Below, piece by piece: positions 1 to 64,000 of a stretch of DNA of 64,000 nt (positions are counted from its first letter, which is position 1; every line of letters starts with the position of its first letter). The stretch is from Escherichia phage HMD-P3. The notes under the pieces were generated by a model. It had not been told where the DNA came from. It ran no database searches and worked only from the letters and a program-made list of their open reading frames with translations. Position numbers and translations under genes: made by a program. The stretch is from sequence record PQ462667.1; one strand, 5' to 3'.

Positions 1-298
1 AACCCATGCTTATGGCTTGGTCTTCATAATTTGGAGTCCAGATAGTCCACTGTCCTTCGTCACGCCCAAATGTGAATACTCGTAGATCATGGAGATTTGT
101 AGATCCAGATAAAAACCATAGGAGTTCTCCAACTACCGATTTCCAAGCTAGACGTTTAGTGGTTACAGCTGGAAATCCTTCACGTAGATCGAACTTAGCA
201 TAGGAATCGAAAATCGAAACTGTGCCTGTCCCCGTACGATCGTTACGTGGTTCACCTAGTAAAATTACATCTGTTAGAATTTTTAAATATTGTTGCAT
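1..298 (-). CDS. thyA: thymidylate synthase, N-terminal part (gene runs off the left edge of the window)
   Basis: Minus-strand translation from ATG at 298..296 gives MQQYLKILTDVILLGEPRNDRTGTGTVSIF..., matching the conserved ThyA N-terminus as I recall it from E. coli; start overlaps the DHFR stop (TAATG). Confidence 0.8.
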   Translation of the reverse strand, partial: MQQYLKILTDVILLGEPRNDRTGTGTVSIFDSYAKFDLREGFPAVTTKRLAWKSVVGELLWFLSGSTNLHDLRVFTFGRDEGQWTIWTPNYEDQAISMG

Positions 299-831
299 TA
301 ATAAGTAACCAATTCCTGTACAAATCGCAGGCTGTTATCACTGTTTGCGCCAGTTGCGTAAACTAAACGAGTAGATTCATAGTTGTAATCTAGAATCGTA
401 TTATCCAGATGTACATCTGCCTCTAGTTTTTGATTACTAAAGATTGTGGATACGAAAGCACTTTCAATATGACCATGAATATACATTTCGTACAGTAATG
501 TTGCGCCACCTAAAACCACTGTCTGTTGATCTTTTAAGAATGTAGGTAATGTATCCCCAATCTTAGAAATTGGAGTGTAAATACCATGTTTAATATCATC
601 AGGCAGAGGACGATCCGCACGAATAAAGAGGTCAGATTCTCCAATCATACGTTGCCGAACAACTTCTGGAAGTGCTAAATAAGTACCCGCACCAATGATG
701 ATGTTATCTGGGTTCAACACGTCCAGTTGAGAGTAGAAAGCATCTAGTTCTTCTTTGAAGGAACCCCATGGAAGTTTACCTCGGAGGCCGAACTCCCCAT
801 TCGGCCCAACTGCATATAATGCCGTTATCAT
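298..831 (-). CDS. dihydrofolate reductase
   Basis: 177 aa ORF; DHFR-like N-terminal fold motifs (GxxGxLPW, VLGGATL); sits between nrdB and thyA as in T4/T5-type nucleotide operons; start overlaps nrdB stop (ATGA). Confidence 0.75.
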   Translation of the reverse strand: MITALYAVGPNGEFGLRGKLPWGSFKEELDAFYSQLDVLNPDNIIIGAGTYLALPEVVRQRMIGESDLFIRADRPLPDDIKHGIYTPISKIGDTLPTFLKDQQTVVLGGATLLYEMYIHGHIESAFVSTIFSNQKLEADVHLDNTILDYNYESTRLVYATGANSDNSLRFVQELVTY

Positions 832-1973
832 AAGAAATCTCCAAATTCATTGCCCAGATCTTTCAGAGTATCAGTAGAGGTCTCAGTTACCTGACCTACA
901 CGGTATGCTGCACCAATCTGGATTTCTTGTGGAGCAGGCTGTAGAGAAGTAGTATCCAACCAGTTCATGATCCACGGAATAGGGTTTTTGGTAATTACTG
1001 GTAAGTGACTAGGCCATTCTACACCAATGTGCATAAATGCGTTACGTCCCACAAAGTACAAATACTCTTCTAGAAGTTCTGCGTTCAAACCAATCAGGCT
1101 ACGACCTTTGAAAATGAAATGACCCCATTCAATTTCAGTTTTCAGAGTTTTCAGGAGCTGTGCTGGTGCTTTAGCCACTGCTTCATCTACCAGATCTTTG
1201 TCAAATTGCTGAAACATAATCTGGATGATTGCTTTGGACATCTGAGTATGCAGAGCTTCATCTTTAGCGATTAATTGCAGATTTTTAGCAATACCTTGCA
1301 GAATATCGTTCTCTGCTAATGCAAAGGTACATGCAAAGGATGCGTAAAACTGCATTGCTTCCAGACCATAGATCGCAAAGTAAGCGTCTAATAGTTTAGC
1401 CTGAGTTTCACGTTTAACTTCAGGGAACTCAGTTTCTGGGTATGTATTGTCGCCACGATGATCGCGTACTGCGATGAAATACTGACCTAACTGGTACAGT
1501 TCATCGAATAGTTCAACAGAATCAGCGATGCGTGCGAATGCTTCTTGGTTTTTGGTTACAGAATCAATAAATTCTGCTGGATCAGTTAACACATTACGAA
1601 TAATATTGCTATAAGCACGACTATGCAGATCTTCAAAATAGCTCCACTGCTTGAGCATACCTTCCAATTCTGGACGACTTACAAGCGGCATAATAGCTGC
1701 TTCAGGAGCACGACTGATAAAGGAGTCGGTTTGGGTTTGCCATGCTAAGTTCAGGAGTGTAATTTCCTGAATTTCACGCGGAAGGTTAGGCCATTGTTTC
1801 TTATCTGCTTCCAGACTGATTTCAGTTTCAGTCCAAAATTGAGAGCGTTGCAGTAGTGCCAGACGTTCTAGTTCTGGATGTGCTACACGTACGTAATCTG
1901 CGATACCGAGAGAATCTCCCAGGAAAAGGTCAGCGTTAGTATGATCCCAATTCAGGTTTAGTAAAGTAGTCAT
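828..1973 (-). CDS. nrdB: ribonucleotide reductase class Ia beta subunit
   Basis: 381 aa; di-iron ExxH ligand motifs (e.g. KDEALHTQ); immediately downstream of nrdA. Confidence 0.9.
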   Translation of the reverse strand: MTTLLNLNWDHTNADLFLGDSLGIADYVRVAHPELERLALLQRSQFWTETEISLEADKKQWPNLPREIQEITLLNLAWQTQTDSFISRAPEAAIMPLVSRPELEGMLKQWSYFEDLHSRAYSNIIRNVLTDPAEFIDSVTKNQEAFARIADSVELFDELYQLGQYFIAVRDHRGDNTYPETEFPEVKRETQAKLLDAYFAIYGLEAMQFYASFACTFALAENDILQGIAKNLQLIAKDEALHTQMSKAIIQIMFQQFDKDLVDEAVAKAPAQLLKTLKTEIEWGHFIFKGRSLIGLNAELLEEYLYFVGRNAFMHIGVEWPSHLPVITKNPIPWIMNWLDTTSLQPAPQEIQIGAAYRVGQVTETSTDTLKDLGNEFGDFL

Positions 1974-2079
1974 TGATTTTCCTCTTTCTCACTATTTCAG
2001 GAATATTATAGCAAATCTGGTAGAGATTAGCAAGTAAAATTTCAAAGAAAAAGGAGACCCGAAGATCTCCTTGTTTTTA

Positions 2080-4410
2080 TTAAATAGTACAACCACCGGA
2101 TGCACAACCGGCTGCTTCTTCTCCAGCACCTCCACCATTTGCGGTATTGAAGTTAGCATAATACCAAGTTTTCCACCCATACTTAACAGCAGTCATGAAA
2201 TCACGAACTACTACTGGGCCAGGAATGATTTCATTCTCAAACTTGGTGTAGTCATAGTACATATTCGTACTGATAGACTGACTGAAGAATTTCTGCATAG
2301 TTGCTACCCATTTGATCCACTCGATACGATCTACATCATAAGCCAGTTTATAGCTCATTAACGTTTCCCAATCGGTTGCGCCTGGAGCAATTGCAATTAC
2401 TTTATTTACTGCACTACCTTTAATAGATACAATCTTACGGGGTGGTTCGATAGAGTTAGTAACACCTAACAGAACAGAAGAACTTTCCCCTGGCATCTGA
2501 GCAGTCAGAACAGAGTTACGCATACCATATTTCAGAATATCTGCACGCAGAGACTCCCAATCCATTTCTAGACCTACGGATACCAGTTCATCAACAGTTT
2601 TCTTGTACGTGTCGATTACCAGAATTCCTTTAGATGGTTTAGTACGATCAAACCACTCACATGCACCCTGTTCTTTAGCTAGGCGTACAGAGGCTTTATG
2701 CAGGAAGTAAGACAGTTTTTCAGCTTCACGGTGAATCCAGTTACGGGCTTCAATACCTTCATAAGCCAGACCTTCTGCCGCCATTGCACCTGCTGCGTTC
2801 ATCAGGCCAATACCAACATTACGACGTTTCTTAGCCGTATATTCCATAGTTGGGAACGGATAATCCTGAATTTCAATAATTGTATCAACGAATTTCAGGA
2901 GGATGTAGCAAGTTTTTTCCCACTCAGCCAAAGATTCCATGCGCCCAAGTACAACACCACCTAAGTTACACAGAGATACTTCACCAATATCCTCCGGCTT
3001 CATTTGATCAAGCTGCTCTTTTGTCTTGTACAGCTCTGTAATGTGATGGAACGGGCGTGTAGGCTGAGTAATTTCAACACAAAGGTTTGTCATACGGATC
3101 GGATCAAGGAAGTTACCGTGACGATTAGATTCCCCGATGTGATGAGCATACATACGTCCTGTTTCCATTCGGATACGTAGCCAAGTATCTAGGATTTCTT
3201 TTGCAGAGACTTTAGGAGCTGCTGGAACTGTTTTTCCTTCGTGGTCGATCTTTGTAAGAGATGCCACACGTTTCTCCGCTGCCACGTAGATTTCTTCAAA
3301 TTTAGCCTCGTCATCACTATAAAACGCTTCATGAACTTCTGGAGCATAGAAGTATGACATTAGCGTAATATCTTCGTTTTTCAGATAACGTTTTAACAAA
3401 AGATTGTTGAAGCTCAGAGAGTAATCCATCTTATCGATTTTATTCTCATCTGTAGCACGTTGTTGCTTAACCTGCATCAATTGAATGATTTCAGGGTCGA
3501 AGTATGGATAAGACACTGTAGCAGAACCACCACGAGTTTGCTGAGTATTGGCCTTTACTGAGCGGTCAATGTGTCGATAATATGGCAGTTTTCCGGAATG
3601 CGGGAATGCCCCATTTCGCACCGGATCAGCAATTGATCGGCTTTCAAGATGATACCCGATTCCCGCTCTGGCTGCGACCATTTTGAAGACGATGTGCTCG
3701 GCGGTGTCGATTGAATCCAACGTGTCAGTGGAATCCACGAGGCAGCAACTAGCAAATCCACGGTCACTAGAGCGCAGACCAACCAGTGGCGGCGTAGGAA
3801 CGTTAATTTTGTGGAGCGACATTGCGTTGTAGAGGTCGATTGCATCTAGAATTGTCCAGTTAGGTTGAGATAGCATCGCCATTGCCATACCCATGTAGGC
3901 AAACTGCGGAGTTTCATAAATTTCACCAGTGGCTATGTTACGGCGGGAATACTTATCAAAGAACTGCTTCAGCCCACCACTAGTAAAAAGACGGTCACGA
4001 TCATGGTCGATAACCTGATTCAGAGCTTCAAATTGCTCATCGGTAATCCATGCACTCATGTCTTCCCATGCACCTACGCTAACCATATGGTCATGGAAGA
4101 AACGCAGAGAAGGCGGTTCGAAGGAATCATAAAGGCGTTTACGCATTTGCGCAAGACGTAATTCCTTTGCTGGCACATCATATGCTGGATTATCTTTGAT
4201 AAGACTTTCAGCAGCTTTAATTAATGCATCCATCAGAGTGTCGGAATCTACAACCCCTTTAGGCAGAGTTTTTTGAGCAGCCATAGTAATGGCTGACCAA
4301 CTTACATCAACTGTTTTGCAACCATACTCTGCCCAACCATTGATTTTTTCAGGAGCAAAGTCTTCTACAGTACCGTCACGTTTAATTACTTTTTCAATGC
4401 GATGGCTCAT
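2080..4410 (-). CDS. nrdA: ribonucleotide reductase class Ia alpha subunit
   Basis: Large ORF with ATP-cone-like N-terminus (HRIEKVIKRDGTVEDF) and catalytic NLCVEI motif. Start placed at ATG 4410 (RBS AAGGAAAG upstream) rather than the longest ORF start 4515. Confidence 0.88.
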   Translation of the reverse strand: MSHRIEKVIKRDGTVEDFAPEKINGWAEYGCKTVDVSWSAITMAAQKTLPKGVVDSDTLMDALIKAAESLIKDNPAYDVPAKELRLAQMRKRLYDSFEPPSLRFFHDHMVSVGAWEDMSAWITDEQFEALNQVIDHDRDRLFTSGGLKQFFDKYSRRNIATGEIYETPQFAYMGMAMAMLSQPNWTILDAIDLYNAMSLHKINVPTPPLVGLRSSDRGFASCCLVDSTDTLDSIDTAEHIVFKMVAARAGIGYHLESRSIADPVRNGAFPHSGKLPYYRHIDRSVKANTQQTRGGSATVSYPYFDPEIIQLMQVKQQRATDENKIDKMDYSLSFNNLLLKRYLKNEDITLMSYFYAPEVHEAFYSDDEAKFEEIYVAAEKRVASLTKIDHEGKTVPAAPKVSAKEILDTWLRIRMETGRMYAHHIGESNRHGNFLDPIRMTNLCVEITQPTRPFHHITELYKTKEQLDQMKPEDIGEVSLCNLGGVVLGRMESLAEWEKTCYILLKFVDTIIEIQDYPFPTMEYTAKKRRNVGIGLMNAAGAMAAEGLAYEGIEARNWIHREAEKLSYFLHKASVRLAKEQGACEWFDRTKPSKGILVIDTYKKTVDELVSVGLEMDWESLRADILKYGMRNSVLTAQMPGESSSVLLGVTNSIEPPRKIVSIKGSAVNKVIAIAPGATDWETLMSYKLAYDVDRIEWIKWVATMQKFFSQSISTNMYYDYTKFENEIIPGPVVVRDFMTAVKYGWKTWYYANFNTANGGGAGEEAAGCASGGCTI

Positions 4411-4560
4411 TTGGCTTTCCTTTTTATAGTTATCAGGATTTAAGGAATATTCTACTTTATTATCGGTCATTAGGCAAATAAAATTTTCTGATAGAAAAGG
4501 CCCGAGTATTTTCATACCCAGGCCCTATATATTACCAGTCTAGCTTTTTAGCTTATTCAA

Positions 4561-4776
4561 TTACTTTAGCTCTCTAGCTACTTCTTTTAATAGAATATCT
4601 ATGGAGGTGCTCAGCTCGTTATAATTGAATGGTTTATTTGGATTTGAGGTTACAATTTTCCACGCTAGGGTTGTCTTAGGACTTTCTTCCCCTTCCTTAC
4701 GTGTAATCATATTAGCAGCACTCAGTGAAGTACGATGTATTTTAGTTTTACGGCTCAGATGAACGACGTTTCCCAT
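4561..4776 (-). CDS. small hypothetical protein (about 71 aa)
   Basis: ATG one nt after the phoH stop (TAAT-ATG) with GGAAGG RBS; no recognisable motif. Confidence 0.3.
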   Translation of the reverse strand: MGNVVHLSRKTKIHRTSLSAANMITRKEGEESPKTTLAWKIVTSNPNKPFNYNELSTSIDILLKEVARELK

Positions 4777-4777
4777 A

Positions 4778-5530
4778 TTACACCTTCCCCATGTCTTTAA
4801 AAATATCATAGAATGCTTTAGACTCAACAGAACGAACGTTATCAATCAATTCGATCATTGAGAATGGGGCATTTTCGTATTTCTCATAGACTTCCATAAG
4901 GAGCGCTAGACCTGAGTCACCTTTAATGTCTTTCTGAGCTATATCTCCGCAGATAATTAAACGGCAGTCTTGCCCTACACGAGTTAGGAGACAAATCATT
5001 GCCTCAACGGAAATATTCTGAGCTTCATCGACAATTACATAGGAGTTGTTGAAAGTTCTGCCACGAGCATGTTCGATAGCCAAAAATTTAATTTTCTGAC
5101 GTTCGACATATCCTTTATATGCATGATCGCCGATGGCCCATTTCATACCATCAGCTATTGGCTCCAACCAAGGCTCTAGCTTTTCCGCTAGATCACCAGG
5201 AAGCATACCAAGAGACTTACCTAGAGGTTCATTAGGACGTACGAGGATCACTTGCTCAATATCTGAGTGAATGTCTACGAGTTCCTGAGCTGCAAGAACG
5301 GACGGAATAAAGGTTTTACCAGTACCTGGCTCACCTATACCTACAGTCACTGTGTTGTTCTTGATCATATTGATATATGATTTTTGCTCGCGGTTTTTAC
5401 CTACTAGGGATTTAGCAACTGGGTTAGCGTAATCAGTAGAAAAATCAGCCTGAATTACGTTATTCTCATATTTGTTGCCACGCTTTCTTGAACCATTGCG
5501 GTTCTCTCTTTTTTGACGTGCTTTTCCCAT
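4778..5530 (-). CDS. phoH: PhoH-like ATPase
   Basis: Walker A GEPGTGKT and PhoH-like architecture; start placed at ATG 5530 preceded by AGGAG RBS (longest ORF begins at GTG 5539). Confidence 0.85.
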   Translation of the reverse strand: MGKARQKRENRNGSRKRGNKYENNVIQADFSTDYANPVAKSLVGKNREQKSYINMIKNNTVTVGIGEPGTGKTFIPSVLAAQELVDIHSDIEQVILVRPNEPLGKSLGMLPGDLAEKLEPWLEPIADGMKWAIGDHAYKGYVERQKIKFLAIEHARGRTFNNSYVIVDEAQNISVEAMICLLTRVGQDCRLIICGDIAQKDIKGDSGLALLMEVYEKYENAPFSMIELIDNVRSVESKAFYDIFKDMGKV

Positions 5531-5824
5531 AAATAACACTCCTATAGTGTACTTCGCTAACAGAGGATCAACAAAAAGATCTTGTTTATCAACTTACAAA
5601 TATATTATACCAATATATACAGTAAAAAGCAACTACAATTTTAAATAAGCCTATGATATTGCATTTAAATAAAAAATTTGCTTGCTTTTAACGTGAGATG
5701 TGTGATACTAGATAATCATTTTATATCGCGTGCACGAGTGCGTGATTATACAATTTTTAATAGAGATTGGCAAATAAAATTTTTTGACTCAGATCATGTT
5801 ACAGAACTTTATAGTAAAATATTG

Positions 5825-5853
5825 TTGACATCCGCCCTCGAATGAGTTATAAT
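5825..5853 (+). promoter_or_regulatory. sigma70-type promoter with perfect consensus (TTGACA, 17 bp, TATAAT) upstream of nrdD
   Basis: TTGACA at 5825..5830, 17-nt spacer, TATAAT at 5848..5853, AAGGAGAG RBS, ATG at 5883. Confidence 0.7.
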
Positions 5854-5882
5854 AGTAGTCTTAGTTAGAGAAGGAGAGTATA

Positions 5883-7757
5883 ATGAATCGCAATGAAGAA
5901 CTAAAGTATAAAGAAATGCAGGCGTTAATTAGAAACTGCAAAGAGATTATCGAAGGGTCAGCAGATGAAGAGCTGCTGTTTAATAATGCTAATAAACCCT
6001 CAGAACGTTTCCCTACACAAAGGGATATGCTTGCAGGTGAATTGAGTAAGTATCTGATTCTAGAAGAAATGCCAATTCAGATTCGAAATGCTCATATGAT
6101 TGGGGATATTCATTTCCATGATGCTGATTATGCTGCATTAGGCATGACTAACTGTTGTCTGGTAGCTCTGGAAGATATGCTGAAGAATGGTATGAAGGTT
6201 GGTAATGCTGAAATTAGCACTCCAAACTCTATCACTACTGCGGCGGCTATTACTGCTCAGATTATCACTCAGGTTAGCTCTCATCAGTATGGTGGTACTT
6301 CTGTAGATCGCCTTGATGAAGTATTAGCCCCTTATGTTCGTAAATCCTATGACAAAAATCATGCGTTTGCAAAACGTTGGACTAAGGATGAAGCCAAAGC
6401 ATCAGTAATGGCTACGGAGATGACTGAAAAGGAAGTCTATGATGCCTGTCAGGGTCTAGAGTATGAAATCAATACGATGTTCAACTCTAACGGTCAGAGT
6501 CCATTTATTACCTTTGGTTTTGGTCTAGGAACTTCTTGGGAAGCACGTCTAGTACAGAAAGCAATACTGAAAGTACGCATGGATGGTTTAGGTATCAATA
6601 AACGTACAGCTATCTTCCCGAAACTGGTATTTGTACTTCGTGATGGAGTAAATATGAAACCAGGAGATGTTAATTATGACATCAAGAAGTTAGCTATGAA
6701 ATGTACTGCTGAACGTATGTATCCAGACTATATCAGCTATGATAAGGTTGTGGAAGTTACTGGGGACTACAAAGTTTCTATGGGTTGTCGTTCATTCCTA
6801 GCTGCTACAGAAGATGGTGAAACTGCCGGTCGTAATAACTTAGGTGTTGTTTCTGTAAACTTGCCTAGAATTGCTATCGAAGCTGAAGGAAATATTGACC
6901 TATTCTTTGATTTGCTTGAGCTACGTGTAGATACAGCGTTAAAAGCGTTGGAGTGGAGAGTTGATCGCTTAAAATACATTCAAGCTAAAGCTGCACCCAT
7001 CCTGTATATGTCAGGAGCCTTTGGACTGCGCTTGGAGCCTGATGAATATGTATTCGATCATTTCTATAACCGTGCTTCTGTATCTCTAGGGTATATTGGT
7101 TGCCATGAAATGCTACAGTTTATGTTTGGCAAAGATGTAGACACAATGTCCGAGACCTGCATCAAGTTTGTTCAGCGTGTATTGCAGTACATGCGGGATA
7201 GAGTCGATCAGAAGAAGGAAGAAACTAAATTAGGTTATAGCCTGTATGCTACACCATCAGAATCCCTATGTGACCGTTTTTGTCGTCTAGACCGTGAATA
7301 TTTCCCAGAGCATGAAGATATTCTGTCCAAAGGATACTACACTAACTCGCACCACCTTGATGTAGAACGTAAAGTTGCTCCCAATGTGAAATTTGATTAT
7401 GAATCTAACTTTACTCCGATTGCTTCTGGTGGGTGCATTTCCTATGTAGAACTACCGGATATGAAACGATTCCCAGATGCACTGGAATGGGTTATTAATT
7501 ATGCTGCTAGTAAGGTTCATTACTTCGGTATTAATACCCCAGTGGATTCTTGTGGTAAATGTGGATTCTTAGGTGAAACAATAGCATCCGAAGATGGATT
7601 TAAGTGCCCTATCTGTGGTAATCATGACCCCGAAACTCTTGAAGTAACTCGTCGAGTTTGTGGGTATCTTGGAAATCCGGGTGCTCGTCCATTTAACCCC
7701 GGCAAACAGCACGAGGTGATGGGCAGAGTGAAGCATCAGGATATTCGAGCTAAGTAA
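5883..7757 (+). CDS. nrdD: anaerobic ribonucleoside-triphosphate reductase (class III)
   Basis: 624 aa; C-terminal glycyl-radical motif RVCGYLG and zinc ribbon CGKCG...CPICG. Confidence 0.9.
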   Translation: MNRNEELKYKEMQALIRNCKEIIEGSADEELLFNNANKPSERFPTQRDMLAGELSKYLILEEMPIQIRNAHMIGDIHFHDADYAALGMTNCCLVALEDMLKNGMKVGNAEISTPNSITTAAAITAQIITQVSSHQYGGTSVDRLDEVLAPYVRKSYDKNHAFAKRWTKDEAKASVMATEMTEKEVYDACQGLEYEINTMFNSNGQSPFITFGFGLGTSWEARLVQKAILKVRMDGLGINKRTAIFPKLVFVLRDGVNMKPGDVNYDIKKLAMKCTAERMYPDYISYDKVVEVTGDYKVSMGCRSFLAATEDGETAGRNNLGVVSVNLPRIAIEAEGNIDLFFDLLELRVDTALKALEWRVDRLKYIQAKAAPILYMSGAFGLRLEPDEYVFDHFYNRASVSLGYIGCHEMLQFMFGKDVDTMSETCIKFVQRVLQYMRDRVDQKKEETKLGYSLYATPSESLCDRFCRLDREYFPEHEDILSKGYYTNSHHLDVERKVAPNVKFDYESNFTPIASGGCISYVELPDMKRFPDALEWVINYAASKVHYFGINTPVDSCGKCGFLGETIASEDGFKCPICGNHDPETLEVTRRVCGYLGNPGARPFNPGKQHEVMGRVKHQDIRAK

Positions 7758-7764
7758 GCTAATC

Positions 7765-7800
7765 AGCCGGGTTGCTAGTCGACCTGGCTTTTATTTTATT
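7765..7800 (+). terminator. rho-independent terminator after nrdD
   Basis: Hairpin AGCCGGGT / ACCTGGCT (one G-U pair) followed by TTTTATTTTATT. Confidence 0.55.
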
Positions 7801-7828
7801 TGCTTTCAGCCAAAAATTTATATATAAT
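7800..7828 (+). promoter_or_regulatory. T5-type early promoter (TTGCTT, 17 bp, TATAAT)
   Basis: -35 TTGCTT 7800..7805, -10 TATAAT 7823..7828, then conserved AGATTTATAAATTTGAGAGGAG box and ATG 7857. Confidence 0.65.
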
Positions 7829-7856
7829 AGATTTATAAATTTGAGAGGAGAAAGAT

Positions 7857-8237
7857 ATGGAATTAAAGCCCTATATAGTTGAATCTACATGTGGTAGTTT
7901 CCATCTGGGTGTGGATAATATTGCTGAGGCTGTCTTTGCTGCTACAGGTGATTACTCGCATATAGAGGGTGTTGCATACCCTACCATTATTGGCGATTGG
8001 GTGGGAACAAATCTAGATGTATCGCCTTATAACCCATATTGCTTGTTTGATGAAGACAGAGATGAAGTAAAATGTAATCTTGAATTTGTGTATAATAGAG
8101 TGTTAAAAGTGTACCAACGTAGCCCCAATGGGTACGAAGATATTACTTGGAGTATTAAACAGTATCTTAAAGATATATACTCTAGTTTTTCTGACGAAGA
8201 CCTAGAAACAGTTGCAGTGGAGTTTAATAATGACTAA
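7857..8237 (+). CDS. hypothetical early protein (126 aa)
   Basis: ORF directly behind promoter and GAGGAG RBS; no recognisable motif. Confidence 0.6.
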   Translation: MELKPYIVESTCGSFHLGVDNIAEAVFAATGDYSHIEGVAYPTIIGDWVGTNLDVSPYNPYCLFDEDRDEVKCNLEFVYNRVLKVYQRSPNGYEDITWSIKQYLKDIYSSFSDEDLETVAVEFNND

Positions 8238-8436
8238 GAATGTGAAACACCTTAAATATCGCTTAATTTACAACGGACGTATGGAAACAGAAGATCTGGC
8301 CCAGTTAGCTATTAATTCTAATGAGGTTACAGTACGCGCGCTGGCAATTGAAAAGTTGCGTGCCTCTTATGAAAATCGTGTTATGGAACTAGAGGAGAAA
8401 CTTTATGGCATTCTCGAAGCCGATGCTACCAGATAA
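8230..8436 (+). CDS. hypothetical small early protein
   Basis: ATG 8230 overlaps the upstream stop; start uncertain (longest ORF from 8212). Confidence 0.4.
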   Translation: MTKNVKHLKYRLIYNGRMETEDLAQLAINSNEVTVRALAIEKLRASYENRVMELEEKLYGILEADATR

Positions 8437-8626
8437 GGGTTTAAACGCCGCTTTGGAAAACGCATTAATGCAGCGCTGGGAAACTGGCTATAAGGATGGT
8501 GTTGAATCCTGCGCTACTATGCTAGAAGTTATTGCTAATACCTTAATGGAGAAAGGCAATAAAGAATTAGCTGAGCTATTAGACAGTATTGGGCAAAACT
8601 TCAGAGAACAGGTGAAAAATGCGTAG
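8405..8626 (+). CDS. hypothetical small early protein (73 aa)
   Basis: GAGGAG RBS 6 nt upstream of ATG 8405. Confidence 0.5.
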   Translation: MAFSKPMLPDKGLNAALENALMQRWETGYKDGVESCATMLEVIANTLMEKGNKELAELLDSIGQNFREQVKNA

Positions 8627-9434
8627 ATTAATTATTATTAGTGGTGCAGGTTTGAGTGTTGAAAGTGGTGTACGAGCTTTTCGTACTGATACTGCTAGCG
8701 GTAAAGCATTGTGGGATGATTATGATCTAGAAGAAGTATGTAATATTCATGCCTTTCGCGGTAATTTTTATCATAAAACCCATATGTTTTACAACAAGCG
8801 TCGTGAAGAACTAAAAACTGTTGAACCCAATCTTGCGCATTTGCGTATTGGTGAATGGTATAAACAATATCCAGGTCAAATAGTAAACTTGACTACCAAT
8901 GTTGATGACCTTATTGAGCGTGCTGGCGTTCCACATAGTGACATTCTGCACATTCACGGATATTTAAAAGAGGTTGTTGTAGCTGATAACTACAATAGTA
9001 GCAATAAACGGATTATTGATGTAGGATACAATTCTATTGATCCAGATGATTATAAATGGGTTAAACCTAATGTAATCTTCTTTGGAGAGCATGCTCCAGC
9101 ATATGCGGAGATGTACAATGTTTTTGATGGTATTACCAGTCAAGATATGATCATTGTGGTTGGTTGCTCCAACCAAGTAATTAACTTCTACTGGGAATTA
9201 TTTCCTGTTCTTAATTTGACTGCTGCTAAGCTAATGGTTGTTAACTACTATGATAGTGCCCTAGCGGTGGAACCGGGCTATCAAGGTATGACTCGTAGTG
9301 AGATGTATCAACTGGAAGAACGTGGTATCCCTTACTGGAGTAAAGGTGCGGTAGATGCTTTCAGTGATCCTGATTTTATTGCTCGTGTAGAAGCTCATTT
9401 AGGGGGTAGACCTTATGTATCAGGAACTAAGTAA
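8619..9434 (+). CDS. Sir2-family protein lacking a zinc-ribbon module (NAD-dependent deacetylase / NADase-like)
   Basis: Sirtuin NAD-binding motif GAGLSVESGVRAFR near the N-terminus and HIHG catalytic-His motif; no CxxC...CxxC pairs anywhere in the protein. Confidence 0.75.
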   Translation: MRRLIIISGAGLSVESGVRAFRTDTASGKALWDDYDLEEVCNIHAFRGNFYHKTHMFYNKRREELKTVEPNLAHLRIGEWYKQYPGQIVNLTTNVDDLIERAGVPHSDILHIHGYLKEVVVADNYNSSNKRIIDVGYNSIDPDDYKWVKPNVIFFGEHAPAYAEMYNVFDGITSQDMIIVVGCSNQVINFYWELFPVLNLTAAKLMVVNYYDSALAVEPGYQGMTRSEMYQLEERGIPYWSKGAVDAFSDPDFIARVEAHLGGRPYVSGTK

Positions 9435-9927
9435 TACTCCAATTATTTTTCTAGACATTGATGGGGTGCTCAATTCGAGCATCTCCCACCATCATGCACC
9501 TGATAATGAAAAGATTTTCTTTGGAAGTGACTGGGTTTTCAAACCGCTTCTCAAGGCTTTTCAGGACTTTATTCGTCCTTCTCCAATAATGATTGTTGGA
9601 GTATCATCTTGGTTCTCTGTCAGAAATGAGATGGAGAACGTTCAGATTATGACCGGATTAGGTCTTATCGATCGCTTTCTTGGTACAACGGATTTTACTG
9701 GTGGTGGATTATCTAGGGGTAATTCTGTTCTTCGTTTCGTCGAAAAGCATAAGCTCAAACATTGGTGTGTACTTGATGATGCGGGTGCTATGATGTATCA
9801 GTATCCAACGGTTATAGTCAACGGTAGAACTGGGATAAATCTTCAAGATTTAAAAGCTGTTAGCTATATGCTAGAATTTAGCCCAGATCTTGAAATGTGT
9901 AAATCCTTACAACAATTTAAGGTGTAA
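9415..9927 (+). CDS. HAD-superfamily phosphatase-like protein
   Basis: HAD motif I FLDIDGVLN at the N-terminus; 170 aa; overlaps the Sir2-like gene by 20 nt. Confidence 0.6.
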   Translation: MYQELSNTPIIFLDIDGVLNSSISHHHAPDNEKIFFGSDWVFKPLLKAFQDFIRPSPIMIVGVSSWFSVRNEMENVQIMTGLGLIDRFLGTTDFTGGGLSRGNSVLRFVEKHKLKHWCVLDDAGAMMYQYPTVIVNGRTGINLQDLKAVSYMLEFSPDLEMCKSLQQFKV

Positions 9928-9929
9928 AT

Positions 9930-10358
9930 ATGTTCAATAATGTATTCTCTAAAGAAGCTAACCCAATTTTGGTTAACTTTTGGCGTACTCTCCCGGCTAG
10001 CCTGTATAATGAGGCTATTAACTCCTTGAAAATATGGTGTGAGAATAACGAAATCTCTTTTGCTTTTAAAGATGATGTTGATGAGGCCCCTTGTATTGGT
10101 TTAAGTGTGCAGGTAGAGGAGGGTCTTGAAGAGATTGTCGGCTGGAAAGAGTTAGATGAAATGGGCTTAGTTTTTGCGTTAAACTATAAGCTGTTTATGC
10201 CTGCTAAGCATCGCCTCGTTGTTAACTATAAAACTAGTGAATCTCCTGGTTTTCAGGTTAATGAACGTTATGGTTGGTCTTACTCACCGGAAGAAGTAAA
10301 TGAGGGGATTCAGAAACTTCGACGTTTCGGGTATATAATCCCAGGTTTAACTGCTTAA
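9930..10358 (+). CDS. hypothetical protein, paralog A of a tandem pair
   Basis: Shares PCIG ... ELD-x-MGL-x-ALN ... PGL motifs with the next ORF. Confidence 0.6.
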   Translation: MFNNVFSKEANPILVNFWRTLPASLYNEAINSLKIWCENNEISFAFKDDVDEAPCIGLSVQVEEGLEEIVGWKELDEMGLVFALNYKLFMPAKHRLVVNYKTSESPGFQVNERYGWSYSPEEVNEGIQKLRRFGYIIPGLTA

Positions 10359-10367
10359 GGAGGCAGA

Positions 10368-10757
10368 ATGGAACAAGTATATTGGCGTCAGATTGACCCT
10401 AGTTTGGTGAAACGTGCGGAGAAGCTGCTACAACGTTGGTTGGGGGTAAGACAAGCCTCCTTTACTTTTCCGGAACAGCAAATAGATGACCCCTGCATTG
10501 GTGTTTTCCTGTCTGGATATGCCGGGGAATGGGAATTGGATTGGAATGAATTGTCTGCTATGGGCTTGATTGTTGCCCTAAACTTCTCTATATTCCATCC
10601 ACGTGGTTTGGCCATATGTCGTGTGCCGGATGATGGTTGTTCGCCCCATCTTTTACAGGTGGAAGATGATATTTGGGAGTACACTCCAGATATTCTCAAA
10701 GAAGCTAAAGAACAATTAAACCGTGTTGGGATCTATGTTCCGGGGTTAAGTGACTAA
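10368..10757 (+). CDS. hypothetical protein, paralog B of a tandem pair
   Basis: Same conserved blocks as 9930..10358 (DPCIGV, MGLIVALNF, PGLSD); AGGAG RBS upstream. Confidence 0.6.
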   Translation: MEQVYWRQIDPSLVKRAEKLLQRWLGVRQASFTFPEQQIDDPCIGVFLSGYAGEWELDWNELSAMGLIVALNFSIFHPRGLAICRVPDDGCSPHLLQVEDDIWEYTPDILKEAKEQLNRVGIYVPGLSD

Positions 10758-10851
10758 TGATTTTTATTAGCTGAACTCTGATTACCGAGTCATTTTGGCT
10801 CGGTTTTCTCTATGCTCAAGGACACTGATAGCACCTTTGGGAAAATTTTAC

Positions 10852-10880
10852 TTGCAGGATGCCCAAAATCTTGATATAAT
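10852..10880 (+). promoter_or_regulatory. strong sigma70-type promoter with extended -10 (TTGCAG, 17 bp, TGaTATAAT) with no ORF directly behind it
   Basis: -35 10852..10857, -10 10875..10880, followed by the T5-type downstream box ATTGAATTGAGAGA; the next convincing start codon is about 500 nt away. Confidence 0.6.
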
Positions 10881-11378
10881 ATTTATATTGAATTGAGAGA
10901 CATTAGTAAAAATTGATTTTGCTAATTTTTCTTGTTTACAATCCGCGATACGGAACAGTTAGGCTGCCCCATTAAGGGTTGTTTTAACTGTTACGTGTTA
11001 GTTTTTAAACAAATAATTAATAGAATACTTAGCGATCTACATCCCGTAGGAACCCTGGTAAGGCCTCGAAGCAACCTAGTGTGAGGTGGTTGTGAAGTGA
11101 GACGGGAAGAGTGAAAAACTCTGAGAAGTGATGACGTAAGGTATACTGCATCTAGTATGAGCTAGTATATGAAGCATTAGGTGAGCAAATCTGGCTTAGC
11201 GGCCATCCTCAAGGATTTGTGCGGTATAGTGAAGCGGCAGTGTAGCGTGAAAGGGGAAGTTGCCACCCCCCTTCAGTATTTGCGATTAATTGTTGAGAAA
11301 TTGACAGTAACAGTTGTTCTATTCTTTCTGAATAGTCCTAAAGAAAACTTATTTCATTTCCAACACAGGAGTATTGTT

Positions 11379-14168
11379 GTGTTCTCAATCCTACAAGGTC
11401 ATGCAGGATTTCATCGCGATTTAGCCACAGGCAATTGGCGGGAAGTTAAAGCAGAAAACTATCTTTTTGCTAAAAGATTTTCCTCAAAGCATCCTGAAGG
11501 TAAACCAGCTTCAATGCCCTTCAAGTTTGATGTAATTGATGAAGTTGATCCTCAAACCCTAGTAGAAATGCTCCCTCTTATGAGACGTTTAACGTCTGAC
11601 CCTCATATCGTTGCGGTACGAGGTCGATGTCTTGCACCTAAAAATAATGTGCGACGTAAGAAGGGCAACTTTAATGTATCTAACCCAAGTCATATAATTG
11701 CAATGGACGTGGATGGTATTGTAGATACAGGTGGTTGTAACAAGTTTGATCTTGTTGGCATGGCTCGACATATTATTAGAATGTTAAATAGTATTAGTGA
11801 GGATATGTTTCCTCTTGATGCAGGGTTTATCGCTCATGCATCGTCTTCGGCTGGGCTAAAACCAGGTATCCGAATGCACTTAATACTAGAATCTAATGTT
11901 AAAGTAACTCAGGGTCAAATCAAATTCTTATTTACATCTATCAACGAAAGTAGTAGACAAAAGTATGGCTTTGATATTGCCGACTTAGCTTATTACTCTT
12001 CCGTACAGCTCCATTATTTTGCAGATCCGTTATTTACTGATGGTATAGTAGATCCGTTTAAAGCGGAGGGTGCTTCACGTCTGGTATTTGTTAAGGGTTC
12101 TAAGGTAAACTTACCCAATAATCTGGTTGATTATGAAACAACTAGAGGTGAGTTTAAAGAGGAGTTTTACTCTTTACTCGACCAAATTAAGGGTAAAAAA
12201 GCTGCCTCTGATAAAGTAGAGGAAACTATCAGCGAACTAGAAGAAGCTGAGGATGGAGTGTACCTACGTATCATACCTAAACTCTATCACAGAGCTTTAG
12301 AGGATGGTGTTGATTTTGCGTGGCTAGAAAAAGAAATCCGTCCAGCCTTATCAGAATATATTGCAACTAAAGATAATAGTCGTAATATTCAAGATTACTT
12401 TAATAACGGTCGTAAACAGGCTCTGAAAGCGTTTGTTAATAATTCTAAACGCGATATACCTGATGTTTTAAAAGGTATTCCACTTAAAAAGCTAGAAACT
12501 AATTCTTTAGAAACTGATAACTTCTTGAAATTAAATACTGTACCACCAGAAGGTTATATGACTTTTGTAAAAGCAAGTCTAGGTACAGGTAAAACTACGG
12601 CGGTTGTGCGTTGGTTAGATTCAGGAGTTATTAAGGGTAATTTCTTAGCAATTACCAATACTCGAGCACTGGTATCTTCAAATGCTAAGAAATTTAGTGC
12701 AGGACAATATGATAAGTCTGTAGATATGCTTAATTTTAAGCGTGGCGCTATTGACCGTATGTCCACAACTATTCACTCTTTGCATAAGTTCAAGAGTTTT
12801 ATTGGTCAAATCGATGCAATCTTTATCGATGAATGTGATGCTGTAATGAATGACCTATTATTCGCCCCGGTTGTTAAACAACGTCGTGAATGTATTCAGG
12901 TTCTTCGGGATATTCTTGCAACTGCAAAAATCATTATATTATCTGATGGGGATATTAGTGCTGAAACAATTGAAGCATATGGTTCTTTGATTGAGTTTGA
13001 TAAACCGGTTGCATTTTATAATCACCACCGTAAGATGCTGTCAAAAGCTCATGCTTATGAATTCCCTGATGAATCCAGTATTTGGGTTGCACTTCAGACT
13101 TCTCTAGAGATGGGTGAGAAGTCTATCCTAGTATCTGACTGTGGTCCAGATGAACTGAATGAGAAGGGTATGGCATTGCGTCGTAATACGGGTGCGTTAG
13201 TTAAGGAAATCCACTCAAACTCTACGTCTGATGTAGATATTCGACGTATTCTGGATTACACAACTAATGAGCTAATTGACCAACAAATTGATTGCTTATT
13301 ATGTAGTCCATCCGTAACGAGTGGTGTTGACTTTAACTATTTTGATAACGTATTCGTTATCACTAGAACCTCAAACCAAGCGCCAAACATGCGTTTTCAA
13401 GCAATCAGGCGCGACCGTGGCGCTCAGAACATTTATTATTTTATTGATAAATCTACGAGTGGATTCTCCGCAGGTTCTGAACAATATAACATTGATGAAG
13501 GTTGGCTGGAGTTAGCACAGCAATTATACGCACGTCGTAGGGAGCTGGAATCTAGGAACTATACTAGTACTTTACGTTATTACTTGCTTGATCAGGGTGC
13601 AACTATTGATATTTTCAGTGAAAGCTGGGGAACTATCGAAGGTGCAGGAAAAGAGTATACGGAAGAGCGAATCAAAGCTATTTTGTATTCAACTCCTGAT
13701 TATTGTGCTCCACGCCATGCAGATGCGTATGAGGCTAAACTACTTCTTGTTCGCTATTATCATCTTGAGTCTATTAAAGATGTAACAGTTGAGCACGTTG
13801 AACAATATATCAAGGATAAACCGAATGATCGAGCTGCATTCTTCCATAAGATGCACGAGATGTTCTGGGAAGATATTAAGAAGTGTTCAAATGTCACTAT
13901 CAAACCATTCATAGAAGCTCTGAAAGGTAAGAAGAAAGATTTCTTCCTTAAAACAGGTCAGAGTGCTAACCCAAAATATGCAAGAATGTATCTTGGTATG
14001 ATGGGTATTGGTAAGGATATGAACACTGAAAATATTGTAGACTGGTACAGAACCTATTGTAAAATCGAGTGTATGCCAATCCCGTATAAGTTTATGACTG
14101 ATGAGGAGAAACATATGCATGATGAAGCAATGGCAGAGCTAGGTGCTAGAAATGACAGTGAAGAATAA
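11379..14168 (+). CDS. replication ATPase / helicase-like protein (putative origin-binding protein)
   Basis: Walker A SLGTGKTT and Walker B IFIDECD in the middle of a protein of about 930 aa. Start placed at GTG 11379 (AGGAG RBS 7 nt upstream); the longest ORF begins at 11181 but that extension has no RBS. Confidence 0.7.
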   Translation: MFSILQGHAGFHRDLATGNWREVKAENYLFAKRFSSKHPEGKPASMPFKFDVIDEVDPQTLVEMLPLMRRLTSDPHIVAVRGRCLAPKNNVRRKKGNFNVSNPSHIIAMDVDGIVDTGGCNKFDLVGMARHIIRMLNSISEDMFPLDAGFIAHASSSAGLKPGIRMHLILESNVKVTQGQIKFLFTSINESSRQKYGFDIADLAYYSSVQLHYFADPLFTDGIVDPFKAEGASRLVFVKGSKVNLPNNLVDYETTRGEFKEEFYSLLDQIKGKKAASDKVEETISELEEAEDGVYLRIIPKLYHRALEDGVDFAWLEKEIRPALSEYIATKDNSRNIQDYFNNGRKQALKAFVNNSKRDIPDVLKGIPLKKLETNSLETDNFLKLNTVPPEGYMTFVKASLGTGKTTAVVRWLDSGVIKGNFLAITNTRALVSSNAKKFSAGQYDKSVDMLNFKRGAIDRMSTTIHSLHKFKSFIGQIDAIFIDECDAVMNDLLFAPVVKQRRECIQVLRDILATAKIIILSDGDISAETIEAYGSLIEFDKPVAFYNHHRKMLSKAHAYEFPDESSIWVALQTSLEMGEKSILVSDCGPDELNEKGMALRRNTGALVKEIHSNSTSDVDIRRILDYTTNELIDQQIDCLLCSPSVTSGVDFNYFDNVFVITRTSNQAPNMRFQAIRRDRGAQNIYYFIDKSTSGFSAGSEQYNIDEGWLELAQQLYARRRELESRNYTSTLRYYLLDQGATIDIFSESWGTIEGAGKEYTEERIKAILYSTPDYCAPRHADAYEAKLLLVRYYHLESIKDVTVEHVEQYIKDKPNDRAAFFHKMHEMFWEDIKKCSNVTIKPFIEALKGKKKDFFLKTGQSANPKYARMYLGMMGIGKDMNTENIVDWYRTYCKIECMPIPYKFMTDEEKHMHDEAMAELGARNDSEE

Positions 14169-14385
14169 AAAATGGGAAACAAGGAAGTTCCCAGTAAAAG
14201 AACGTAAAGTTCCTGTTTACGACACTTCGGAAAAGCTATGTAGGGTGGTACCGCATAGATTAGTTGGCATCCCTAACATATCCGAGTGGTTACTTAAACA
14301 ACGGAAAACAAACGTGTCTCTTCGCATCGGCTTTGAGTTAGATAAAGTCTATGCTGAACTTGCTTCTTTGCTCAAGGAATCGTAA
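14143..14385 (+). CDS. hypothetical small protein
   Basis: ORF overlapping the end of the helicase-like gene; start uncertain. Confidence 0.4.
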   Translation: MLEMTVKNKKWETRKFPVKERKVPVYDTSEKLCRVVPHRLVGIPNISEWLLKQRKTNVSLRIGFELDKVYAELASLLKES

Positions 14386-14393
14386 AAATTTAT

Positions 14394-14422
14394 TTGCTTT
14401 CAGGAAAATTTTTCTGTATAAT
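14394..14422 (+). promoter_or_regulatory. T5-type early promoter
   Basis: TTGCTT 14394..14399, 17 bp, TATAAT 14417..14422, then AGATTTATAAATTTGAGAGAGGAG and ATG 14454. Confidence 0.65.
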
Positions 14423-14453
14423 AGATTTATAAATTTGAGAGAGGAGTTTAAAT

Positions 14454-15158
14454 ATGGCTGGTTCTCGTAGAAAGAAACACATTCATGAAATCCCGGATGA
14501 AGTCTTTAAAAAGGTTATAGAGCATCTGGAGAACGGTGGTACTAAGAAAGCAGCATGTGAAATGCTCGGCGTATCGTCCAATCCAACTATGGAAAGGATG
14601 ATTGAAGAATGGCAAGACCGCCAGATCCAAGTTGCCGAAATGAAGAAAAAGAAACGTGGCACACTTATTGAAGGCATCGAGTTAGCTAACGTTATTGAGC
14701 AGTATTTATCTGGTGATTCTTTTGAAGAAATTGCCGATCGTAATTATCGCTCTGTAGCAATGGTTAAATCTGTTCTGGAACGATACGGTGCTCTACTTCG
14801 TTTGAATGATATTGTAGATCCATTGAATCCTCCGATTATTCCTGATGATGCTGTAGCAGAAGAATTTGCAGTTGGTGAACTTGTTTGGGTTCCTGGATAC
14901 CAGTGTATCGGTGAAATCAAAAAAGCAATGGATAATCCTGTTGGTTGCTACCGTGTATGGCTTCTATCAGAAGGCAAACAACAGAACGTCCATTATATGA
15001 ATTACGAGCTGGCTTCTGTTAAACATCTGGAAAAGTTAGGGGTAGACGTAAAATCTCTGGGGTATAAATGGACTCGTGAAGAAATTATTACGTTGATTAA
15101 CGAAGCTGTTAAGGCTGCCCTGAAACTTGATAAAGAAAAAGGAAAACGCCGTGAGTAA
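14454..15158 (+). CDS. putative HTH DNA-binding / regulatory protein
   Basis: N-terminal HTH-like segment GGTKKAACEMLGVS and a second EEIADRNYRSVAMVKSVLERYG motif; 234 aa. Confidence 0.55.
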   Translation: MAGSRRKKHIHEIPDEVFKKVIEHLENGGTKKAACEMLGVSSNPTMERMIEEWQDRQIQVAEMKKKKRGTLIEGIELANVIEQYLSGDSFEEIADRNYRSVAMVKSVLERYGALLRLNDIVDPLNPPIIPDDAVAEEFAVGELVWVPGYQCIGEIKKAMDNPVGCYRVWLLSEGKQQNVHYMNYELASVKHLEKLGVDVKSLGYKWTREEIITLINEAVKAALKLDKEKGKRRE

Positions 15159-15381
15159 ACTAACAGATTTGCTTAAAGATGGAGATGTAAAATATCTCCA
15201 GCGTGATAGTTGGGAAAATAATAAATACTTTACAGTGGTTTTAGAATTTAACGTAGGGCAGGGTACAGTGACCGAACATGTGTGGGAGAACGGTATGGAA
15301 TCCCCACTTATCCGTCAAGTAAACCTTACCCTAGACGAGGCTCTGGCCGACGATTGGGAGATCATTGAGCTAGATGTGTAG
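15151..15381 (+). CDS. hypothetical small protein
   Basis: GTG 15151 with AAGGAAAA RBS overlapping the upstream stop; longest ORF from 15127. Confidence 0.45.
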   Translation: MSKLTDLLKDGDVKYLQRDSWENNKYFTVVLEFNVGQGTVTEHVWENGMESPLIRQVNLTLDEALADDWEIIELDV

Positions 15382-15401
15382 CAATTACAGAAAAATTTCA
15401 G

Positions 15402-15430
15402 TTGCTTAATCCTATAATTCTTGATATAAT
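15402..15430 (+). promoter_or_regulatory. T5-type early promoter with extended -10
   Basis: TTGCTT 15402..15407, 17 bp, TGaTATAAT (TATAAT 15425..15430); ATG 15488. Confidence 0.6.
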
Positions 15431-15487
15431 ATTCTCATAGTTTGAAAGAACTATTCTGTTTAATTCTTAATTAAGGAAATATAAAAT

Positions 15488-15898
15488 ATGACTACTCCAA
15501 CTCAGTGGACTGATGAACTGTTCGAAAAAATGTCTTCCGAATACGTTGCTCGTATGGAGCAATTCCCAGAGGATGAACGTCCGGGTGTTAGCATGGAAAT
15601 TGTTAGCGAAATTGCCCAGGAAAATGGTGTAACTCCGAACGGTTTTCGTATGAAGCTGACTAAAGCAGGTTTGTATATCAAGAAAGCTGCTGGCTCTGCT
15701 TCTAAATCTAGCGCATCTACTGGAGAAAAAGCTTCTGGTGGTTCTCGTACTTCCAAAGCCCAGGCGCATGCAGATCTTCGTTCAGCGTTCTCTGATGCTG
15801 GCCTAGCACCAGATTTTCTGGATGATGCAATTATCGACAAACTGACCGGTAAAGCGGCTGCTCATCTGGCAGAAGCAATCCGAGCTATCACTAAGTAA
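15488..15898 (+). CDS. hypothetical protein with strongly host-optimised codon usage and one HTH-like motif
   Basis: 136 aa; codons dominated by CTG, CGT, GCT, GGT; motif VSEIAQENGVTPNGFRMKLTKAGL resembles the repeats of ORF 18803..19570. Confidence 0.6.
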   Translation: MTTPTQWTDELFEKMSSEYVARMEQFPEDERPGVSMEIVSEIAQENGVTPNGFRMKLTKAGLYIKKAAGSASKSSASTGEKASGGSRTSKAQAHADLRSAFSDAGLAPDFLDDAIIDKLTGKAAAHLAEAIRAITK

Positions 15899-15934
15899 TT
15901 TTTAGATAAATCCACCAACAAAAGGAACACAGTT

Positions 15935-16231
15935 ATGACCAAAGCTGAAATTATCGCACAATGTGAAAAATTTGGTGAGTTTTATCTTCATTACGAGAAA
16001 CTTCGTCAGAAAGGAACCACGTACCTTCAGGGTACGATGGAATTTGATCCAGCCCAAGATAAATATCTGGCTGAGCGTATTAAACGTGAACGTATTCGTA
16101 AAGCGAAAGATGATGAAATCCTTGTCTTCTCTCGTACTAATGATAGCTTCCGTTTTATTCCTGTCGAGAAAGTCCGTCGTGTGACTAGCCTCCAATCAGA
16201 GTTAGATCGTGCTTCTCCAGTAGGCCGATAA
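15935..16231 (+). CDS. hypothetical protein (98 aa)
   Basis: AAAGGAAC RBS upstream of the ATG; followed by a terminator. Confidence 0.55.
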   Translation: MTKAEIIAQCEKFGEFYLHYEKLRQKGTTYLQGTMEFDPAQDKYLAERIKRERIRKAKDDEILVFSRTNDSFRFIPVEKVRRVTSLQSELDRASPVGR

Positions 16232-16241
16232 GAAACCAATT

Positions 16242-16265
16242 AGCCCCTATATGGGGCTTTTTGTG
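16242..16265 (+). terminator. rho-independent terminator
   Basis: AGCCCC-TATAT-GGGGCT hairpin followed by TTTTTGTG. Confidence 0.6.
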
Positions 16266-16281
16266 TATTTGGGATATGTAA

Positions 16282-16590
16282 ATGAGCGAACAGGTAAATC
16301 AAAACTATGAAGGACACGTTGATGACCAGTCCATCATACTTTGGGAGAAGGAGGGAGAACAAGTAAGATTAACAGTATCTGAATTTCGTGGGAATCTATA
16401 CATGGGTATTCGTTACTGGCTTCTTGATATTAATGATGAATGGTTTCCAACGAAATCTGGCTTCTCTTTTCCTTACACCCTAGAAACAACATCACAGCTT
16501 TTCTATGCGTTTACACAGATTCTTAGCGAATCTGAGGTTTTACATGAAGTACAGAAACGAGCTGAAGAACTCAAAGCCAAGAATGCCTAG
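16282..16590 (+). CDS. hypothetical protein (102 aa)
   Basis: ORF with start directly after the terminator; no recognisable motif. Confidence 0.55.
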   Translation: MSEQVNQNYEGHVDDQSIILWEKEGEQVRLTVSEFRGNLYMGIRYWLLDINDEWFPTKSGFSFPYTLETTSQLFYAFTQILSESEVLHEVQKRAEELKAKNA

Positions 16591-16605
16591 TTCTTGGCTT
16601 TTTCT
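16574..16605 (+). terminator. rho-independent terminator overlapping the stop codon
   Basis: 10-bp stem AAGCCAAGAA / TTCTTGGCTT with loop TGCCTAG, then TTTTT. Confidence 0.6.
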
Positions 16606-16617
16606 TTATAAATGTAT

Positions 16618-16646
16618 TTGCTTTCAACTCAGTTTTGTTATATAAT
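16618..16646 (+). promoter_or_regulatory. T5-type early promoter
   Basis: TTGCTT 16618..16623, 17 bp, TATAAT 16641..16646, then TTTATATAAATTGATGAGAGGA box. Confidence 0.65.
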
Positions 16647-16675
16647 ATTTATATAAATTGATGAGAGGATCAATT

Positions 16676-16864
16676 ATGAACATAACACTTCCAAAAATTC
16701 AAGCAAAGTTAAACCTAGTATCAACTGCTAGAAATAACTATCTAGATAACTTTGGTGGAATCAACGATAAAGCGTACAAAGATGCGTGGTTGAAAGAAGC
16801 GCAAGAGTTAGCCGATCTCACTACTCAGTATAGTAAAGAACTACAGGTAGAAATGAATGACTAA
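16676..16864 (+). CDS. hypothetical small protein (62 aa)
   Basis: ATG 16676 after GAGAGGA RBS; the upstream ATG at 16658 lies inside the promoter downstream box. Confidence 0.5.
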   Translation: MNITLPKIQAKLNLVSTARNNYLDNFGGINDKAYKDAWLKEAQELADLTTQYSKELQVEMND

Positions 16865-17828
16865 TGTAAAAGACTTTATTAAACGTTGTCAAGAAGCATA
16901 TTACCAGGGAATGTCTTTAATCTCTGACGAAGAATATGATCGTCTGATTAAAAGATTTCCGTTAGAAGAAGAGATCGGGCCTAAGGGTGATATTCCACAT
17001 CTGTATCGTATGTATTCTTTACAGAAAGTTTATTATAATCGTGGAGATAAACCTCCGTTTAACCCATTAGGTCAGGTAGAAACTGATAAGTTAGATGGTT
17101 GTGCGATTTCTCTGTTATATATTAATGGCGAATTTGTTCAAGCACTAACTCGTGGTAATGGTATTCTAGGGAACGATGTCACAAGCAACGTAAGATTGCT
17201 GAACATTCCTAAAAAGATTTCCCAAAAAGTACCTACTCAAATCACTGGTGAAGTTCTAATTACAAAAGAAGTAGAAAATAAACGTAACTTTGCCTCTGGT
17301 GCTATTAACCTCAAAGATAGTGATGATTTCGTACAGCGTATCGGAGAAGGTGGTTTAATCTTCGTTGCATACGGTATCCAGTGTTCTGGTGAATCTGTAG
17401 GTATTACAGAAACGTATTTAAAAGATATGCTTTGGCTAGAGAATGAGAACTTCTTAACAGTTGTTAATGTGCGTTCCTTCTTTAAGTGGATTCCAACGGA
17501 TGGTAAAGTTGTTCGTATTAATGACAACAACAAATTCTTCCGAGAAGGCTGGACTAATAAATTTCCTCGTGGAGCATTCGCTATTAAAGAGGATGAAGAA
17601 GGTGAGATTACTACTCTTACTAAAGTTGAATGGCAGGTAGGGGCTTCTGGTAAAGTAACTCCAGTTGGTTATTTCGAACCGGTAATTATTGATGATGCTA
17701 CAATTGTTAAGGCGACTCTTAATAACGTTGATTATATTAACTCTCTCGATCTAGAGATCGGTTGCCAGATTCGAGTAATTCGTGCTGGTGGTGTAATCCC
17801 GTGCATAGTAGAGCGAGTATACGATTAA
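16857..17828 (+). CDS. NAD-dependent DNA ligase, N-terminal (adenylation/OB) part encoded as a separate ORF
   Basis: Ligase motif I KLDG (ETDKLDGCAISLLY) and adenylation-domain-like sequence; ends in a stop with a 200-bp gap before the C-terminal part. Confidence 0.75.
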   Translation: MTNVKDFIKRCQEAYYQGMSLISDEEYDRLIKRFPLEEEIGPKGDIPHLYRMYSLQKVYYNRGDKPPFNPLGQVETDKLDGCAISLLYINGEFVQALTRGNGILGNDVTSNVRLLNIPKKISQKVPTQITGEVLITKEVENKRNFASGAINLKDSDDFVQRIGEGGLIFVAYGIQCSGESVGITETYLKDMLWLENENFLTVVNVRSFFKWIPTDGKVVRINDNNKFFREGWTNKFPRGAFAIKEDEEGEITTLTKVEWQVGASGKVTPVGYFEPVIIDDATIVKATLNNVDYINSLDLEIGCQIRVIRAGGVIPCIVERVYD

Positions 17829-17878
17829 TACATAACCCTTTGCTACCCATCTACCATATCGGAATTATAAAGTGGTTA

Positions 17879-17907
17879 TTGACATTTTCGCCGCTTAGGT
17901 ATATACT
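17879..17907 (+). promoter_or_regulatory. sigma70-type promoter inside the ligase inter-ORF spacer
   Basis: TTGACA 17879..17884, 17 bp, TATACT 17902..17907. Confidence 0.5.
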
Positions 17908-17971
17908 ATTATCATTCAGTTGAGGGATAGAAAGTTATGGCGAGGGTAAGCAAAGTTAGTTAAAATTGTAG

Positions 17972-18000
17972 TTGCTAAATGCTTAAATACTTGCTATAAT
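17972..18000 (+). promoter_or_regulatory. T5-type early promoter upstream of the ligase C-terminal ORF
   Basis: TTGCTA 17972..17977, 17 bp, TATAAT 17995..18000, then ATTTATATAAATTGATAAGGAAG. Confidence 0.6.
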
Positions 18001-18030
18001 ATTTATATAAATTGATAAGGAAGAAATTTG

Positions 18031-18810
18031 ATGAAAATCGAAATTCCAATACAATGTCCCTCTTGTGGTTCTAAGCTAGATCTTGTCAACGGACAATTAT
18101 TCTGTCGGAATAAGTCCAACTGTCCAGCGCAATCAAGTAAGTTAATTGAGAACTTCTGTACAAAAATGAAGTTAAAGGGCTTTGGCCCAAAAACTATTGA
18201 GAAGCTGGAGCTGACGAAGATTTCAGAACTATTCTACCTAACCGAAGAAGATTTGGTTAGAGCCGTGGGTAGCAAGGTTGCCGCTAAATTAATTAGCGAA
18301 TTAAATACTAAAGTTCGCGGAGACATTGACTTTGGTTCAGTTCTCGGTTCTTTAGGAATCCCTCTAATTGGAGAGGTTGCAGCAAAGAAATTATCCCAAA
18401 ATTGCACTAGCTTCCACGATGTGAAGGCTGACGGCAAGGCTGGAGAAAACTATAAAACCTGGCTAAATTCCCCACAAGGCAAGGATGTTATTGAATTACC
18501 GTGGAAATTCTCAACTGGTATCAGAGGTGCAAAAGCTAATATTATCATTACAGATGAATTAGTTGCCCAGCCAAACGGAATCGCGGTATGTATTACCGGA
18601 TCTTTGCAAGATTTTGCAAATCGAACGGATGCAACAAACTATTTAGAAAGTCTAGGATATACGGTTAAGAAATCCGTTACCAAAGACGTCAAATACCTAA
18701 TCTGTGAGGATGAATCAAAACGTTCTTCCTCATCTTATAAGAAAGCCGAAACGAATGGGATAGAAATCCTGTCGATTAAAGAACTATTGGAGAAAAATAA
18801 TAATGTCTAA
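18031..18810 (+). CDS. NAD-dependent DNA ligase, C-terminal (Zn finger / HhH / BRCT) part
   Basis: Cys4 zinc-finger CPSCGSKL...CRNKSNCPAQ at the N-terminus, HhH-like and BRCT-like C-terminal region; ATG 18031 (longest ORF from TTG 18028). Confidence 0.75.
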   Translation: MKIEIPIQCPSCGSKLDLVNGQLFCRNKSNCPAQSSKLIENFCTKMKLKGFGPKTIEKLELTKISELFYLTEEDLVRAVGSKVAAKLISELNTKVRGDIDFGSVLGSLGIPLIGEVAAKKLSQNCTSFHDVKADGKAGENYKTWLNSPQGKDVIELPWKFSTGIRGAKANIIITDELVAQPNGIAVCITGSLQDFANRTDATNYLESLGYTVKKSVTKDVKYLICEDESKRSSSSYKKAETNGIEILSIKELLEKNNNV

Positions 18811-19570
18811 ACTGAACTGGAACGTAGAAGGTGTAACCGAGTCTCTGAAAGCAAAAGCCACTGCTCTGGGTGTTGCTGTAATCTCTCAAGAACAAGTAGC
18901 TGCTATCGCTGCTGAACTGGCTGCTGAAACTGGCAAAGACGTTACAGCTCGCTCTGTCGGCTCTAAACTGCGTAAAGAAGGTTTTGAAGTACAGAAAGCT
19001 AACGAAGTACAGAAATCCCCGTGGACTCCTGAGCAGGAAGCTGAACTGGTTGATTTCCTGAACGCTCATGCTGGTCAGTACACCTATGCTGAAATCGCTG
19101 CTGCTGTAGCTGGTGGTCAGTTCGGTGCTAAACAGGTACAGGGTAAGATCCTGAGTCTGGAAATGACCGCTTCTGTTAAGCCAACCGAAAAAGCTGCTGC
19201 TGTTCGTTCCTTTACTCCAGATGAAGAAACTGATTTTGTTAATCAGGTTGTTGCTGGTGCTACTATTGAAGCTATCGCTGCTCACTTCGGTCGTAATATC
19301 AAGCAGATCCGTGGTAAAGCTCTGAGCCTGCTTCGTGAAGGTCGTATCGCTGCTATGCCGGTACAGGAAACTTCAAGTGCTAAAACTCGTGAAGATCTGT
19401 TAGAAGGTCTGGATCTGGTTAACATGACTGTTGCTGAGATCGCTGAGAAAACTGGTAAGTCTGAGCGCGGTGTTAAATCTATGCTGTCTCGTCGTGGTCT
19501 GGTTGCTAAGGACTATGATGGTGCCGCTAAGCGTGCTAAACTGGATGCAAAAGCTGCGGCTGCTGAATAA
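18803..19570 (+). CDS. abundant early DNA-binding-like protein with four internal HTH-like repeats (possibly the T5 D5-type protein)
   Basis: 255 aa; strongly host-optimised codons; four repeats of the pattern xAEIAxxxGKxxxxVxSKLRxxG; strong terminator downstream. Confidence 0.55.
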   Translation: MSKLNWNVEGVTESLKAKATALGVAVISQEQVAAIAAELAAETGKDVTARSVGSKLRKEGFEVQKANEVQKSPWTPEQEAELVDFLNAHAGQYTYAEIAAAVAGGQFGAKQVQGKILSLEMTASVKPTEKAAAVRSFTPDEETDFVNQVVAGATIEAIAAHFGRNIKQIRGKALSLLREGRIAAMPVQETSSAKTREDLLEGLDLVNMTVAEIAEKTGKSERGVKSMLSRRGLVAKDYDGAAKRAKLDAKAAAAE

Positions 19571-19588
19571 TCTGGTAAATTAAACCTA

Positions 19589-19620
19589 AGGGGAGGGGGC
19601 TATGCTCCTTCCCCTTTTTG
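19589..19620 (+). terminator. strong rho-independent terminator
   Basis: 11-bp stem AGGGGAGGGGG / CTCCTTCCCCT with loop CTATG, followed by TTTTT. Confidence 0.65.
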
Positions 19621-19652
19621 CATTTAGAAGGCACGAAAGCGTGCAAAGGAGA

Positions 19653-21125
19653 ATGACCTTGTTTAACGTGCAAGCTGTAGTGTTGAAGATGCTTCTCGCT
19701 TCTGAACAGAAGCAAATAGCATTGGAAACATTCTCAAAACTGCATAAAGATCATTTTAATGACGCTTTCTCCTCAATTTACCAAGCCGTCCAGAATTATT
19801 ATAAAAAATATAACACAATGCCGTCCATTGACGCACTTATGCTTGAAGCTAATAGGAACGCCCGCCTTTCTCAAGCTCTAGTCGTCTTAGCTAACACTCA
19901 AATTCCAGAAGTGAGCATGGAACAGGCACTTGAAGTCCTAGAGGCTGAATATACACAGGATTTATTCCTGAAGCTTCTAGAAACAGACGTGCTTCAAGAT
20001 TTAACAATGCTGGATCAGGGAGAAATTCTCAACCGAGTTGCCTCCCTTCACTTAAAATTAGAAGAGAAAGTAACGAATACTGGAAAAGTATTCAACGCAG
20101 ATAACATGCGTATTTTCCAGAGAGAAGAAGATACCAAACTGAACTTAATCGCTCTTGGTATTTGTAATGAGTTCGACGCTCAAATTGGTTTAGCTCGCAC
20201 AGAAACGTTACTGCTTGGTGGTTGGCGTGGTACTGGTAAATCCATTATCTGTTCAAACATACAGGTTCAGCAATATTTGAATGGAGATATTGCTCCATAC
20301 TTCTCAATTGAGATGAAAGAACATGAAGTATTTAGACGTAATCTAGCCATGTTAGCAGGTGTATCAGCACTAGCAATGCGTAATAATACTCTAGAAGGTG
20401 CAGCTCTGTTGAGATTAGCCAGAACTAGAGCTAGAATGTTTAATGGTGGTGAAGAGCTTTTTGATAACTTCGTTAAACAGTACACAATGGCTAAGATGAG
20501 TGATTTCTACGATATGGAGAGTAAGCTAATAGAAGGATATGAGCTACATACTCCTATGATTATTGTTTATGACCCTGAGCTGTCTATTACAACAGTTGAC
20601 GTAGAACTAAATAAATTAGTTGCTAGATATGGAGATAAAGTTACAGTAGCTTTACTGGACTATATTAACCAAACCCGACTTCCAGATTCTAAAACCATTG
20701 ATATGTATGACTGGAAAGAACAGATGGTTGTTAGCTCGTCTTTCAAATCTATCTGCCAGAAACATAACGTGGCTGGTGTAGCTCCTTACCAGATCGATCA
20801 AGATGGTAGAACACGTATGTCAAAGGGGATTCTTGATTCCGCGGATATGGCTGCTAATCTTAATGCTGCAAAAGCTGATAATGGTCAAGGTGCTATTATG
20901 TTTGACTTCGTTAAGACTCGTTCTTCTGATAGCGTGAAGTTTATGCCTAAGATGAACTGGGAAACTCTGCGAATGGATAACACTACCAACCTAGCAATGG
21001 AAGACATATCTCAAATGGAAGCTGAGTTCGTTATCCCTATTGAGAAGGATAAGCCGGCTCAACCTAAACGTGCTAAGAAAGACAAAGCTGAAAATTCAAC
21101 AGGTGAACAGGCCAGCGATATATGA
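19653..21125 (+). CDS. DnaB-like replicative helicase
   Basis: Walker A GGWRGTGKS; sits directly upstream of the primase with overlapping stop/start. Start uncertain: ATG 19602 is in the terminator loop, ATG 19653 follows AAGGAG. Confidence 0.7.
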   Translation: MTLFNVQAVVLKMLLASEQKQIALETFSKLHKDHFNDAFSSIYQAVQNYYKKYNTMPSIDALMLEANRNARLSQALVVLANTQIPEVSMEQALEVLEAEYTQDLFLKLLETDVLQDLTMLDQGEILNRVASLHLKLEEKVTNTGKVFNADNMRIFQREEDTKLNLIALGICNEFDAQIGLARTETLLLGGWRGTGKSIICSNIQVQQYLNGDIAPYFSIEMKEHEVFRRNLAMLAGVSALAMRNNTLEGAALLRLARTRARMFNGGEELFDNFVKQYTMAKMSDFYDMESKLIEGYELHTPMIIVYDPELSITTVDVELNKLVARYGDKVTVALLDYINQTRLPDSKTIDMYDWKEQMVVSSSFKSICQKHNVAGVAPYQIDQDGRTRMSKGILDSADMAANLNAAKADNGQGAIMFDFVKTRSSDSVKFMPKMNWETLRMDNTTNLAMEDISQMEAEFVIPIEKDKPAQPKRAKKDKAENSTGEQASDI

Positions 21126-22012
21126 GTAGAATAACAGAACTACTTGATCTGAAAGGCATTGAATATAAAGACACAGGTGGGGACATCCTCATCTGTTGTC
21201 TCAATCCAGATCATGACGATAAACACCCAAGTTTGCGTATTGATCCTGAAACAGGTATTATGCACTGCTTGAGTTGTGGCTTCGGTAAAGGTATACCGAG
21301 CATTTACCATTATTTTAATGAGACTCAGTACCGACAGTCCCCAAGGCTATCGCAAGTACGCAAAAAGATTTCAGAGATTAGGAATGGATCAACGAATCTT
21401 GCAATTCCTGAATCTGCTTACCTTTTCGAAGGTGATTTCCGAGGTATAAGTTCTAAGACCTTGAAGAAATATTTTGCTTTCCAACACCAAGCAGACTGGG
21501 AAGGCAGAATTGTATTCCCAATCACAGATGCTGTTGGACGCAATATCCTATTTTTGGGTCGTTCTATAAACAGTTCTGCCCCTCCTAAATACTTAGTAAA
21601 ACCAAAACAAGTTTCACCACCGATTTTCCCTGTACGATATAATACTCCAGTTCTTATTCTAGTTGAAGGTATCTTTGATATGCTGAACCTAGAGGATAAT
21701 GGTATAGACTATGCTTCTTGCTGCTTTGGTACACATCAGTTTACTTCGGATAACATTGCAGATAAGTTCAGTCCTTATATTATTGCGGGTGTAAAAGTTG
21801 TTGTTATCTTACTAGATAATGATGCTTCTGGTAATAAGGCTGCACAAGCATTGGCCAAATTAATTCGTACAAAAACGCGTTTAACACCTGTAGTGGCTAA
21901 CTTTCTTCTGCCTGAGGGTAAAGATCCTGGTGAGTTAAACAAAGATGAAATTGATATGTTAGCAAAACGTATTGAAATTTTAGTTGCTGAATCGCTTAAA
22001 GATTTGGTATAA
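21122..22012 (+). CDS. DNA primase (DnaG-like zinc finger plus TOPRIM)
   Basis: Zinc-binding CLNPDHDDKHP...HCLSCGFG and TOPRIM motifs LVEGIFD / LLDNDASG. Confidence 0.8.
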   Translation: MSRITELLDLKGIEYKDTGGDILICCLNPDHDDKHPSLRIDPETGIMHCLSCGFGKGIPSIYHYFNETQYRQSPRLSQVRKKISEIRNGSTNLAIPESAYLFEGDFRGISSKTLKKYFAFQHQADWEGRIVFPITDAVGRNILFLGRSINSSAPPKYLVKPKQVSPPIFPVRYNTPVLILVEGIFDMLNLEDNGIDYASCCFGTHQFTSDNIADKFSPYIIAGVKVVVILLDNDASGNKAAQALAKLIRTKTRLTPVVANFLLPEGKDPGELNKDEIDMLAKRIEILVAESLKDLV

Positions 22013-22074
22013 TATATTGGTAAGTTAGAGAAGAAACACTGAAGTTATACTTACTTACCAAGAGGAGATTAAAT

Positions 22075-24642
22075 TTGAAAATCGCAGTAGTTGATAAAGC
22101 TCTAAATAACACTCGTTACGATAAACATTTCCAGCTATACGGCGAGGAAGTTGATGTATTCCATATGTGTAACGAGAAGTTATCTGGTCGTTTGCTTAAA
22201 AAGCATATTACTATTGGAACACCAGAAAACCCATTCGATCCGAATGATTATGATTTTGTTATACTAGTAGGTGCTGAACCTTTCCTGTACTTTGCAGGTA
22301 AGAAAGGTATTGGTGACTATACTGGTAAACGTGTAGAGTATAATGGATATGCTAACTGGATTGCGAGTATCAGCCCAGCCCAGTTACACTTTAAGCCCGA
22401 AATGAAACCAGTTTTTGATGCAACAGTAGATAATATCCACGATATTATCAATGGTCGTGAGAAGATTGCAAAAGCTGGTGATTACCGTCCTATTACTGAC
22501 CCTGACGAGGCGGAAGAATATATCAAGATGGTGTATAATATGGTTATCGGACCTGTCGCATTCGACTCCGAAACCTCAGCACTATACTGTCGAGATGGTT
22601 ATCTGCTTGGTGTTTCTATGTCTCACCAAGAGTATCAGGGTGTATATATCGATTCTGATTGTCTCACAGAGGTTGCAGTATATTATCTCCAGAAAATTCT
22701 GGATAGTGAAAACCACACTATTGTTTTTCACAACCTGAAGTTTGATATGCACTTTTATAAGTACCATCTGGGACTTACTTTTGATAAAGCACATAAAGAA
22801 CGCAGGCTCCATGATACTATGTTGCAGCATTATGTCCTAGATGAGCGTCGTGGTACTCATGGCTTGAAATCTCTAGCAATGAAGTATACCGATATGGGTG
22901 ACTATGACTTTGAACTAGATAAGTTCAAGGAGGATTACTGCAAAGCACATAAAATCAAGAAAGAAGATTTCACCTATGATTTAATTCCGTTTGATATTAT
23001 GTGGCCTTACGCTGCAAAAGATACCGATGCCACCATACGTTTACACAACTTCTTCTTACCAAAAATTGAGAAGAACGAAAAGCTTTGCAGTCTGTATTAT
23101 GATGTTTTGATGCCTGGTTGTGTATTTCTCCAGCGTGTTGAGGATCGTGGTGTACCTATTTCTATTGATCGTTTAAAAGAAGCTCAGTACCAGTTAACTC
23201 ATAATCTGAATAAAGCTCGTGAAAAGCTGTATACTTATCCAGAAGTAGTTCAGCTAGAGAAAGATCAGAATGAAGCGTTTAACCCAAACTCTGTTAAACA
23301 ACTCCGTGTTCTTCTGTTTGACTATGTTGGCTTAACTCCAACAGGTAAATTGACGGATACTGGAGCAGACTCTACAGATGCAGAAGCTCTGAACGAATTG
23401 TCTACGCAGCATCCAATTGCTAAGACTCTACTAGAGATTCGTAAGCTGACTAAGCTGATCTCTACTTACGTTGAAAAAATTCTTCTGAGTATTGATGCAG
23501 ATGGTTGCATTCGTACTGGTTTCCACGAACATATGACTACTTCTGGTCGTCTGAGTTCTTCTGGTAAACTGAACCTGCAACAGTTACCTCGTGATGAATC
23601 TATTATCAAGGGCTGTGTAGTAGCTCCTCCTGGGTATCGTGTAATTGCTTGGGACTTAACAACTGCGGAAGTTTATTATGCTGCTGTTCTATCTGGGGAT
23701 AGAAATATGCAACAAGTATTTATCAACATGAGAAATGAACCTGATAAATACCCTGACTTCCACTCTAACATCGCACACATGGTATTTAAGCTCCAATGCG
23801 AGCCTCGTGATGTTAAAAAGTTATTCCCAGCTCTGCGTCAAGCAGCTAAAGCAATCACCTTTGGTATTCTGTATGGTTCTGGCCCAGCTAAAGTAGCTCA
23901 TTCTGTTAACGAAGCTCTTCTGGAACAGGCTGGTAAGACAGGCGAACCGTTTGTAGAGTGTACTGTTGCAGATGCTAAAGAGTACATTGAAACTTACTTC
24001 GGTCAGTTCCCACAGCTTAAGCGTTGGATTGATAAGTGTCACGACCAGATCAAGAACCATGGATTTATCTATAGTCACTTTGGTCGTAAACGTCGTCTGC
24101 ATAATATCCACTCCGAAGACCGTGGTGTTCAGGGTGAAGAAATCCGTTCTGGATTTAACGCAATCATTCAGTCTGCTTCTTCTGATAGTCTCCTTTTAGG
24201 TGCTGTAGATGCAGATAATGAGATCATTTCTCTTGGCCTAGAACAAGAGATGAAGATTGTTATGCTGGTTCATGACTCCGTAGTTGCTATTGTTCGTGAA
24301 GACTTGATCGACCAATACAATGAAATCCTGATTCGTAATATCCAAAAAGACCGTGGTATCAGTATTCCTGGCTGTCCGATTGGTATTGATTCTGATTCTG
24401 AAGCTGGAGGTTCTCGTGACTACTCTTGTGGTAAGATGAAGAAGCAACATCCATCAATCGCTTGTATTGATGATGATGAATATACTCGTTATGTTAAGGG
24501 TGTATTACTTGACGCAGAGTTCGAGTATAAGAAACTAGCTGCAATGGATAAAGAGCATCCAGATCATAGCAAATACAAGGATGATAAGTTTATTGCTGTA
24601 TGTAAAGATTTGGATAACGTGAAAAGGATTCTCGGTGCTTGA
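22075..24642 (+). CDS. DNA polymerase, family A, with 3-5 exonuclease domain (T5 DNA polymerase-like)
   Basis: 855 aa; exo motif FDSET, Pol A motif B RQAAKAITFGILYG, motif C VHDS; TTG start 6 nt after GAGGAG; size matches my recollection of T5 DNA polymerase. Confidence 0.92.
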   Translation: MKIAVVDKALNNTRYDKHFQLYGEEVDVFHMCNEKLSGRLLKKHITIGTPENPFDPNDYDFVILVGAEPFLYFAGKKGIGDYTGKRVEYNGYANWIASISPAQLHFKPEMKPVFDATVDNIHDIINGREKIAKAGDYRPITDPDEAEEYIKMVYNMVIGPVAFDSETSALYCRDGYLLGVSMSHQEYQGVYIDSDCLTEVAVYYLQKILDSENHTIVFHNLKFDMHFYKYHLGLTFDKAHKERRLHDTMLQHYVLDERRGTHGLKSLAMKYTDMGDYDFELDKFKEDYCKAHKIKKEDFTYDLIPFDIMWPYAAKDTDATIRLHNFFLPKIEKNEKLCSLYYDVLMPGCVFLQRVEDRGVPISIDRLKEAQYQLTHNLNKAREKLYTYPEVVQLEKDQNEAFNPNSVKQLRVLLFDYVGLTPTGKLTDTGADSTDAEALNELSTQHPIAKTLLEIRKLTKLISTYVEKILLSIDADGCIRTGFHEHMTTSGRLSSSGKLNLQQLPRDESIIKGCVVAPPGYRVIAWDLTTAEVYYAAVLSGDRNMQQVFINMRNEPDKYPDFHSNIAHMVFKLQCEPRDVKKLFPALRQAAKAITFGILYGSGPAKVAHSVNEALLEQAGKTGEPFVECTVADAKEYIETYFGQFPQLKRWIDKCHDQIKNHGFIYSHFGRKRRLHNIHSEDRGVQGEEIRSGFNAIIQSASSDSLLLGAVDADNEIISLGLEQEMKIVMLVHDSVVAIVREDLIDQYNEILIRNIQKDRGISIPGCPIGIDSDSEAGGSRDYSCGKMKKQHPSIACIDDDEYTRYVKGVLLDAEFEYKKLAAMDKEHPDHSKYKDDKFIAVCKDLDNVKRILGA

Positions 24643-25132
24643 TTTCAAATTGCCCGTATATGCTTTACGGGCGTTTGTATCAATTGAGCAGGAAGGTGAT
24701 TATTCCGTAATTACAACAAGATATAATAAATATGTGCTAGATAACAGGAAGTTGCCTGGCACTTTTTCTCAACGTAGACTTATTCTATTTGAGAAACGGA
24801 AAGAATTACCGTACAAGCTCTACCCTATTAGAGGTAGAATATCAATGTTGTCTCAATTAGTTGGGTCAAAGCGTAGCCAATTTATAGATTCTGATGGAAA
24901 TCTTATTAACTGGAAGAAAACTACGTTCTATGATGTTGTCACCTCTAAAGTTTTGCATTCAGCTAGAATTTATAACGGAAAATACCAATGCTATGTAGCT
25001 AAAGTTCCATATCCATTTGTATTATCCTATGTTCCAGCTTATATAAGCTATATTCTGGTAAATAATAGCCCTGTTATTTATCAAGTCCATCAAGAGGAGC
25101 CTGAAATTCCTAGACTTAGAATAAAATTATGA
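24635..25132 (+). CDS. hypothetical protein (165 aa), AT-rich codon usage
   Basis: ORF between polymerase and helicase overlapping both neighbours; no recognisable catalytic motif. Confidence 0.5.
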   Translation: MLDFKLPVYALRAFVSIEQEGDYSVITTRYNKYVLDNRKLPGTFSQRRLILFEKRKELPYKLYPIRGRISMLSQLVGSKRSQFIDSDGNLINWKKTTFYDVVTSKVLHSARIYNGKYQCYVAKVPYPFVLSYVPAYISYILVNNSPVIYQVHQEEPEIPRLRIKL

Positions 25133-26481
25133 AGGTTGTTATATCTAATAAAGCCTATTTCAAGCCCGATGATGAACTTTGGGATTATTGTAGTAAACAA
25201 ACCACTTATCACATAGAGACAATGACTAGTAAATACCCTATTATGTATAAGAATAGTGGTGTTGTTGCCAAAGAGATTAAGTGGATTCCTATTACGCGTC
25301 TGGATTTACTAGATGCTAAAGGAGTAAAATACGAATTAGTCGATAAACGTACATTAGCTCCTGTAGATATACCAAAACCTAAGTTCAAGCTGCGTGAAGA
25401 AGATCAGCTTCCAATATACGAAGAATGCGATGATACCTGTATTATTAATGGTAAGCCTGGATTTGGTAAAACTATCCTAGCCCTTGCACTTGCGTATAAA
25501 TTTGGCCAGAAAACTTTGGTAATTTGTACCAACACATCTATTCGTGAAATGTGGGCTGCAGAAGTTCGTAAATGGTTTGGGTTTGAACCGGGTATCATAG
25601 GTTCTGGGAAATACAATATTGATCCACCAATTGTGGTCAGTAATATTCAAACAGTGAATAAACATGCGAATAATCTGTCTAAAGTATTCGGTACTGTTAT
25701 AGTTGATGAAGTTCACCATTGTGTGGCCACAACTTTCACTAACTTCCTAGAAATATCATGTGCTCGCTATAAGATTGGACTATCTGGAACATTAAAACGT
25801 AAAGATGGTCTACAAGTTATGTTCAAAGATTTCTTTGGATATAAGGTCTTTAGCCCACCGGTTAATAATACTGTTGCACCTACAATCCATAGGTACTCCG
25901 TGCCTGTTGAGTTATCAGGAAACCAAAACGTACCGTGGGCATTACGTGCTAATGATGTGTACAACCATCCTGAATATCGAGAGACTATTATAAATCTAGC
26001 ACATTTATACGTGAACATGGGACATAAAGTACTCATTGTAAGTGACAGAACAGAGTTAATCCAAACAGTACTAGAAGCTCTTGCACAGCGTGGTGTTACA
26101 ACATATGAAATTATAGGGGCAACCCACTTAGATGACCGATTAAAAATTCAGGAAGATATAGCAAAAGGTGGACCTTGTGTACTTGCAGCAGCTCAAAGTA
26201 TCTTCTCTGAGGGTATTTCTCTAAATGAGTTGTCTTGTTTAATAATGGGAAGTCTCATTAATAATGAATCTCTCATTGAACAGCTTGCAGGACGTGTTCA
26301 ACGTATTGTCGATGGTAAACTCGACCCTATTGTTGTAGATTTAATTATGAAAGGCGGCACTGGACTAAGACAGGCTTCTGGACGTATGGCAGTATATCGT
26401 AATAACGGGTGGAAAACTATTACTATGACTCCGGAGAAAGCAGTTCAATTAGCTAAAATTGCATTTGGCAACAGCTCATAA
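25129..26481 (+). CDS. SF2 DNA helicase (T5 D10-like)
   Basis: Helicase motif I GKPGFGKT and motif II VDEVHH; 450 aa. Confidence 0.8.
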   Translation: MKVVISNKAYFKPDDELWDYCSKQTTYHIETMTSKYPIMYKNSGVVAKEIKWIPITRLDLLDAKGVKYELVDKRTLAPVDIPKPKFKLREEDQLPIYEECDDTCIINGKPGFGKTILALALAYKFGQKTLVICTNTSIREMWAAEVRKWFGFEPGIIGSGKYNIDPPIVVSNIQTVNKHANNLSKVFGTVIVDEVHHCVATTFTNFLEISCARYKIGLSGTLKRKDGLQVMFKDFFGYKVFSPPVNNTVAPTIHRYSVPVELSGNQNVPWALRANDVYNHPEYRETIINLAHLYVNMGHKVLIVSDRTELIQTVLEALAQRGVTTYEIIGATHLDDRLKIQEDIAKGGPCVLAAAQSIFSEGISLNELSCLIMGSLINNESLIEQLAGRVQRIVDGKLDPIVVDLIMKGGTGLRQASGRMAVYRNNGWKTITMTPEKAVQLAKIAFGNSS

Positions 26482-26493
26482 ATGATGTATAAT
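26465..26493 (+). promoter_or_regulatory. T5-type promoter overlapping the 3-prime end of the helicase gene
   Basis: TTGGCA 26465..26470, 17 bp, TATAAT 26488..26493, then ATATACATAAATTTGAGAGAGAAAG. Confidence 0.55.
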
Positions 26494-26564
26494 ATATACA
26501 TAAATTTGAGAGAGAAAGTTTCGGATTGATAAGAAAGTCCGAAGCAGAAAAATAAAAATTTTAG

Positions 26565-26594
26565 TTGCTAAATTCTCTCGAAATCTAGTATAAT
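26565..26594 (+). promoter_or_regulatory. T5-type promoter
   Basis: TTGCTA 26565..26570, 18 bp, TATAAT 26589..26594, then ATATACATAAATTCGAGGAG. Confidence 0.55.
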
Positions 26595-26701
26595 ATATAC
26601 ATAAATTCGAGGAGAAAACAAAAATTAAATTCTTCGATTATGAAAAGCTATACTTACTAGCTAGAGGAAATTCCGACCTAATTATTAAGCTATTCAAAAG
26701 A

Positions 26702-26986
26702 ATGCTTACAGAGCCTGATGCTCACCAATTATTGGTCGGTTCCTCATTCATTTTGAATGAATCAACAATAGTTGATAATCCAAATAAATTGTCTAATAGA
26801 CAACTGGCAGAATATCTAGGAATTTTAAGTCTACGAAATTATGCCGAATACAAGTTTACAAACGATCCTAGTTTGGACATACAATATGTTCCAGTATGGA
26901 TACCACGTTTAGTAATCGACACTAACCCACTAATCGCAATTAACAAATCGAAATTAATCTTTAAAGAGGAAATAAAATATGGCTAA
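26702..26986 (+). CDS. hypothetical protein (94 aa)
   Basis: ORF only; no canonical RBS; start uncertain. Confidence 0.35.
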   Translation: MLTEPDAHQLLVGSSFILNESTIVDNPNKLSNRQLAEYLGILSLRNYAEYKFTNDPSLDIQYVPVWIPRLVIDTNPLIAINKSKLIFKEEIKYG

Positions 26987-27752
26987 GTCTTGGGGCGAAA
27001 CTACTGGCGGTTCTAACGATAAAATCGAATTCCTGAAGTTCAACAACGGTATCACTCGTGTTCGTATCGTTTCTGGTGTTCTTCCACGTTATGTCTATTG
27101 GCTGACTAATAAAGATGGTAACGCAGCTCCTTTCGAATGTCTCCGTTTTAACCGTGACAAAGAGAGTTTTGTTCGTGGTAAAGCTGATCCGGTTCATGAG
27201 ATGGGCTTCTTCGAGAAAGAGCTGGATAAAGATGGTAATCGTGTTCCGCTGAAACCGAAGAAAAACTATATAGCTTTTGTTATCGACCGTTCTGATAACA
27301 AACTGAAAGTAATGGAAGTCAAGGCTACTATTCTGAAAGGCATCCAGTCTATCATGAAGCAGTTGAATCTGGCAACTCCGTTTGATATTGATATTTCTAT
27401 CGAGAAAAAAGGTAAAGGTTTCGATACTGAGTATGATGTACAGCAGATTGCTGCTATGCAGTTCCAGATTAAGCTGCAAGATCCTAACAGTGCGGAATCT
27501 AAGCAATATGCTGCGGATGTAGATCTGATCGGTGAAGCTATGTGTGACGAAGATGGCGACATCATTAAGTTCGAAAAAGTTCCTTCTCTGGAACAAACCT
27601 ATCCGGTTCCTACCTATGAAGAGCAGAAAGAAGCAATTCAAGCCTTCATGGAGGGGCGTGAGAATAAAGATGATGATGCCAAATCTGGTAATAGCAATGC
27701 AGGTTCCCAGAAAGGTATTGACTCAGAAGCTGCAAGCGATCTGGACGACTAA
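26979..27752 (+). CDS. hypothetical protein with acidic C-terminal tail (candidate ssDNA-binding protein)
   Basis: 257 aa; host-optimised codons; C-terminus DSEAASDLDD resembles the acidic tails of SSB proteins; function not established. Confidence 0.45.
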   Translation: MAKSWGETTGGSNDKIEFLKFNNGITRVRIVSGVLPRYVYWLTNKDGNAAPFECLRFNRDKESFVRGKADPVHEMGFFEKELDKDGNRVPLKPKKNYIAFVIDRSDNKLKVMEVKATILKGIQSIMKQLNLATPFDIDISIEKKGKGFDTEYDVQQIAAMQFQIKLQDPNSAESKQYAADVDLIGEAMCDEDGDIIKFEKVPSLEQTYPVPTYEEQKEAIQAFMEGRENKDDDAKSGNSNAGSQKGIDSEAASDLDD

Positions 27753-27759
27753 TAAATAG

Positions 27760-27783
27760 AGGGGCTTCGGCCCCTTTCTTTTT
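27760..27783 (+). terminator. rho-independent terminator with UUCG tetraloop
   Basis: AGGGGC-TTCG-GCCCCT followed by TTTCTTTTT. Confidence 0.65.
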
Positions 27784-27788
27784 AACCA

Positions 27789-28766
27789 ATGAGAATATTA
27801 TTTAGTGCTGATCATCATATCAAACTAGGACAAGATAAGGTTCCAAAGGAATGGCAGAAGCGTCGCTTCCTGATGCTAGGAGAACGGTTAAATGATATAT
27901 TCCATAATCATAACTGTGATCTTCATATTGCTGGTGGTGATATACTTGATATTGCCGACCCGTCGTCAGAAGAAATAGAACTGCTTGAACAGTTCATGTC
28001 AAGACTTGACCATCCAGGCAAAATCTTTACTGGAAATCATGAAATGTTAACTAAAACCATTTCATGCCTATATCATTATGCAGGAGTTATTAATAAAGTA
28101 ACGAGCGGGAAGTGGGAAGTAATTACCAAACCATATCGTTCCCCTGAATTTGATATTGTTCCGTATGATGAGATCCATAAGTCTAAGTGGAAACCATCTG
28201 AATCAAAACTATGTTTCACGCATGTTCGTGGTGAAATCCCTCCACATGTAAAACCAGAAATTGATCTAACTAAGTACAACTGTTATGATACTGTAATTGC
28301 TGGCGATTTACATTCTTATACTAATAGCCAGACTATCGGATCTACTAGACTCCTCTACCCAGGCTCTCCATTAACTACATCGTTCCATAGAGAACGCACA
28401 AAAGGTACAAATGGTTGCTTTATCATTGATACCGATACATTAAAAGTAGAATGGATTGAACTTGGTGATTTGCCACAACTGATTCGTAAAACAATCGGAG
28501 CTGGTGAAGAGATGGAACCTAGCGATTATGATCGTGTAGTCTATGAAGTTACTGGTGACGTTGTTCAATTAAAGTCTATCAAAGACTCTGATTTATTAGA
28601 TAAGAAGATTAACCATCGAGTTACTAAAGACGCTAAGTTAAATCTTGTTGATCTTGATATGTTAGGTGAACTTGAACTTTACTTCCGTGAAGTCGAGAAG
28701 CTATCTCAAGGCGACATTGATAGAATCTTGGCTAGAGCTGCGAAATATGTCAAAGATTACAATTAA
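27789..28766 (+). CDS. SbcD/Mre11-like nuclease (T5 D12-like)
   Basis: Calcineurin-like phosphoesterase motifs: DHH near the N-terminus, GGDILD, GNHE. Confidence 0.8.
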   Translation: MRILFSADHHIKLGQDKVPKEWQKRRFLMLGERLNDIFHNHNCDLHIAGGDILDIADPSSEEIELLEQFMSRLDHPGKIFTGNHEMLTKTISCLYHYAGVINKVTSGKWEVITKPYRSPEFDIVPYDEIHKSKWKPSESKLCFTHVRGEIPPHVKPEIDLTKYNCYDTVIAGDLHSYTNSQTIGSTRLLYPGSPLTTSFHRERTKGTNGCFIIDTDTLKVEWIELGDLPQLIRKTIGAGEEMEPSDYDRVVYEVTGDVVQLKSIKDSDLLDKKINHRVTKDAKLNLVDLDMLGELELYFREVEKLSQGDIDRILARAAKYVKDYN

Positions 28767-30585
28767 GACACTAAAATTTAGTAACGTTATGTCTTACGGT
28801 AAGGACATCGTAATTCATTTCGATAAGAATCCAGTTACTCAACTAATTGGTGGCAATGGGCTAGGGAAATCCACTATTGCTACTGTTATTGAAGAACTAT
28901 TCTATAATAAGAACTCACGCGGTATTAAGAAGGATGCCCTGTTCTCTTGGTCTTCTCCGAAGAAAGAGTATGATATGCATGCTTACTTCTCAAAAGATGA
29001 AGATGAGTATGAATTGCATAAAGTAGTTAAATCAACTGCTAAAGTAACTCTTATTAAGAATGGAGAAGATATTAGTGGCCACACGGCAACTCAAACATAC
29101 AAGATGATTGAAGAGATTATGGGTGGTGACTTCCAAACATTCACCAAACTGATTTATCAATCAGTGGGTTCCAATCTAGACTTTCTAAAAGCAACAGACG
29201 CAACACGTAAGGCTTTTCTTGTTAACTTGTTCAATCAAGAACAGTACAAAGAAATGTCAGAAACTATTAAGGCTGACCGTAAAGAAATAGCAAATACCTT
29301 AAATAATTTGCAGGGCCAAATGGCTGTAATTACGAAAATCCTTAATGGAAAGAATAACCTGGGAACTTTGCAAGAACCAGTCGAAGTGCCTGAGTTTGAT
29401 GAAGAGCCATTAGCACAAGAACTTACTGAATCGAAAATTAAGGCGGCATTAGCCAAGTCTCAAGAGGCTAATATTACTAAATTGCGTAATTTGGACAAAG
29501 CTGTACAAGTTGCCGAACAATCTTTCGAGCCTTTCAAAAATTTACCCGCGCCCACTGACCAAAATGAAGAGATCTCGAGTGTTACGCGTGACCTAACGAT
29601 TGTGACCTCACGTGCGGGCGAAGTCAAGAAACGTTATCAGAAGTTCAAGCAAGAAGCTTCAAATACTAAATGTCCTACTTGTGGTACTCATCTGGATACA
29701 ACTGCTGCTCAAAAAGCAATGGATATGGCCAGAATAGAATATGACCCACTGTTCAAAGAGAAGCAATCTCTTGAAGCTAAGCTAGAACAGTTGAAGAAAG
29801 AACAACTTGAGTACGTTGCGTATACTAGAGCAAAGGATGCTTTGGATAAAGCAGTAGCAGCTAGAGATGAGTTCAAAAACTCAATGAGTGATGCTTCTTT
29901 TGAAGAACTCAATGTGCAAATCCTACAGGTGCAAATCCGACAATTAGAACAGGAAATCGCTGATGGCCGTTCTAAAGTTGCAATTGCCAAAGAGCATAAT
30001 GCAAATGTCGAATTAGCCAATGCAAAATATAAAGCGAAACTAGAACAGATTGAGAAAGCTGAGGCAGAAATGTCTGAGATTACTTCCAAACTGGATGGAG
30101 TATCAGAAGCTGTTGCTGATCTCGATATTCTGATCGCCGCATTGAAAAATCTGGTAGGGTATAAACTAGAACATAGTGTGAAAGTATTTGAAGAACTAAT
30201 TAATAAATACCTTTCTATTATGACTGGTGGTAAGTTCGCACTTGGATTTGAACTTGATGAAACGAAATTACAAGTAGTAATCTTCAATGATGGAAACCGT
30301 ACTAGTATGGAGAACTGCTCTACTGGTCAGCAAAGTCGAATTAATCTAGCAACTCTGTTAGCTATTCGGATGCTACTAACATCTATTAGTAAAGTTAATA
30401 TTAATCTTCTATTCCTTGATGAAGTAATTAGCTTTATTGATACGAAAGGACTTGACACTCTTGTTGAATTATTAAATGAGGAAGAAAGTCTAAATTCTAT
30501 CATTGTTTCTCATGGGCATACGCATCCATTGGCCCATAAGATTACTGTCAAAAAAGATGCAGAAGGATTTTCCTACTTAGAATAA
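28747..30585 (+). CDS. SbcC/Rad50-like ATPase (T5 D13-like)
   Basis: Walker A GGNGLGKST, long coiled-coil with CPTCG zinc hook, Walker B/D-loop LLFLDEVISFID. Start set at ATG 28747 (MSKITIKTLKFSN), overlapping sbcD by 20 nt. Confidence 0.8.
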   Translation: MSKITIKTLKFSNVMSYGKDIVIHFDKNPVTQLIGGNGLGKSTIATVIEELFYNKNSRGIKKDALFSWSSPKKEYDMHAYFSKDEDEYELHKVVKSTAKVTLIKNGEDISGHTATQTYKMIEEIMGGDFQTFTKLIYQSVGSNLDFLKATDATRKAFLVNLFNQEQYKEMSETIKADRKEIANTLNNLQGQMAVITKILNGKNNLGTLQEPVEVPEFDEEPLAQELTESKIKAALAKSQEANITKLRNLDKAVQVAEQSFEPFKNLPAPTDQNEEISSVTRDLTIVTSRAGEVKKRYQKFKQEASNTKCPTCGTHLDTTAAQKAMDMARIEYDPLFKEKQSLEAKLEQLKKEQLEYVAYTRAKDALDKAVAARDEFKNSMSDASFEELNVQILQVQIRQLEQEIADGRSKVAIAKEHNANVELANAKYKAKLEQIEKAEAEMSEITSKLDGVSEAVADLDILIAALKNLVGYKLEHSVKVFEELINKYLSIMTGGKFALGFELDETKLQVVIFNDGNRTSMENCSTGQQSRINLATLLAIRMLLTSISKVNINLLFLDEVISFIDTKGLDTLVELLNEEESLNSIIVSHGHTHPLAHKITVKKDAEGFSYLE

Positions 30586-30588
30586 AAC

Positions 30589-31071
30589 ATGGCTGTAGAT
30601 AGTAGAGAGAAAGGTAAACGCGGTGAATATCAGGTAAGAGATATTCTACGTGAGCGTACAGGTCTTGAGTGGGAACGTGTTCCTGGCTCTGGTGCTTTTG
30701 GCCAGAGCCACGGACTGAAAGGTGACATCTACCTTCCACCACAAAGCGGACACATTAGTAAATACTGCTTCGAAGTTAAGTGGTATAAAGATGATAATAT
30801 ATCAAGTAATTTATTTAATGTTGGTGAATCCACTCTAGAGAAGTGGTGGCAGCAGTGCTCACGTGAAGGTGAGCAGATGAACTCCAAACCTGCATTAATA
30901 TTCAAAAAAGACAGAGGACAGTGGTTAATAGCTTTGGATAGCTCAGACCCGATGGTTGACAACTTAATGAGTCGTACCCATATGGTGTTAAATAAGAAAG
31001 ACATGGAAATCGTAATTGGTTTATTTGAGCCGTGGCTACATCATGCATCTGTTGAGGACTTAATTAAATAA
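30589..31071 (+). CDS. putative PD-(D/E)xK nuclease / Holliday-junction-resolvase-like protein (T5 D14 position)
   Basis: 160 aa; GDIY...FEVKWYK resembles a D...E-x-K nuclease motif; located between sbcC-like and FEN genes. Confidence 0.4.
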   Translation: MAVDSREKGKRGEYQVRDILRERTGLEWERVPGSGAFGQSHGLKGDIYLPPQSGHISKYCFEVKWYKDDNISSNLFNVGESTLEKWWQQCSREGEQMNSKPALIFKKDRGQWLIALDSSDPMVDNLMSRTHMVLNKKDMEIVIGLFEPWLHHASVEDLIK

Positions 31072-31946
31072 TGAGTAAATCCTGGGGAAAATTTATTGAA
31101 GAAGAGGAAGCTGAAATGGCTTCCCGTCGTAACCTAATGATTGTTGATGGAACTAACTTAGGCTTTCGCTTCAAGCATAATAACAGTAAAAAACCATTTG
31201 CCTCAAGTTATGTTTCCACTATTCAGTCTCTAGCAAAATCTTATTCCGCTAGAACTACAATAGTTTTAGGAGATAAAGGGAAGTCTGCATTCCGCTTAGA
31301 GCATCTCCCTGAGTATAAAGGGAATCGAGATGAGAAATACTCGCAGCGTACGGAAGAGGAGAAAGCGTTAGATGAGCAGTTCTTCGAGTATTTGAAAGAT
31401 GCTTTCGAACTATGTGAAACTACATTCCCAACATTCACTATTCGTGGTGTAGAAGCAGATGATATGGCGGCTTATATCGTTAAACTCATTGGACATCTTT
31501 ATGATCATGTTTGGCTAATTTCTACCGATGGTGACTGGGATACTTTATTAACTGATAAAGTTTCTCGCTTCTCTTTCACAACACGTCGTGAATATCATCT
31601 TCGTGATATGTATGAGCATCATAATGTTGACGATGTAGAGCAGTTTATCTCTCTGAAAGCAATTATGGGTGATTTAGGAGATAATATCCGAGGTGTTGAA
31701 GGTATTGGGGCAAAACGCGGATATAATATTATTCGTGAATTTGGTAATGTTCTGGATATTATTGATCAGCTTCCATTGCCTGGAAAACAGAAATATATAC
31801 AGAATTTAAATGCTTCGGAAGAATTGCTTTATCGAAACCTAATTCTGGTTGATTTACCTACCTACTGTGTGGATGCTATTGCTGCTGTAGGTCAAGATGT
31901 ATTAGATAAGTTTACAAAAGATATTTTGGAGATTGCAGAACAATGA
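31071..31946 (+). CDS. flap endonuclease / 5-3 exonuclease (T5 D15-like)
   Basis: 291 aa; N-terminus MSKSWGKFIEEEEAEMASRRNLMIVDGTNLGFRF and acidic metal-binding residues typical of FEN; very close to my recollection of the T5 enzyme. Confidence 0.9.
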   Translation: MSKSWGKFIEEEEAEMASRRNLMIVDGTNLGFRFKHNNSKKPFASSYVSTIQSLAKSYSARTTIVLGDKGKSAFRLEHLPEYKGNRDEKYSQRTEEEKALDEQFFEYLKDAFELCETTFPTFTIRGVEADDMAAYIVKLIGHLYDHVWLISTDGDWDTLLTDKVSRFSFTTRREYHLRDMYEHHNVDDVEQFISLKAIMGDLGDNIRGVEGIGAKRGYNIIREFGNVLDIIDQLPLPGKQKYIQNLNASEELLYRNLILVDLPTYCVDAIAAVGQDVLDKFTKDILEIAEQ

Positions 31947-32389
31947 TTAAAATTAAATTAACTCATCCAGATTGTATGCCTAAGATTGGTTCCGAAGACG
32001 CCGCAGGTATGGATCTGCGTGCATTCTTTGGTACTAACCCTGCTGCAGATTTACGTGCTATTGCACCAGGTAAATCCCTAATGATTGACACCGGTGTCGC
32101 GGTGGAAATTCCGCGAGGTTGGTTCGGTTTGGTAGTTCCTCGCAGCTCTCTAGGTAAGCGTCATCTGATGATCGCAAATACCGCAGGAGTGATCGACTCA
32201 GACTATCGTGGAACTATTAAGATGAACCTTTATAACTACGGTTCTGAAATTCAAACTCTGGAAAATTTTGAAAGACTTTGCCAGTTGGTAGTAGTACCAC
32301 ACTACTCAACACATAATTTTGAAATTGTTGATGAACTAGGAGAAACTGATCGTGGAGAAGGTGGATTTGGAAGTTCAGGAAGTAAATAA
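31943..32389 (+). CDS. dut: dUTPase
   Basis: 148 aa; dUTPase motifs VPRSSLG and IDSDYRG. Confidence 0.9.
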   Translation: MIKIKLTHPDCMPKIGSEDAAGMDLRAFFGTNPAADLRAIAPGKSLMIDTGVAVEIPRGWFGLVVPRSSLGKRHLMIANTAGVIDSDYRGTIKMNLYNYGSEIQTLENFERLCQLVVVPHYSTHNFEIVDELGETDRGEGGFGSSGSK

Positions 32390-32414
32390 TCTACATATCA
32401 AATAAATAATAAAC

Positions 32415-32449
32415 CCCAATGGACAAAATCCATTGGGGTTTTCTTTTAT
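32415..32449. terminator. bidirectional rho-independent terminator between convergent early (+) and late (-) units
   Basis: 10-bp stem CCCCAATGGA / TCCATTGGGG with loop CAAAA, A-run upstream and T-run downstream. Confidence 0.75.
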
Positions 32450-34602
32450 TGTGATACTAGTTGTACCTTTAATTGCTCAAGCTCTTTCTCCAGATCTTCA
32501 ATCCTTTTAATAAGATCTTGCACAACATGCATAGTGTCAAGAAGCATTGGAGTTGTATCTAATTCCTTTTGTTCCTGCTCTACTCCGTCATCATTATAGA
32601 ATCTTCTGGTCTTTACATAGAGGGGCTCTATAGTCTCTACTTGCTGCGCAATAACCCCACGTCGGATACGAGATTTTTCATCGTTATTATATATAAAGGA
32701 CTGGAATTCTAATCCTTTTAATACCTCGATGGACTTAGTTGCATCTATAGCTTTAATATCATGCTTTAAACGAGAATCAGATATAGCATTTAACTGCAGA
32801 GTATACGTTGCTGCGCCATTGGGCCACCAAGAATAGAAATAAATACTATTATTGTTTGGCTGAATTTTTAAACGTACACCATATTTGTTATCCGCGTCTC
32901 CCGATACGTGCCAGCAAGAATCAGCAAAGGAACCCAAGTCATTATGAATTAATCCAAAATGTGCAGATGTTTTATACCCCGCAGTAGAATACTGGGAACC
33001 ACTCAAAATACTATTAAAATTAAATGTACTGCCTATATTCGCTTCGCTCTGAGAAAAAGTACCTTGTACCCAGCCTGTCTGAGACCACGCCATACCAGTT
33101 ACTAGTCTAGCTTCAAAACGATCCGCTACAAAATTCCCAGTATCTACAAGCTGGGCGGAACTCGATTTACCAGTAGATTTATTTTCTATTAGTAGCTCAG
33201 TAGAGTAGTTGCCATCAATAGTAGCTTTAGCACGTAATGTACTTACAGCTTCACTACTAGTACCTACTTTATACTCAGATAGTACACTCCCGCCATAAAC
33301 AGTAGTACTAGCAGAAGGTTTGACAGCATCGCCATTAATGACACTCCACGAGGTATTCGCAGCCACGAATCCACCAGAAGCACGGATTACCCATACACCG
33401 ACAAAGTTTCGTGTAAGGATTTCGTCCTGTGCTGCACCGTAGATAGGGCTTGAGTGTGAGGCGTCAAAATTTAATGTATTATAGCGCCCAGTTAATGCAA
33501 TATTTCCTGTACTGGGGATCGCATCCCCATCCCCATTAGGAAAAATCCCATTATTAACAAAGAATGCACCGGCAGCAGCAGACCCAAATACCTGAGCGTA
33601 GCTAGTACTTGAGTAGCTAGGAACAGTACCTGTTATATTAGGCGCAGCTGATTCAAATAGCTGACCATTTGCACTACTATTCCCACCATCACCACGACCG
33701 TAAAGAGCACGTATTGATCCTTGTTGCACACCGTTCCGATCTGGCACACGGAAAGTAGTTGTGCCATCACCCAAGGAGTATCTGCCACGCTGAAATTTAT
33801 CTGCTAACCAAACTGAATCATCTATGGCCCCAACCATTTGTGCATATGCCCAAAGTTCAGGCCAATCAGCCCTATTAAGGAGCTGTCCGTCAGAAACGAC
33901 TTCGTATGGCTGAATATACGCACGACTATCTCGGAGGTGAAAATCACCAACACCGTAGTTCATAACACCATTCATGGTAGGTCCAACTGTACCAGTGTTA
34001 ATCTTATTCTCTACCCAACGCTTAGTAACAGCATCATAATCATTAACGGGATCTCCAGCAAGTGGAGTAGACCCAATAGGGCGTACATTTAGCCACGCAG
34101 CGGCTCGGTCTGCTAAATCTGATAAATTATTTTCAGATAATAGACTTTCGTCTTTTGTTGGCACATTATAACTTTGTCTAAAAGCTTCTTTTGATACTAC
34201 TCCAGTACCTCCTTGTTCTATAGAAAGTGCAGTGGTTAAACCTGTTAAAGATTTAATAGTTGAGTTGGCACCATCCATGTCTATACTAGCAAATCTTGAC
34301 CATGCAGTCCATGAATTGTAAAAAGATCTACTATATATCTCATTACTATTATAAGGTAAGTAAATTTGAGTACAAGAAGTTGATAAACTGCTTGCATTAT
34401 TTTTTAAGACTAGTAATGTACCTGCAGCTGCAACAGGATAGTTAAGAGAAGTAGGAGAGTTAGCATTTCCAGATTGCCAGTACTTTCCATACACCCTTCC
34501 ATCAAGTGTATTTAAATCTGTTCCTGCAGTAATTAAACCATATACAGGTAATGCGGCTACATCAGTAGCCTTTAAGTTAATTTTATCAATTCTAAGAGCC
34601 AT
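32446..34602 (-). CDS. tail fibre protein with C-terminal intramolecular chaperone (peptidase S74-like) domain
   Basis: 718 aa, Gly/Ser/Thr-rich beta-structure-like body; C-terminal SDSRLKHDIKAID...GVIAQQVE block typical of auto-cleaving chaperone domains of phage fibres. Confidence 0.75.
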   Translation of the reverse strand: MALRIDKINLKATDVAALPVYGLITAGTDLNTLDGRVYGKYWQSGNANSPTSLNYPVAAAGTLLVLKNNASSLSTSCTQIYLPYNSNEIYSRSFYNSWTAWSRFASIDMDGANSTIKSLTGLTTALSIEQGGTGVVSKEAFRQSYNVPTKDESLLSENNLSDLADRAAAWLNVRPIGSTPLAGDPVNDYDAVTKRWVENKINTGTVGPTMNGVMNYGVGDFHLRDSRAYIQPYEVVSDGQLLNRADWPELWAYAQMVGAIDDSVWLADKFQRGRYSLGDGTTTFRVPDRNGVQQGSIRALYGRGDGGNSSANGQLFESAAPNITGTVPSYSSTSYAQVFGSAAAGAFFVNNGIFPNGDGDAIPSTGNIALTGRYNTLNFDASHSSPIYGAAQDEILTRNFVGVWVIRASGGFVAANTSWSVINGDAVKPSASTTVYGGSVLSEYKVGTSSEAVSTLRAKATIDGNYSTELLIENKSTGKSSSAQLVDTGNFVADRFEARLVTGMAWSQTGWVQGTFSQSEANIGSTFNFNSILSGSQYSTAGYKTSAHFGLIHNDLGSFADSCWHVSGDADNKYGVRLKIQPNNNSIYFYSWWPNGAATYTLQLNAISDSRLKHDIKAIDATKSIEVLKGLEFQSFIYNNDEKSRIRRGVIAQQVETIEPLYVKTRRFYNDDGVEQEQKELDTTPMLLDTMHVVQDLIKRIEDLEKELEQLKVQLVSQ

Positions 34603-34611
34603 TTTAATTCC

Positions 34612-34917
34612 TCATGCCCACATGCGAACAGGTGTTTCTGGGTTTACTATAAACTTATCTAGTATAGAGAGATCAAAATCATCAATATTCATAATACGCA
34701 GATTAACGTGATATCCTTCTTGCACTACATACTCAATATCTTCTATATTTTGATACTCTGTTAAGGGTTTTACAGGCTGACTAATAATACCTATAAAATC
34801 AATACTAACATTTTCACAGTATAAACTACCTGTTTCTTCATCTAAACTAAAGCCAAATTTTATCAAATTAATTTTCATTTCATCAGCATTAGTAAATTTT
34901 AGATATAAATCTTTCAT
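34612..34917 (-). CDS. hypothetical protein between the two fibre genes (101 aa)
   Basis: AAGGA RBS; preceded on the minus strand by a GGAGCAT/ATGCTCC hairpin. Confidence 0.5.
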   Translation of the reverse strand: MKDLYLKFTNADEMKINLIKFGFSLDEETGSLYCENVSIDFIGIISQPVKPLTEYQNIEDIEYVVQEGYHVNLRIMNIDDFDLSILDKFIVNPETPVRMWA

Positions 34918-34962
34918 TATAGGATCCTTAATTTATGGGAGCATTATATAATGCTCCTGTAC

Positions 34963-36168
34963 TTACCGTAAGCCATTAATCTGATCATTATTTAAGGCCC
35001 TATACCATACTCGGAAATTCTTAATATGATATACAAATTTAGAAACGGTATAAGGTGGTGGTGTACCTAACCTAGACGGAGTACCTGTCAAACTCACGGG
35101 AGTACTAGTAGATTTAGCAGTTTTACCATTAAAATAGTTGCTTATTTCATCTCCAACTATTTTTTGGACATAGGTCATAGGAGGTAAACTTTCTATATCT
35201 GGAATAGATAAGGTTGGCCCACCACTAGATCTATATGTTATTATAGTGGCACTATCACTGCTATTACAGCGGCAGATAATGTCATTCCTAGAGCCTCTTA
35301 CTTGCATAACTTCTACATAACTAGTATAAGGCCGTACTTTACAATTAAATTCAAAAGATACTGTACGCTCAAAGTAGTCCGCTAGGGTTCTATAGCCGGC
35401 ATTATCTGGTATACACCACCATTCATCTGCTGTTCTAGTAGTAGTGGTATCAGTGCTATTACGGATGTAAGAAGTTGGAGCTATGCCTTCCTCAACCTGT
35501 ATACCCCAGATGTAGAAACCAGAAACACCATCCCCCGGATAGACGGTAACACCAGTAGTTTTAGCCATCTGGAGTCTAAATATAGTATCTTTACTTGTAG
35601 TGGCAGCAAAAGAAAGCCAAATTCTATATATACCTCCAGTTAGTCTCTCATATCCCCCTCTAATATTACTAGCAGAACCACTTGTAGTAACAGTTTCATT
35701 TTTAATATCAAAAAACATGCCCGCTGTTGTACCGGAAGCTACACGTAGGTATACTAAACGATTTGCAGTATCATCTTTAACATAAGCAGAATAGCAATAA
35801 AAAGTATCAGCAGTCAAAGATATAAATTTATCTTTGGAATAATGCTCGCTGTCATTGGTATTCTCGGTAAACTTAGTCATTAACATTTCGCCAGTCGGAC
35901 AAGCCGAAGCATTAGGAGTTGTAATAACTGTACTACTTCCAGTAATTTCTTCTGAATTAGTATATAAATTAGTGCACTGGGACTCCATTAATAAACCTTG
36001 CTTTTCAAATCTAGGTTCATTAATATCTGCAAAACACATTTTACCACTTTTATCTATATAACTGGCGGTAGTTGAGCGAGTAAAATTTGCAGATTTTGTT
36101 GGTAATTCCAGAGTTACATCATTAATTGTTGCTAAATCGTAAGGGGCCATACCAGATAATAATCTCAT
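34963..36168 (-). CDS. lateral tail fibre protein, C-terminal (distal, probably receptor-binding) segment; ORF artificially separated from 36390..37058
   Basis: The reading frame is actually open upstream to 36384 without a start codon and continues the Ala-rich heptad repeats of the upstream ORF. Confidence 0.6.
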   Translation of the reverse strand: MRLLSGMAPYDLATINDVTLELPTKSANFTRSTTASYIDKSGKMCFADINEPRFEKQGLLMESQCTNLYTNSEEITGSSTVITTPNASACPTGEMLMTKFTENTNDSEHYSKDKFISLTADTFYCYSAYVKDDTANRLVYLRVASGTTAGMFFDIKNETVTTSGSASNIRGGYERLTGGIYRIWLSFAATTSKDTIFRLQMAKTTGVTVYPGDGVSGFYIWGIQVEEGIAPTSYIRNSTDTTTTRTADEWWCIPDNAGYRTLADYFERTVSFEFNCKVRPYTSYVEVMQVRGSRNDIICRCNSSDSATIITYRSSGGPTLSIPDIESLPPMTYVQKIVGDEISNYFNGKTAKSTSTPVSLTGTPSRLGTPPPYTVSKFVYHIKNFRVWYRALNNDQINGLR

Positions 36169-36389
36169 ATCATCAGTTAAAGGTACCCAAACATCCGGAT
36201 AGGGGACAGGTTCATATATAATAATACTAGCAGCAGAGGCAGCAGCAGCGGCTTCAGAAGCTTTAGCATTAATTTCAGAAGCTTTAGCATTAGTCTCTGA
36301 AGCTTTAGCATTAGTCTCAGAAGTTTTTGCTGCTGTTTGTGAAGCTGCTGCTGCATTTTTACTTGCTAATGCATCAGCGGCACTTCAAT

Positions 36390-37058
36390 TTAATGATACG
36401 GCGACCACCGAGATCTACACCTGAGGAAACACTCTTTCCCTACACGACGCTCTTCCGATCTAGCTGCCGCTAATTCGGAAGCTTTAGCATTAGTTTCAGA
36501 AGTCTTAGCATTAGTCTCAGAAGTTTTTGCTGCTGTTTGTGAAGCTGCTGCTGCATTTTTACTTGCTAATGCATTAGTCTCACTAGTTTTAGCATTAGTC
36601 TCGGAGGCTTTAGCTTTTGTTTCACTAGTCTTAGCATTAGTTTCTGATACTTTTGCATTAGTCTCTGAGGTTTTAGCCTTAGTTTCACTAGCTTTCGCAT
36701 TAGTCTCAGATACTTTAGCTGCTGCGGCTGATTCTGCAGATCTATCCGCTGATGCAGCAGATTGAGTAGCAGATGTAGCGGACTGAGTAGCAGAAGTTTC
36801 AGAAGCTCCAGCAGAAATAGCTGCTTCCTGTTCAGAGTTCTTAGCGTTAAGCTCCGAAGTTTTAGCCGCTATCTCAGAATCTTTTGCAGCTGCAGCAGAC
36901 TTAGCTGCTGCTTCAATAGAAGATACTAACTCACTTGCAGTAATAGAGCTAATAGAATTACCTAGAGTTACTGTATATCTAGGAAACTTACTAGCAGTAG
37001 CTTTAGTATCATCAATATTTAATATTTGTTGTACAATAATTTTAGTAGTTACTGCCAT
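36390..37058 (-). CDS. lateral tail fibre protein, N-terminal segment; C-terminal 20-odd residues are translated adapter
   Basis: Ala-rich repeats (SETNAKTSETKAK...); ORF ends ...SEERRVGKECFLRCRSRWSPYH, which is the reverse-complement translation of the adapter at 36392..36461. Confidence 0.6.
   Translation of the reverse strand: MAVTTKIIVQQILNIDDTKATASKFPRYTVTLGNSISSITASELVSSIEAAAKSAAAAKDSEIAAKTSELNAKNSEQEAAISAGASETSATQSATSATQSAASADRSAESAAAAKVSETNAKASETKAKTSETNAKVSETNAKTSETKAKASETNAKTSETNALASKNAAAASQTAAKTSETNAKTSETNAKASELAAARSEERRVGKECFLRCRSRWSPYH
36392..36461. other. embedded Illumina universal (P5) adapter sequence - assembly/library artefact
   Basis: AATGATACGGCGACCACCGAGATCTACAC + 8-nt index CTGAGGAA + ACACTCTTTCCCTACACGACGCTCTTCCGATCT, read directly from the sequence. 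Confidence 0.97.
36470..36760. repeat. tandem 21-bp coding repeats (heptad repeats of the fibre shaft)
   Basis: Successive 21-nt units of the form GCTTTAGCATTAGTCTCAGAA encoding (S/T)ETNAK(A/T) repeats on the minus strand. Confidence 0.7.
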
Positions 37059-37480
37059 TATTTAGTTACCCCATCACTGATAAATACTTTACCCTCCATT
37101 ATACGAAAGGAGCTAATTGCAGATCCTATAATATCTCTAGTCATAATTATATCATAGTATCCCGCAAATCTCTGACGAGGATTATATTTATCTCTATCTT
37201 TAGATGCCTTAGCTCCTATATTTTCCACAGATTCTACTGGCAAACTTATAGCTACAGCCCCCTGAGCAGCATCAATAATATTAGTAGTAAAGGATGCTAA
37301 TATCTCCGCATTCTCATCTAGGCTATTTTTTATAGTACCCCTTAGAGAGTACCCAGTTAAGTTAACAGGGGTATTTGTAGGTGGATAAGTACTATCATCA
37401 ACATCTAAGAACTGCATCATTAAACCATAAGGTACTTTTTCATCTATTACTAAGTCTATAACTCTATTTTCAGTACTCAT
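37058..37480 (-). CDS. collar / fibre-attachment protein (T5 p132-like)
   Basis: 140 aa ORF directly upstream of the fibre genes and downstream of the pb4-like gene; assignment by size and synteny only. Confidence 0.55.
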
Positions 37481-37483
37481 TAT

Positions 37484-39556
37484 TTACCTTATATGAATGT
37501 ACCCGTTTTGCAGGTCTATCTTCATTCTGTAATAGGCTTCCGGGTTAGATGATAGTGCGGCCGCACGATCATATATAATATTCACACCAATTTGAGATAA
37601 GAAAGCATTACCAGCAACTATTTTACTAGCGGTTACAGTACCATTAACTATCATATCTCCGTGTAAGACCATAGCAGGACTAACCCATGCCGAACCATTC
37701 CATTGTCTAGTAAATGCTGTTTGCGGAGCATTACTATTAAACTCAGTTAATACATCGTATTTAACAGGTGGGGAACCAAAATTACTTTGGAAGAAGGAGT
37801 TAGCACGACTATCGTCCCATCCTCCTAATCCGGCCACTCCAAGAGAATACATGCCCGGGCCTCTCTGGCCATCCGCACCAATAGTACCTTCAGTACCACT
37901 CCACTGAACAACGTCTGCCCAGCTAGTACCTTCTAGTAACTTATTAGTAACAGGGTCTAGAGTACCAGTTGTAGCATAAATATTCTGAGTCATATCAGTA
38001 CGGTTAGGCGGTGTTTTAGACCAGCCAGGTGGTGGGTAATCCTGCTCCAATGGTTTTGCTGGTAAACTTTTACCAAGTTTATAAACAAATACTGTTTGTT
38101 TACCTTGCATACCAGTTCCAATATCTACGTCACCATTAGGAGTTCCAATAACAACCCCGCTAGAAATACGAAGAGTATCCCCATCATAACGTATCCACTG
38201 AGTAGCATTACCTATATCTAACTTTGGCTTAGCAGAAGTGTTATCCATTCCCATCCAGATACCAGATTTTGTATCTCCCCAAGTTTTACCTTGAGTATAG
38301 ATTGCCGGATTATCTTGGCCAGTTAGATTAGTCATTACAAAGTTAGCAGCATTGATAGTTTTAGTTATAACACTACCATCAACGTTAACTATCTTTTTAA
38401 TAGGATCGAAAGATATTGGTGCTTTTCCTTCGGCATCTAGGAGGCCTATATTAATAGCACCAGTAGTAGCATCGATTAAAAATGTTTGCTTCCACGTGGA
38501 GCCATCTTTAATCTTACCTTTAATATACGCATAGTTTACTTCTATACCAGTTTCATTAACAAAACTATTGTCAAGAGGGGTATCCTCATTTAGTATAAAA
38601 GTCTGTACTACAGAATCTGTTACATCTTGAGCATTTGGCCCCCACGCTATAGAGGAGACTTTAAATTTATGCTCAATTTTCCACGGGAACGATATAATAG
38701 TTGCCGCTTGTGCAGCACCTACGTTAATTTTTTGGGCCTTAGTCCATCCAGTTCTTGCAAATTCTGCGGAGTCTATATAAGACACGACAAATTCACGAAC
38801 ATTTGCTCCAGATCCCTTATTCCAATCCCATTGCACACGTAAATCATAACGTTCTTTACCATCTGCAATTCTTGCAGCCTTGAAGGTAATATTGCTAGGA
38901 GCAGTGGGTGGTACAAAGTTATATTCTACAGTAAGAAATTTAGAAAACTCAAAGTATCCAGAGGAATCTACAGTTACACCATCAGGCATAGTAACTTGCC
39001 CTGATATACGTACTTTATAATCTCCAATAGGAACACCACCAAATCTAATAGTCGGAGATAGTGGGCCTATATAATACTTTATCCATGGGCTATTTGAAGG
39101 TTGAGTACTTTTTAACTCAATAGTACAATAACTAGCTTCTCCTGTAGTTTCTATAACTACTATAGGAGCACCTACGCCCACATCTACTGGATCAGCTTCT
39201 GATCTAGCGGCAGTAATAATAGGTTTTCTCTTAGTACTAAAGGTAGTTTTATTGGATAAGTTTATACCAATTTTAGCCTCTAGTAATTCAGAATCTATAA
39301 TAGAATCATAAAAAGCCCCTTGAACTTCATAAGAGGTTGAAGGGGTTAGATTATTAATCATTACGAAGAAAGTATCTATACCAGTATAATCACGTCTATC
39401 TATACTTTCTCCTAACTTTAGCCAAAAAGATCTACCAATAACATCATAGTCAGTATATATAGAGTGCTGGACATACGCCATTGTATATCCAGTCATTATA
39501 CTATTTAAGACCATTTTGGCTGGTGCATTATTCGAAATCATTAAATGGATGCCCAC
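37484..39556 (-). CDS. baseplate / central fibre protein (T5 pb4-like)
   Basis: 690 aa, beta-rich; position after the pb3-like gene; T5 pb4 is about 688 aa as I recall. Confidence 0.6.
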   Translation of the reverse strand: MGIHLMISNNAPAKMVLNSIMTGYTMAYVQHSIYTDYDVIGRSFWLKLGESIDRRDYTGIDTFFVMINNLTPSTSYEVQGAFYDSIIDSELLEAKIGINLSNKTTFSTKRKPIITAARSEADPVDVGVGAPIVVIETTGEASYCTIELKSTQPSNSPWIKYYIGPLSPTIRFGGVPIGDYKVRISGQVTMPDGVTVDSSGYFEFSKFLTVEYNFVPPTAPSNITFKAARIADGKERYDLRVQWDWNKGSGANVREFVVSYIDSAEFARTGWTKAQKINVGAAQAATIISFPWKIEHKFKVSSIAWGPNAQDVTDSVVQTFILNEDTPLDNSFVNETGIEVNYAYIKGKIKDGSTWKQTFLIDATTGAINIGLLDAEGKAPISFDPIKKIVNVDGSVITKTINAANFVMTNLTGQDNPAIYTQGKTWGDTKSGIWMGMDNTSAKPKLDIGNATQWIRYDGDTLRISSGVVIGTPNGDVDIGTGMQGKQTVFVYKLGKSLPAKPLEQDYPPPGWSKTPPNRTDMTQNIYATTGTLDPVTNKLLEGTSWADVVQWSGTEGTIGADGQRGPGMYSLGVAGLGGWDDSRANSFFQSNFGSPPVKYDVLTEFNSNAPQTAFTRQWNGSAWVSPAMVLHGDMIVNGTVTASKIVAGNAFLSQIGVNIIYDRAAALSSNPEAYYRMKIDLQNGYIHIR

Positions 39557-42390
39557 TCCACAGACTGTTCTCCATCATCTCCTTCTGCTCTAATACGAAA
39601 ATATAGTTTTCTATTGATCCCTAGAGCACCACTGTTATGAAGAGCAAAATCTGCCTTATTATACATTAATAAATAGTCATAAGTATACTGATTTTCAATA
39701 CGTACACTTCTTAGCATTCTATTCTGAGAATCATAGATCTCCAGAGTATAGAATATACTTTCTATTATATCTTCTTCTGGTATCCTATCCCAAGCTAGTC
39801 TTACATCTGGGCCTACAAACTCAGTTACATCCCCAGAAGCCATATTAGTTACCCTAAAATTAGATACTACACTTAGGTTTTTAGCAGAGTTAAGTTCTAT
39901 AGATAATGTTACTGGAGAACTTCTTCTACCGTTTATATCCACGGCCCTTATTTCAAATATTGCTAAACCTGCAGGCTCTCCAATTATCTCTTGGACCATG
40001 CGTTCATTGGGATTTGTTTCTAGTTGCTGCACGATATAGGGTTCAGCATGACCTGAATGCACGATAGAGTAATAAACTACGTTATTAGTTAAACTTGGAA
40101 GCCAAGATAGCTCACCATTTTTTCCTATAGAGCCAACTAAACCACCGGGTGTAGGGGTATATTTAAAATCTCTAGGAGGAAGAACATTGTTACTAATATC
40201 TGGTATATCATTACCACTATTATCTACTTGATCAGAGTTGATAAATACATCTTCCCCATACTCTTGTAGAGTAACATTTATCTTTCCTTCCCTAGAGTTT
40301 TCGACTTCATCTACTAAAAAGTATTTCTTATCCCATCCGTAACGGTCGTATGTAAATGCAATGGCATCGTTAGGTTCAATACCAATGAATTGATATGGTA
40401 AAGAAAAAGAAAGGGTTCTAGAATACCTAGATTTCTTAAGTTCTCTGTCTGCAAAACTTCTAGCAGTATAGTAGTTAGTTATATTTGCAAAAGATAATTG
40501 TAATTTTTTGTCTAAATTTTTATCTTGCTCTTTATATCTAGAGTTATAAAAGGTAATAGAGTTAGTTTTCCAGCTAAGAGCTGGGTCTACGATGGATGCT
40601 TGAACTGAGTTGAACTTATTTCTACCAGTAGTATCTGATAGCTCTAAATCACCATAAGTATCCAGAAAATTAATCTCTAATGGAGTATTAGAATACTTTT
40701 CCACAGTAATTCTATACTGACCAGATAAGTTGTTAATAGCTCCACCATAGGACTCTAGCAAACCTTGCACATTTTTGAATACTGATTCAGATGTATCTAG
40801 AATAGTATTCATTTGTACTATTTGTCTATTTTCTGCTAATGGATCAGTCCACCCAATGTACCTCCAGTACGGCTGCCAGGATACTTGGTAAGATTCATCT
40901 ATAATATCTAGGATAGCAGCTTCCTGTATCAATTGTTGAAGAGGGAATTGATCAATAGTAATATTAGCACCGTATCTATCTGAAGTTAAGTAATCAAGTG
41001 TTTGCCAGATACCATTTAAACTAGTGCTATTAGCAGTTACTCTACCATCAGAGTGGTAGATTTTTACCTTCTTACCCTGAATCTCAGCACTAACTTCTGG
41101 AATCTCAGTTCTATTTTCATTAATAGTAAAGCGCACTACCGCATAAGCAGTATCTAATAGTTTATATCTAGCATCCCAGTACTCAGGCCCATTACCGTTC
41201 ATACTTTGAAGATAGAACCCACGCTCCTTCGCTATATTTACTAATACTTCAGAAGCCGTTTGATCGGCTTTTCCATGATAAGTCCAAATCCTTATATCAC
41301 CATTACCATCGTTATATTTATATTCCTGGCCATGCACAGAAGGACTACTAGAAGATATTCCTGATGCTATTCTTTGCATGGTGTCTCCTGCTACTTTTTT
41401 AACACCGAAGCAGGTTCTAGCAGAGCTATCATTAGAGTCCATACAAATCATAGGATTATCACCAAAGGAAAAGTCAAGAAAACCGTCTATCTCTCCTTCA
41501 GCAAAAGCATATACTACATAAACTATATTAGGATTGTGTAATTCCGTATCCGCAAAAATAGGTATTCCCGGTATTTTCTGTACACCATAAACTACTGGTA
41601 TATACTTAGCAGCAAGGTTAAAATCTATATCTACTTCTTTAGTAACAGTCTCATAATACTTTTTAAGACTATAACTTCTAGATAGTCCAAATAGCTTTTT
41701 CTTAGATTTTAGCTTGTATCTTTCTTCCTGTACCTGATACTTTGCTAGAATAGAGATACTTTTATTGGCATGAAAGAAACCGTAATCTTCTTGGTACTCA
41801 AGTCTTTTAGCCCCGTTAGATGGAAGTAATTGCCCTGCTACAACTTCAAGCCCTCTATGAGAAGCATCATCAGTAAATCTACCATTAACCCTATCAAAAT
41901 CATAGAATTGGTTAGAACAATTCCAAGTAATTGTGGAGGTTCCAACTCCCGAAGTACTAATATTATCCTTAATACCTCCACCAGTAATTCTACCTCTAAA
42001 GTATAATAAAGGCCCGTTTGTGTCTGGGTCTACAGGTAAAATAGAACCATCCTCTGTAATAATTGCTTGGTGGATTGATACTGTTCTATCTAAAAAGGAC
42101 ACACCATTCTGCACTAATTTCAGTACTTCATCCTGCGCTGTACCCGTAATAGTAAAAGATAGACTGCCAATAGATAAATCTCTGTTTTGTTTATGTGCGC
42201 TAATAGATTTAACTTTACCAGCCTGATACAAAATACCATTATATAGTACATCTCTAAAATAATCAGTTAAATAAATAAAAGCAGTACTAGTACCAGTAGA
42301 GCTAGGCAACTCTAGAGAAATTAGACTAGCAGTTTTTATTCTGCTATTATTTTTTAAGTAGTTTCTAGCACTATCTAATATTTTTTTCAT
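39541..42390 (-). CDS. baseplate hub protein (T5 pb3-like)
   Basis: 949 aa, matching the recalled size of T5 pb3; follows the Dit-like gene. Confidence 0.65.
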   Translation of the reverse strand: MKKILDSARNYLKNNSRIKTASLISLELPSSTGTSTAFIYLTDYFRDVLYNGILYQAGKVKSISAHKQNRDLSIGSLSFTITGTAQDEVLKLVQNGVSFLDRTVSIHQAIITEDGSILPVDPDTNGPLLYFRGRITGGGIKDNISTSGVGTSTITWNCSNQFYDFDRVNGRFTDDASHRGLEVVAGQLLPSNGAKRLEYQEDYGFFHANKSISILAKYQVQEERYKLKSKKKLFGLSRSYSLKKYYETVTKEVDIDFNLAAKYIPVVYGVQKIPGIPIFADTELHNPNIVYVVYAFAEGEIDGFLDFSFGDNPMICMDSNDSSARTCFGVKKVAGDTMQRIASGISSSSPSVHGQEYKYNDGNGDIRIWTYHGKADQTASEVLVNIAKERGFYLQSMNGNGPEYWDARYKLLDTAYAVVRFTINENRTEIPEVSAEIQGKKVKIYHSDGRVTANSTSLNGIWQTLDYLTSDRYGANITIDQFPLQQLIQEAAILDIIDESYQVSWQPYWRYIGWTDPLAENRQIVQMNTILDTSESVFKNVQGLLESYGGAINNLSGQYRITVEKYSNTPLEINFLDTYGDLELSDTTGRNKFNSVQASIVDPALSWKTNSITFYNSRYKEQDKNLDKKLQLSFANITNYYTARSFADRELKKSRYSRTLSFSLPYQFIGIEPNDAIAFTYDRYGWDKKYFLVDEVENSREGKINVTLQEYGEDVFINSDQVDNSGNDIPDISNNVLPPRDFKYTPTPGGLVGSIGKNGELSWLPSLTNNVVYYSIVHSGHAEPYIVQQLETNPNERMVQEIIGEPAGLAIFEIRAVDINGRRSSPVTLSIELNSAKNLSVVSNFRVTNMASGDVTEFVGPDVRLAWDRIPEEDIIESIFYTLEIYDSQNRMLRSVRIENQYTYDYLLMYNKADFALHNSGALGINRKLYFRIRAEGDDGEQSVEWASI

Positions 42391-43001
42391 AGACTTTCCC
42401 GTAAATTTAATGAGATGTTGGAATATGTTCCGTTATTATTTAGTGTAGACCCAAAAGCATCACCATTCATGAGTTTTGTTCTAAATAGTATTCCATTAAA
42501 TACTGGCTTCTCCGCTCCAGTAGTAGTTATAAATAAATCAGGGTATAAGTTTATAGACCATGTATTACCTGATTTGTTAAATGATGTTATTTTATATACT
42601 TTTGGGTGGTTAGACAGCTTAAATAGATCCCCCGGTTTTGGAGTACCTGTAAGAAGTCCTTTTGTATCCATAGTTATATTAGAACCCTTCTGTCCAGCGG
42701 GTATACTTACTAGACTAGTATTACCTCTAACTCTAAAAGCTTCGTATTGTGGTAGTATAACATCAATATAACCACCAGTCCTTTTGTATTCTAGAATAAA
42801 AGCATCTAGAACACTATATTCATCTGGAAATAATTCTGGATAAGAAATATTTATACCCCAGTATTGAGCAGATACCTTAACTTCGTTAACTTTACCATTT
42901 GGTAACTCATCACGAATTACTGGGTCATTATCAATCAGGTTAACACTTTCGAATCCTAAGCCTGAAAGTTCTGGATTCGTGTATGGGTCTGGTAATCTCA
43001 T
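42387..43001 (-). CDS. distal tail protein (Dit; T5 pb9-like)
   Basis: 204 aa, directly downstream of the tape measure gene. Confidence 0.65.
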   Translation of the reverse strand: MRLPDPYTNPELSGLGFESVNLIDNDPVIRDELPNGKVNEVKVSAQYWGINISYPELFPDEYSVLDAFILEYKRTGGYIDVILPQYEAFRVRGNTSLVSIPAGQKGSNITMDTKGLLTGTPKPGDLFKLSNHPKVYKITSFNKSGNTWSINLYPDLFITTTGAEKPVFNGILFRTKLMNGDAFGSTLNNNGTYSNISLNLRESL

Positions 43002-43028
43002 AGTTAATTTCTCCTCTTTAATAACAAT

Positions 43029-43057
43029 ATTATAATAGTATTAGAAAATTTTATCAA
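43029..43057 (-). promoter_or_regulatory. sigma70-type promoter (minus strand) upstream of the Dit/baseplate genes
   Basis: On the minus strand TTGATA, 17 bp, TATAAT, then AAAGAGGAG RBS and ATG 43001. Confidence 0.5.
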
Positions 43058-43074
43058 GAAATTTTTATTTTTCC

Positions 43075-43103
43075 ATAAAGAAAAGGAGGACTCAAAGTCC
43101 TCC
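43075..43103 (-). terminator. rho-independent terminator after the tape measure gene (minus strand)
   Basis: Hairpin GGAGGAC-TTTGA-GTCCTCC followed by TTTTCTTTAT on the minus strand. Confidence 0.55.
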
Positions 43104-43110
43104 TCCAGTT

Positions 43111-46100
43111 TTAAGAATTTCCTAATGTTTTCAGACTAGCACCGTTCTCATTCAGAGCTAATTCTACTGCGTCTCTCAGAGCACCACTATTACTAGAAGC
43201 AAACTCTCTAAAACTTGCAGCATCCATAGCACTAATATTCAGGATGATAGGTCTTCCTGAAGTTGAGTTAGATGAAGTTTTTAGCTCATCATTAGGTGTA
43301 GATTTCATAGGAACCATAGGGGTAACTACTTCTGTACCATGTTCACCCATTTGATAACTAACCCCAGGGTACATATTACCACCCTCAGCACGAGGAACGA
43401 AAGAATTAGCACCACCTATACCTTTATCGCCTCTGATATAAGATAATTCACCAGCATTAGCAGACATAGACACATCTATATTCTTCTGACGCTCTCCTAA
43501 GGTTAGGTAACTAGTTGTATTTGCTCCAGAATCCACAGAGGGTATAGAGGATGCACCAGAAGCAGCGGCTAAGGATAGTGCGCCTGCAGCAGCCGCAGTG
43601 GCCATCATCGTTAACCCTAATGGTAAGAACGGACGGGTAGCTGCAGCGTTCATCATAGCTACGGCTGTAGATATGATTATTTGCTTTTTAGCTTCTCGCT
43701 GTTGTATCTTAGTCTTTTCTGCCTCCAACTTCTTGATTTTAGCTTTAGATTCCTCAGACTTACCATCACGCTTCTGTTCTGCTGCAATAGCCTGGTCTAT
43801 TGCACTTATTTGCTGGTTAGCGGAATATGCCATCATCTGTCCCACCATCTGCATACCTGCAGATATGGTTGTTATACTATCCAAGCTATCTTGTGCATTA
43901 GCCACCACTGCTAAGGAGAAATTACCTATGCTGTTAGCCAATGCTGTAGAAGCAGAATCCACTTCTGACATCTTAGCTATAGCCTGATCATACATAGACA
44001 TTCTATTCTCAAAATCAGCAAACTCCTTATCAGCACCAGATAATCCATAGGTAGGAGTGAAGGTACCCCCTAGTGAGGATACGACTGATTTGTACTTTTG
44101 ATCCTCTCTTTGCTTTTTAAGCTGTTCTAAGGCTGCTGAAGTTTTATAAATCTCATTACGATATTTAATTTCTTCTTCAGTATTATCTTTAGACAGCTCC
44201 AGCTGCTGCTGCAGAATAGATAACCTTTCAGTGAGAATCTGTGACTGACCAGTGACATTTCTCTGCGTTTGGCTAACCTCTAAGGCATCCATAAGGGCGG
44301 ATACATGAGTAGCAGTAGCTTGCTTTTCTGCTTCCCACTTCTCTCTCTCTAGCTGTGCCTGTGCACGTCTAGATTGTTCCAGTTTAACCTGGCTATCAGC
44401 CTGTTTAGCGTATAGCTTAGTTTTTTTCCCCTCTAACTCTAGTTCAAGATCTAACTGTGCTAGACGATACTGAGTATCAGTCATAGTACGGTTATTTAAA
44501 AGGGCTATTTCTTCGTCAATGCCAAGAATTTTATCTGTTTGATCCTTAACCTTTTTAGCGGTTTCAAATCCTTGAGCTTTAGTGTTGAGAATTTCCGTTT
44601 CTATTTTAGCTACTTGTTTTAATGCTTCAGGATCATTTGGATTTATAGCTAATAGTGTTTTTGCTGCACTAAGCTGTTCCTGTTGTTGACGCAGTAATAC
44701 TTCCCTAGCTGCTGCCTCTGCCTTAGCCTTGTCCTTAGTCTGAGCGTAAACCTCATCCTTACGTTTAGCTACCTCTAGTGCATTCTGCTCAGTTTTATCC
44801 ATAGCAGTTACATATTCTGCTAGGCCTTTCTGAGCATTCTTAATTTGATCTAGGCTTGTGAAACCTAGATTTAGATCCTTAACTAGAGTATCTGCACTTT
44901 GCCCAGTTATTTTAGAAGTATCTTCTATTGCCTTTACAACACTGTTTAGGTCACTAGAGGCTTTCTTAGCGTTAGTAATACTACTTGCCGCCATTTTTAT
45001 GTTATTTGCAGTATCACTAGAACTTTTCTTCAGGAAGTCAAAGTTCTTCTGTATCTCTGCGGCAGCTTTGAGGTTCTTAGGATCAATTTCGAATACTCCT
45101 TTTTCTCCCGGGATAGCAGTGGCAGCATACTTCATTTTAGCTCCTAACTGCTCAGCCAGATTGCCATTACGTAACAGAGCTTCCCCGGTATCCTGTACCG
45201 CCTGTCTTAGAACCTTCTCGGTTTTGGCTCGTTCTTCTATTTCTTTGTTTTGACGAGCCAACTCATTAGTAAGCTGTACTACTAACAGATTACTCTCATC
45301 TGTAGGAAGACCACCAAAAGCAGTCAATGCATTGACAAAAGGAGCAGTAAATGATTGTTTTGCTTTAATATCATCCAATTGCTGTTTAATCTCTTGAGCT
45401 TTCTTAATACGTTCTTCACTTTCTTTAAGATATGTATCTAGGTCTTCTTGAGCCCCTACAGCATTCCCTATTAAAGCTGTAACGTTTTCAGATGGAGTAA
45501 TTTTAGCGGATGCACTACGTGCCATTGCAGAAACTCTTGATTGAGAAGCCTTAGTTTGGTATAAGAAAGTATTAAGTGTATCCATAACAGGATTTAAGTA
45601 TGTAGCAGCACTTTGTTGTAAACTTCTTAGAGCTGAGTTAGCATTGGCAGCAAATTGTTCCCAAGAGGTTGCCTTAAGAGCATCATCCAGGTATCCAAAT
45701 CTACGAGTAGACTCTGCAATAACCTCATTTGCATATGCTTGTTGTCTCTGGTAGGTAGTCAGGCTATCTACAGTATATTTAATGCCGGTACTAGTAGCAT
45801 TTAACTGTTTAACATAATTTGCATACGCATCGTTAAGACGAATAGTAACACCAAGTTCATCCAGAAGTTCAATTTCTTGTTTTGATACACCCTTAATTAC
45901 ACGGTTAAGTGCATCAGTCATATCAACACCAAGAACAGCAGCAGCACGACGTGCTACTAAACCAAACTGCTCCAATTGTTCACTGTCAAATCCATAAGCG
46001 GAAGCAGTAGATGCTTGGCGCATAGCTTCTTCAAAGGATATAGCACCATTAGTAGCGTTTTGTAGTGATAAAGCTAGTGTCTGTACAGGTGTACCTGTTA

Positions 46101-46773
46101 TGGTACCAACAATAGTGCCAAACTGCTCTAACCTGTTTAGCTGATCACCTACTTTTAGGTTCTCAAAAGCAGTCTGTAGGACGTATACGTTAGAAGCAAA
46201 GGCTGCGTATAGTATAGGTAGACGACCACCGATCTTAGCCATTGCCGCAAAATCACGAGTAGCTCCGCGTGCTGAACCGGAAGTATTACCTAAAGCTCTA
46301 GAAGCCCTACCAGCAGCACCAGCAGTATCATTAAAACCTCTAGATGTACCACCTAAAGCTCTATTAGTATCGTATAGCCTATCTTGAACTTTCTCTGTTG
46401 CAGCTGCAACATCATTACCCATTGCTTTAACAGATCTAGAGACTCCATTAAACCCAACCTCTAGTTTATCCGCTACTTCGATCATTGCAATAGCTAGATC
46501 ATCTAACTTAACACCAATACTATCAATGGATTTAGTGATACCAGCCATACCCCTACTAGCTTGCATTTTAGTAAGACTTTTTGCTGCTCTATCCGCTGCC
46601 CTCTCAATGGAGTAAAGGGTTTTGGGCATTTTACCTAACTGCTCGTTTGTCAGTTCGGAAGCAGCAGCAGCGTTTTCTAACGCATCAGATACGTTTTCAA
46701 TAGACTTTGCAGTACGAGTTGCCCCCTTCTGCTTAACGTCTATTAGTAATTCTCGTATTAGCTTATCAGTCAT
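43111..46773 (-). CDS. tail tape measure protein (T5 pb2-like)
   Basis: 1220 aa, extended alpha-helical/coiled-coil sequence with Ala/Gly-rich hydrophobic segment; size matches T5 pb2 (about 1219 aa). Confidence 0.85.
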   Translation of the reverse strand: MTDKLIRELLIDVKQKGATRTAKSIENVSDALENAAAASELTNEQLGKMPKTLYSIERAADRAAKSLTKMQASRGMAGITKSIDSIGVKLDDLAIAMIEVADKLEVGFNGVSRSVKAMGNDVAAATEKVQDRLYDTNRALGGTSRGFNDTAGAAGRASRALGNTSGSARGATRDFAAMAKIGGRLPILYAAFASNVYVLQTAFENLKVGDQLNRLEQFGTIVGTITGTPVQTLALSLQNATNGAISFEEAMRQASTASAYGFDSEQLEQFGLVARRAAAVLGVDMTDALNRVIKGVSKQEIELLDELGVTIRLNDAYANYVKQLNATSTGIKYTVDSLTTYQRQQAYANEVIAESTRRFGYLDDALKATSWEQFAANANSALRSLQQSAATYLNPVMDTLNTFLYQTKASQSRVSAMARSASAKITPSENVTALIGNAVGAQEDLDTYLKESEERIKKAQEIKQQLDDIKAKQSFTAPFVNALTAFGGLPTDESNLLVVQLTNELARQNKEIEERAKTEKVLRQAVQDTGEALLRNGNLAEQLGAKMKYAATAIPGEKGVFEIDPKNLKAAAEIQKNFDFLKKSSSDTANNIKMAASSITNAKKASSDLNSVVKAIEDTSKITGQSADTLVKDLNLGFTSLDQIKNAQKGLAEYVTAMDKTEQNALEVAKRKDEVYAQTKDKAKAEAAAREVLLRQQQEQLSAAKTLLAINPNDPEALKQVAKIETEILNTKAQGFETAKKVKDQTDKILGIDEEIALLNNRTMTDTQYRLAQLDLELELEGKKTKLYAKQADSQVKLEQSRRAQAQLEREKWEAEKQATATHVSALMDALEVSQTQRNVTGQSQILTERLSILQQQLELSKDNTEEEIKYRNEIYKTSAALEQLKKQREDQKYKSVVSSLGGTFTPTYGLSGADKEFADFENRMSMYDQAIAKMSEVDSASTALANSIGNFSLAVVANAQDSLDSITTISAGMQMVGQMMAYSANQQISAIDQAIAAEQKRDGKSEESKAKIKKLEAEKTKIQQREAKKQIIISTAVAMMNAAATRPFLPLGLTMMATAAAAGALSLAAASGASSIPSVDSGANTTSYLTLGERQKNIDVSMSANAGELSYIRGDKGIGGANSFVPRAEGGNMYPGVSYQMGEHGTEVVTPMVPMKSTPNDELKTSSNSTSGRPIILNISAMDAASFREFASSNSGALRDAVELALNENGASLKTLGNS

Positions 46774-46787
46774 ATTTTATTTTTCCC

Positions 46788-46821
46788 AATAAAAAAGGCT
46801 CTGGGCAAATCACCCAGAGCC
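46788..46821 (-). terminator. terminator plus RBS module upstream of the tape measure gene (minus strand)
   Basis: 9-bp stem GGCTCTGGG / CCCAGAGCC followed on the minus strand by TTTTTTATTGGGAAAAATAAAATATG. Confidence 0.55.
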
Positions 46822-46856
46822 AAGCCTCATCGTGGAACGCCCATTGGAGGAAACTT

Positions 46857-47225
46857 TTACCGTGCTCGAGATCTAGCATGTGGCTTAACGTTAGGAATCC
46901 TTCCGTTTTGCGGTTTATGCTTCTCAGCACGTTTACGTGCAGCATCTACAGCTTTAGCATCAAATATATTGATAATGTGTAGAACAAATTCTTTTTCTAT
47001 AGGATCAGTAATCCCATAAATATCAAATAAAACACCTAATGCAGCCTTATCCTTACCTATAAAAATAGGAAAGTCACCTGGTATAAAGCAGTCAATTAGA
47101 CTGTTATAAATATTCATACTAACAGATACAATAGGCGGAAAATCTTCGAGTTCAACGGGCATAGCCTTAGGATCAGGTTCTATACCCATGGACTCGCAAA
47201 GTATTAAATATTGTTGTTTAGTCAT
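46857..47225 (-). CDS. putative tail assembly chaperone (122 aa)
   Basis: Small ORF immediately upstream of the tape measure gene; assignment by position only. Confidence 0.4.
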   Translation of the reverse strand: MTKQQYLILCESMGIEPDPKAMPVELEDFPPIVSVSMNIYNSLIDCFIPGDFPIFIGKDKAALGVLFDIYGITDPIEKEFVLHIINIFDAKAVDAARKRAEKHKPQNGRIPNVKPHARSRAR

Positions 47226-47286
47226 TTTAGATGCTGAGCTTTTAATGCACTTATCAGCAAAGTCAGCAACAGCATCTAGGAGTTCT

Positions 47287-47691
47287 TTACGCTTTTGGGC
47301 TACGAAAAGTGTCTAAGTGGAACACTGTCTGGTTGATCCAAGAATCAAACGCAGCAGAGTTCTGCATAAGCATTACAGCATTATCACGACTGAATGGAAC
47401 TTCAGTAGCAGGATCAGCATCTGTTTCAATCAGCATCAGTTTTTCAACGTCACCTACAGTCAAACCAGTCCAACCTTTAATAGCTGCATCAACAAAGGCT
47501 TCAATGAACTTATCATCATCCTGTACCTGAACCAAAGTACCGTTAACCCATTCATCGCGTTTAGCAGAAGAAATAACACGTTTAGAGGTAGCACGAGACA
47601 TATAGTTAAGTTCTAGTTTAAAGTTCGGCATACCTGGGTAGGAAAGAGTAATAGTACGAGTATCAAGAGTAATATCTTTTAAATTAATCAT
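47287..47691 (-). CDS. putative tail assembly protein (134 aa)
   Basis: Small ORF between the collar-like and chaperone-like genes; assignment by position only. Confidence 0.4.
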   Translation of the reverse strand: MINLKDITLDTRTITLSYPGMPNFKLELNYMSRATSKRVISSAKRDEWVNGTLVQVQDDDKFIEAFVDAAIKGWTGLTVGDVEKLMLIETDADPATEVPFSRDNAVMLMQNSAAFDSWINQTVFHLDTFRSPKA

Positions 47692-48587
47692 TTTTTAATT
47701 TCTCCAAAGAAATCTATTCTCACTGGGTCTGAAGAAGCAGTAGGTATAATATCCCACTCAACTCTATACACATCTGAGAACTCTAGGCGTTTTGTAATAC
47801 GTGCTGAAGGAAAATCTATAGAAATATTATTATTTCTTATCGTTAAAGGTACATCTATCTCCGGTTCTATATTATAAACCATATCTCCTGCAAAACGTTT
47901 TAAGTAGTACAGAGAAATGGTTGCCGAAGCATTCATTTCAGTTACATAGGCTCTTTTATTATTATAAATTTTATTTATATCAAAAACACTCTTATCCTCT
48001 CTCCAGGAGCACTGCTGTTGGAAAGATAAAGAGGCAGAAATAAGACCGGGTAAGATGCTGCCATTAGTAGAAGCTATTACTGGGCTGTAAGACATTACTT
48101 CACCCTGTATAATAGAAGCTGCTTCTCTATACGTAGATACTTCTGAGAATTTCCCAGACTCAATACCAACATTAAGAATTGGTATATTCTTATCTAAAGA
48201 AAAATCTACCGTAGATACATAGCAGTTTTCAAAATATACACAGTTATTATCTTTATTTACTATATAGATATTGAACATAATAGGTTCAATATTACTACTA
48301 TATAGTGGTAGTAAGAAAGTATTACCTTTTCTATCAAAACCTAACCATTCAAAGAAGTTAGCCTCAGTAAGAGTATTACTGAAATTTACTGCTAGAGAGA
48401 TAGAAGAGGGGGTTTGAGCATTTATAATAGAGTCTGCATAGTTAGTTCTACGATGAACAGTCCTACGAAGAGTCTTGAATTCCTCGTAGGAAGTCTGTAT
48501 ATCATAGTTTGATAGGGCATCAAAATGAAATGCCCTACCATCATACTCAACTATAACTTTTGACTCTCTCATTAGAGAGTAATACAT
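47688..48587 (-). CDS. tail collar protein (T5 p140-like)
   Basis: 299 aa ORF directly downstream of the tail tube gene; by synteny. Confidence 0.5.
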   Translation of the reverse strand: MYYSLMRESKVIVEYDGRAFHFDALSNYDIQTSYEEFKTLRRTVHRRTNYADSIINAQTPSSISLAVNFSNTLTEANFFEWLGFDRKGNTFLLPLYSSNIEPIMFNIYIVNKDNNCVYFENCYVSTVDFSLDKNIPILNVGIESGKFSEVSTYREAASIIQGEVMSYSPVIASTNGSILPGLISASLSFQQQCSWREDKSVFDINKIYNNKRAYVTEMNASATISLYYLKRFAGDMVYNIEPEIDVPLTIRNNNISIDFPSARITKRLEFSDVYRVEWDIIPTASSDPVRIDFFGEIKK

Positions 48588-48591
48588 TTAA

Positions 48592-50001
48592 TTAGCCACC
48601 AGAACCGGTAACTGTAATGCTCTTAGTACCTTCTACACCAGAACCGTCTTTAGCTACAGCTTTAACAGTAACTTCTCCAGTCTTAGTAGTGTCCGCAGTT
48701 AATAGACCAGATTCTGGATCAATTGTAGCTGCATCACCACTAGAAATAGACCAAGTTACAGCACTATTAGTAGCATCTGAAGGAGTTACTTCAACAGACA
48801 TTTGTAGAGTATTGCTATTCTCCACTGAAGCTGCATCACCAGCAGATTTAACTGTGATTGATTCAACTAGTTTTGGTGGAGTTTTAGCGCCATCTCCTGT
48901 AGCAATCAGATTAGCCACAGTGGTTTTAGTATACTTGTTAGAGAAACCAAGATAACCCTCATCACCAGTATCCAAATCTGTAGGAATAGCTTTAAACTCT
49001 ACTGAAGTACCAAGTACATCATCAGTCTCAATAGTAGGAATGTTAACGTGTGCCTGTTTAGCAACCAACACAGCTGCCGGGCGTTCATCATCATACTCAC
49101 CACCAAGGATAAGTGCAATTTCAAACTTGTTAACTACCTTCAAGGTTTTGATAAGATCTTTATACAGTTCCATAGAACCAAGAGATTTATCATTTAGATA
49201 GGCAGTTAGTGAACCAGTTAATTCAAATGCACCCGTAAATGAACCAATCGGAATATTTACACGGGACATAATATTCGGGGTTAGGTACGTGATGTTGTTA
49301 TTAATGGTGAAAGTACCGCCAGTAATAGGGATATCATATGCCTTATCAGAATCCATATCCTTAATCTTCAGGATAGTCAGTTTGTTCTTAATATAAGAAC
49401 TCTGAATAGTCATATAAGTTTCATCATCAATACCTACAGTATCAGGATCAAATGGTTGCTCATCCAGAGGAATAAGCTGAGTACCATTACCAGACCAAGT
49501 TACACGACCAATATCCTCAATATCAACGTTAACTTCTGCCTGATTAATCTGACAGGAATCGATATAACTCCATGCTTTGTCAGTCAGGATGTAGATATGC
49601 AGCATTGCCAGCTCGTGGTACGCATTATCTTTAAAGTTAACCATAAAATTGGTTTCGTTATTATGTGCTCCTGTATCACCTTCCAGGTTCAGAGCTTTAC
49701 CACTAGAAAGAGCGTGCCATAACATATAGTCAGGAACAATCTGTTTATTAGTAGTTTTATCTTTGTATGGCAGGATATAAGTAGAGAAACTCCACTCAGC
49801 CGCGTTTAAAGAGTCATTAAAACGTTTAGAACCACGAGTTGGACGCGGACCAGCTTCATTAACAGTAATATCTGTTGAGTTACTGTCCTGACCCCAAGAA
49901 ATATCATCCTGAACTAGAATCTCTTGCGTGTTGGTCTTATTATGACCAGTCTTAACCGTAGACACGAAGATTCGAGTATTACGTAATAGTTGTAAAGACA
50001 T
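48592..50001 (-). CDS. tail tube protein with C-terminal Ig-like domain (T5 pb6-like)
   Basis: 469 aa; C-terminal Ig-like (Big_2-type) sequence ...VTWSISSGDAATIDPESGLLTA...VTVKAVAKDGSG. Confidence 0.8.
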   Translation of the reverse strand: MSLQLLRNTRIFVSTVKTGHNKTNTQEILVQDDISWGQDSNSTDITVNEAGPRPTRGSKRFNDSLNAAEWSFSTYILPYKDKTTNKQIVPDYMLWHALSSGKALNLEGDTGAHNNETNFMVNFKDNAYHELAMLHIYILTDKAWSYIDSCQINQAEVNVDIEDIGRVTWSGNGTQLIPLDEQPFDPDTVGIDDETYMTIQSSYIKNKLTILKIKDMDSDKAYDIPITGGTFTINNNITYLTPNIMSRVNIPIGSFTGAFELTGSLTAYLNDKSLGSMELYKDLIKTLKVVNKFEIALILGGEYDDERPAAVLVAKQAHVNIPTIETDDVLGTSVEFKAIPTDLDTGDEGYLGFSNKYTKTTVANLIATGDGAKTPPKLVESITVKSAGDAASVENSNTLQMSVEVTPSDATNSAVTWSISSGDAATIDPESGLLTADTTKTGEVTVKAVAKDGSGVEGTKSITVTGSGG

Positions 50002-50027
50002 TTAATTATTTTCTCCTAATCTGTAAC

Positions 50028-50513
50028 TTATCTGCGAAGTGACCTACGTGGAGGCTGATACCTCACTGTTACATTTATTTCTGCTAAACCATATGGGGCC
50101 AGTAGACCCTCATCTGTACTAACTGATGTAATGATCATATCAGTTGCCTCACATGGGAAGGTCGATCCATTAGGTTTACTAACAGTATATTCTAAATTTC
50201 CACCTGTGTCAATAACGGTTTTTATATCCGCTACGAGTTTTTCAAGTTGCTCTTGAATGTCTGTTTTCTCTTTATCGTACACCAGGATTGGAAGTTCTAA
50301 AAACATCCACTGTTGGCCCGAAGGAAGATACTGCCCAGTTTCAGTTCCGATATGAACTGCCACATAAGGAAACTCTCGTATTTCCTCAAATTTATAAGTT
50401 TGACGAGAAACGTTTCCATATAGGTTATTAAAATATTCGTCAGGTTGAGAACCATCCAACTGTTTAGATATACGGTCAACCAGAGCTTGTGCAATACTTG
50501 TTCTATGATCCAT
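50028..50513 (-). CDS. tail terminator protein (T5 p142-like)
   Basis: 161 aa ORF immediately upstream of the tail tube gene. Confidence 0.5.
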   Translation of the reverse strand: MDHRTSIAQALVDRISKQLDGSQPDEYFNNLYGNVSRQTYKFEEIREFPYVAVHIGTETGQYLPSGQQWMFLELPILVYDKEKTDIQEQLEKLVADIKTVIDTGGNLEYTVSKPNGSTFPCEATDMIITSVSTDEGLLAPYGLAEINVTVRYQPPRRSLRR

Positions 50514-50516
50514 TTA

Positions 50517-51284
50517 TTATGTTCCTTGATTAACCTTGATTTTATATCTAGAGTGAATCAGGTCTCTTGCAGCTTTTGCTATAGCCTCTCCAATAAGTTT
50601 TTGGGGGTTTCTAGCACCAGGATAAGGTCGTAGAGATAGTCTCCTGTAGGTAGATACTGCAGGGTTGAACACAGAATATGGACGAGTCATATAATTATAT
50701 GTTACGTTCAATTCAGGGGAGCCTTTACTAGCATCAGAATCGCGGAGCATAACATCCTTAATTTTTAAAGAGTTTGCAAAGCGACCAGTTCTATATTTTA
50801 GTGGTGCTCCTGTCTTCTTCATATCCTTTATTAAGTACTCTTTAGCAACTATCTCTAATATAGCCTTCATATTGCTATTAGACACAAAACGTCCGGAAGC
50901 ACCTGTTATTGCACCTGAGTATCCATCCTCTACGTCTCTAGGATCACCAAAGTTTACATCTACTCTGCCTGTAGAACGTTTTTTACCTACCGCAGATTTT
51001 TTGCCAGCAGTTGCCTGTATAAGATTTTCTAGAGCACCTAAATCTCCCGAAAGATCTAAACTAGAGGATACAGCTTTTAGTATAGAGGCTGTTCTAACAT
51101 CAAGAAGGTTTTGGGATACAGGTTTTGAAAACTTAAAAGATACTTGAGCAACAGTACCATCTCTGGTAGGATCTTTTAGCCCTGTTTCAACAGAGTATAC
51201 AACAGTATTCTTATTATTTTCAGATCGTCCTGCAGTATCTAGCTGCTCTTTAATAATTTGTTTAGCTAGATCGGAAAGAGACAT
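50517..51284 (-). CDS. head-tail joining / tail completion protein
   Basis: 255 aa ORF in the neck gene block; by position. Confidence 0.45.
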   Translation of the reverse strand: MSLSDLAKQIIKEQLDTAGRSENNKNTVVYSVETGLKDPTRDGTVAQVSFKFSKPVSQNLLDVRTASILKAVSSSLDLSGDLGALENLIQATAGKKSAVGKKRSTGRVDVNFGDPRDVEDGYSGAITGASGRFVSNSNMKAILEIVAKEYLIKDMKKTGAPLKYRTGRFANSLKIKDVMLRDSDASKGSPELNVTYNYMTRPYSVFNPAVSTYRRLSLRPYPGARNPQKLIGEAIAKAARDLIHSRYKIKVNQGT

Positions 51285-51796
51285 TATACTCTCCTATATA
51301 CTTCAATAATAGTACGAATATGCTCTGGGATACCAGATTTAGTGCTATTGAAGGTTACTGTTTCACCACCAATTGTTTTAGCTTGGCGGTAATCTTGTTT
51401 GTGCCAATGATCTACTAGCATACACGCTGCAAGTTTGAGATCTTCAGGTATTGGATTGAACCCACCTTGTGTATATGCTACATCCATATAACCTTCTGGA
51501 GGATTAAATTTGAGAAGGATAATACCATCAGAGTATAGCTTATACTGCTCTGGGTCAATCTCAGTATCATTAATCGTCACTTTAGTTACGGAGGTAGCAG
51601 ATGGTGAACTCAGAAAATATTTCCTACGTGTAGGTTTTGTATTGATTAACTGGTCTACCGCATCAGCATCATCCATGCCTAGAAGGCTCGTAATCAGCGC
51701 ATTGGCAGCAGTAATCATCATTTCTACACCAGACTCTAATTCAGGTCGTTTTAAACTACCGTATAATCTATAATCTTCGGCTGTGATGATTTGCAT
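51284..51796 (-). CDS. head completion / connector protein
   Basis: 170 aa ORF downstream of the capsid gene; by position. Confidence 0.45.
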   Translation of the reverse strand: MQIITAEDYRLYGSLKRPELESGVEMMITAANALITSLLGMDDADAVDQLINTKPTRRKYFLSSPSATSVTKVTINDTEIDPEQYKLYSDGIILLKFNPPEGYMDVAYTQGGFNPIPEDLKLAACMLVDHWHKQDYRQAKTIGGETVTFNSTKSGIPEHIRTIIEVYRRV

Positions 51797-51803
51797 TTAT
51801 TTT

Positions 51804-51834
51804 TCCCAATAAAAAAGGAGAGCCGAAGCTCTCC
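51804..51834 (-). terminator. terminator plus RBS module after the major capsid gene (minus strand)
   Basis: GGAGAGC-TTCG-GCTCTCC hairpin (UUCG tetraloop on the minus strand) then TTTTTTATTGGGAAAAATAAATG. Confidence 0.6.
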
Positions 51835-51855
51835 TTATCGGCTGAAAAGCCTGTA

Positions 51856-53232
51856 TTAAGATGCAGCGTAAGTACCAGATACAACGCCATTTGCAAAGTA
51901 ACGTTGCAGGTTAACACGCTGAGTAACGTAGTATGCATCACGCTGTTTACCAGCCTGGCGCTCACGTTCAACAGTAACAGCACGCTGACGCGGCATTACG
52001 AAGTTATCTTTATAAACAATAACTGCGAACTCTGCATTAACAGCTTTAGCTGGGAAGTATTCGGAAACTACAACCGGCAGACCATAAATACGACCAACCT
52101 GACCTTGCAGCTTAACAGCATCGTTACCAACCTGTGCAACATCTTGCCATTCTTCATCTTCCAGCAGATCATAGTAAGCATCCATAGATACGATCAGTAC
52201 CAGTTTGCTCAGTTTCAGACCGTGACGGCCCAGTTTACGACGCAGTTTAGAAATAGTTTTAGCAGTTACCAGAACAGTACCATCAGCTTTAGCTTCTGTG
52301 GTAACTTTAGCACCATCTTCGCTAGCAAGAGTCAGCAGACCTTTCGGCTTACCAGAACCATCACCAGTCATGAAAGCTTCTTCGATAGAAACAGCGTGTG
52401 CTTCAATCAGACGCTTACGAAGCAGAGGCAGCAGAGAGAAGATTGCATCTTCTTCAGTTTCATCAGTAATGAAGGACTTAGCAGCCAGTTTGTAAGTACT
52501 GAAGTGAATTTCTTTAAGAGCACCTTTAACTTCATCACCAGTAGTAGTGTCAGTACCATAGGTAGAAGCAGCAACCCAAGTAGCTTTACCAGCATCCGGT
52601 TCAACCAACATAGTAAGAATCTTACTAGACATTGGCAGTTCTTCGAACAGTGCACCAACTACCAGTTCCTTCTGCAGGTCACGGATAATGCGCTGAGAGA
52701 AAATAGTTTCATAGCTTTCACTAGAAACTTCTACAGAGGAAGACTGATTCACTGCTTTCAGGTGTCTCTGACCGTGCTCGGTCTCGAATACGCCTTTTTC
52801 CATTACATAAGATAACAGAACCAGTTTTTCAACTTCATCTTCAAAGTTTTCCTGAGTACCGTACAGTGCTTTAGCTACGCTATCACCGACGAAGGAACGT
52901 CCTTCACGAGCTGCCAGCAGAGATTTAATTTCATCCTGGAGACCAACAATAGTTTCCTGCTGTTTTTCTACAGTCTGTGCAAACAGTTCTGCACTCTTCT
53001 TGGATTTCTCGTCCAGAGACTTAACCAGAGTCAGAGCTTCTTCCAGTTTCTGACGATCTTCGCCAACTGCTTTAGAAACCAGGTCATTCATACGAGCCAG
53101 TTCTTTTTCTTCCTGCTCTTTACGCATACGTTCAGCTTCAGCAGCTTTCTGAGCAGCGGTAAGACCTTCCAGAGATTTAGCCAGATCACCCAGACCAAGT
53201 TCTTCTTTCAGCTTATTAATATCAATAGTCAT
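51856..53232 (-). CDS. major capsid protein with N-terminal scaffolding-like domain (T5 pb8-like)
   Basis: 458 aa (T5 pb8 size); N-terminal coiled-coil region then HK97-fold-like body; host-optimised codons. Confidence 0.85.
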   Translation of the reverse strand: MTIDINKLKEELGLGDLAKSLEGLTAAQKAAEAERMRKEQEEKELARMNDLVSKAVGEDRQKLEEALTLVKSLDEKSKKSAELFAQTVEKQQETIVGLQDEIKSLLAAREGRSFVGDSVAKALYGTQENFEDEVEKLVLLSYVMEKGVFETEHGQRHLKAVNQSSSVEVSSESYETIFSQRIIRDLQKELVVGALFEELPMSSKILTMLVEPDAGKATWVAASTYGTDTTTGDEVKGALKEIHFSTYKLAAKSFITDETEEDAIFSLLPLLRKRLIEAHAVSIEEAFMTGDGSGKPKGLLTLASEDGAKVTTEAKADGTVLVTAKTISKLRRKLGRHGLKLSKLVLIVSMDAYYDLLEDEEWQDVAQVGNDAVKLQGQVGRIYGLPVVVSEYFPAKAVNAEFAVIVYKDNFVMPRQRAVTVERERQAGKQRDAYYVTQRVNLQRYFANGVVSGTYAAS

Positions 53233-53249
53233 TTTTAAATAATTCTCCG

Positions 53250-53882
53250 TTATTCTTTAACGTAGCCTAAAGCTATCGCAAGTTTTTCTAGTTCAGAAAG
53301 ATTACGTTCTTGAGCTGGGACAGCTTTAGAACTTATTGCAGTAAAAGATTTGCGCCATTCAGTGTAATCATGACCATTCATGCTCTTAGCGAGATTGAAT
53401 GTTGAGTCCTGATTACAAGGTACAGAAACTACCGAAACTTCGTATAGTTCTAAATCTTTAATAATAAATATATCAGTAGCTTCATCCCACTCTGCATCTA
53501 GGCAGCGGAATCCGATACTAAAAGTTTTCAGTACACCGTTTTTAATTAGTGAAAAGATAGCCGGATCAGAACTTTCATAGATCTCGCATTCGATTTCGAG
53601 ACCCATTTCAGTAGGGTTAAGATCAATACACTTGCCGATTGGGCGACGATGGTCGTGTCCAAAAAGAATAATCGGGTTTTTCATGTAGTTAGCAAGTGCA
53701 TTAGATGTTTTCCATGCCGAAGCAGGAATTACATCACCAGCACGATCTTTACTAATTGTATTAGCAAATCCACGGATTTTTACAACACCCTCTTTGGATT
53801 CGCTATCAATAGATTTAATATAAGCATCTAAATGAACCGGTGCTGATTTTAACTTGTTATAGTCAATAGCAGCTTGTGTCAT
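53250..53882 (-). CDS. prohead protease (T5 pb11-like)
   Basis: 210 aa, between decoration and capsid genes; candidate catalytic His (GHDHRRP) and Ser. Confidence 0.7.
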   Translation of the reverse strand: MTQAAIDYNKLKSAPVHLDAYIKSIDSESKEGVVKIRGFANTISKDRAGDVIPASAWKTSNALANYMKNPIILFGHDHRRPIGKCIDLNPTEMGLEIECEIYESSDPAIFSLIKNGVLKTFSIGFRCLDAEWDEATDIFIIKDLELYEVSVVSVPCNQDSTFNLAKSMNGHDYTEWRKSFTAISSKAVPAQERNLSELEKLAIALGYVKE

Positions 53883-53885
53883 TTA

Positions 53886-54377
53886 TTAGCCTCCAACACC
53901 GGGATTAACTGTCACAGCACATGTAGCAGAGTCCTTGCTTACTTGCTTACTATCTGTTACAGTTACTTTATAGGCTCCAGAATCCTCTGTAGCTGCTGCA
54001 GGCTTAGTATAGGTAGCTCCTGAAGCACCAGGAATAGGAGAACCATCTTTAGTCCATGCGTAAGTATAAGGACCAGTGCCGCCGGTTGCAGTAACAGAAA
54101 GTGTTAATGCTACTCCCTCTTCAACGGACATGCTAGCAGCTAAATCTTTAGAAAGAGTTAAGGGCGGAGCAGGCGGAGCAGGAGGAACTGCTTTACCATA
54201 TGCCTCTACAAATTTCTTCCATACTTTACGGTTAGTATGCGCAGATGAAAGTCCTAGTTCTCTACGCAGAAAAGCATAGCTAGGAACATATTTATGCGCA
54301 GCAACCGTAGCAAAGAAGATATGAGATTCTGGTAGTTTTTCACCAAAAATGGTCTTTAGACCATTATAATCAATCAT
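53886..54377 (-). CDS. capsid decoration protein with Ig-like domain (T5 pb10-like)
   Basis: 163 aa; C-terminal Ig-like sequence ...YTYAWTKDGSPIPGASGATYTKP...YKVTVTD...AVTVNPG. Confidence 0.7.
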   Translation of the reverse strand: MIDYNGLKTIFGEKLPESHIFFATVAAHKYVPSYAFLRRELGLSSAHTNRKVWKKFVEAYGKAVPPAPPAPPLTLSKDLAASMSVEEGVALTLSVTATGGTGPYTYAWTKDGSPIPGASGATYTKPAAATEDSGAYKVTVTDSKQVSKDSATCAVTVNPGVGG

Positions 54378-55591
54378 TCTTTATCTCCCTCGGTGGAACC
54401 TTGAGGTCTACCACCTTCTTGACCCGATACACCTGTTGCAGAACCAGCAACGTTAGCAGGAATACGAATCTTATTCATCTGCTCATCATCTAAAGGTTCA
54501 AGGTTCAGCTCTAAACGAGCTTCGTTACCAGTCATAATACCATTATTAACCAATGAGGTTAAATGTTTAGCCTCAGCTTCTTTATCTGGTGTTAATGCAG
54601 CTACTTCCTTAGTATTAGGAGTAATCTTATAACCAAAAAAGAAAGTAAGAGAACTAGTCAGTTTGTTCAGCATAGGAATGATAGTCATATAATAGAACAG
54701 TTCGATGTTTGGTCGAATGTTCGCATTATTACCACCATCAAGTAGCACTTGCGGAACACCAAAGGCTAGACAGATGGATTTATTAAATCCTTCGATGTCT
54801 TCCTTAAAGTCTAGATCTTTAAAAGAGGATATTTGGGAGTACGGTTTAGCTTTCATACCACCATCTAGAATCAGGACAGAGGACTGACCAGTACTAGGAT
54901 TATAATCTAGTTGTAATTCTTCTTGTTTACGCTCACGCAATTTCTTGTTCAGGATTTCATCCGTCTCAAGAATAAGACCAATCACGGTTCCATTATCGAG
55001 GAACTTCTCTTTAAAGTTAAGCATCTTAGAACGCTTCTCAAGAGAATCAATAACAGTAGCAACACGAGATTGTCCAGAAATTTGGGAATTTGTGCCACAC
55101 ACGTAACTGTTATCCTTTATAAAGATAATCTCATCTACGCGATAGTCTATCTGATTATTAAATATAAATTTTTTGATAAACTTATTGGCATCTGCCTCTA
55201 CTTGCATTAGTGCAGCAGGGACATGATAAAGTGCTGTGCCATCCCAATAGATGTATGCACAACCTTCAAAAAGTAGGTCAGTGACTACAAGTCTACGGAA
55301 TGTGCTTATATCCATGAATGGATTAGGTCGTACATTTAAGAGAGTGTCTAGAGTCTTTGTCTTGATGCCATTAGCATACGTGACAATATTATATTTATCT
55401 CCGACAGTATAAGAACACTCCGCCGCACTATCTATAACCATATTAGCAGTTCTATTGAGAATCTCAATTTTACTGTAGGCTTGTCCAGTGGTAAAAGGCT
55501 TACGGTTAGTGCGATGACTAACTGGTTCCATGTCTCTTATAATACGTTGACCCGGATTTAGCTTTTCAGTAATCCAGCTTTTAAAACCCAT
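54374..55591 (-). CDS. portal protein (T5 pb7-like)
   Basis: 405 aa ORF in the portal position of the head module; size matches the recalled T5 portal (about 403 aa). Confidence 0.65.
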   Translation of the reverse strand: MGFKSWITEKLNPGQRIIRDMEPVSHRTNRKPFTTGQAYSKIEILNRTANMVIDSAAECSYTVGDKYNIVTYANGIKTKTLDTLLNVRPNPFMDISTFRRLVVTDLLFEGCAYIYWDGTALYHVPAALMQVEADANKFIKKFIFNNQIDYRVDEIIFIKDNSYVCGTNSQISGQSRVATVIDSLEKRSKMLNFKEKFLDNGTVIGLILETDEILNKKLRERKQEELQLDYNPSTGQSSVLILDGGMKAKPYSQISSFKDLDFKEDIEGFNKSICLAFGVPQVLLDGGNNANIRPNIELFYYMTIIPMLNKLTSSLTFFFGYKITPNTKEVAALTPDKEAEAKHLTSLVNNGIMTGNEARLELNLEPLDDEQMNKIRIPANVAGSATGVSGQEGGRPQGSTEGDKE

Positions 55592-56028
55592 TATAAGAAC
55601 CTTGCGAATCCTGATTTTGTTTCAGTCTTGACTTGTGTCTTTTCTTGAGGATTCTGTAATTTGTCTTTCTGCTTTTGAACCCACACTTTTTGCTTATTAG
55701 CAGAAAATAAAGGAGGTTCTTTTGTGTAAACCTTATGTAATAATTGGTGATGGTGTACACAAAGGGTAACAGTGTCTTCTACTAGCTCATGCCTATATCG
55801 ATCATAGAATGCCGTCCTATTTGAGAGGACTGTTTCTTCGTCAGTGAAATCCAATTGGAGTTCTTTAGCAAATTTTTTAACTAGTAGAGACACCGTATGG
55901 TAATGATGAAGCTCTAATTCTTCAGCACAACCGCAGATAGCACATTGAGAGTCTTTTTTATATTGACTTTTTATTCCGTCTCTCATAAGGGATATAGCAT
56001 CGCGTTTATATTTTACATTGCTTGCCAT
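55591..56028 (-). CDS. HNH endonuclease-like protein
   Basis: CAICGC ... ELHHYH ... N ... CVHHHQLLH pattern fits the HNH zinc-finger nuclease motif; start set at ATG 56028 (GAGGAG RBS); own promoter upstream. Confidence 0.55.
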   Translation of the reverse strand: MASNVKYKRDAISLMRDGIKSQYKKDSQCAICGCAEELELHHYHTVSLLVKKFAKELQLDFTDEETVLSNRTAFYDRYRHELVEDTVTLCVHHHQLLHKVYTKEPPLFSANKQKVWVQKQKDKLQNPQEKTQVKTETKSGFARFL

Positions 56029-56054
56029 AGTGTTCTCCTCAACTGTATGAATAT

Positions 56055-56083
56055 AGTATACATAATCGTATCGAATTTGTAAA
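56055..56083 (-). promoter_or_regulatory. sigma70-type promoter (minus strand) for the HNH gene
   Basis: On the minus strand TTTACA, 17 bp, TATACT. Confidence 0.45.
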
Positions 56084-56142
56084 GGGGATTTTAAAATGCA
56101 GGAATGGGATACCAACTGAGTAGTATCCCTTCCTATACTTAT

Positions 56143-57459
56143 TTATTTACCACGGGAAATAGAGTAAATTCCATAGCGCAGCGCATCACAAAGGTGAGAG
56201 TTAGCATCATGACGCGGTTTTTCACGTGATAATTTTTCTTCACCTTCTTGGAAATCCCACTTATAGTTCTGCAATGCATGAATTAATGAGGAACATGAAG
56301 CGTCTACAATAATCTTGCCCTGCTGGAATAGTGCTTGTAAGCATGCTAGACCGTCTAGGACAGACTTTTTAGCTGGAGCTGATGCAATTTCATGTTCATA
56401 AGCTAAGTCCTGGCGGAACTGAGCTGCGGCAGAGTCAACAAAAACACGATCAACTTTATAACGATCTATACAGTGCTGAATATAAGCCGCATGCTGAGCT
56501 GTGGTTTTCTCCGCTTGCTGGTACTCTTCTAATACATAGTAAGTATCCGTATCATAATGATATTTAATAGTAAGAACTGCGGTAGGATCACGATAACCAA
56601 CGTCAATACCGAGCAACGTTTCGAATGCTTCATCATCTTTAAAGAAGTGACGCATACCTTTGAGGTCTTTAACATGATCGATAGCATTAAAGGTATCAAA
56701 GATCTGACCTTCGAATACGGAGAAGTCAGCCTCATATTCCTGGCGGAAGTAGTTTTTACTAACTGTACGACGTGCTTCTTCGATGTCATTCAGATCAGCA
56801 CGTGGATTATCACGGTATGTACCATGAATAGATACCCAGTTAGGTAATGTATCATCAAACCCATAGGCATAAAACTCTTTAAACCAGTTACCACCACGAG
56901 GAGTGGAAATAAATAGAGCCTTAGAATTAGGTTTATCTAGGGTAGGACGCAACTGAACCCTGAAGGCATCCCCACCCACATCAGAAATTGCAGCCTCATC
57001 AAAGATGATAAAATCATATGAACGTCCAACTGCGGAGTCGGCCTGAGCCGCGGAAGCTAGTTTAAATAGAGAACCATTAGCTAACTCAATCTCTTTATCT
57101 TTAGCGTTCTCACGTTCGGTTTGTAGGCCATACTTCTTAATGAGACCACGAATCTGAGACCATCCAATGTTGGCCAGTGAGTAGTTAGGGGCAACTACTA
57201 GCACCTTCACATTAGGTTCCAGCAATTTTAGGAACCCAAGTGTGTATGCGATGAAAGATTTACCTACACGGCGTGATACACACGCCGTTACAAAACGATG
57301 TCTAGGGTCTTCTAGCGCATTGATAATCGCTATTTGAGGACCGTTAGGTGTAATACCTTCTTGCGCCAATATTCCCGAAACAGGTAGACGAAAGAAACGT
57401 TTGTCTATTCCGAAATCAATAACATCAACTGTGTTAACGTAGGGTCTTGATACTTCCAT
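56143..57459 (-). CDS. terminase large subunit
   Basis: 438 aa; N-terminal ATPase Walker A VSRRVGKS and C-terminal nuclease-like region; overlaps small subunit stop. Confidence 0.85.
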   Translation of the reverse strand: MEVSRPYVNTVDVIDFGIDKRFFRLPVSGILAQEGITPNGPQIAIINALEDPRHRFVTACVSRRVGKSFIAYTLGFLKLLEPNVKVLVVAPNYSLANIGWSQIRGLIKKYGLQTERENAKDKEIELANGSLFKLASAAQADSAVGRSYDFIIFDEAAISDVGGDAFRVQLRPTLDKPNSKALFISTPRGGNWFKEFYAYGFDDTLPNWVSIHGTYRDNPRADLNDIEEARRTVSKNYFRQEYEADFSVFEGQIFDTFNAIDHVKDLKGMRHFFKDDEAFETLLGIDVGYRDPTAVLTIKYHYDTDTYYVLEEYQQAEKTTAQHAAYIQHCIDRYKVDRVFVDSAAAQFRQDLAYEHEIASAPAKKSVLDGLACLQALFQQGKIIVDASCSSLIHALQNYKWDFQEGEEKLSREKPRHDANSHLCDALRYGIYSISRGK

Positions 57460-57941
57460 TACTTCTTACCTCCAGTAGCTAGGGAAGTAATTAAGTCCAT
57501 GTAGTTTTGGTCCCCAGCTCCAGCAATAATATTATTCTGGATGTTGGTCTGGTTAGCTGGAGTACGGGCTGCTGCCTTCACTTTCTCCAATTCTACCATC
57601 ATTTTCATCTCTTCCATCTTCATCTTGTGTGCCTTCCAGAGAATATCCATAATATCCTGGTCAGAACCCATACCAGTTTCTTCTAGTTCCTCTAGTTTAC
57701 GTTTAATAACTTCATCTAGAACACCAAACAAACGATCTCTGTTACGGAATCCACTCTCCATAAAAATATCATTTAAGTAGTTCTTAACTTCACTACGATT
57801 CATAATATCTCGGAAAGCAATTTCGGACATCCCAAGACTACGTGCGGCAGAAGGCACATCGCTACCGCACTGTAAATAAGCTTCAATCACATCCATCCCT
57901 TCAGGGGACATAAGATCTGGTACTAATACATCATTTGCCAT
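57459..57941 (-). CDS. putative terminase small subunit
   Basis: 160 aa ORF immediately upstream of terL with HTH-like N-terminal region ([16 protein letters not shown]). Confidence 0.5.
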
Positions 57942-57951
57942 ATTTCCTCCT

Positions 57952-59739
57952 TTAGGTAAGGCGTTGAACTGTTACTCTTAATCTCGGTAGGAAAATAGCT
58001 GCAGCCTCATCAGCGTGAATAATTACGCCCAATTCAGCATTACCATTTCCTAGATTTTTAATAGTATAAATATATCCGTTTCTTCTAAATGTTAACTCAT
58101 CAGGTCTACTTGCCCAAGTTTGAGTATAACTGTATGCAGTAGTGGAGTGATAAGGGACTAAGTATCCAGGAGGTAAGGTTAATATTTGATGGAATATTCC
58201 ATCACCTTCCGTGTAACTATGCTGTCTTCTTCCTTGTACTTGCCAAGCAGTACCACCGTATGTGCGTATGGCTCCTCCAGCCGTATTAATATTACCCATA
58301 ATAACTTCCGTAGTTAATATTACCGTTGCGTTAGCATTAGGTAATCCTAGTCCTATGGTAGCTAGAGCCGTATAATAGTTTCCTGCTCCAGGATACGCTG
58401 GGGTTATATCATCACCAACGTAGGTACTAGCAACATTATTAGGAAATAGTCTTAAAGGTACAGTACTAGGACTCCACACAGCTCCATGCTCATTACCGAT
58501 AGTGTTATTACTTGAGTTTACGTACCATTGCTTACCAGCTCCGAACTTGTAAATACTAATCTGAGACTTAGCCCCTCCATAATCTACAGGAGACCATAAA
58601 GATCCATTACTAGAGCCTACAATTTCACAACGCGCAGTGGTATCTCCAAAGGCTCCAGTGTACGCTGCGTTATTTCCAATGTACTCCATATCTGGTCTAT
58701 AGCCTAAATTACCAAAAGCATTTTGGTTGATAAACTTATATCCAGTATTTGGTAAACTAACCCCTTTTACAGTAAAATTAGATGGAGTTATAAGTATATC
58801 TGATCCGGTAAATGGGTTACCAGATACACCCATATTACCATTAGAATATCTCAAATTAAGTACATACCAAATAACCTTAGTAGGAGTTATGTTATACCAA
58901 TCCTGCACATACACTTTCTTAGCGGCCTGTGCTGCTAGATTAGATGTTGAACCTTTACATATATAAACCTTATCAGGATACGTAGGAGATTGGTATAATA
59001 AGTTAACATTAGCTGGTACTGTGCCCTTTTTACCTACGTAACCTCGTATATTAGAGTTACAAACGTAAAACCAATTATGCCCTCTATGGGCGGCCCCTAT
59101 AGGAGCTTGCCAGTTAGGATGCCAGTAGTCAGCATTACCACCATCTATAGGTACTGTAGACGCTCCTGCTGGAAATCCTGCTAAAGTCCATGCCCTTCCA
59201 ATAGCCTCGCCAGCATATGCACCACCAGGCCTATATAAATTAAATCCAGAGGCTTGAGATATAGTACCTCCTGTACCCTGCCTAGCAATTGACTCTTCAT
59301 GCCCTAAACCAGAGTTATAAATATAAGTGCCATGTGCTAAGCTGTTACCTGATGCAAAAGCTGACGTAAGACCTACTTCTGCACCTGCCCTACCAATAGG
59401 CGGATCTTCAAAAAATGCAGTAAATTGACCAACTTGAGACTGAGTACCATTAAGAAAAGCCCTATGAGTACCATTAATCTCAACGGCAGTTAGTATAACT
59501 CTACCAGGGTCGTTGGATTTAATATTTATTATGTCAGAGGGCATCTGACATACAAAAAACCCATTTCCAGCATTTCCTAACCCAGCCTCATAAGTACCAT
59601 CAACTAGGACAAATGGCATATCACTATGAAAAATACTATTGGCATTTGGACTATAGTGACGATTAATGTCACCACCAGATTCAGTATTTAAAGATAGTAC
59701 GGTCTTACCATCGCTATATTTTCCAGCGAAAAAACCCAT
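57952..59739 (-). CDS. receptor-binding tail protein (T5 pb5-like)
   Basis: 595 aa, Gly/Asn/Tyr-rich beta protein; located at the distal end of the late region, divergent from a lipoprotein gene exactly as oad/llp in T5. Confidence 0.6.
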
Positions 59740-59764
59740 ATAATCTCCTATTATAAAAATGTAT

Positions 59765-59793
59765 TTGCTTTCATCCCTCTATTTTGCTATAAT
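59765..59793 (+). promoter_or_regulatory. T5-type promoter with extended -10 upstream of the lipoprotein gene
   Basis: TTGCTT 59765..59770, 17 bp, TGcTATAAT (TATAAT 59788..59793), then AGATTCATAAATTAGAAATGGAGAG and ATG 59825. Confidence 0.65.
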
Positions 59794-59824
59794 AGATTCA
59801 TAAATTAGAAATGGAGAGATAAAT

Positions 59825-60091
59825 ATGAAAAAGTTTGTGATTGCACTAGTTGCCGCAGTTATGTTATCTGGTTGTGCACCTGCTCCCAAACCATTTTGTA
59901 CTGGATTTGTAAAATCTTTTGGTGGTGCGGGAGAAGAACATTACGGCCTCAAGATTCAAAAAGTTCGTATTAAGGGAGATCGCTTCCCAGTAGTACAGCT
60001 CCGTACTAAGTTTGGGTGGTGGGATCTCAGTCAGTTTGATCTTAAATATGGGGATTGTAAATTTAAACTAGAGCAATCTAACTACCTGTAA
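59825..60091 (+). CDS. llp: Llp-like lipoprotein (receptor-blocking superinfection-exclusion protein)
   Basis: 88 aa; signal peptide MKKFVIALVAAVMLSGC with lipobox LSGC; divergent from the RBP gene. Confidence 0.7.
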   Translation: MKKFVIALVAAVMLSGCAPAPKPFCTGFVKSFGGAGEEHYGLKIQKVRIKGDRFPVVQLRTKFGWWDLSQFDLKYGDCKFKLEQSNYL

Positions 60092-60204
60092 TTAGTATAA
60101 AGCAAAAAGACATCCAAGTAAACTAAATTTTTTATTTTTTGGATGGTATATTGGTAGAAACCACTATGTAAGAAAAGTAGAAGTCCTTCTAGGAAGTCAC
60201 AAGC

Positions 60205-60396
60205 ATGGTTGGTTATGCACAAACTATAAAATATTCCAAATACAACATTTACAGGAGCATGAAAGATATGTCAAATAAAAGAAAGAACAGACGCGGAGAA
60301 GTGTACGAAAGTTGGATAAATAGTTTCGGATTTGGTTTTGTATTATTCCTAATCTTCGTAGGCTTTTGGTTAGCAGCTATGGCGGGGTGGATATAA
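60205..60396 (+). CDS. small membrane protein (63 aa, C-terminal TM helix)
   Basis: Basic N-terminal half then hydrophobic GFGFVLFLIFVGFWLAAMAGW; AGGAAG RBS. Confidence 0.45.
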   Translation: MVGYAQTIKYSKYNIYRSMKDMSNKRKNRRGEVYESWINSFGFGFVLFLIFVGFWLAAMAGWI

Positions 60397-60500
60397 TGGG
60401 AGTAATAATTATTATTTTATTAGTTGTGATAATTCTAGGGCAGTGTGTCTTGGATAACCACTTAGCTCGTATTGAACGTAAGCTACGGGAATATAAATAA
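60396..60500 (+). CDS. small membrane peptide (34 aa), not in the supplied ORF track
   Basis: ATG overlaps the upstream stop (TAATG); translates to MGVIIIILLVVIILGQCVLDNHLARIERKLREYK; its stop overlaps the next ATG (TAATG). Confidence 0.4.
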   Translation: MGVIIIILLVVIILGQCVLDNHLARIERKLREYK

Positions 60501-60745
60501 TGTTTAGTATTGTAATTGCTTTTATTATCGGGATACTCGCGGGAGTTTTCGGGACGACTGCGGTAATCAACAAGCATCGTAAATATATTGCGGGGGTGAC
60601 GCGGGAGATTGCGGAAAGGGAGCGGAAGTTTGACGAGAAACGTGCGGAGTTTGAGCGGGAGTGGTCAGATGGATCTCGGGCGTCGCGGAAGAGATTCCGT
60701 GAGTTTAGACCAGAACACAGGTTTGATGACCCTTCTATGCGCTAA
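60500..60745 (+). CDS. small membrane protein (81 aa, N-terminal TM helix, charged C-terminus), GC-rich codons
   Basis: MFSIVIAFIIGILAGVFGTTAV then Arg/Glu-rich tail; G/C-ending codons unlike the rest of the window. Confidence 0.45.
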   Translation: MFSIVIAFIIGILAGVFGTTAVINKHRKYIAGVTREIAERERKFDEKRAEFEREWSDGSRASRKRFREFRPEHRFDDPSMR

Positions 60746-60896
60746 TTTGACTTTTGCCAAATTTCATAAGATTACACATGGAGGTGTGTCCAGTGGCCTC
60801 CCAGATGAGAATGAGTCTCGTTACCGCCCGGTACTTAGCAGACTAATAGTCACGGCATGTTATCATTGCACACCGTGACTATTTCAATTTTAATTA

Positions 60897-61631
60897 TTAC
60901 GCAACTTTTAATTTCTCAATATATTGTTGCGGGCTGCAACTATATTCTGCGCGTTCTTCTTCGGTCATACTTTCCCAACATAATTTTAAGCGATCGGCTA
61001 GGAACTGATAATCATTATCATCCTCGAGAGATTCATCAATAAAGGTTCCGCCTATCAATGCCGCGCCGATCGATAGAATATCATTAACGGCTTGCGCATC
61101 TAGCGTTTTAAATCCATATGATGCCGCTGCTGATAATACACCTTTATGATCATCAATCATCGTAAAATCAGCATTCGGATATAACTGTTTAAATAATTCA
61201 AAATAATAACTTTTATATACTGCGTCCTTGCTGTGGTATATTTCGCTAACCTTATCAGCCTCAAAATATTTATGCAGTGTATCACGGGAAAATACACGGA
61301 TATTACTATCCCCACGCCCGCGCAATCCTTGTTTACGCAAATAATAATAATCCGACTTGCTCATCAGTCGAGCGGTACAAATAATGTTTAAAGTATTTGC
61401 GTCATTCATGCATTGGCGCATATATTCAACTAATGGTAATAAAGTATCTTGCATAATTAAATCATGTTTGCAAGCCTCATTTTTATACTTATTTAAATCT
61501 AAATTCCCATCGCTATCAAAGCAAGGTGCTACACGATGGAATGAGTTAACGATAGTGCCATCCAGATCCCAGATCATGACGCGGGAAATATGCGGGAAAT
61601 TACGGGAAATATTCGTTTTAACTTGATTCAT
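60897..61631 (-). CDS. HAD-type 5-prime-deoxyribonucleotidase-like phosphatase (T5 dmp-like pre-early gene)
   Basis: HAD motif I MIWDLDGTIVNSF; start set at ATG 61631 (GGAGA RBS), giving 244 aa; longest ORF from 61673. Confidence 0.65.
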   Translation of the reverse strand: MNQVKTNISRNFPHISRVMIWDLDGTIVNSFHRVAPCFDSDGNLDLNKYKNEACKHDLIMQDTLLPLVEYMRQCMNDANTLNIICTARLMSKSDYYYLRKQGLRGRGDSNIRVFSRDTLHKYFEADKVSEIYHSKDAVYKSYYFELFKQLYPNADFTMIDDHKGVLSAAASYGFKTLDAQAVNDILSIGAALIGGTFIDESLEDDNDYQFLADRLKLCWESMTEEERAEYSCSPQQYIEKLKVA

Positions 61632-61711
61632 TTTGTTACGTTCTCCATTAAAGGGATGTAGTTTATCCAGCATTGCCCGCTATTTATAAGCGGGCAATAA
61701 TAAATCAACTA

Positions 61712-62104
61712 TTAAAGACCATAAGCCAACGCATCAGCGATAAAACTAATATCTTCGCCGGATACGTGGGAACGAATGCCCGCGCATGTAAATACCTTCG
61801 CGCTCATTAGTTGATCATCAAGACAAGCCGGACAAGGCGCGACAACTGCAAACGCTAGGCCGGATTTTACGGCGTCGATGATAATCGTTTCCTGCTTCAC
61901 CGTGTCAACATAAACGCCTGCGGCCTTGATGTGACTACTAGCGCGGCCTTGCGTATATGCGAAGGTAGTAACCTGCAAAGCCTCATTGAAATCTAATAGA
62001 TCATCAATAACGTGCCCCGCCTCTACGTGGTAACGTTCGCCGTTAGAATAAACCAGAACGATTGAGGATTGAGCGCGATCGAATGGGATATTTTGCTTTT
62101 TCAT
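61712..62104 (-). CDS. hypothetical pre-early protein (130 aa)
   Basis: GGAG RBS 9 nt upstream; contains HVE ... PCPAC residues. Confidence 0.55.
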   Translation of the reverse strand: MKKQNIPFDRAQSSIVLVYSNGERYHVEAGHVIDDLLDFNEALQVTTFAYTQGRASSHIKAAGVYVDTVKQETIIIDAVKSGLAFAVVAPCPACLDDQLMSAKVFTCAGIRSHVSGEDISFIADALAYGL

Positions 62105-62168
62105 GTTTATAACTCCAATTAATTTAATAAGGGTATAAGCTGGGAATATTCCCAGCTTATAAATTTAA

Positions 62169-63833
62169 TTATGCGAAAAATTTGCCGTTTTTAAAGTCAA
62201 TCAAAGTGCGCTGGCCGTTCGCATAGGTAATTAAATGCGTTTGCGTCCAGCTTGACGCGCCAACGTTATAGCCCATATCTAGGGAACCAGCGACGCCCGC
62301 CGTATATACGCCGCCGTATATGCTGGCGGTGTGGGTGTGCCCCGTGTTTAATTTGCCTAGTTTCTTAAATTGTTTTGGATTGCCACGGCTGCCGTTAATG
62401 CCGTTGTGACCGTGTACACCGCACTCAATGCCTGCAATCTTGAAAGATTGATCAGTCGTTAGGAAAATCGCGTTAAACTCACAACCTGCGACGTCACGCA
62501 GCGCATAATCTAGCACGTTAAAAGTATCATCCTGCTTTGCAATAGCTGCATAGATAGCGGCATTCAGGCGGTGATACAGTTCCGCGTTTGCTGGATCATC
62601 TTTAATGTTAGCATTACGATCATCAAGCCAACGAGATAGCGCCAAATCGTGGTTTGATTCCACGATGATTGTTTGACTAAAATCACGTTCCATTGATTCC
62701 AGCACGCGCCCGGTGTCGATCAAATCATCCATAACCTTATCGCGTCCGGCTGCATACTGTTTCGCTAGAAATACACCGGAAGCGCGGTTATGGTGATTGC
62801 GTGATGTAAAATCGTGAACGTCATGGATAAACTGATATTTTGGCTTGAGAATATCAAGCAAACTGTTTTCGCCAGCCCATGACGCTGCGGCGCACTCCTC
62901 ATCTAATTTTTCAGCGTGCACGTCGCCATACTGCAAGCCTAAAACATGCCCCGACGTTTCAAAACATCCGGCGGGGGTCGCGCAAACATTCAGATCATAA
63001 AACATGCCGCTTTCGTCCATCGTTTCAAGCTGGCGCACAAAAAACTCACCGTCTTCGTCGAACTCAACAATCAGCGCACCGTAATTATGCAGCGCCTCCG
63101 CTTTCTGTCCTGCTTTTTGCTGAATGTAGTTTTTGAGCGTTGCCGTTCCGGTTGAGTACATGCGGCGCACCACTTCACCTTTTAAAGCTGGGACACTTTC
63201 GGCGGTGATTTTAGCGTGACCAATTGCCAGACCTTCCAGATTAAGCGCCGTTGCAGTTTCTGCAAATCCAGACAGTGGATAGTCTGCGGTCGGTAGCACG
63301 TTAATCTCTGCCATGAAAGCAAAACGGCGGTTATTTAAAAACACGTTTTTGCTGCAAATATATTTATCAAATGCGGAATCATATTTTACACCGTCTGCGC
63401 CTTCACCATTTTGAAAGCCGTTTTTGTTATAAATATACTTAGAAACGAGCAAATCAGCGCCGCAAAATTTAGCATATTGTTCAAGTGAGGCTAAAAAGTT
63501 TTTATGAGGGAAAGTATTGTTCTGAATCGATGTAATAATAAAGCGTTTTCCCTGTTTTACTTCCCACTGTTCCACCGTGCTAGAAATAATTCCAGCCGCT
63601 TCGGGGCGCTCGTCGTTTTTGATAGCTTTTACAGCTTTCGCCGCTTTTGGTTTTGCTGGTTTATTTTCTTCTAACCAATCACAAATAGCGGTCGAGTGTT
63701 TCGTTGTATCGTAGACCGCTTTTGATATATAGTCGCAGACTTCCAGCTTAGTAGCGCGCAGACGTTTACCGTAGAAATTAAAATCAGCGGCCATCTTCAG
63801 GATAACGGTTTGTTTTTCTGCGGAAAAAATCAT
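62169..63833 (-). CDS. calcineurin-like metallophosphoesterase (T5 A1-like pre-early protein)
   Basis: 554 aa; phosphoesterase-like motifs GDVHA, ESNHD, GVHGHNG, GHTHT; size and position match T5 A1 as I recall it. Confidence 0.6.
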   Translation of the reverse strand: MIFSAEKQTVILKMAADFNFYGKRLRATKLEVCDYISKAVYDTTKHSTAICDWLEENKPAKPKAAKAVKAIKNDERPEAAGIISSTVEQWEVKQGKRFIITSIQNNTFPHKNFLASLEQYAKFCGADLLVSKYIYNKNGFQNGEGADGVKYDSAFDKYICSKNVFLNNRRFAFMAEINVLPTADYPLSGFAETATALNLEGLAIGHAKITAESVPALKGEVVRRMYSTGTATLKNYIQQKAGQKAEALHNYGALIVEFDEDGEFFVRQLETMDESGMFYDLNVCATPAGCFETSGHVLGLQYGDVHAEKLDEECAAASWAGENSLLDILKPKYQFIHDVHDFTSRNHHNRASGVFLAKQYAAGRDKVMDDLIDTGRVLESMERDFSQTIIVESNHDLALSRWLDDRNANIKDDPANAELYHRLNAAIYAAIAKQDDTFNVLDYALRDVAGCEFNAIFLTTDQSFKIAGIECGVHGHNGINGSRGNPKQFKKLGKLNTGHTHTASIYGGVYTAGVAGSLDMGYNVGASSWTQTHLITYANGQRTLIDFKNGKFFA

Positions 63834-63936
63834 AATAATAAAACACCATTAAAGAGATTAAAAAACGTTTGTTATTGGCAATATAGCAAAATATAACGCC
63901 TCGAATAAAAGGAGTAATAATTTGCAACATTAAGAA

Positions 63937-63980
63937 CGGAAGAGCACACGTCTGAACTCCAGTCACAGGACAGACTCTCG
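63937..63980. other. Illumina index-adapter remnant at the right edge - artefact
   Basis: CGGAAGAGCACACGTCTGAACTCCAGTCAC followed by an 8-nt index-like AGGACAGA and CTCTCG; ORF 63784..63966 (MTGVQTCALPF...) is its translation. Confidence 0.9.
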
Positions 63981-64000
63981 GAAACCCTCGAATTCGATAA

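Follow-up and report, generated by a model that had tools for sequence, protein, structure and literature searches.

The window analyzed here, 64,000 nucleotides of Escherichia phage HMD-P3 (PQ462667.1), spans only the equivalent of 47.5–115.0 kb of T5, and any second ~10-kb repeat copy at the other genome end would lie outside it. At the right end of the window, a receptor-blocking lipoprotein gene is followed by small membrane-protein genes, the boundary of the terminal repeat, and then dmp, a T5.002-like gene, and A1, the last three on the minus strand. The T5.162 homolog (60500..60745, plus strand; PHROG 6447, E = 1e-46) encodes a membrane protein of 81 residues and lies in unique DNA. The opening 3.15 kb of the direct terminal repeat occupy 60787–63933; in this orientation it is the right-hand copy, as located by the "right TR" annotation of Spc35. 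The start of the repeat (60787/60788) coincides with the first bases (GTCCAGTGGCC...) of three genomes with annotated repeats, and the stretch matches T5 105–3476 and 113230–115007. By these matches, the boundary sits where related genomes have their physical left end. The left copy of the repeat, the first DNA to enter the cell, carries this same sequence.

Within the repeat, dmp (60897..61631, minus strand; PHROG 415 and the T5 annotation) encodes a deoxynucleoside-5'-monophosphatase of 244 residues that starts at the conserved ATG at 61631, behind GGAG, rather than at the upstream ATG at 61673. Just past its stop codon, ~60–95 bp inside the repeat boundary, folding of 60750–60896 on the minus strand gives a hairpin with a 15-bp stem (60845..60883) that includes a perfect 11-nt inverted repeat (I3); no U-tract follows it. 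The T5.002-like pre-early gene (61712..62104, minus strand; PHROG 4576) encodes 130 residues that are 88% identical to T5.002. It had earlier been labeled A2, to which it is unrelated. A1 (62169..63833, minus strand; PHROG 1745, E = 4e-243) is a pre-early gene whose product, of 554 residues, is 93% identical to T5 A1. The three genes are separated by two stem-loops on the minus strand, one between the T5.002-like gene and dmp (61660..61710, core 61673–61697) and one with a 12-bp stem between A1 and the T5.002-like gene (62134..62161). The arrangement found from ORFs and PHROG matches, dmp, T5.002, and A1 in synteny on one strand beside receptor-binding and receptor-blocking genes, is that of a T5-like terminal repeat. 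No tRNA genes are present in the window, and the tRNA region falls outside it.

The remainder of the window (63934..64000, plus strand) is an artefact, read-through of an Illumina TruSeq index adapter recognized by the end of homology and by adapter 12-mers: phage homology ends at 63933, adapter 12-mers match from 63933, and the sequence from 63934 reads GA[A]CGGAAGAGCACACGTCTGAACTCCAGTCAC, then index, then degenerate sequence. By these marks 63934 is the true non-native junction, at which the adapter shortens the terminal repeat; what would follow the cut at 63933, namely T5.005, A2, and another ~7 kb of repeat sequence, is absent here. A second untrimmed adapter lies at 36392–36461. The presence of adapters had led the sequence-only reading to raise the possibility that the GC-rich end was mis-joined to a phage contig at 60.0–60.9 kb. 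The artefacts are real, but they are located at those two sites and not at the supposed join: a 12-mer scan found no adapter sequence at 60.0–60.9 kb, nor any adapter 12-mer between 36462 and 63932. Moreover, homology runs unbroken across 59500–63933 in 248 phage genomes (records covering at least 80% of that query), the best matches being single continuous alignments at 90–93% identity. Colinearity with T5 extends over 47.5–115.0 kb of that genome, and the synteny is shared by Spc35 and KPP2018. In T5 itself the pre-early region (NC_005859: 1–3476 and 111532–115007) has dmp, T5.002, and A1 in the same order and on the same strand, and the repeat boundary likewise lies just past the T5.162-like gene, although DNA identity is only ~86–87%. 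One difference is that HMD-P3 is without T5.003, so that A1 abuts the 002 gene with a hairpin between them. The comparison at the homologous site that would show a composition shift to be native gave the same per-gene GC pattern in T5 (A1 0.450, T5.002 0.444, A2 0.471, T5.162 0.476, dmp 0.392). A chimeric origin is refuted as far as can be read from the sequence, and we regard it as extremely improbable. The alignments show that the stretch is where the late region of a T5-like phage (Tequintavirus) natively joins its right terminal repeat. For curation, the 60–61 kb junction can be relied on, the record should be trimmed or repaired at 36392–36461 and from 63934, and the terminal repeat must be taken as incomplete, with A2 and ~7 kb missing.

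The compositional shift is real and is smaller and less even than had been proposed. By GC count, 60500–63900 has 43.1% GC as compared with 39.0% for 1–60499 (z = 2.8 against all upstream 3.4-kb windows, only 0.07% of which are as high). It is the top 3.4-kb stretch in the window but is tied by 779–4179 (43.2%). The proposed level of 45–50% holds only for the core at 61700–63350 (46.8%, z = 3.7, with 300-bp peaks up to 49.7%) and for 60500–60786 (47.4%), and not for the terminal 3.5 kb as a whole, which is interrupted at 60950–61650 by a trough of 36–37% over dmp. The baselines of 30–35% for the early and ~38% for the structural genes were wrong; the early block (1–32390) has 39.4% GC and the late block 38.7%. 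Gene by gene, the values are 49.6% for the 81-residue membrane-protein gene, 37.3% for dmp, 47.6% for the T5.002-like gene, and 45.5% for A1, the main GC-rich body. The rise begins ~290 bp before the repeat boundary, within the unique-region gene, which forms the first GC peak; this gene is G-rich, with a GC skew of up to +0.55, the second largest in the window, and reaches a GC3 of 0.524 through G-ending codons. The GC rise is gene-specific and not module-wide.

The two intergenic hairpins contribute almost nothing to the GC shift. The first, predicted at 61675..61695 from the sequence-only reading, was recovered with its core at 61673–61697 (−22.9 kcal/mol with flanks, z = −5.45); the second, placed at 62129..62154, exists as well (−18.4 kcal/mol, z = −3.75), but lies 5–7 nt away, at 62134–62161. 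Across 12 distinct relatives, the stem-loop at 61660..61710 has 19 consensus pairs, seven of them with compensatory double changes, and its G-U pairs form on the mRNA-sense strand only; it has no Rfam match. In each of the nine distinct relatives that have A1 immediately next to 002, a hairpin is kept at the position of 62134..62161 although its stem sequence has changed, the variants being GCTGGG/CCCAGC, GCGGGG/CCCCGC, GCTGGAA/TTCCAGC, and GGCGGC/GCCGCC. By this pattern of substitution, both are conserved mRNA-level stem-loops of the pre-early operon. Canonical intrinsic (Rho-independent) terminators were considered and rejected: the GC-rich stem-loops are present, but on the minus strand no U-tract lies 3' of either stem (the tails are UGCUGGAUAAAC and UACCCUUAUUAAAU), and a terminator consensus scan flags only 62134–62161, in the plus-strand reading. 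The hairpins are probably stability or processing elements rather than terminators of that type.

Most of the GC rise is due to third positions at which A1 and the T5.002-like gene differ synonymously from the phage norm (and, in relatives, A2 as well), third codon positions making up ~85% of the A1 excess. A1 and the T5.002-like gene hold ranks 1 and 2 of 54 ORFs for GC3 (~0.45 as compared with a mean of ~0.30); the T5.002-like gene has the highest GC and GC3 (0.458) among the 54, A1 has 0.450, and the other 51 ORFs pooled have 0.294. The switch to G/C-ending codons that had been claimed for the region is thus seen in A1, the T5.002-like gene, and the 81-residue ORF but not in dmp (GC3 0.331). 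The direction of the change is that of the host. The codon-frequency difference between A1 plus 002 and the remaining genes correlates with that between E. coli and the remaining genes (r = 0.76–0.77; a general genome-average table was used for E. coli, and of the reference sets only the highly expressed one was computed from MG1655 data), and the correlation persists within GC-ending codons (rho 0.68–0.72) and within AT-ending codons (0.58–0.70). Arginine is encoded solely by CGC and CGT: AGA, AGG, CGA, and CGG account for none of 24 Arg codons in A1 plus 002 but for 330 of 793 elsewhere (p = 5e-6). ATA is nearly absent (2/42 vs 261/1243, p = 0.006), GGC is enriched (p = 8e-11), and GCG, ACC/ACG, AAC, and CAC are raised. 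Avoidance does not extend to CTA (20% vs 21%, p = 1.0) or to CCA, which are also read by rare host tRNAs. From A1 plus 002 through early to late genes of the window, AGR rises from 0 to 18 to 47% and ATA from 5 to 10 to 33%. In their codon usage, A1 and the T5.002-like gene are shifted off the AT-rich norm of the phage toward the enterobacterial host.

The same signature is found in T5, where A2 and A1 are the top real genes for GC3 among 100 genes. [quoted passage not shown] Homologs of A1 are found in 1134 phage records, with many different hosts. Among 27 distinct copies from Tequintavirus, non-CGY Arg codons average 2.5% and ATA 2.9%, and GC3 stays at 0.39–0.48 even with a mean divergence of 33%, and a maximum of 55%, at four-fold sites; changes from AT to GC number 123 and those from GC to AT 100, so there is no GC-to-AT excess. 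The high GC3 of A1 is maintained rather than decaying, despite heavy synonymous turnover. In A1, A2, and 002 of the Klebsiella phage KPN4, AGR is absent (0/34 vs 23% elsewhere, p = 7e-4), as is ATA (0/53 vs 21%, p = 3e-5). In A1 and A2 of the Vibrio phage PG07, AGR falls to 16% as compared with 45% (p = 7e-4) and ATA to 8% as compared with 30% (p = 0.004), without any rise in GC3, indicating that GC3 itself is not the conserved variable.

A different evolutionary origin, in which the A1/002 block came in from a phage of higher GC or from the host and has yet to converge in composition, was among the suggestions of the sequence-only reading. Codon usage nearer to that of an average than of a highly expressed E. 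coli gene, an A1 of 49% GC in the Klebsiella relative KPN4, and the variable gene content between A1 and 002 among relatives would all agree with import. However, neither A1 nor the T5.002-like protein gave a Pfam match or a relative of solved structure, the GC3 of the 27 copies has not decayed, and the same rare-codon avoidance recurs in genera with just 32–74% A1 identity. An imported block is not supported by these data and seems very unlikely. The companion suggestion, a distinct selective constraint on the pre-early module, is supported, though more narrowly: the host-like signal, mainly at third positions, is strongest in A1, T5.002, and A2 of T5, but it is weak in other pre-early genes and absent in hegG.

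The constraint could act on nucleotides rather than codons, through escape from H-NS-type silencing, from spurious AT-rich promoters, or from Rho termination in the DNA that is transcribed first, through mRNA stability, or through GC-biased gene conversion in a repeat that recombines in each cycle of replication. Such a bias would fit the preference for C- or G-ending over equally decodable T-ending codons (GGC over GGT, CGC over CGT), which is unexplained by tRNAs, and the slightly raised GC3 of 14 further pre-early genes in the T5 repeat (0.355, as compared with 0.32 for early and 0.30 for late genes). It is nevertheless unlikely, given that GC3 varies within the same repeat (dmp 0.33–0.37, T5.003 0.26, hegG 0.24, as compared with 0.43–0.45 for A1 and A2), that the shift follows host preferences even inside same-ending codon classes, and that PG07 avoids the codons with no change in GC3.

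The explanation that we favor, with slightly better than even confidence, is selection on proteins made from the first-step-transfer DNA before the phage tRNA genes enter the cell. In T5 the first-step-transfer DNA is 1–10.2 kb, and the tRNA genes, among them those for Arg-UCU, Ile2-CAU, Gly-UCC, and Leu-UAG, are at 28–41 kb; KPN4 has 25 tRNA genes, Arg-UCU included, 23–33 kb from A1. The A1, A2, and T5.002 proteins would be translated while ~24 phage tRNA genes, including Arg-UCU (AGA/AGG) and Ile2-CAU (AUA), have yet to enter the cell as part of the second-step-transfer DNA. As A1 and A2 would be required to bring in the rest of the genome at that stage, selection may keep both translatable by the host tRNA pool alone. 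Later genes would be free to drift toward AT-ending codons that are rare in the host but read by phage tRNAs, and in a genome of 39% GC the constraint on the first genes would stand out as a local peak in GC3. Of the pre-early genes only A1 and A2 are essential, and T5 can do without T5.002 (Annor et al. 2026, bioRxiv 10.64898/2026.04.02.716235). Against selection by tRNA timing, the pattern is not module-wide, since dmp (ATA 18% across homologs), T5.011 (non-CGY Arg 60%), and hegG are pre-early yet not strongly adapted, and CTA and CCA are not avoided.

Highly expressed late genes such as that for the major capsid protein also avoid AGA and ATA, so that avoidance alone is no proof of a timing effect. 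Ordinary expression-level selection, under which A1, A2, and T5.002 would be abundant proteins that avoid rare codons whatever the timing of the tRNAs, is consistent with the 0–1% of rare codons in the highly expressed second-step-transfer genes D5, major capsid protein, and D11 (annotated as a single-strand DNA binding protein) and with the low share of non-CGY Arg, ~12%, in terL. In contrast to A1, however, D5, capsid, and D11 use the T-ending codons that are optimal in E. coli ribosomal genes (adaptation index 0.65–0.77, GC3 0.33–0.40). A1 has only a moderate index (0.44–0.45; rank 13 of 54 in the window and 19 of 100 in T5) yet the top GC3, T5.002 shows no sign of a major role, and the monotonic gradient from pre-early through early to late genes fits timing better. 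We consider expression level alone a doubtful explanation.

A broader proposal that includes tRNA timing is put forward tentatively, with less than even confidence: two-step entry would leave the first-entering genes of T5-like phages "blind" to their own tRNAs, giving a family-wide signature in which AGA, AGG, and ATA are near-absent from A1, A2, and T5.002 in the Escherichia/Salmonella, Klebsiella, and Vibrio lineages; in addition, the pre-early operon would have undescribed regulatory RNA elements in its conserved intercistronic hairpins. If so, the signature could predict genes that act before second-step transfer in uncharacterised Demerecviridae, and the role of the phage tRNAs would be directly testable by recoding A1 and A2. 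The system is a clean, small example of codon usage stratified by expression time, and the two-step mechanism, if confirmed, would open to experiment the question of why tRNA genes are carried by large lytic phages.

With acquired islands and morons, this region shares a local deviation in GC and codon usage beside a structural boundary, here the repeat edge; it differs in that the deviation is common to all relatives, is stable over deep synonymous divergence, and lies in hallmark genes of the family. The hairpins can be compared with the RNase III sites of T7 early mRNA, which are intercistronic stem-loops. Both are conserved hairpins between cistrons of a polycistronic early transcript, those of HMD-P3 being supported by compensatory changes and sense-strand G-U pairs, but the predicted HMD-P3 stems are 9–12 bp (at most 19 pairs with a weak lower stem) and are shorter than typical RNase III substrates. 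Codon partitioning between early and late genes is a feature of T4, a further tRNA-carrying phage. Temporal partitioning tied to phage tRNAs has been reported in other phages (Mioduser et al. 2017, PMC5683454), and in Shigella phage Sf14 (PMC12482277). For T5, no description of a codon/tRNA-timing effect was found in the literature searched, which did not take in Wang et al. 2005 (the genome paper on T5) or Davison 2015. The T5-like phages resemble these systems in that AGA/AGG and ATA, which are host-rare and served by phage tRNAs, are scarce in the earliest genes and overrepresented in late ones, in the window as in T5, KPN4, and PG07, and in that the tRNAs for host-rare codons are encoded outside the first-entering DNA in T5 and KPN4. 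They differ in that two-step entry physically keeps the tRNA genes outside during A1 and A2 synthesis, which could make the constraint, and with it the host-tRNA dependence of the two genes that admit the rest of the genome, absolute rather than gradual.

The window belongs to a T5-like phage (Tequintavirus) and corresponds colinearly to about 47.5-115.0 kb of T5. Its last 4.4 kb (59500-63933) forms an unbroken alignment to hundreds of phage genomes, with 248 phage records spanning at least 80% of this query and a top identity of 92-93%. The gene map of this end, drawn from ORFs, PHROG matches and the annotated genomes of T5, Spc35 and KPP2018, comprises genes for a receptor-binding protein (57952-59739, minus strand) and a receptor-blocking lipoprotein (59825-60091, plus strand), followed by three small membrane-protein ORFs (60205-60745, plus strand), the last of which (60500-60745) encodes an 81-residue homolog of T5.162. 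The left boundary of the terminal repeat is at 60787/60788, and beyond it lie dmp (60897-61631), a 130-residue ORF (61712-62104) and A1 (62169-63833, 93% identity to T5 A1), all on the minus strand, and Illumina TruSeq adapter read-through (63934-64000, plus strand). Identification of the 130-residue ORF as A2 was rejected; it is 88% identical to T5.002, has no relation to A2, and is designated 002 here. The mechanically called dmp ORF begins at ATG 61673 and overlaps a conserved hairpin; the start kept in all relatives is ATG 61631 (MNQVK...), which is preceded by GGAGAACGTAAC and gives a 244-residue protein, as in the T5 annotation. Pfam has no match for A1, the 002 protein or dmp and only a LapA_dom match below threshold for the 81-residue ORF, and neither A1 nor the 002 protein significantly matched any solved structure in sequence searches.

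Gene content varies locally around this map. The interval between A1 and 002 (62105-62168) differs between relatives: it contains a hairpin alone in the present phage and eight other distinct sequences, T5.003 in T5, and at least two further unrelated inserts elsewhere. The segment 57952-60500, with the receptor-binding and lipoprotein genes and the first small ORFs, matches Spc35 and KPP2018 but has no blastn match to T5; it resembles a swapped receptor-recognition module. The receptor-binding gene represents the opposite codon extreme, with a GC content at third codon positions (GC3) of 0.24, and its homologs have 84% non-CGY Arg codons (AGA, AGG, CGA and CGG) and 47% ATA. A second block without a nucleotide match to T5, at 32390-36937, is in the tail-fibre region (T5 equivalent, 81.4-85.9 kb).

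The composition shift at the end of the window is real, modest and patchy. The GC content is 43.1% at 60500-63900 as compared with 39.0% in the remaining window, making this the top 3.4-kb segment (z = 2.8), equalled by 779-4179 (43.2%). The sequence-only reading had set the shift against baselines of 30-35% for the early and 38% for the structural region, but the measured values are 39.4% for the early block and 38.7% for the late block. By gene, the GC content is 49.6% in the T5.162-like ORF, 37.3% in dmp, which forms a trough, 47.6% in 002 and 45.5% in A1, where 300-bp peaks reach 49.7%; it is 25% in the 100 bp upstream of A1. Because the rise sets in ~290 bp ahead of the repeat boundary, its limits are not those of the pre-early module, the genes on the repeat DNA that enters the cell first. 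A model in which that whole module is GC-rich was rejected, the left repeat of T5 having 40.0% GC versus 39.1% in unique DNA. The proposed switch to G/C-ending codons holds for A1, 002 and the 81-residue ORF but fails for dmp (GC3 0.331). Among the 54 ORFs of at least 100 residues (mean GC3 0.301, S.D. 0.059), 002 (0.458) and A1 (0.450) rank first and second, and third positions supply ~85% of the GC excess of A1. The GC3 of the 81-residue ORF is 0.524, owed to G-ending codons.

A chimeric join at 60.0-60.9 kb had been suspected, but homology is continuous over 59500-63933, and the comparison with T5 shows the same composition pattern at the homologous genes (GC 0.450 in A1, 0.444 in T5.002, 0.471 in A2, 0.476 in T5.162 and 0.392 in dmp). 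With three spurious antisense ORFs excluded, A2 and A1 lead the 100 T5 genes in GC3. A different evolutionary origin of the region is similarly disfavored. Homologs of A1 occur in 1134 phage records, including phages of Vibrio, Shewanella, Caulobacter, Flavobacterium and Rhizobium, and Annor et al. (2026) reported A1 as a hallmark present in every one of the 227 Demerecviridae genomes that they surveyed. Over 27 distinct Tequintavirus A1 sequences, drawn from 35 IMG/VR loci, GC3 stays within 0.386-0.478 despite a four-fold-site divergence that averages 33% and reaches 55%, and GC-to-AT changes (100) do not exceed AT-to-GC changes (123), so the elevated GC3 is maintained and is not the decaying trace of a recent import. 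This judgment uses the raw counts and observed GC3 ranges only; an implied equilibrium GC3 from majority-rule polarization was set aside, as it looks biased, giving ~0.40-0.42 even for low-GC3 genes. These comparisons indicate that the shift is native to T5-like genomes.

Non-native junctions occur only at two untrimmed adapters. A full-length Illumina P5/TruSeq universal adapter at 36392-36461 (AATGATACGGCGACCACCGAGATCTACAC, index CTGAGGAA, then ACACTCTTTCCCTACACGACGCTCTTCCGATCT) is inserted within the repetitive part of an L-shaped tail-fibre-like gene, with ~40 nt of phage sequence repeated on either side (36300-36340 and about 36499-36540), and is an assembly artefact. The read-through from 63934 has one mismatch and a degenerate tail, and the segment flanked by the two adapters, 36462-63933, resembles one giant library insert. 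Only the first 3.15 kb of the ~10-kb terminal repeat is present; because the adapter cuts the repeat at this point, the window lacks T5.005, A2 and all further parts of the repeat, among them T5.007, the strong pre-early promoters and the injection stop signal.

Both intergenic hairpins proposed from sequence alone are present, and their contribution to the GC shift is negligible. The hairpin between 002 and dmp (core 61673-61697, extent 61660-61710) has 19 consensus pairs over 12 distinct relatives, compensatory double changes support 7 of the pairs, and its several G-U pairs, which would be A-C mismatches on the opposite strand, point to function in the minus-strand mRNA. At the position of the hairpin between A1 and 002 (62134-62161), relatives have other stem sequences. 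Beyond the dmp stop codon lies a third hairpin (60845-60883), whose stem is 15 bp long. All three lack a U-tract on the transcribed strand, Rfam gave no match over 59600-64000 at E <= 1, and consensus scans for promoters and terminators gave results close to those expected from shuffling, without calling the hairpins as minus-strand terminators. Tentatively, they may be intercistronic stability or processing elements. Separately, the plus strand at 60296-60700 has a strong excess of G over C (+0.55 over 150 nt, the second largest skew in the window; the homologous region has the third largest in the T5 genome). In this stretch, 130-300 bp ahead of the repeat boundary, GCGG(G/A)A-like motifs recur every ~10-12 bp and fall in several frames of the T5.162-like gene; four-fold-site divergence here is 0.13, below that of neighboring genes (0.19-0.36). 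It could be a packaging-related signal or, on the C-rich antisense RNA, a Rho-loading site. Over the whole window GCGGGA shows no enrichment (14 matches versus 9.2 expected); 5 of the 14 cluster at 60539-61597, all on the plus strand, and three tandem (G/A)CGGGAAAT copies in the 5' part of dmp (61581-61610) encode ISR-NFPH-ISR.

The best explanation of the composition shift is constraint at the codon level on the core pre-early genes. In synonymous codon frequency, the deviation of A1 plus 002 from the other ORFs correlates with that of Escherichia coli from the phage background (Pearson r = 0.76 for the window, 0.77 for T5). E. coli usage was represented by a genome-average table, and a highly expressed reference set was computed from the ribosomal and elongation-factor genes of MG1655. 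The correlation persists within G/C-ending (rho = 0.68-0.72) and A/T-ending codons (0.58-0.70), so the shift is not a generic gain of GC. In A1 and 002 of the window, non-CGY Arg codons number 0 of 24 (330 of 793 elsewhere, p = 5e-6) and ATA 2 of 42 (261 of 1243, p = 0.006), whereas GGC accounts for 50% of Gly codons as compared with 11% (p = 8e-11); GCG, ACC/ACG, AAC, CAC and TGC are also enriched. In T5, AGA plus AGG (AGR) make up 3% of Arg codons in A1/A2/002, 17% in the other 14 pre-early genes, 29% in early and 42% in late genes; the corresponding values are 0, 17, 16 and 29% for ATA among Ile codons and 0.43, 0.36, 0.32 and 0.30 for GC3. The window has the same order from A1 plus 002 through early to late genes (AGR 0, 18 and 47%; ATA 5, 10 and 33%; GC3 0.45, 0.32 and 0.26).

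The T5 tRNA genes, including Arg-UCU (AGA/AGG), Ile2-CAU (AUA), Gly-UCC and Leu-UAG, are all located at 28-41 kb, beyond the 10.2 kb of DNA that enters first; the window has none because that region falls outside it. A1 and A2 are the sole essential pre-early genes (Annor et al. 2026), and second-step DNA transfer requires both. The most likely mechanism is one of timing: A1 and A2 would have to be translated while the phage tRNA genes remain outside the cell, selection would confine them to codons well read by the host tRNA pool, and later genes would be free to take the AT bias of the phage with its tRNAs assisting. Temporal codon partitioning is known in other tRNA-carrying phages (PMC5683454, PMC12482277), with which this mechanism agrees; a T5-specific account of pre-early codon bias was not found in the literature searched. 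The distinct constraint suggested earlier for the pre-early module finds support mainly in A1, A2 and 002; dmp, T5.011 and hegG are pre-early yet poorly adapted. CTA and CCA are not avoided, and A1 is only moderately adapted to the codon usage of ribosomal-protein genes. Because of these weak points two other explanations were kept. Plain selection for expression level would account for the avoidance of AGA and ATA that abundant late proteins share, but those proteins use T-ending optimal codons (GC3 ~0.35), and we consider it unlikely. The tRNA argument also leaves unexplained why C/G-ending codons are preferred to T-ending ones that can be read equally well. Nucleotide-level effects (avoidance of silencing or termination, mRNA stability, or biased gene conversion in the repeat) might account for this preference, although as a general explanation these appear less probable still.

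Phages of other genera serve as independent replicates of the codon pattern. In Klebsiella phage KPN4 (Sugarlandvirus), whose A1 is 74% identical, A1/A2/002 have AGR at 0 of 34 Arg codons as compared with 23% in 28 neighboring genes (p = 7e-4) and ATA at 0 of 53 Ile codons as compared with 21% (p = 3e-5); its 25 tRNA genes, Arg-UCU among them, are 23-33 kb away from A1. In Vibrio phage PG07, with an A1 of 32% identity, A1/A2 have reduced AGR (16% versus 45%, p = 7e-4) and ATA (8% versus 30%, p = 0.004) but no difference in GC3 (0.417 versus 0.412). What is conserved is therefore that the core pre-early genes avoid host-rare codons, and the GC peak is the form that this avoidance takes in the AT-rich Tequintavirus background.

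Follow-up and report, generated by a model that had tools for sequence, protein, structure and literature searches.

Illumina adapter sequence at the right edge and within the tail-fibre gene of a T5-like phage sequence

The locus

The stretch of DNA considered here, 64,000 nt in length and referred to throughout as the window, comes from a phage of the T5 type (Demerecviridae, Tequintavirus). Over its full length the window aligns colinearly with Tequintavirus genomes, at 94-98% identity, and its gene order runs from the replication genes and DNA polymerase through the tail fibres, the tail, the receptor-binding protein pb5 and llp to the start of the terminal repeat. Towards the right edge, the segment 61500..63932 is matched by 488 phage records, the best of which (Salmonella phage GSP044) reaches 92%. 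Adapter sequence of the Illumina type is encountered at two places, one at the right edge, next to the pre-early gene A1, and one within the gene for the L-shaped tail fibre. The features that surround these two places are compiled in Table 1.

Table 1. Features around the two adapters and in the terminal-repeat region, in window coordinates
Feature	Position	Strand	Remarks
C-terminal part of the tail fibre	34963..36386	-	Frame open from 36384 to the stop at 34963
Tandem array of 21-nt (7-aa) units in the tail-fibre gene, split by the adapter	36253..36719	.	One consensus common to both sides
Phage sequence	up to 36386		
Five unassignable nt (AATTT) between phage and adapter	36387..36391	+	
N-terminal tail-fibre fragment, 222-aa ORF	36390..37058	-	Residues 1-196 are 93% identical to IME178 1-196
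P5 flow-cell sequence	36392..36420	+	AATGATACGGCGACCACCGAGATCTACAC, exact
i5 index 8-mer	36421..36428	+	CTGAGGAA
Read-1 primer site	36429..36461	+	ACACTCTTTCCCTACACGACGCTCTTCCGATCT, exact; 0 mismatches, 0/100 shuffles
Phage sequence again	from 36462		
Initial 3,146 nt of the terminal repeat, with dmp, a hypothetical protein and A1 (first-step-transfer region)	60787..63932	+	T5/Spc35 alignment
Pre-early gene A1, 554 aa, genuine	62169..63833	-	
Spurious 60-codon ORF, GTG start (MTGVQTCALPF...)	63784..63966	-	Adapter-encoded start; frame without conservation
Final 99 nt that are genuinely phage, upstream of A1, up to the point where relatives have the T5.005-like stop codon	63834..63932	-	Alignment
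Right junction			Phage ...TTTGCAACATTA followed on the adapter side by AGAACGGAAGAGCACACG...
Index-adapter stem, as in Read-1 read-through	63933..63966	+	AGATCGGAAGAGCACACGTCTGAACTCCAGTCAC, 33/34; exact 30-mer; relatives without homology from 63934
i7-index-like 8-mer	63967..63974	+	AGGACAGA, directly after the adapter stem; P7 register fits an 8-nt index only
Probable error-laden P7 flow-cell sequence	63975..63998	+	Expected ATCTCGTATGCCGTCTTCTGCTTG, observed CTCTCGGAAACCCTCGAATTCGAT; 12/24 identical in register
Two trailing bases AA	63999..64000	+	Probably past the expected end of the library molecule
Layout of the window end			...AATAATTTGCAACATTA / AGAACGGAAGAGCACACGTCTGAACTCCAGTCAC / AGGACAGA / CTCTCGGAAACCCTCGAATTCGAT / AA

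Position of the right junction in the terminal repeat

Terminal repeats have been annotated at 1..9573 in Spc35 (HQ406778) and at 1..10219 in T5 (AY543070). The right junction of the window corresponds to position 3168 of Spc35 and approximately to position 3473 of T5, inside the left terminal repeat. Base 1 of the left repeats of both phages aligns to window position 60787/60788, and the window sequence upstream of this point aligns to the place in Spc35 where the unique region meets the right repeat. The window is unbroken across 60787/60788, where the unique region (pb5, llp and small ORFs) passes into the repeat (dmp and A1); therefore the two copies of the repeat have been collapsed in assembly, and the adapter lies 3,146 nt inside the repeat. 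Judged by this alignment, the junction at 63932 does not represent a genome terminus, and the true left terminus would be located within the window, at 60787/60788. The initial annotation had regarded the end of the sequence as a library fragment end and not a verified genome terminus, a view that is borne out by the location of 63932 well inside the left repeat and of the termini at 60787/60788.

The adapter at the right edge

The stem of the Illumina TruSeq index adapter (AGATCGGAAGAGCACACGTCTGAACTCCAGTCAC) is matched on the plus strand at 33 of its 34 positions, the lone mismatch being a T to A change at 63936, whereas none of 100 dinucleotide-preserving shuffles contained such a match. Positions 63937..63966 form an exact 30-mer of the adapter (CGGAAGAGCACACGTCTGAACTCCAGTCAC). 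That index-adapter sequence begins at 63937 and is succeeded by an index-like 8-mer and by sequence unlike that of a phage had been proposed from the letters of the window; the exact 30-mer, the adjoining 8-mer and a tail that lacks a phage match agree with this description. The existence of a phage/adapter junction was likewise correctly recognized in the initial annotation, but its position, given there as about 63936, requires revision. Base-by-base alignment with Spc35 and GSP044 follows phage sequence up to 63932/63933 and finds none from 63934 onward, and among the matches listed between related phage records and the window, homology ends at 63931..63933. The alignments thus place the boundary between phage and adapter at 63932/63933, about 4 nt to the left of 63936/63937. 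Because the alignment ends there, the AGAA at 63933..63936 represents the first four adapter bases (AGAT) with a single error and is not phage sequence. All related records that cover the right junction part from the window at this point, as is expected of a non-biological sequence.

Beyond the junction the relatives possess a 65-aa gene (Spc35 3168..3365; T5.005, described as 'contains two transmembrane domains'), which is followed by A2. At the junction the T5.005-like sequence of these relatives reads approximately ...CATTNAACTAATAGGCATCAGG..., and the start of the adapter coincides exactly with the position at which the T5.005-like gene should terminate. Local repeats able to explain a break at 63932 were not found, in contrast to the internal junction described below. 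A scan for Nextera, MGI and PhiX sequence returned just isolated 11-12-mers of the kind expected by chance.

The identity of the bases that follow the index was assessed by their agreement with the P7 flow-cell sequence. When the index is taken to be 8 nt long, the length also of the i5 index within the tail-fibre gene, 12 of the next 24 nt are identical to P7 (binomial p=0.007), and each of the other index lengths, 4-7 and 9-12 nt, yields 2-8 matches. By our own count on both sequences the matches are front-loaded, with 10 in the first 15 positions and 2 in the last 9, which is the pattern expected from decaying read quality. A search for the expected P7 sequence (ATCTCGTATGCCGTCTTCTGCTTG) at up to 3 mismatches gave no match. 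A gapped alignment between the tail and P7, in which end gaps go unpenalized, is uninformative, as its score is equalled by 14,117 of 20,000 random 26-mers; the usable statistic is the ungapped count of matches in register. Among 50,697 phage records the tail finds chance matches of 17-18 nt only, a search of 5,426 complete E. coli genomes leaves it unmatched, and a 22-mer taken from it is absent from the genomes of 185,579 prokaryotic species, each represented by one genome. A chimeric join of 63967..64000 to other DNA was considered as a candidate and rejected on these negative results from phage, E. coli and prokaryotic genomes. The tail after the index is probably the degraded P7 end of a read, an assignment that for the last 26 nt depends on the match at 12 of 24 positions. 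P7 would then end at 63998, two bases short of the window edge, which suggests that the right edge of the window was set by a real contig end. The junction pattern had no counterpart among viral contigs, a 23-mer of pure phage sequence beside it was absent from viral, genome and metagenome collections, and no record exists of the exact A1 protein.

The adapter also contributes to a false reading frame. In the ORF at 63784..63966, 33 bases (63934..63966) are adapter and provide the GTG start together with codons 1-11 (MTGVQTCALPF); the remainder crosses the 99-nt region upstream of A1 and enters the 5′ end of A1 in another frame. The equivalent frame of Spc35 stays open for 19 codons before a stop, and indels that shift the frame are present among relatives in the region of this ORF. 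Since its start and first 11 codons come from the adapter and the frame is not conserved in Spc35, the ORF is spurious, and the earlier listing of exactly this ORF as an artefact is upheld.

The adapter within the tail-fibre gene

The universal-adapter sequence has one exact match in the window, and the 70 nt at 36392..36461 are a complete dual-index TruSeq universal (P5-side) adapter, with flow-cell sequence, i5 index and Read-1 primer site. This adapter was not mentioned in the initial annotation, and it is more damaging than the one at the right edge. Both of its flanks belong to the gene for the L-shaped tail fibre and are contiguous in relatives. In phage IME178 the place of the adapter is taken by about 170 nt of extra repeat sequence, and in the window about 165-170 nt of the array are replaced. 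The 21-nt tandem array that the adapter interrupts was probably the cause of the assembly break in this gene. Two 105-nt stretches that are 94% identical to each other, 36270..36374 and 36471..36574, flank the adapter; they are genuine repeat modules and not an artefactual duplication, because IME178 carries both.

As a consequence of the insertion, what is a single 729-aa gene in IME178 is represented in the window by two ORFs, between which about 55 residues are lacking. The 222-aa ORF that holds the N-terminal fragment finishes in an adapter-encoded tail (...RSEERRVGKECFLRCRSRWSPYH) and a stop codon.

Origin of the adapter sequences

The observed adapter identities and boundaries, the loss of homology, the distance of the right junction from the repeat boundary and the changes to ORFs can be accommodated in a read-level history in which the window edge is taken to be a contig end. 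The best explanation overall, and one that is very probably correct, is a short-read assembly of a T5-like phage from reads with untrimmed adapters, with read-through of a fragment end at 63932. The segment 36462..63932 (27,471 nt) is bounded by P5 on its left and by the index adapter on its right, which is the orientation of a single library molecule. Here the window would be the right-hand 64 kb of a Tequintavirus short-read assembly built from incompletely trimmed reads. One or a few library fragments would end at 63932, so that Read 1 would pass from the insert into the adapter, the i7 index and P7 with falling quality, and the assembler may have retained this low-coverage adapter tip as the end of a path. 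Collapse of the repeat would leave an effectively circular graph without a natural end, in which adapter tips may have set the point where the linear contig stops. At the left end of the 27.5-kb stretch, read-through of Read 2 would have added the complete P5/i5 adapter at the contig break in the tandem array. This adapter-tipped end may then have been linked to the adjacent contig, whether by the assembler, by a scaffolder or by hand, with the loss of about 165 nt of the gene.

Several other readings have to be weighed against a terminal read-through. The right-hand adapter could itself be internal, such that the 26 nt after the index would start another joined piece of DNA (from the host, or from elsewhere in this phage) and the contig would continue past 64000. 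An adapter-mediated join does already exist elsewhere in the window (36392), the tail is without a P7 match at 3 or fewer mismatches, and the length of the window is a round number, so that its edge could lie elsewhere than at a contig end. This reading is nevertheless very unlikely, as the tail has neither a phage match beyond chance length nor any match in the E. coli genomes, its 22-mer is missing from the species genomes, and the register with P7 is better than expected by chance, front-loaded, and brings the end of P7 to 63998. That the adapter-like sequence might be genuine phage sequence with a chance likeness to an adapter has nothing in its favour beyond its presence in the sequence, and the probability of such a likeness is practically nil in view of the 33/34 match against 0/100 shuffles, the presence in this window of a second adapter, 70 nt long and exact, that belongs to the opposite side of one library design, and the divergence of all related records covering the region at the junction.

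A biological alternative would make 63932 a preferred physical end in virion DNA, either a minor T5-type nick turned into a break or an alternative packaging end, at which adapter-ligated ends pile up. T5-like phages do possess site-specific nicks, among them minor ones of low frequency (PMC3517423), and the junction falls exactly where, in relatives, the adjacent gene has its stop codon. However, the consensus of the T5 major nicks, 5′-R/GCGCRGG-3′ (PMC3517423), is not found at the junction, the nearest GCGC being 176 nt from 63932, and the T5 record holds no annotated nick or terminus feature in 1-5000. Moreover, the error in the adapter and the degraded tail suggest one or a few reads and not a pile-up, and the annotated termini map to 60787/60788. 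A preferred physical end of this kind is exceedingly unlikely. The same slim chance is given to the proposition that 63932, at the T5.005-like stop codon and 3.1 kb into the first-step-transfer region, is a recurrent end of virion DNA, for example a minor nick or a fragile site outside R/GCGCRGG; if this were true, the adapter would mark a real structural feature of packaged DNA and not a random fragment end. Near either adapter junction the consensus is absent, the only sites in the window being at 8508, 29545 and 42132, and the GCGC nearest to the internal junction is more than 2.7 kb away. These three matches (8508..8515, 29545..29552 and 42132..42139) are all on the minus strand, and their number is not above chance, with 1.88 expected. 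The site at 29545 presumably lies close to the estimated map position of the 64.8% major nick of T5, as judged from the nick map of that phage and the alignment coordinates.

Consequences for annotation

Read-through into untrimmed adapters, the preferred reading, makes the sequences described here an ordinary Illumina adapter artefact with no biological feature or novelty, and their value is one of quality control, for clean-up and annotation only. Before the sequence is annotated or compared, the terminal 68 bases of the window, as well as the 75 bases at 36387..36461, need to be cut out or turned into gap symbols, and no gene should be assigned to the ORF at 63784..63966. The 'tail fibre' ORFs of 222 and 401 aa are to be treated as the halves of one L-shaped tail-fibre gene of about 730 aa, which bears on the inference of host range. 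The end of the sequence should not be read as a genome terminus, as the window holds only the first 3.1 kb of the repeat. If left uncorrected, adapter-encoded peptides (MTGVQTCALPF... and ...RSEERRVGKEC...) enter protein databases, where they create false similarities between unrelated records.

Comparison with known systems

Contamination of assemblies by Illumina adapters is well documented, as noted in a 2026 survey of ONT adapter contamination (PMC13182109). The window resembles the TruSeq-type read-through contamination that is screened for by NCBI VecScreen and FCS-adaptor in having the canonical stem with an index-like word at a sequence edge, an adapter with P5, i5 and Read-1 primer site all present, loss of homology at the junction and adapter-encoded peptides in mechanically called ORFs. 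It differs from the usual case in that the P7 part is heavily degraded (12/24) and in that one adapter is internal and bridges a gap in a gene with tandem repeats. Among the 50,697 deposited phage records searched, 27 contain pieces of the P5 adapter, mostly no more than about 150 nt from a record end and in a few cases internally. Examples of such remnants are OR360270.1 (41598..41671), LC768493.1 (140768..140840), MZ092003.1 (49352..49383), PP129558.1 (101933..101964) and MK170160.1 (22631..22663). Internal P5 pieces in other phage records may mark misjoins like the one in the window.

With respect to the terminal repeat, the window is comparable to short-read assemblies of Tequintavirus phages with collapsed repeats in that it passes from the end of the pb5/llp region to the start of dmp-A1, and the same collapse is seen in many permuted records of relatives of about 107-111 kb. 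Unlike those permuted records, its linear sequence breaks off at an adapter tip, 3,146 nt into the repeat, and not at an arbitrary or curated position. The closest counterpart of the internal adapter is provided by Escherichia phage fp01 (MH745368.2), in which a run of Ns occupies the same place of the 21-nt array and the gene is annotated as two CDSs. In contrast to the Ns of fp01, the gap in the window is filled with adapter, so that it passes as continuous sequence and gives an ORF with an adapter-encoded C-terminus. The repeat array of the tail-fibre gene appears to be a recurrent failure point of short-read assembly in T5-like phages.
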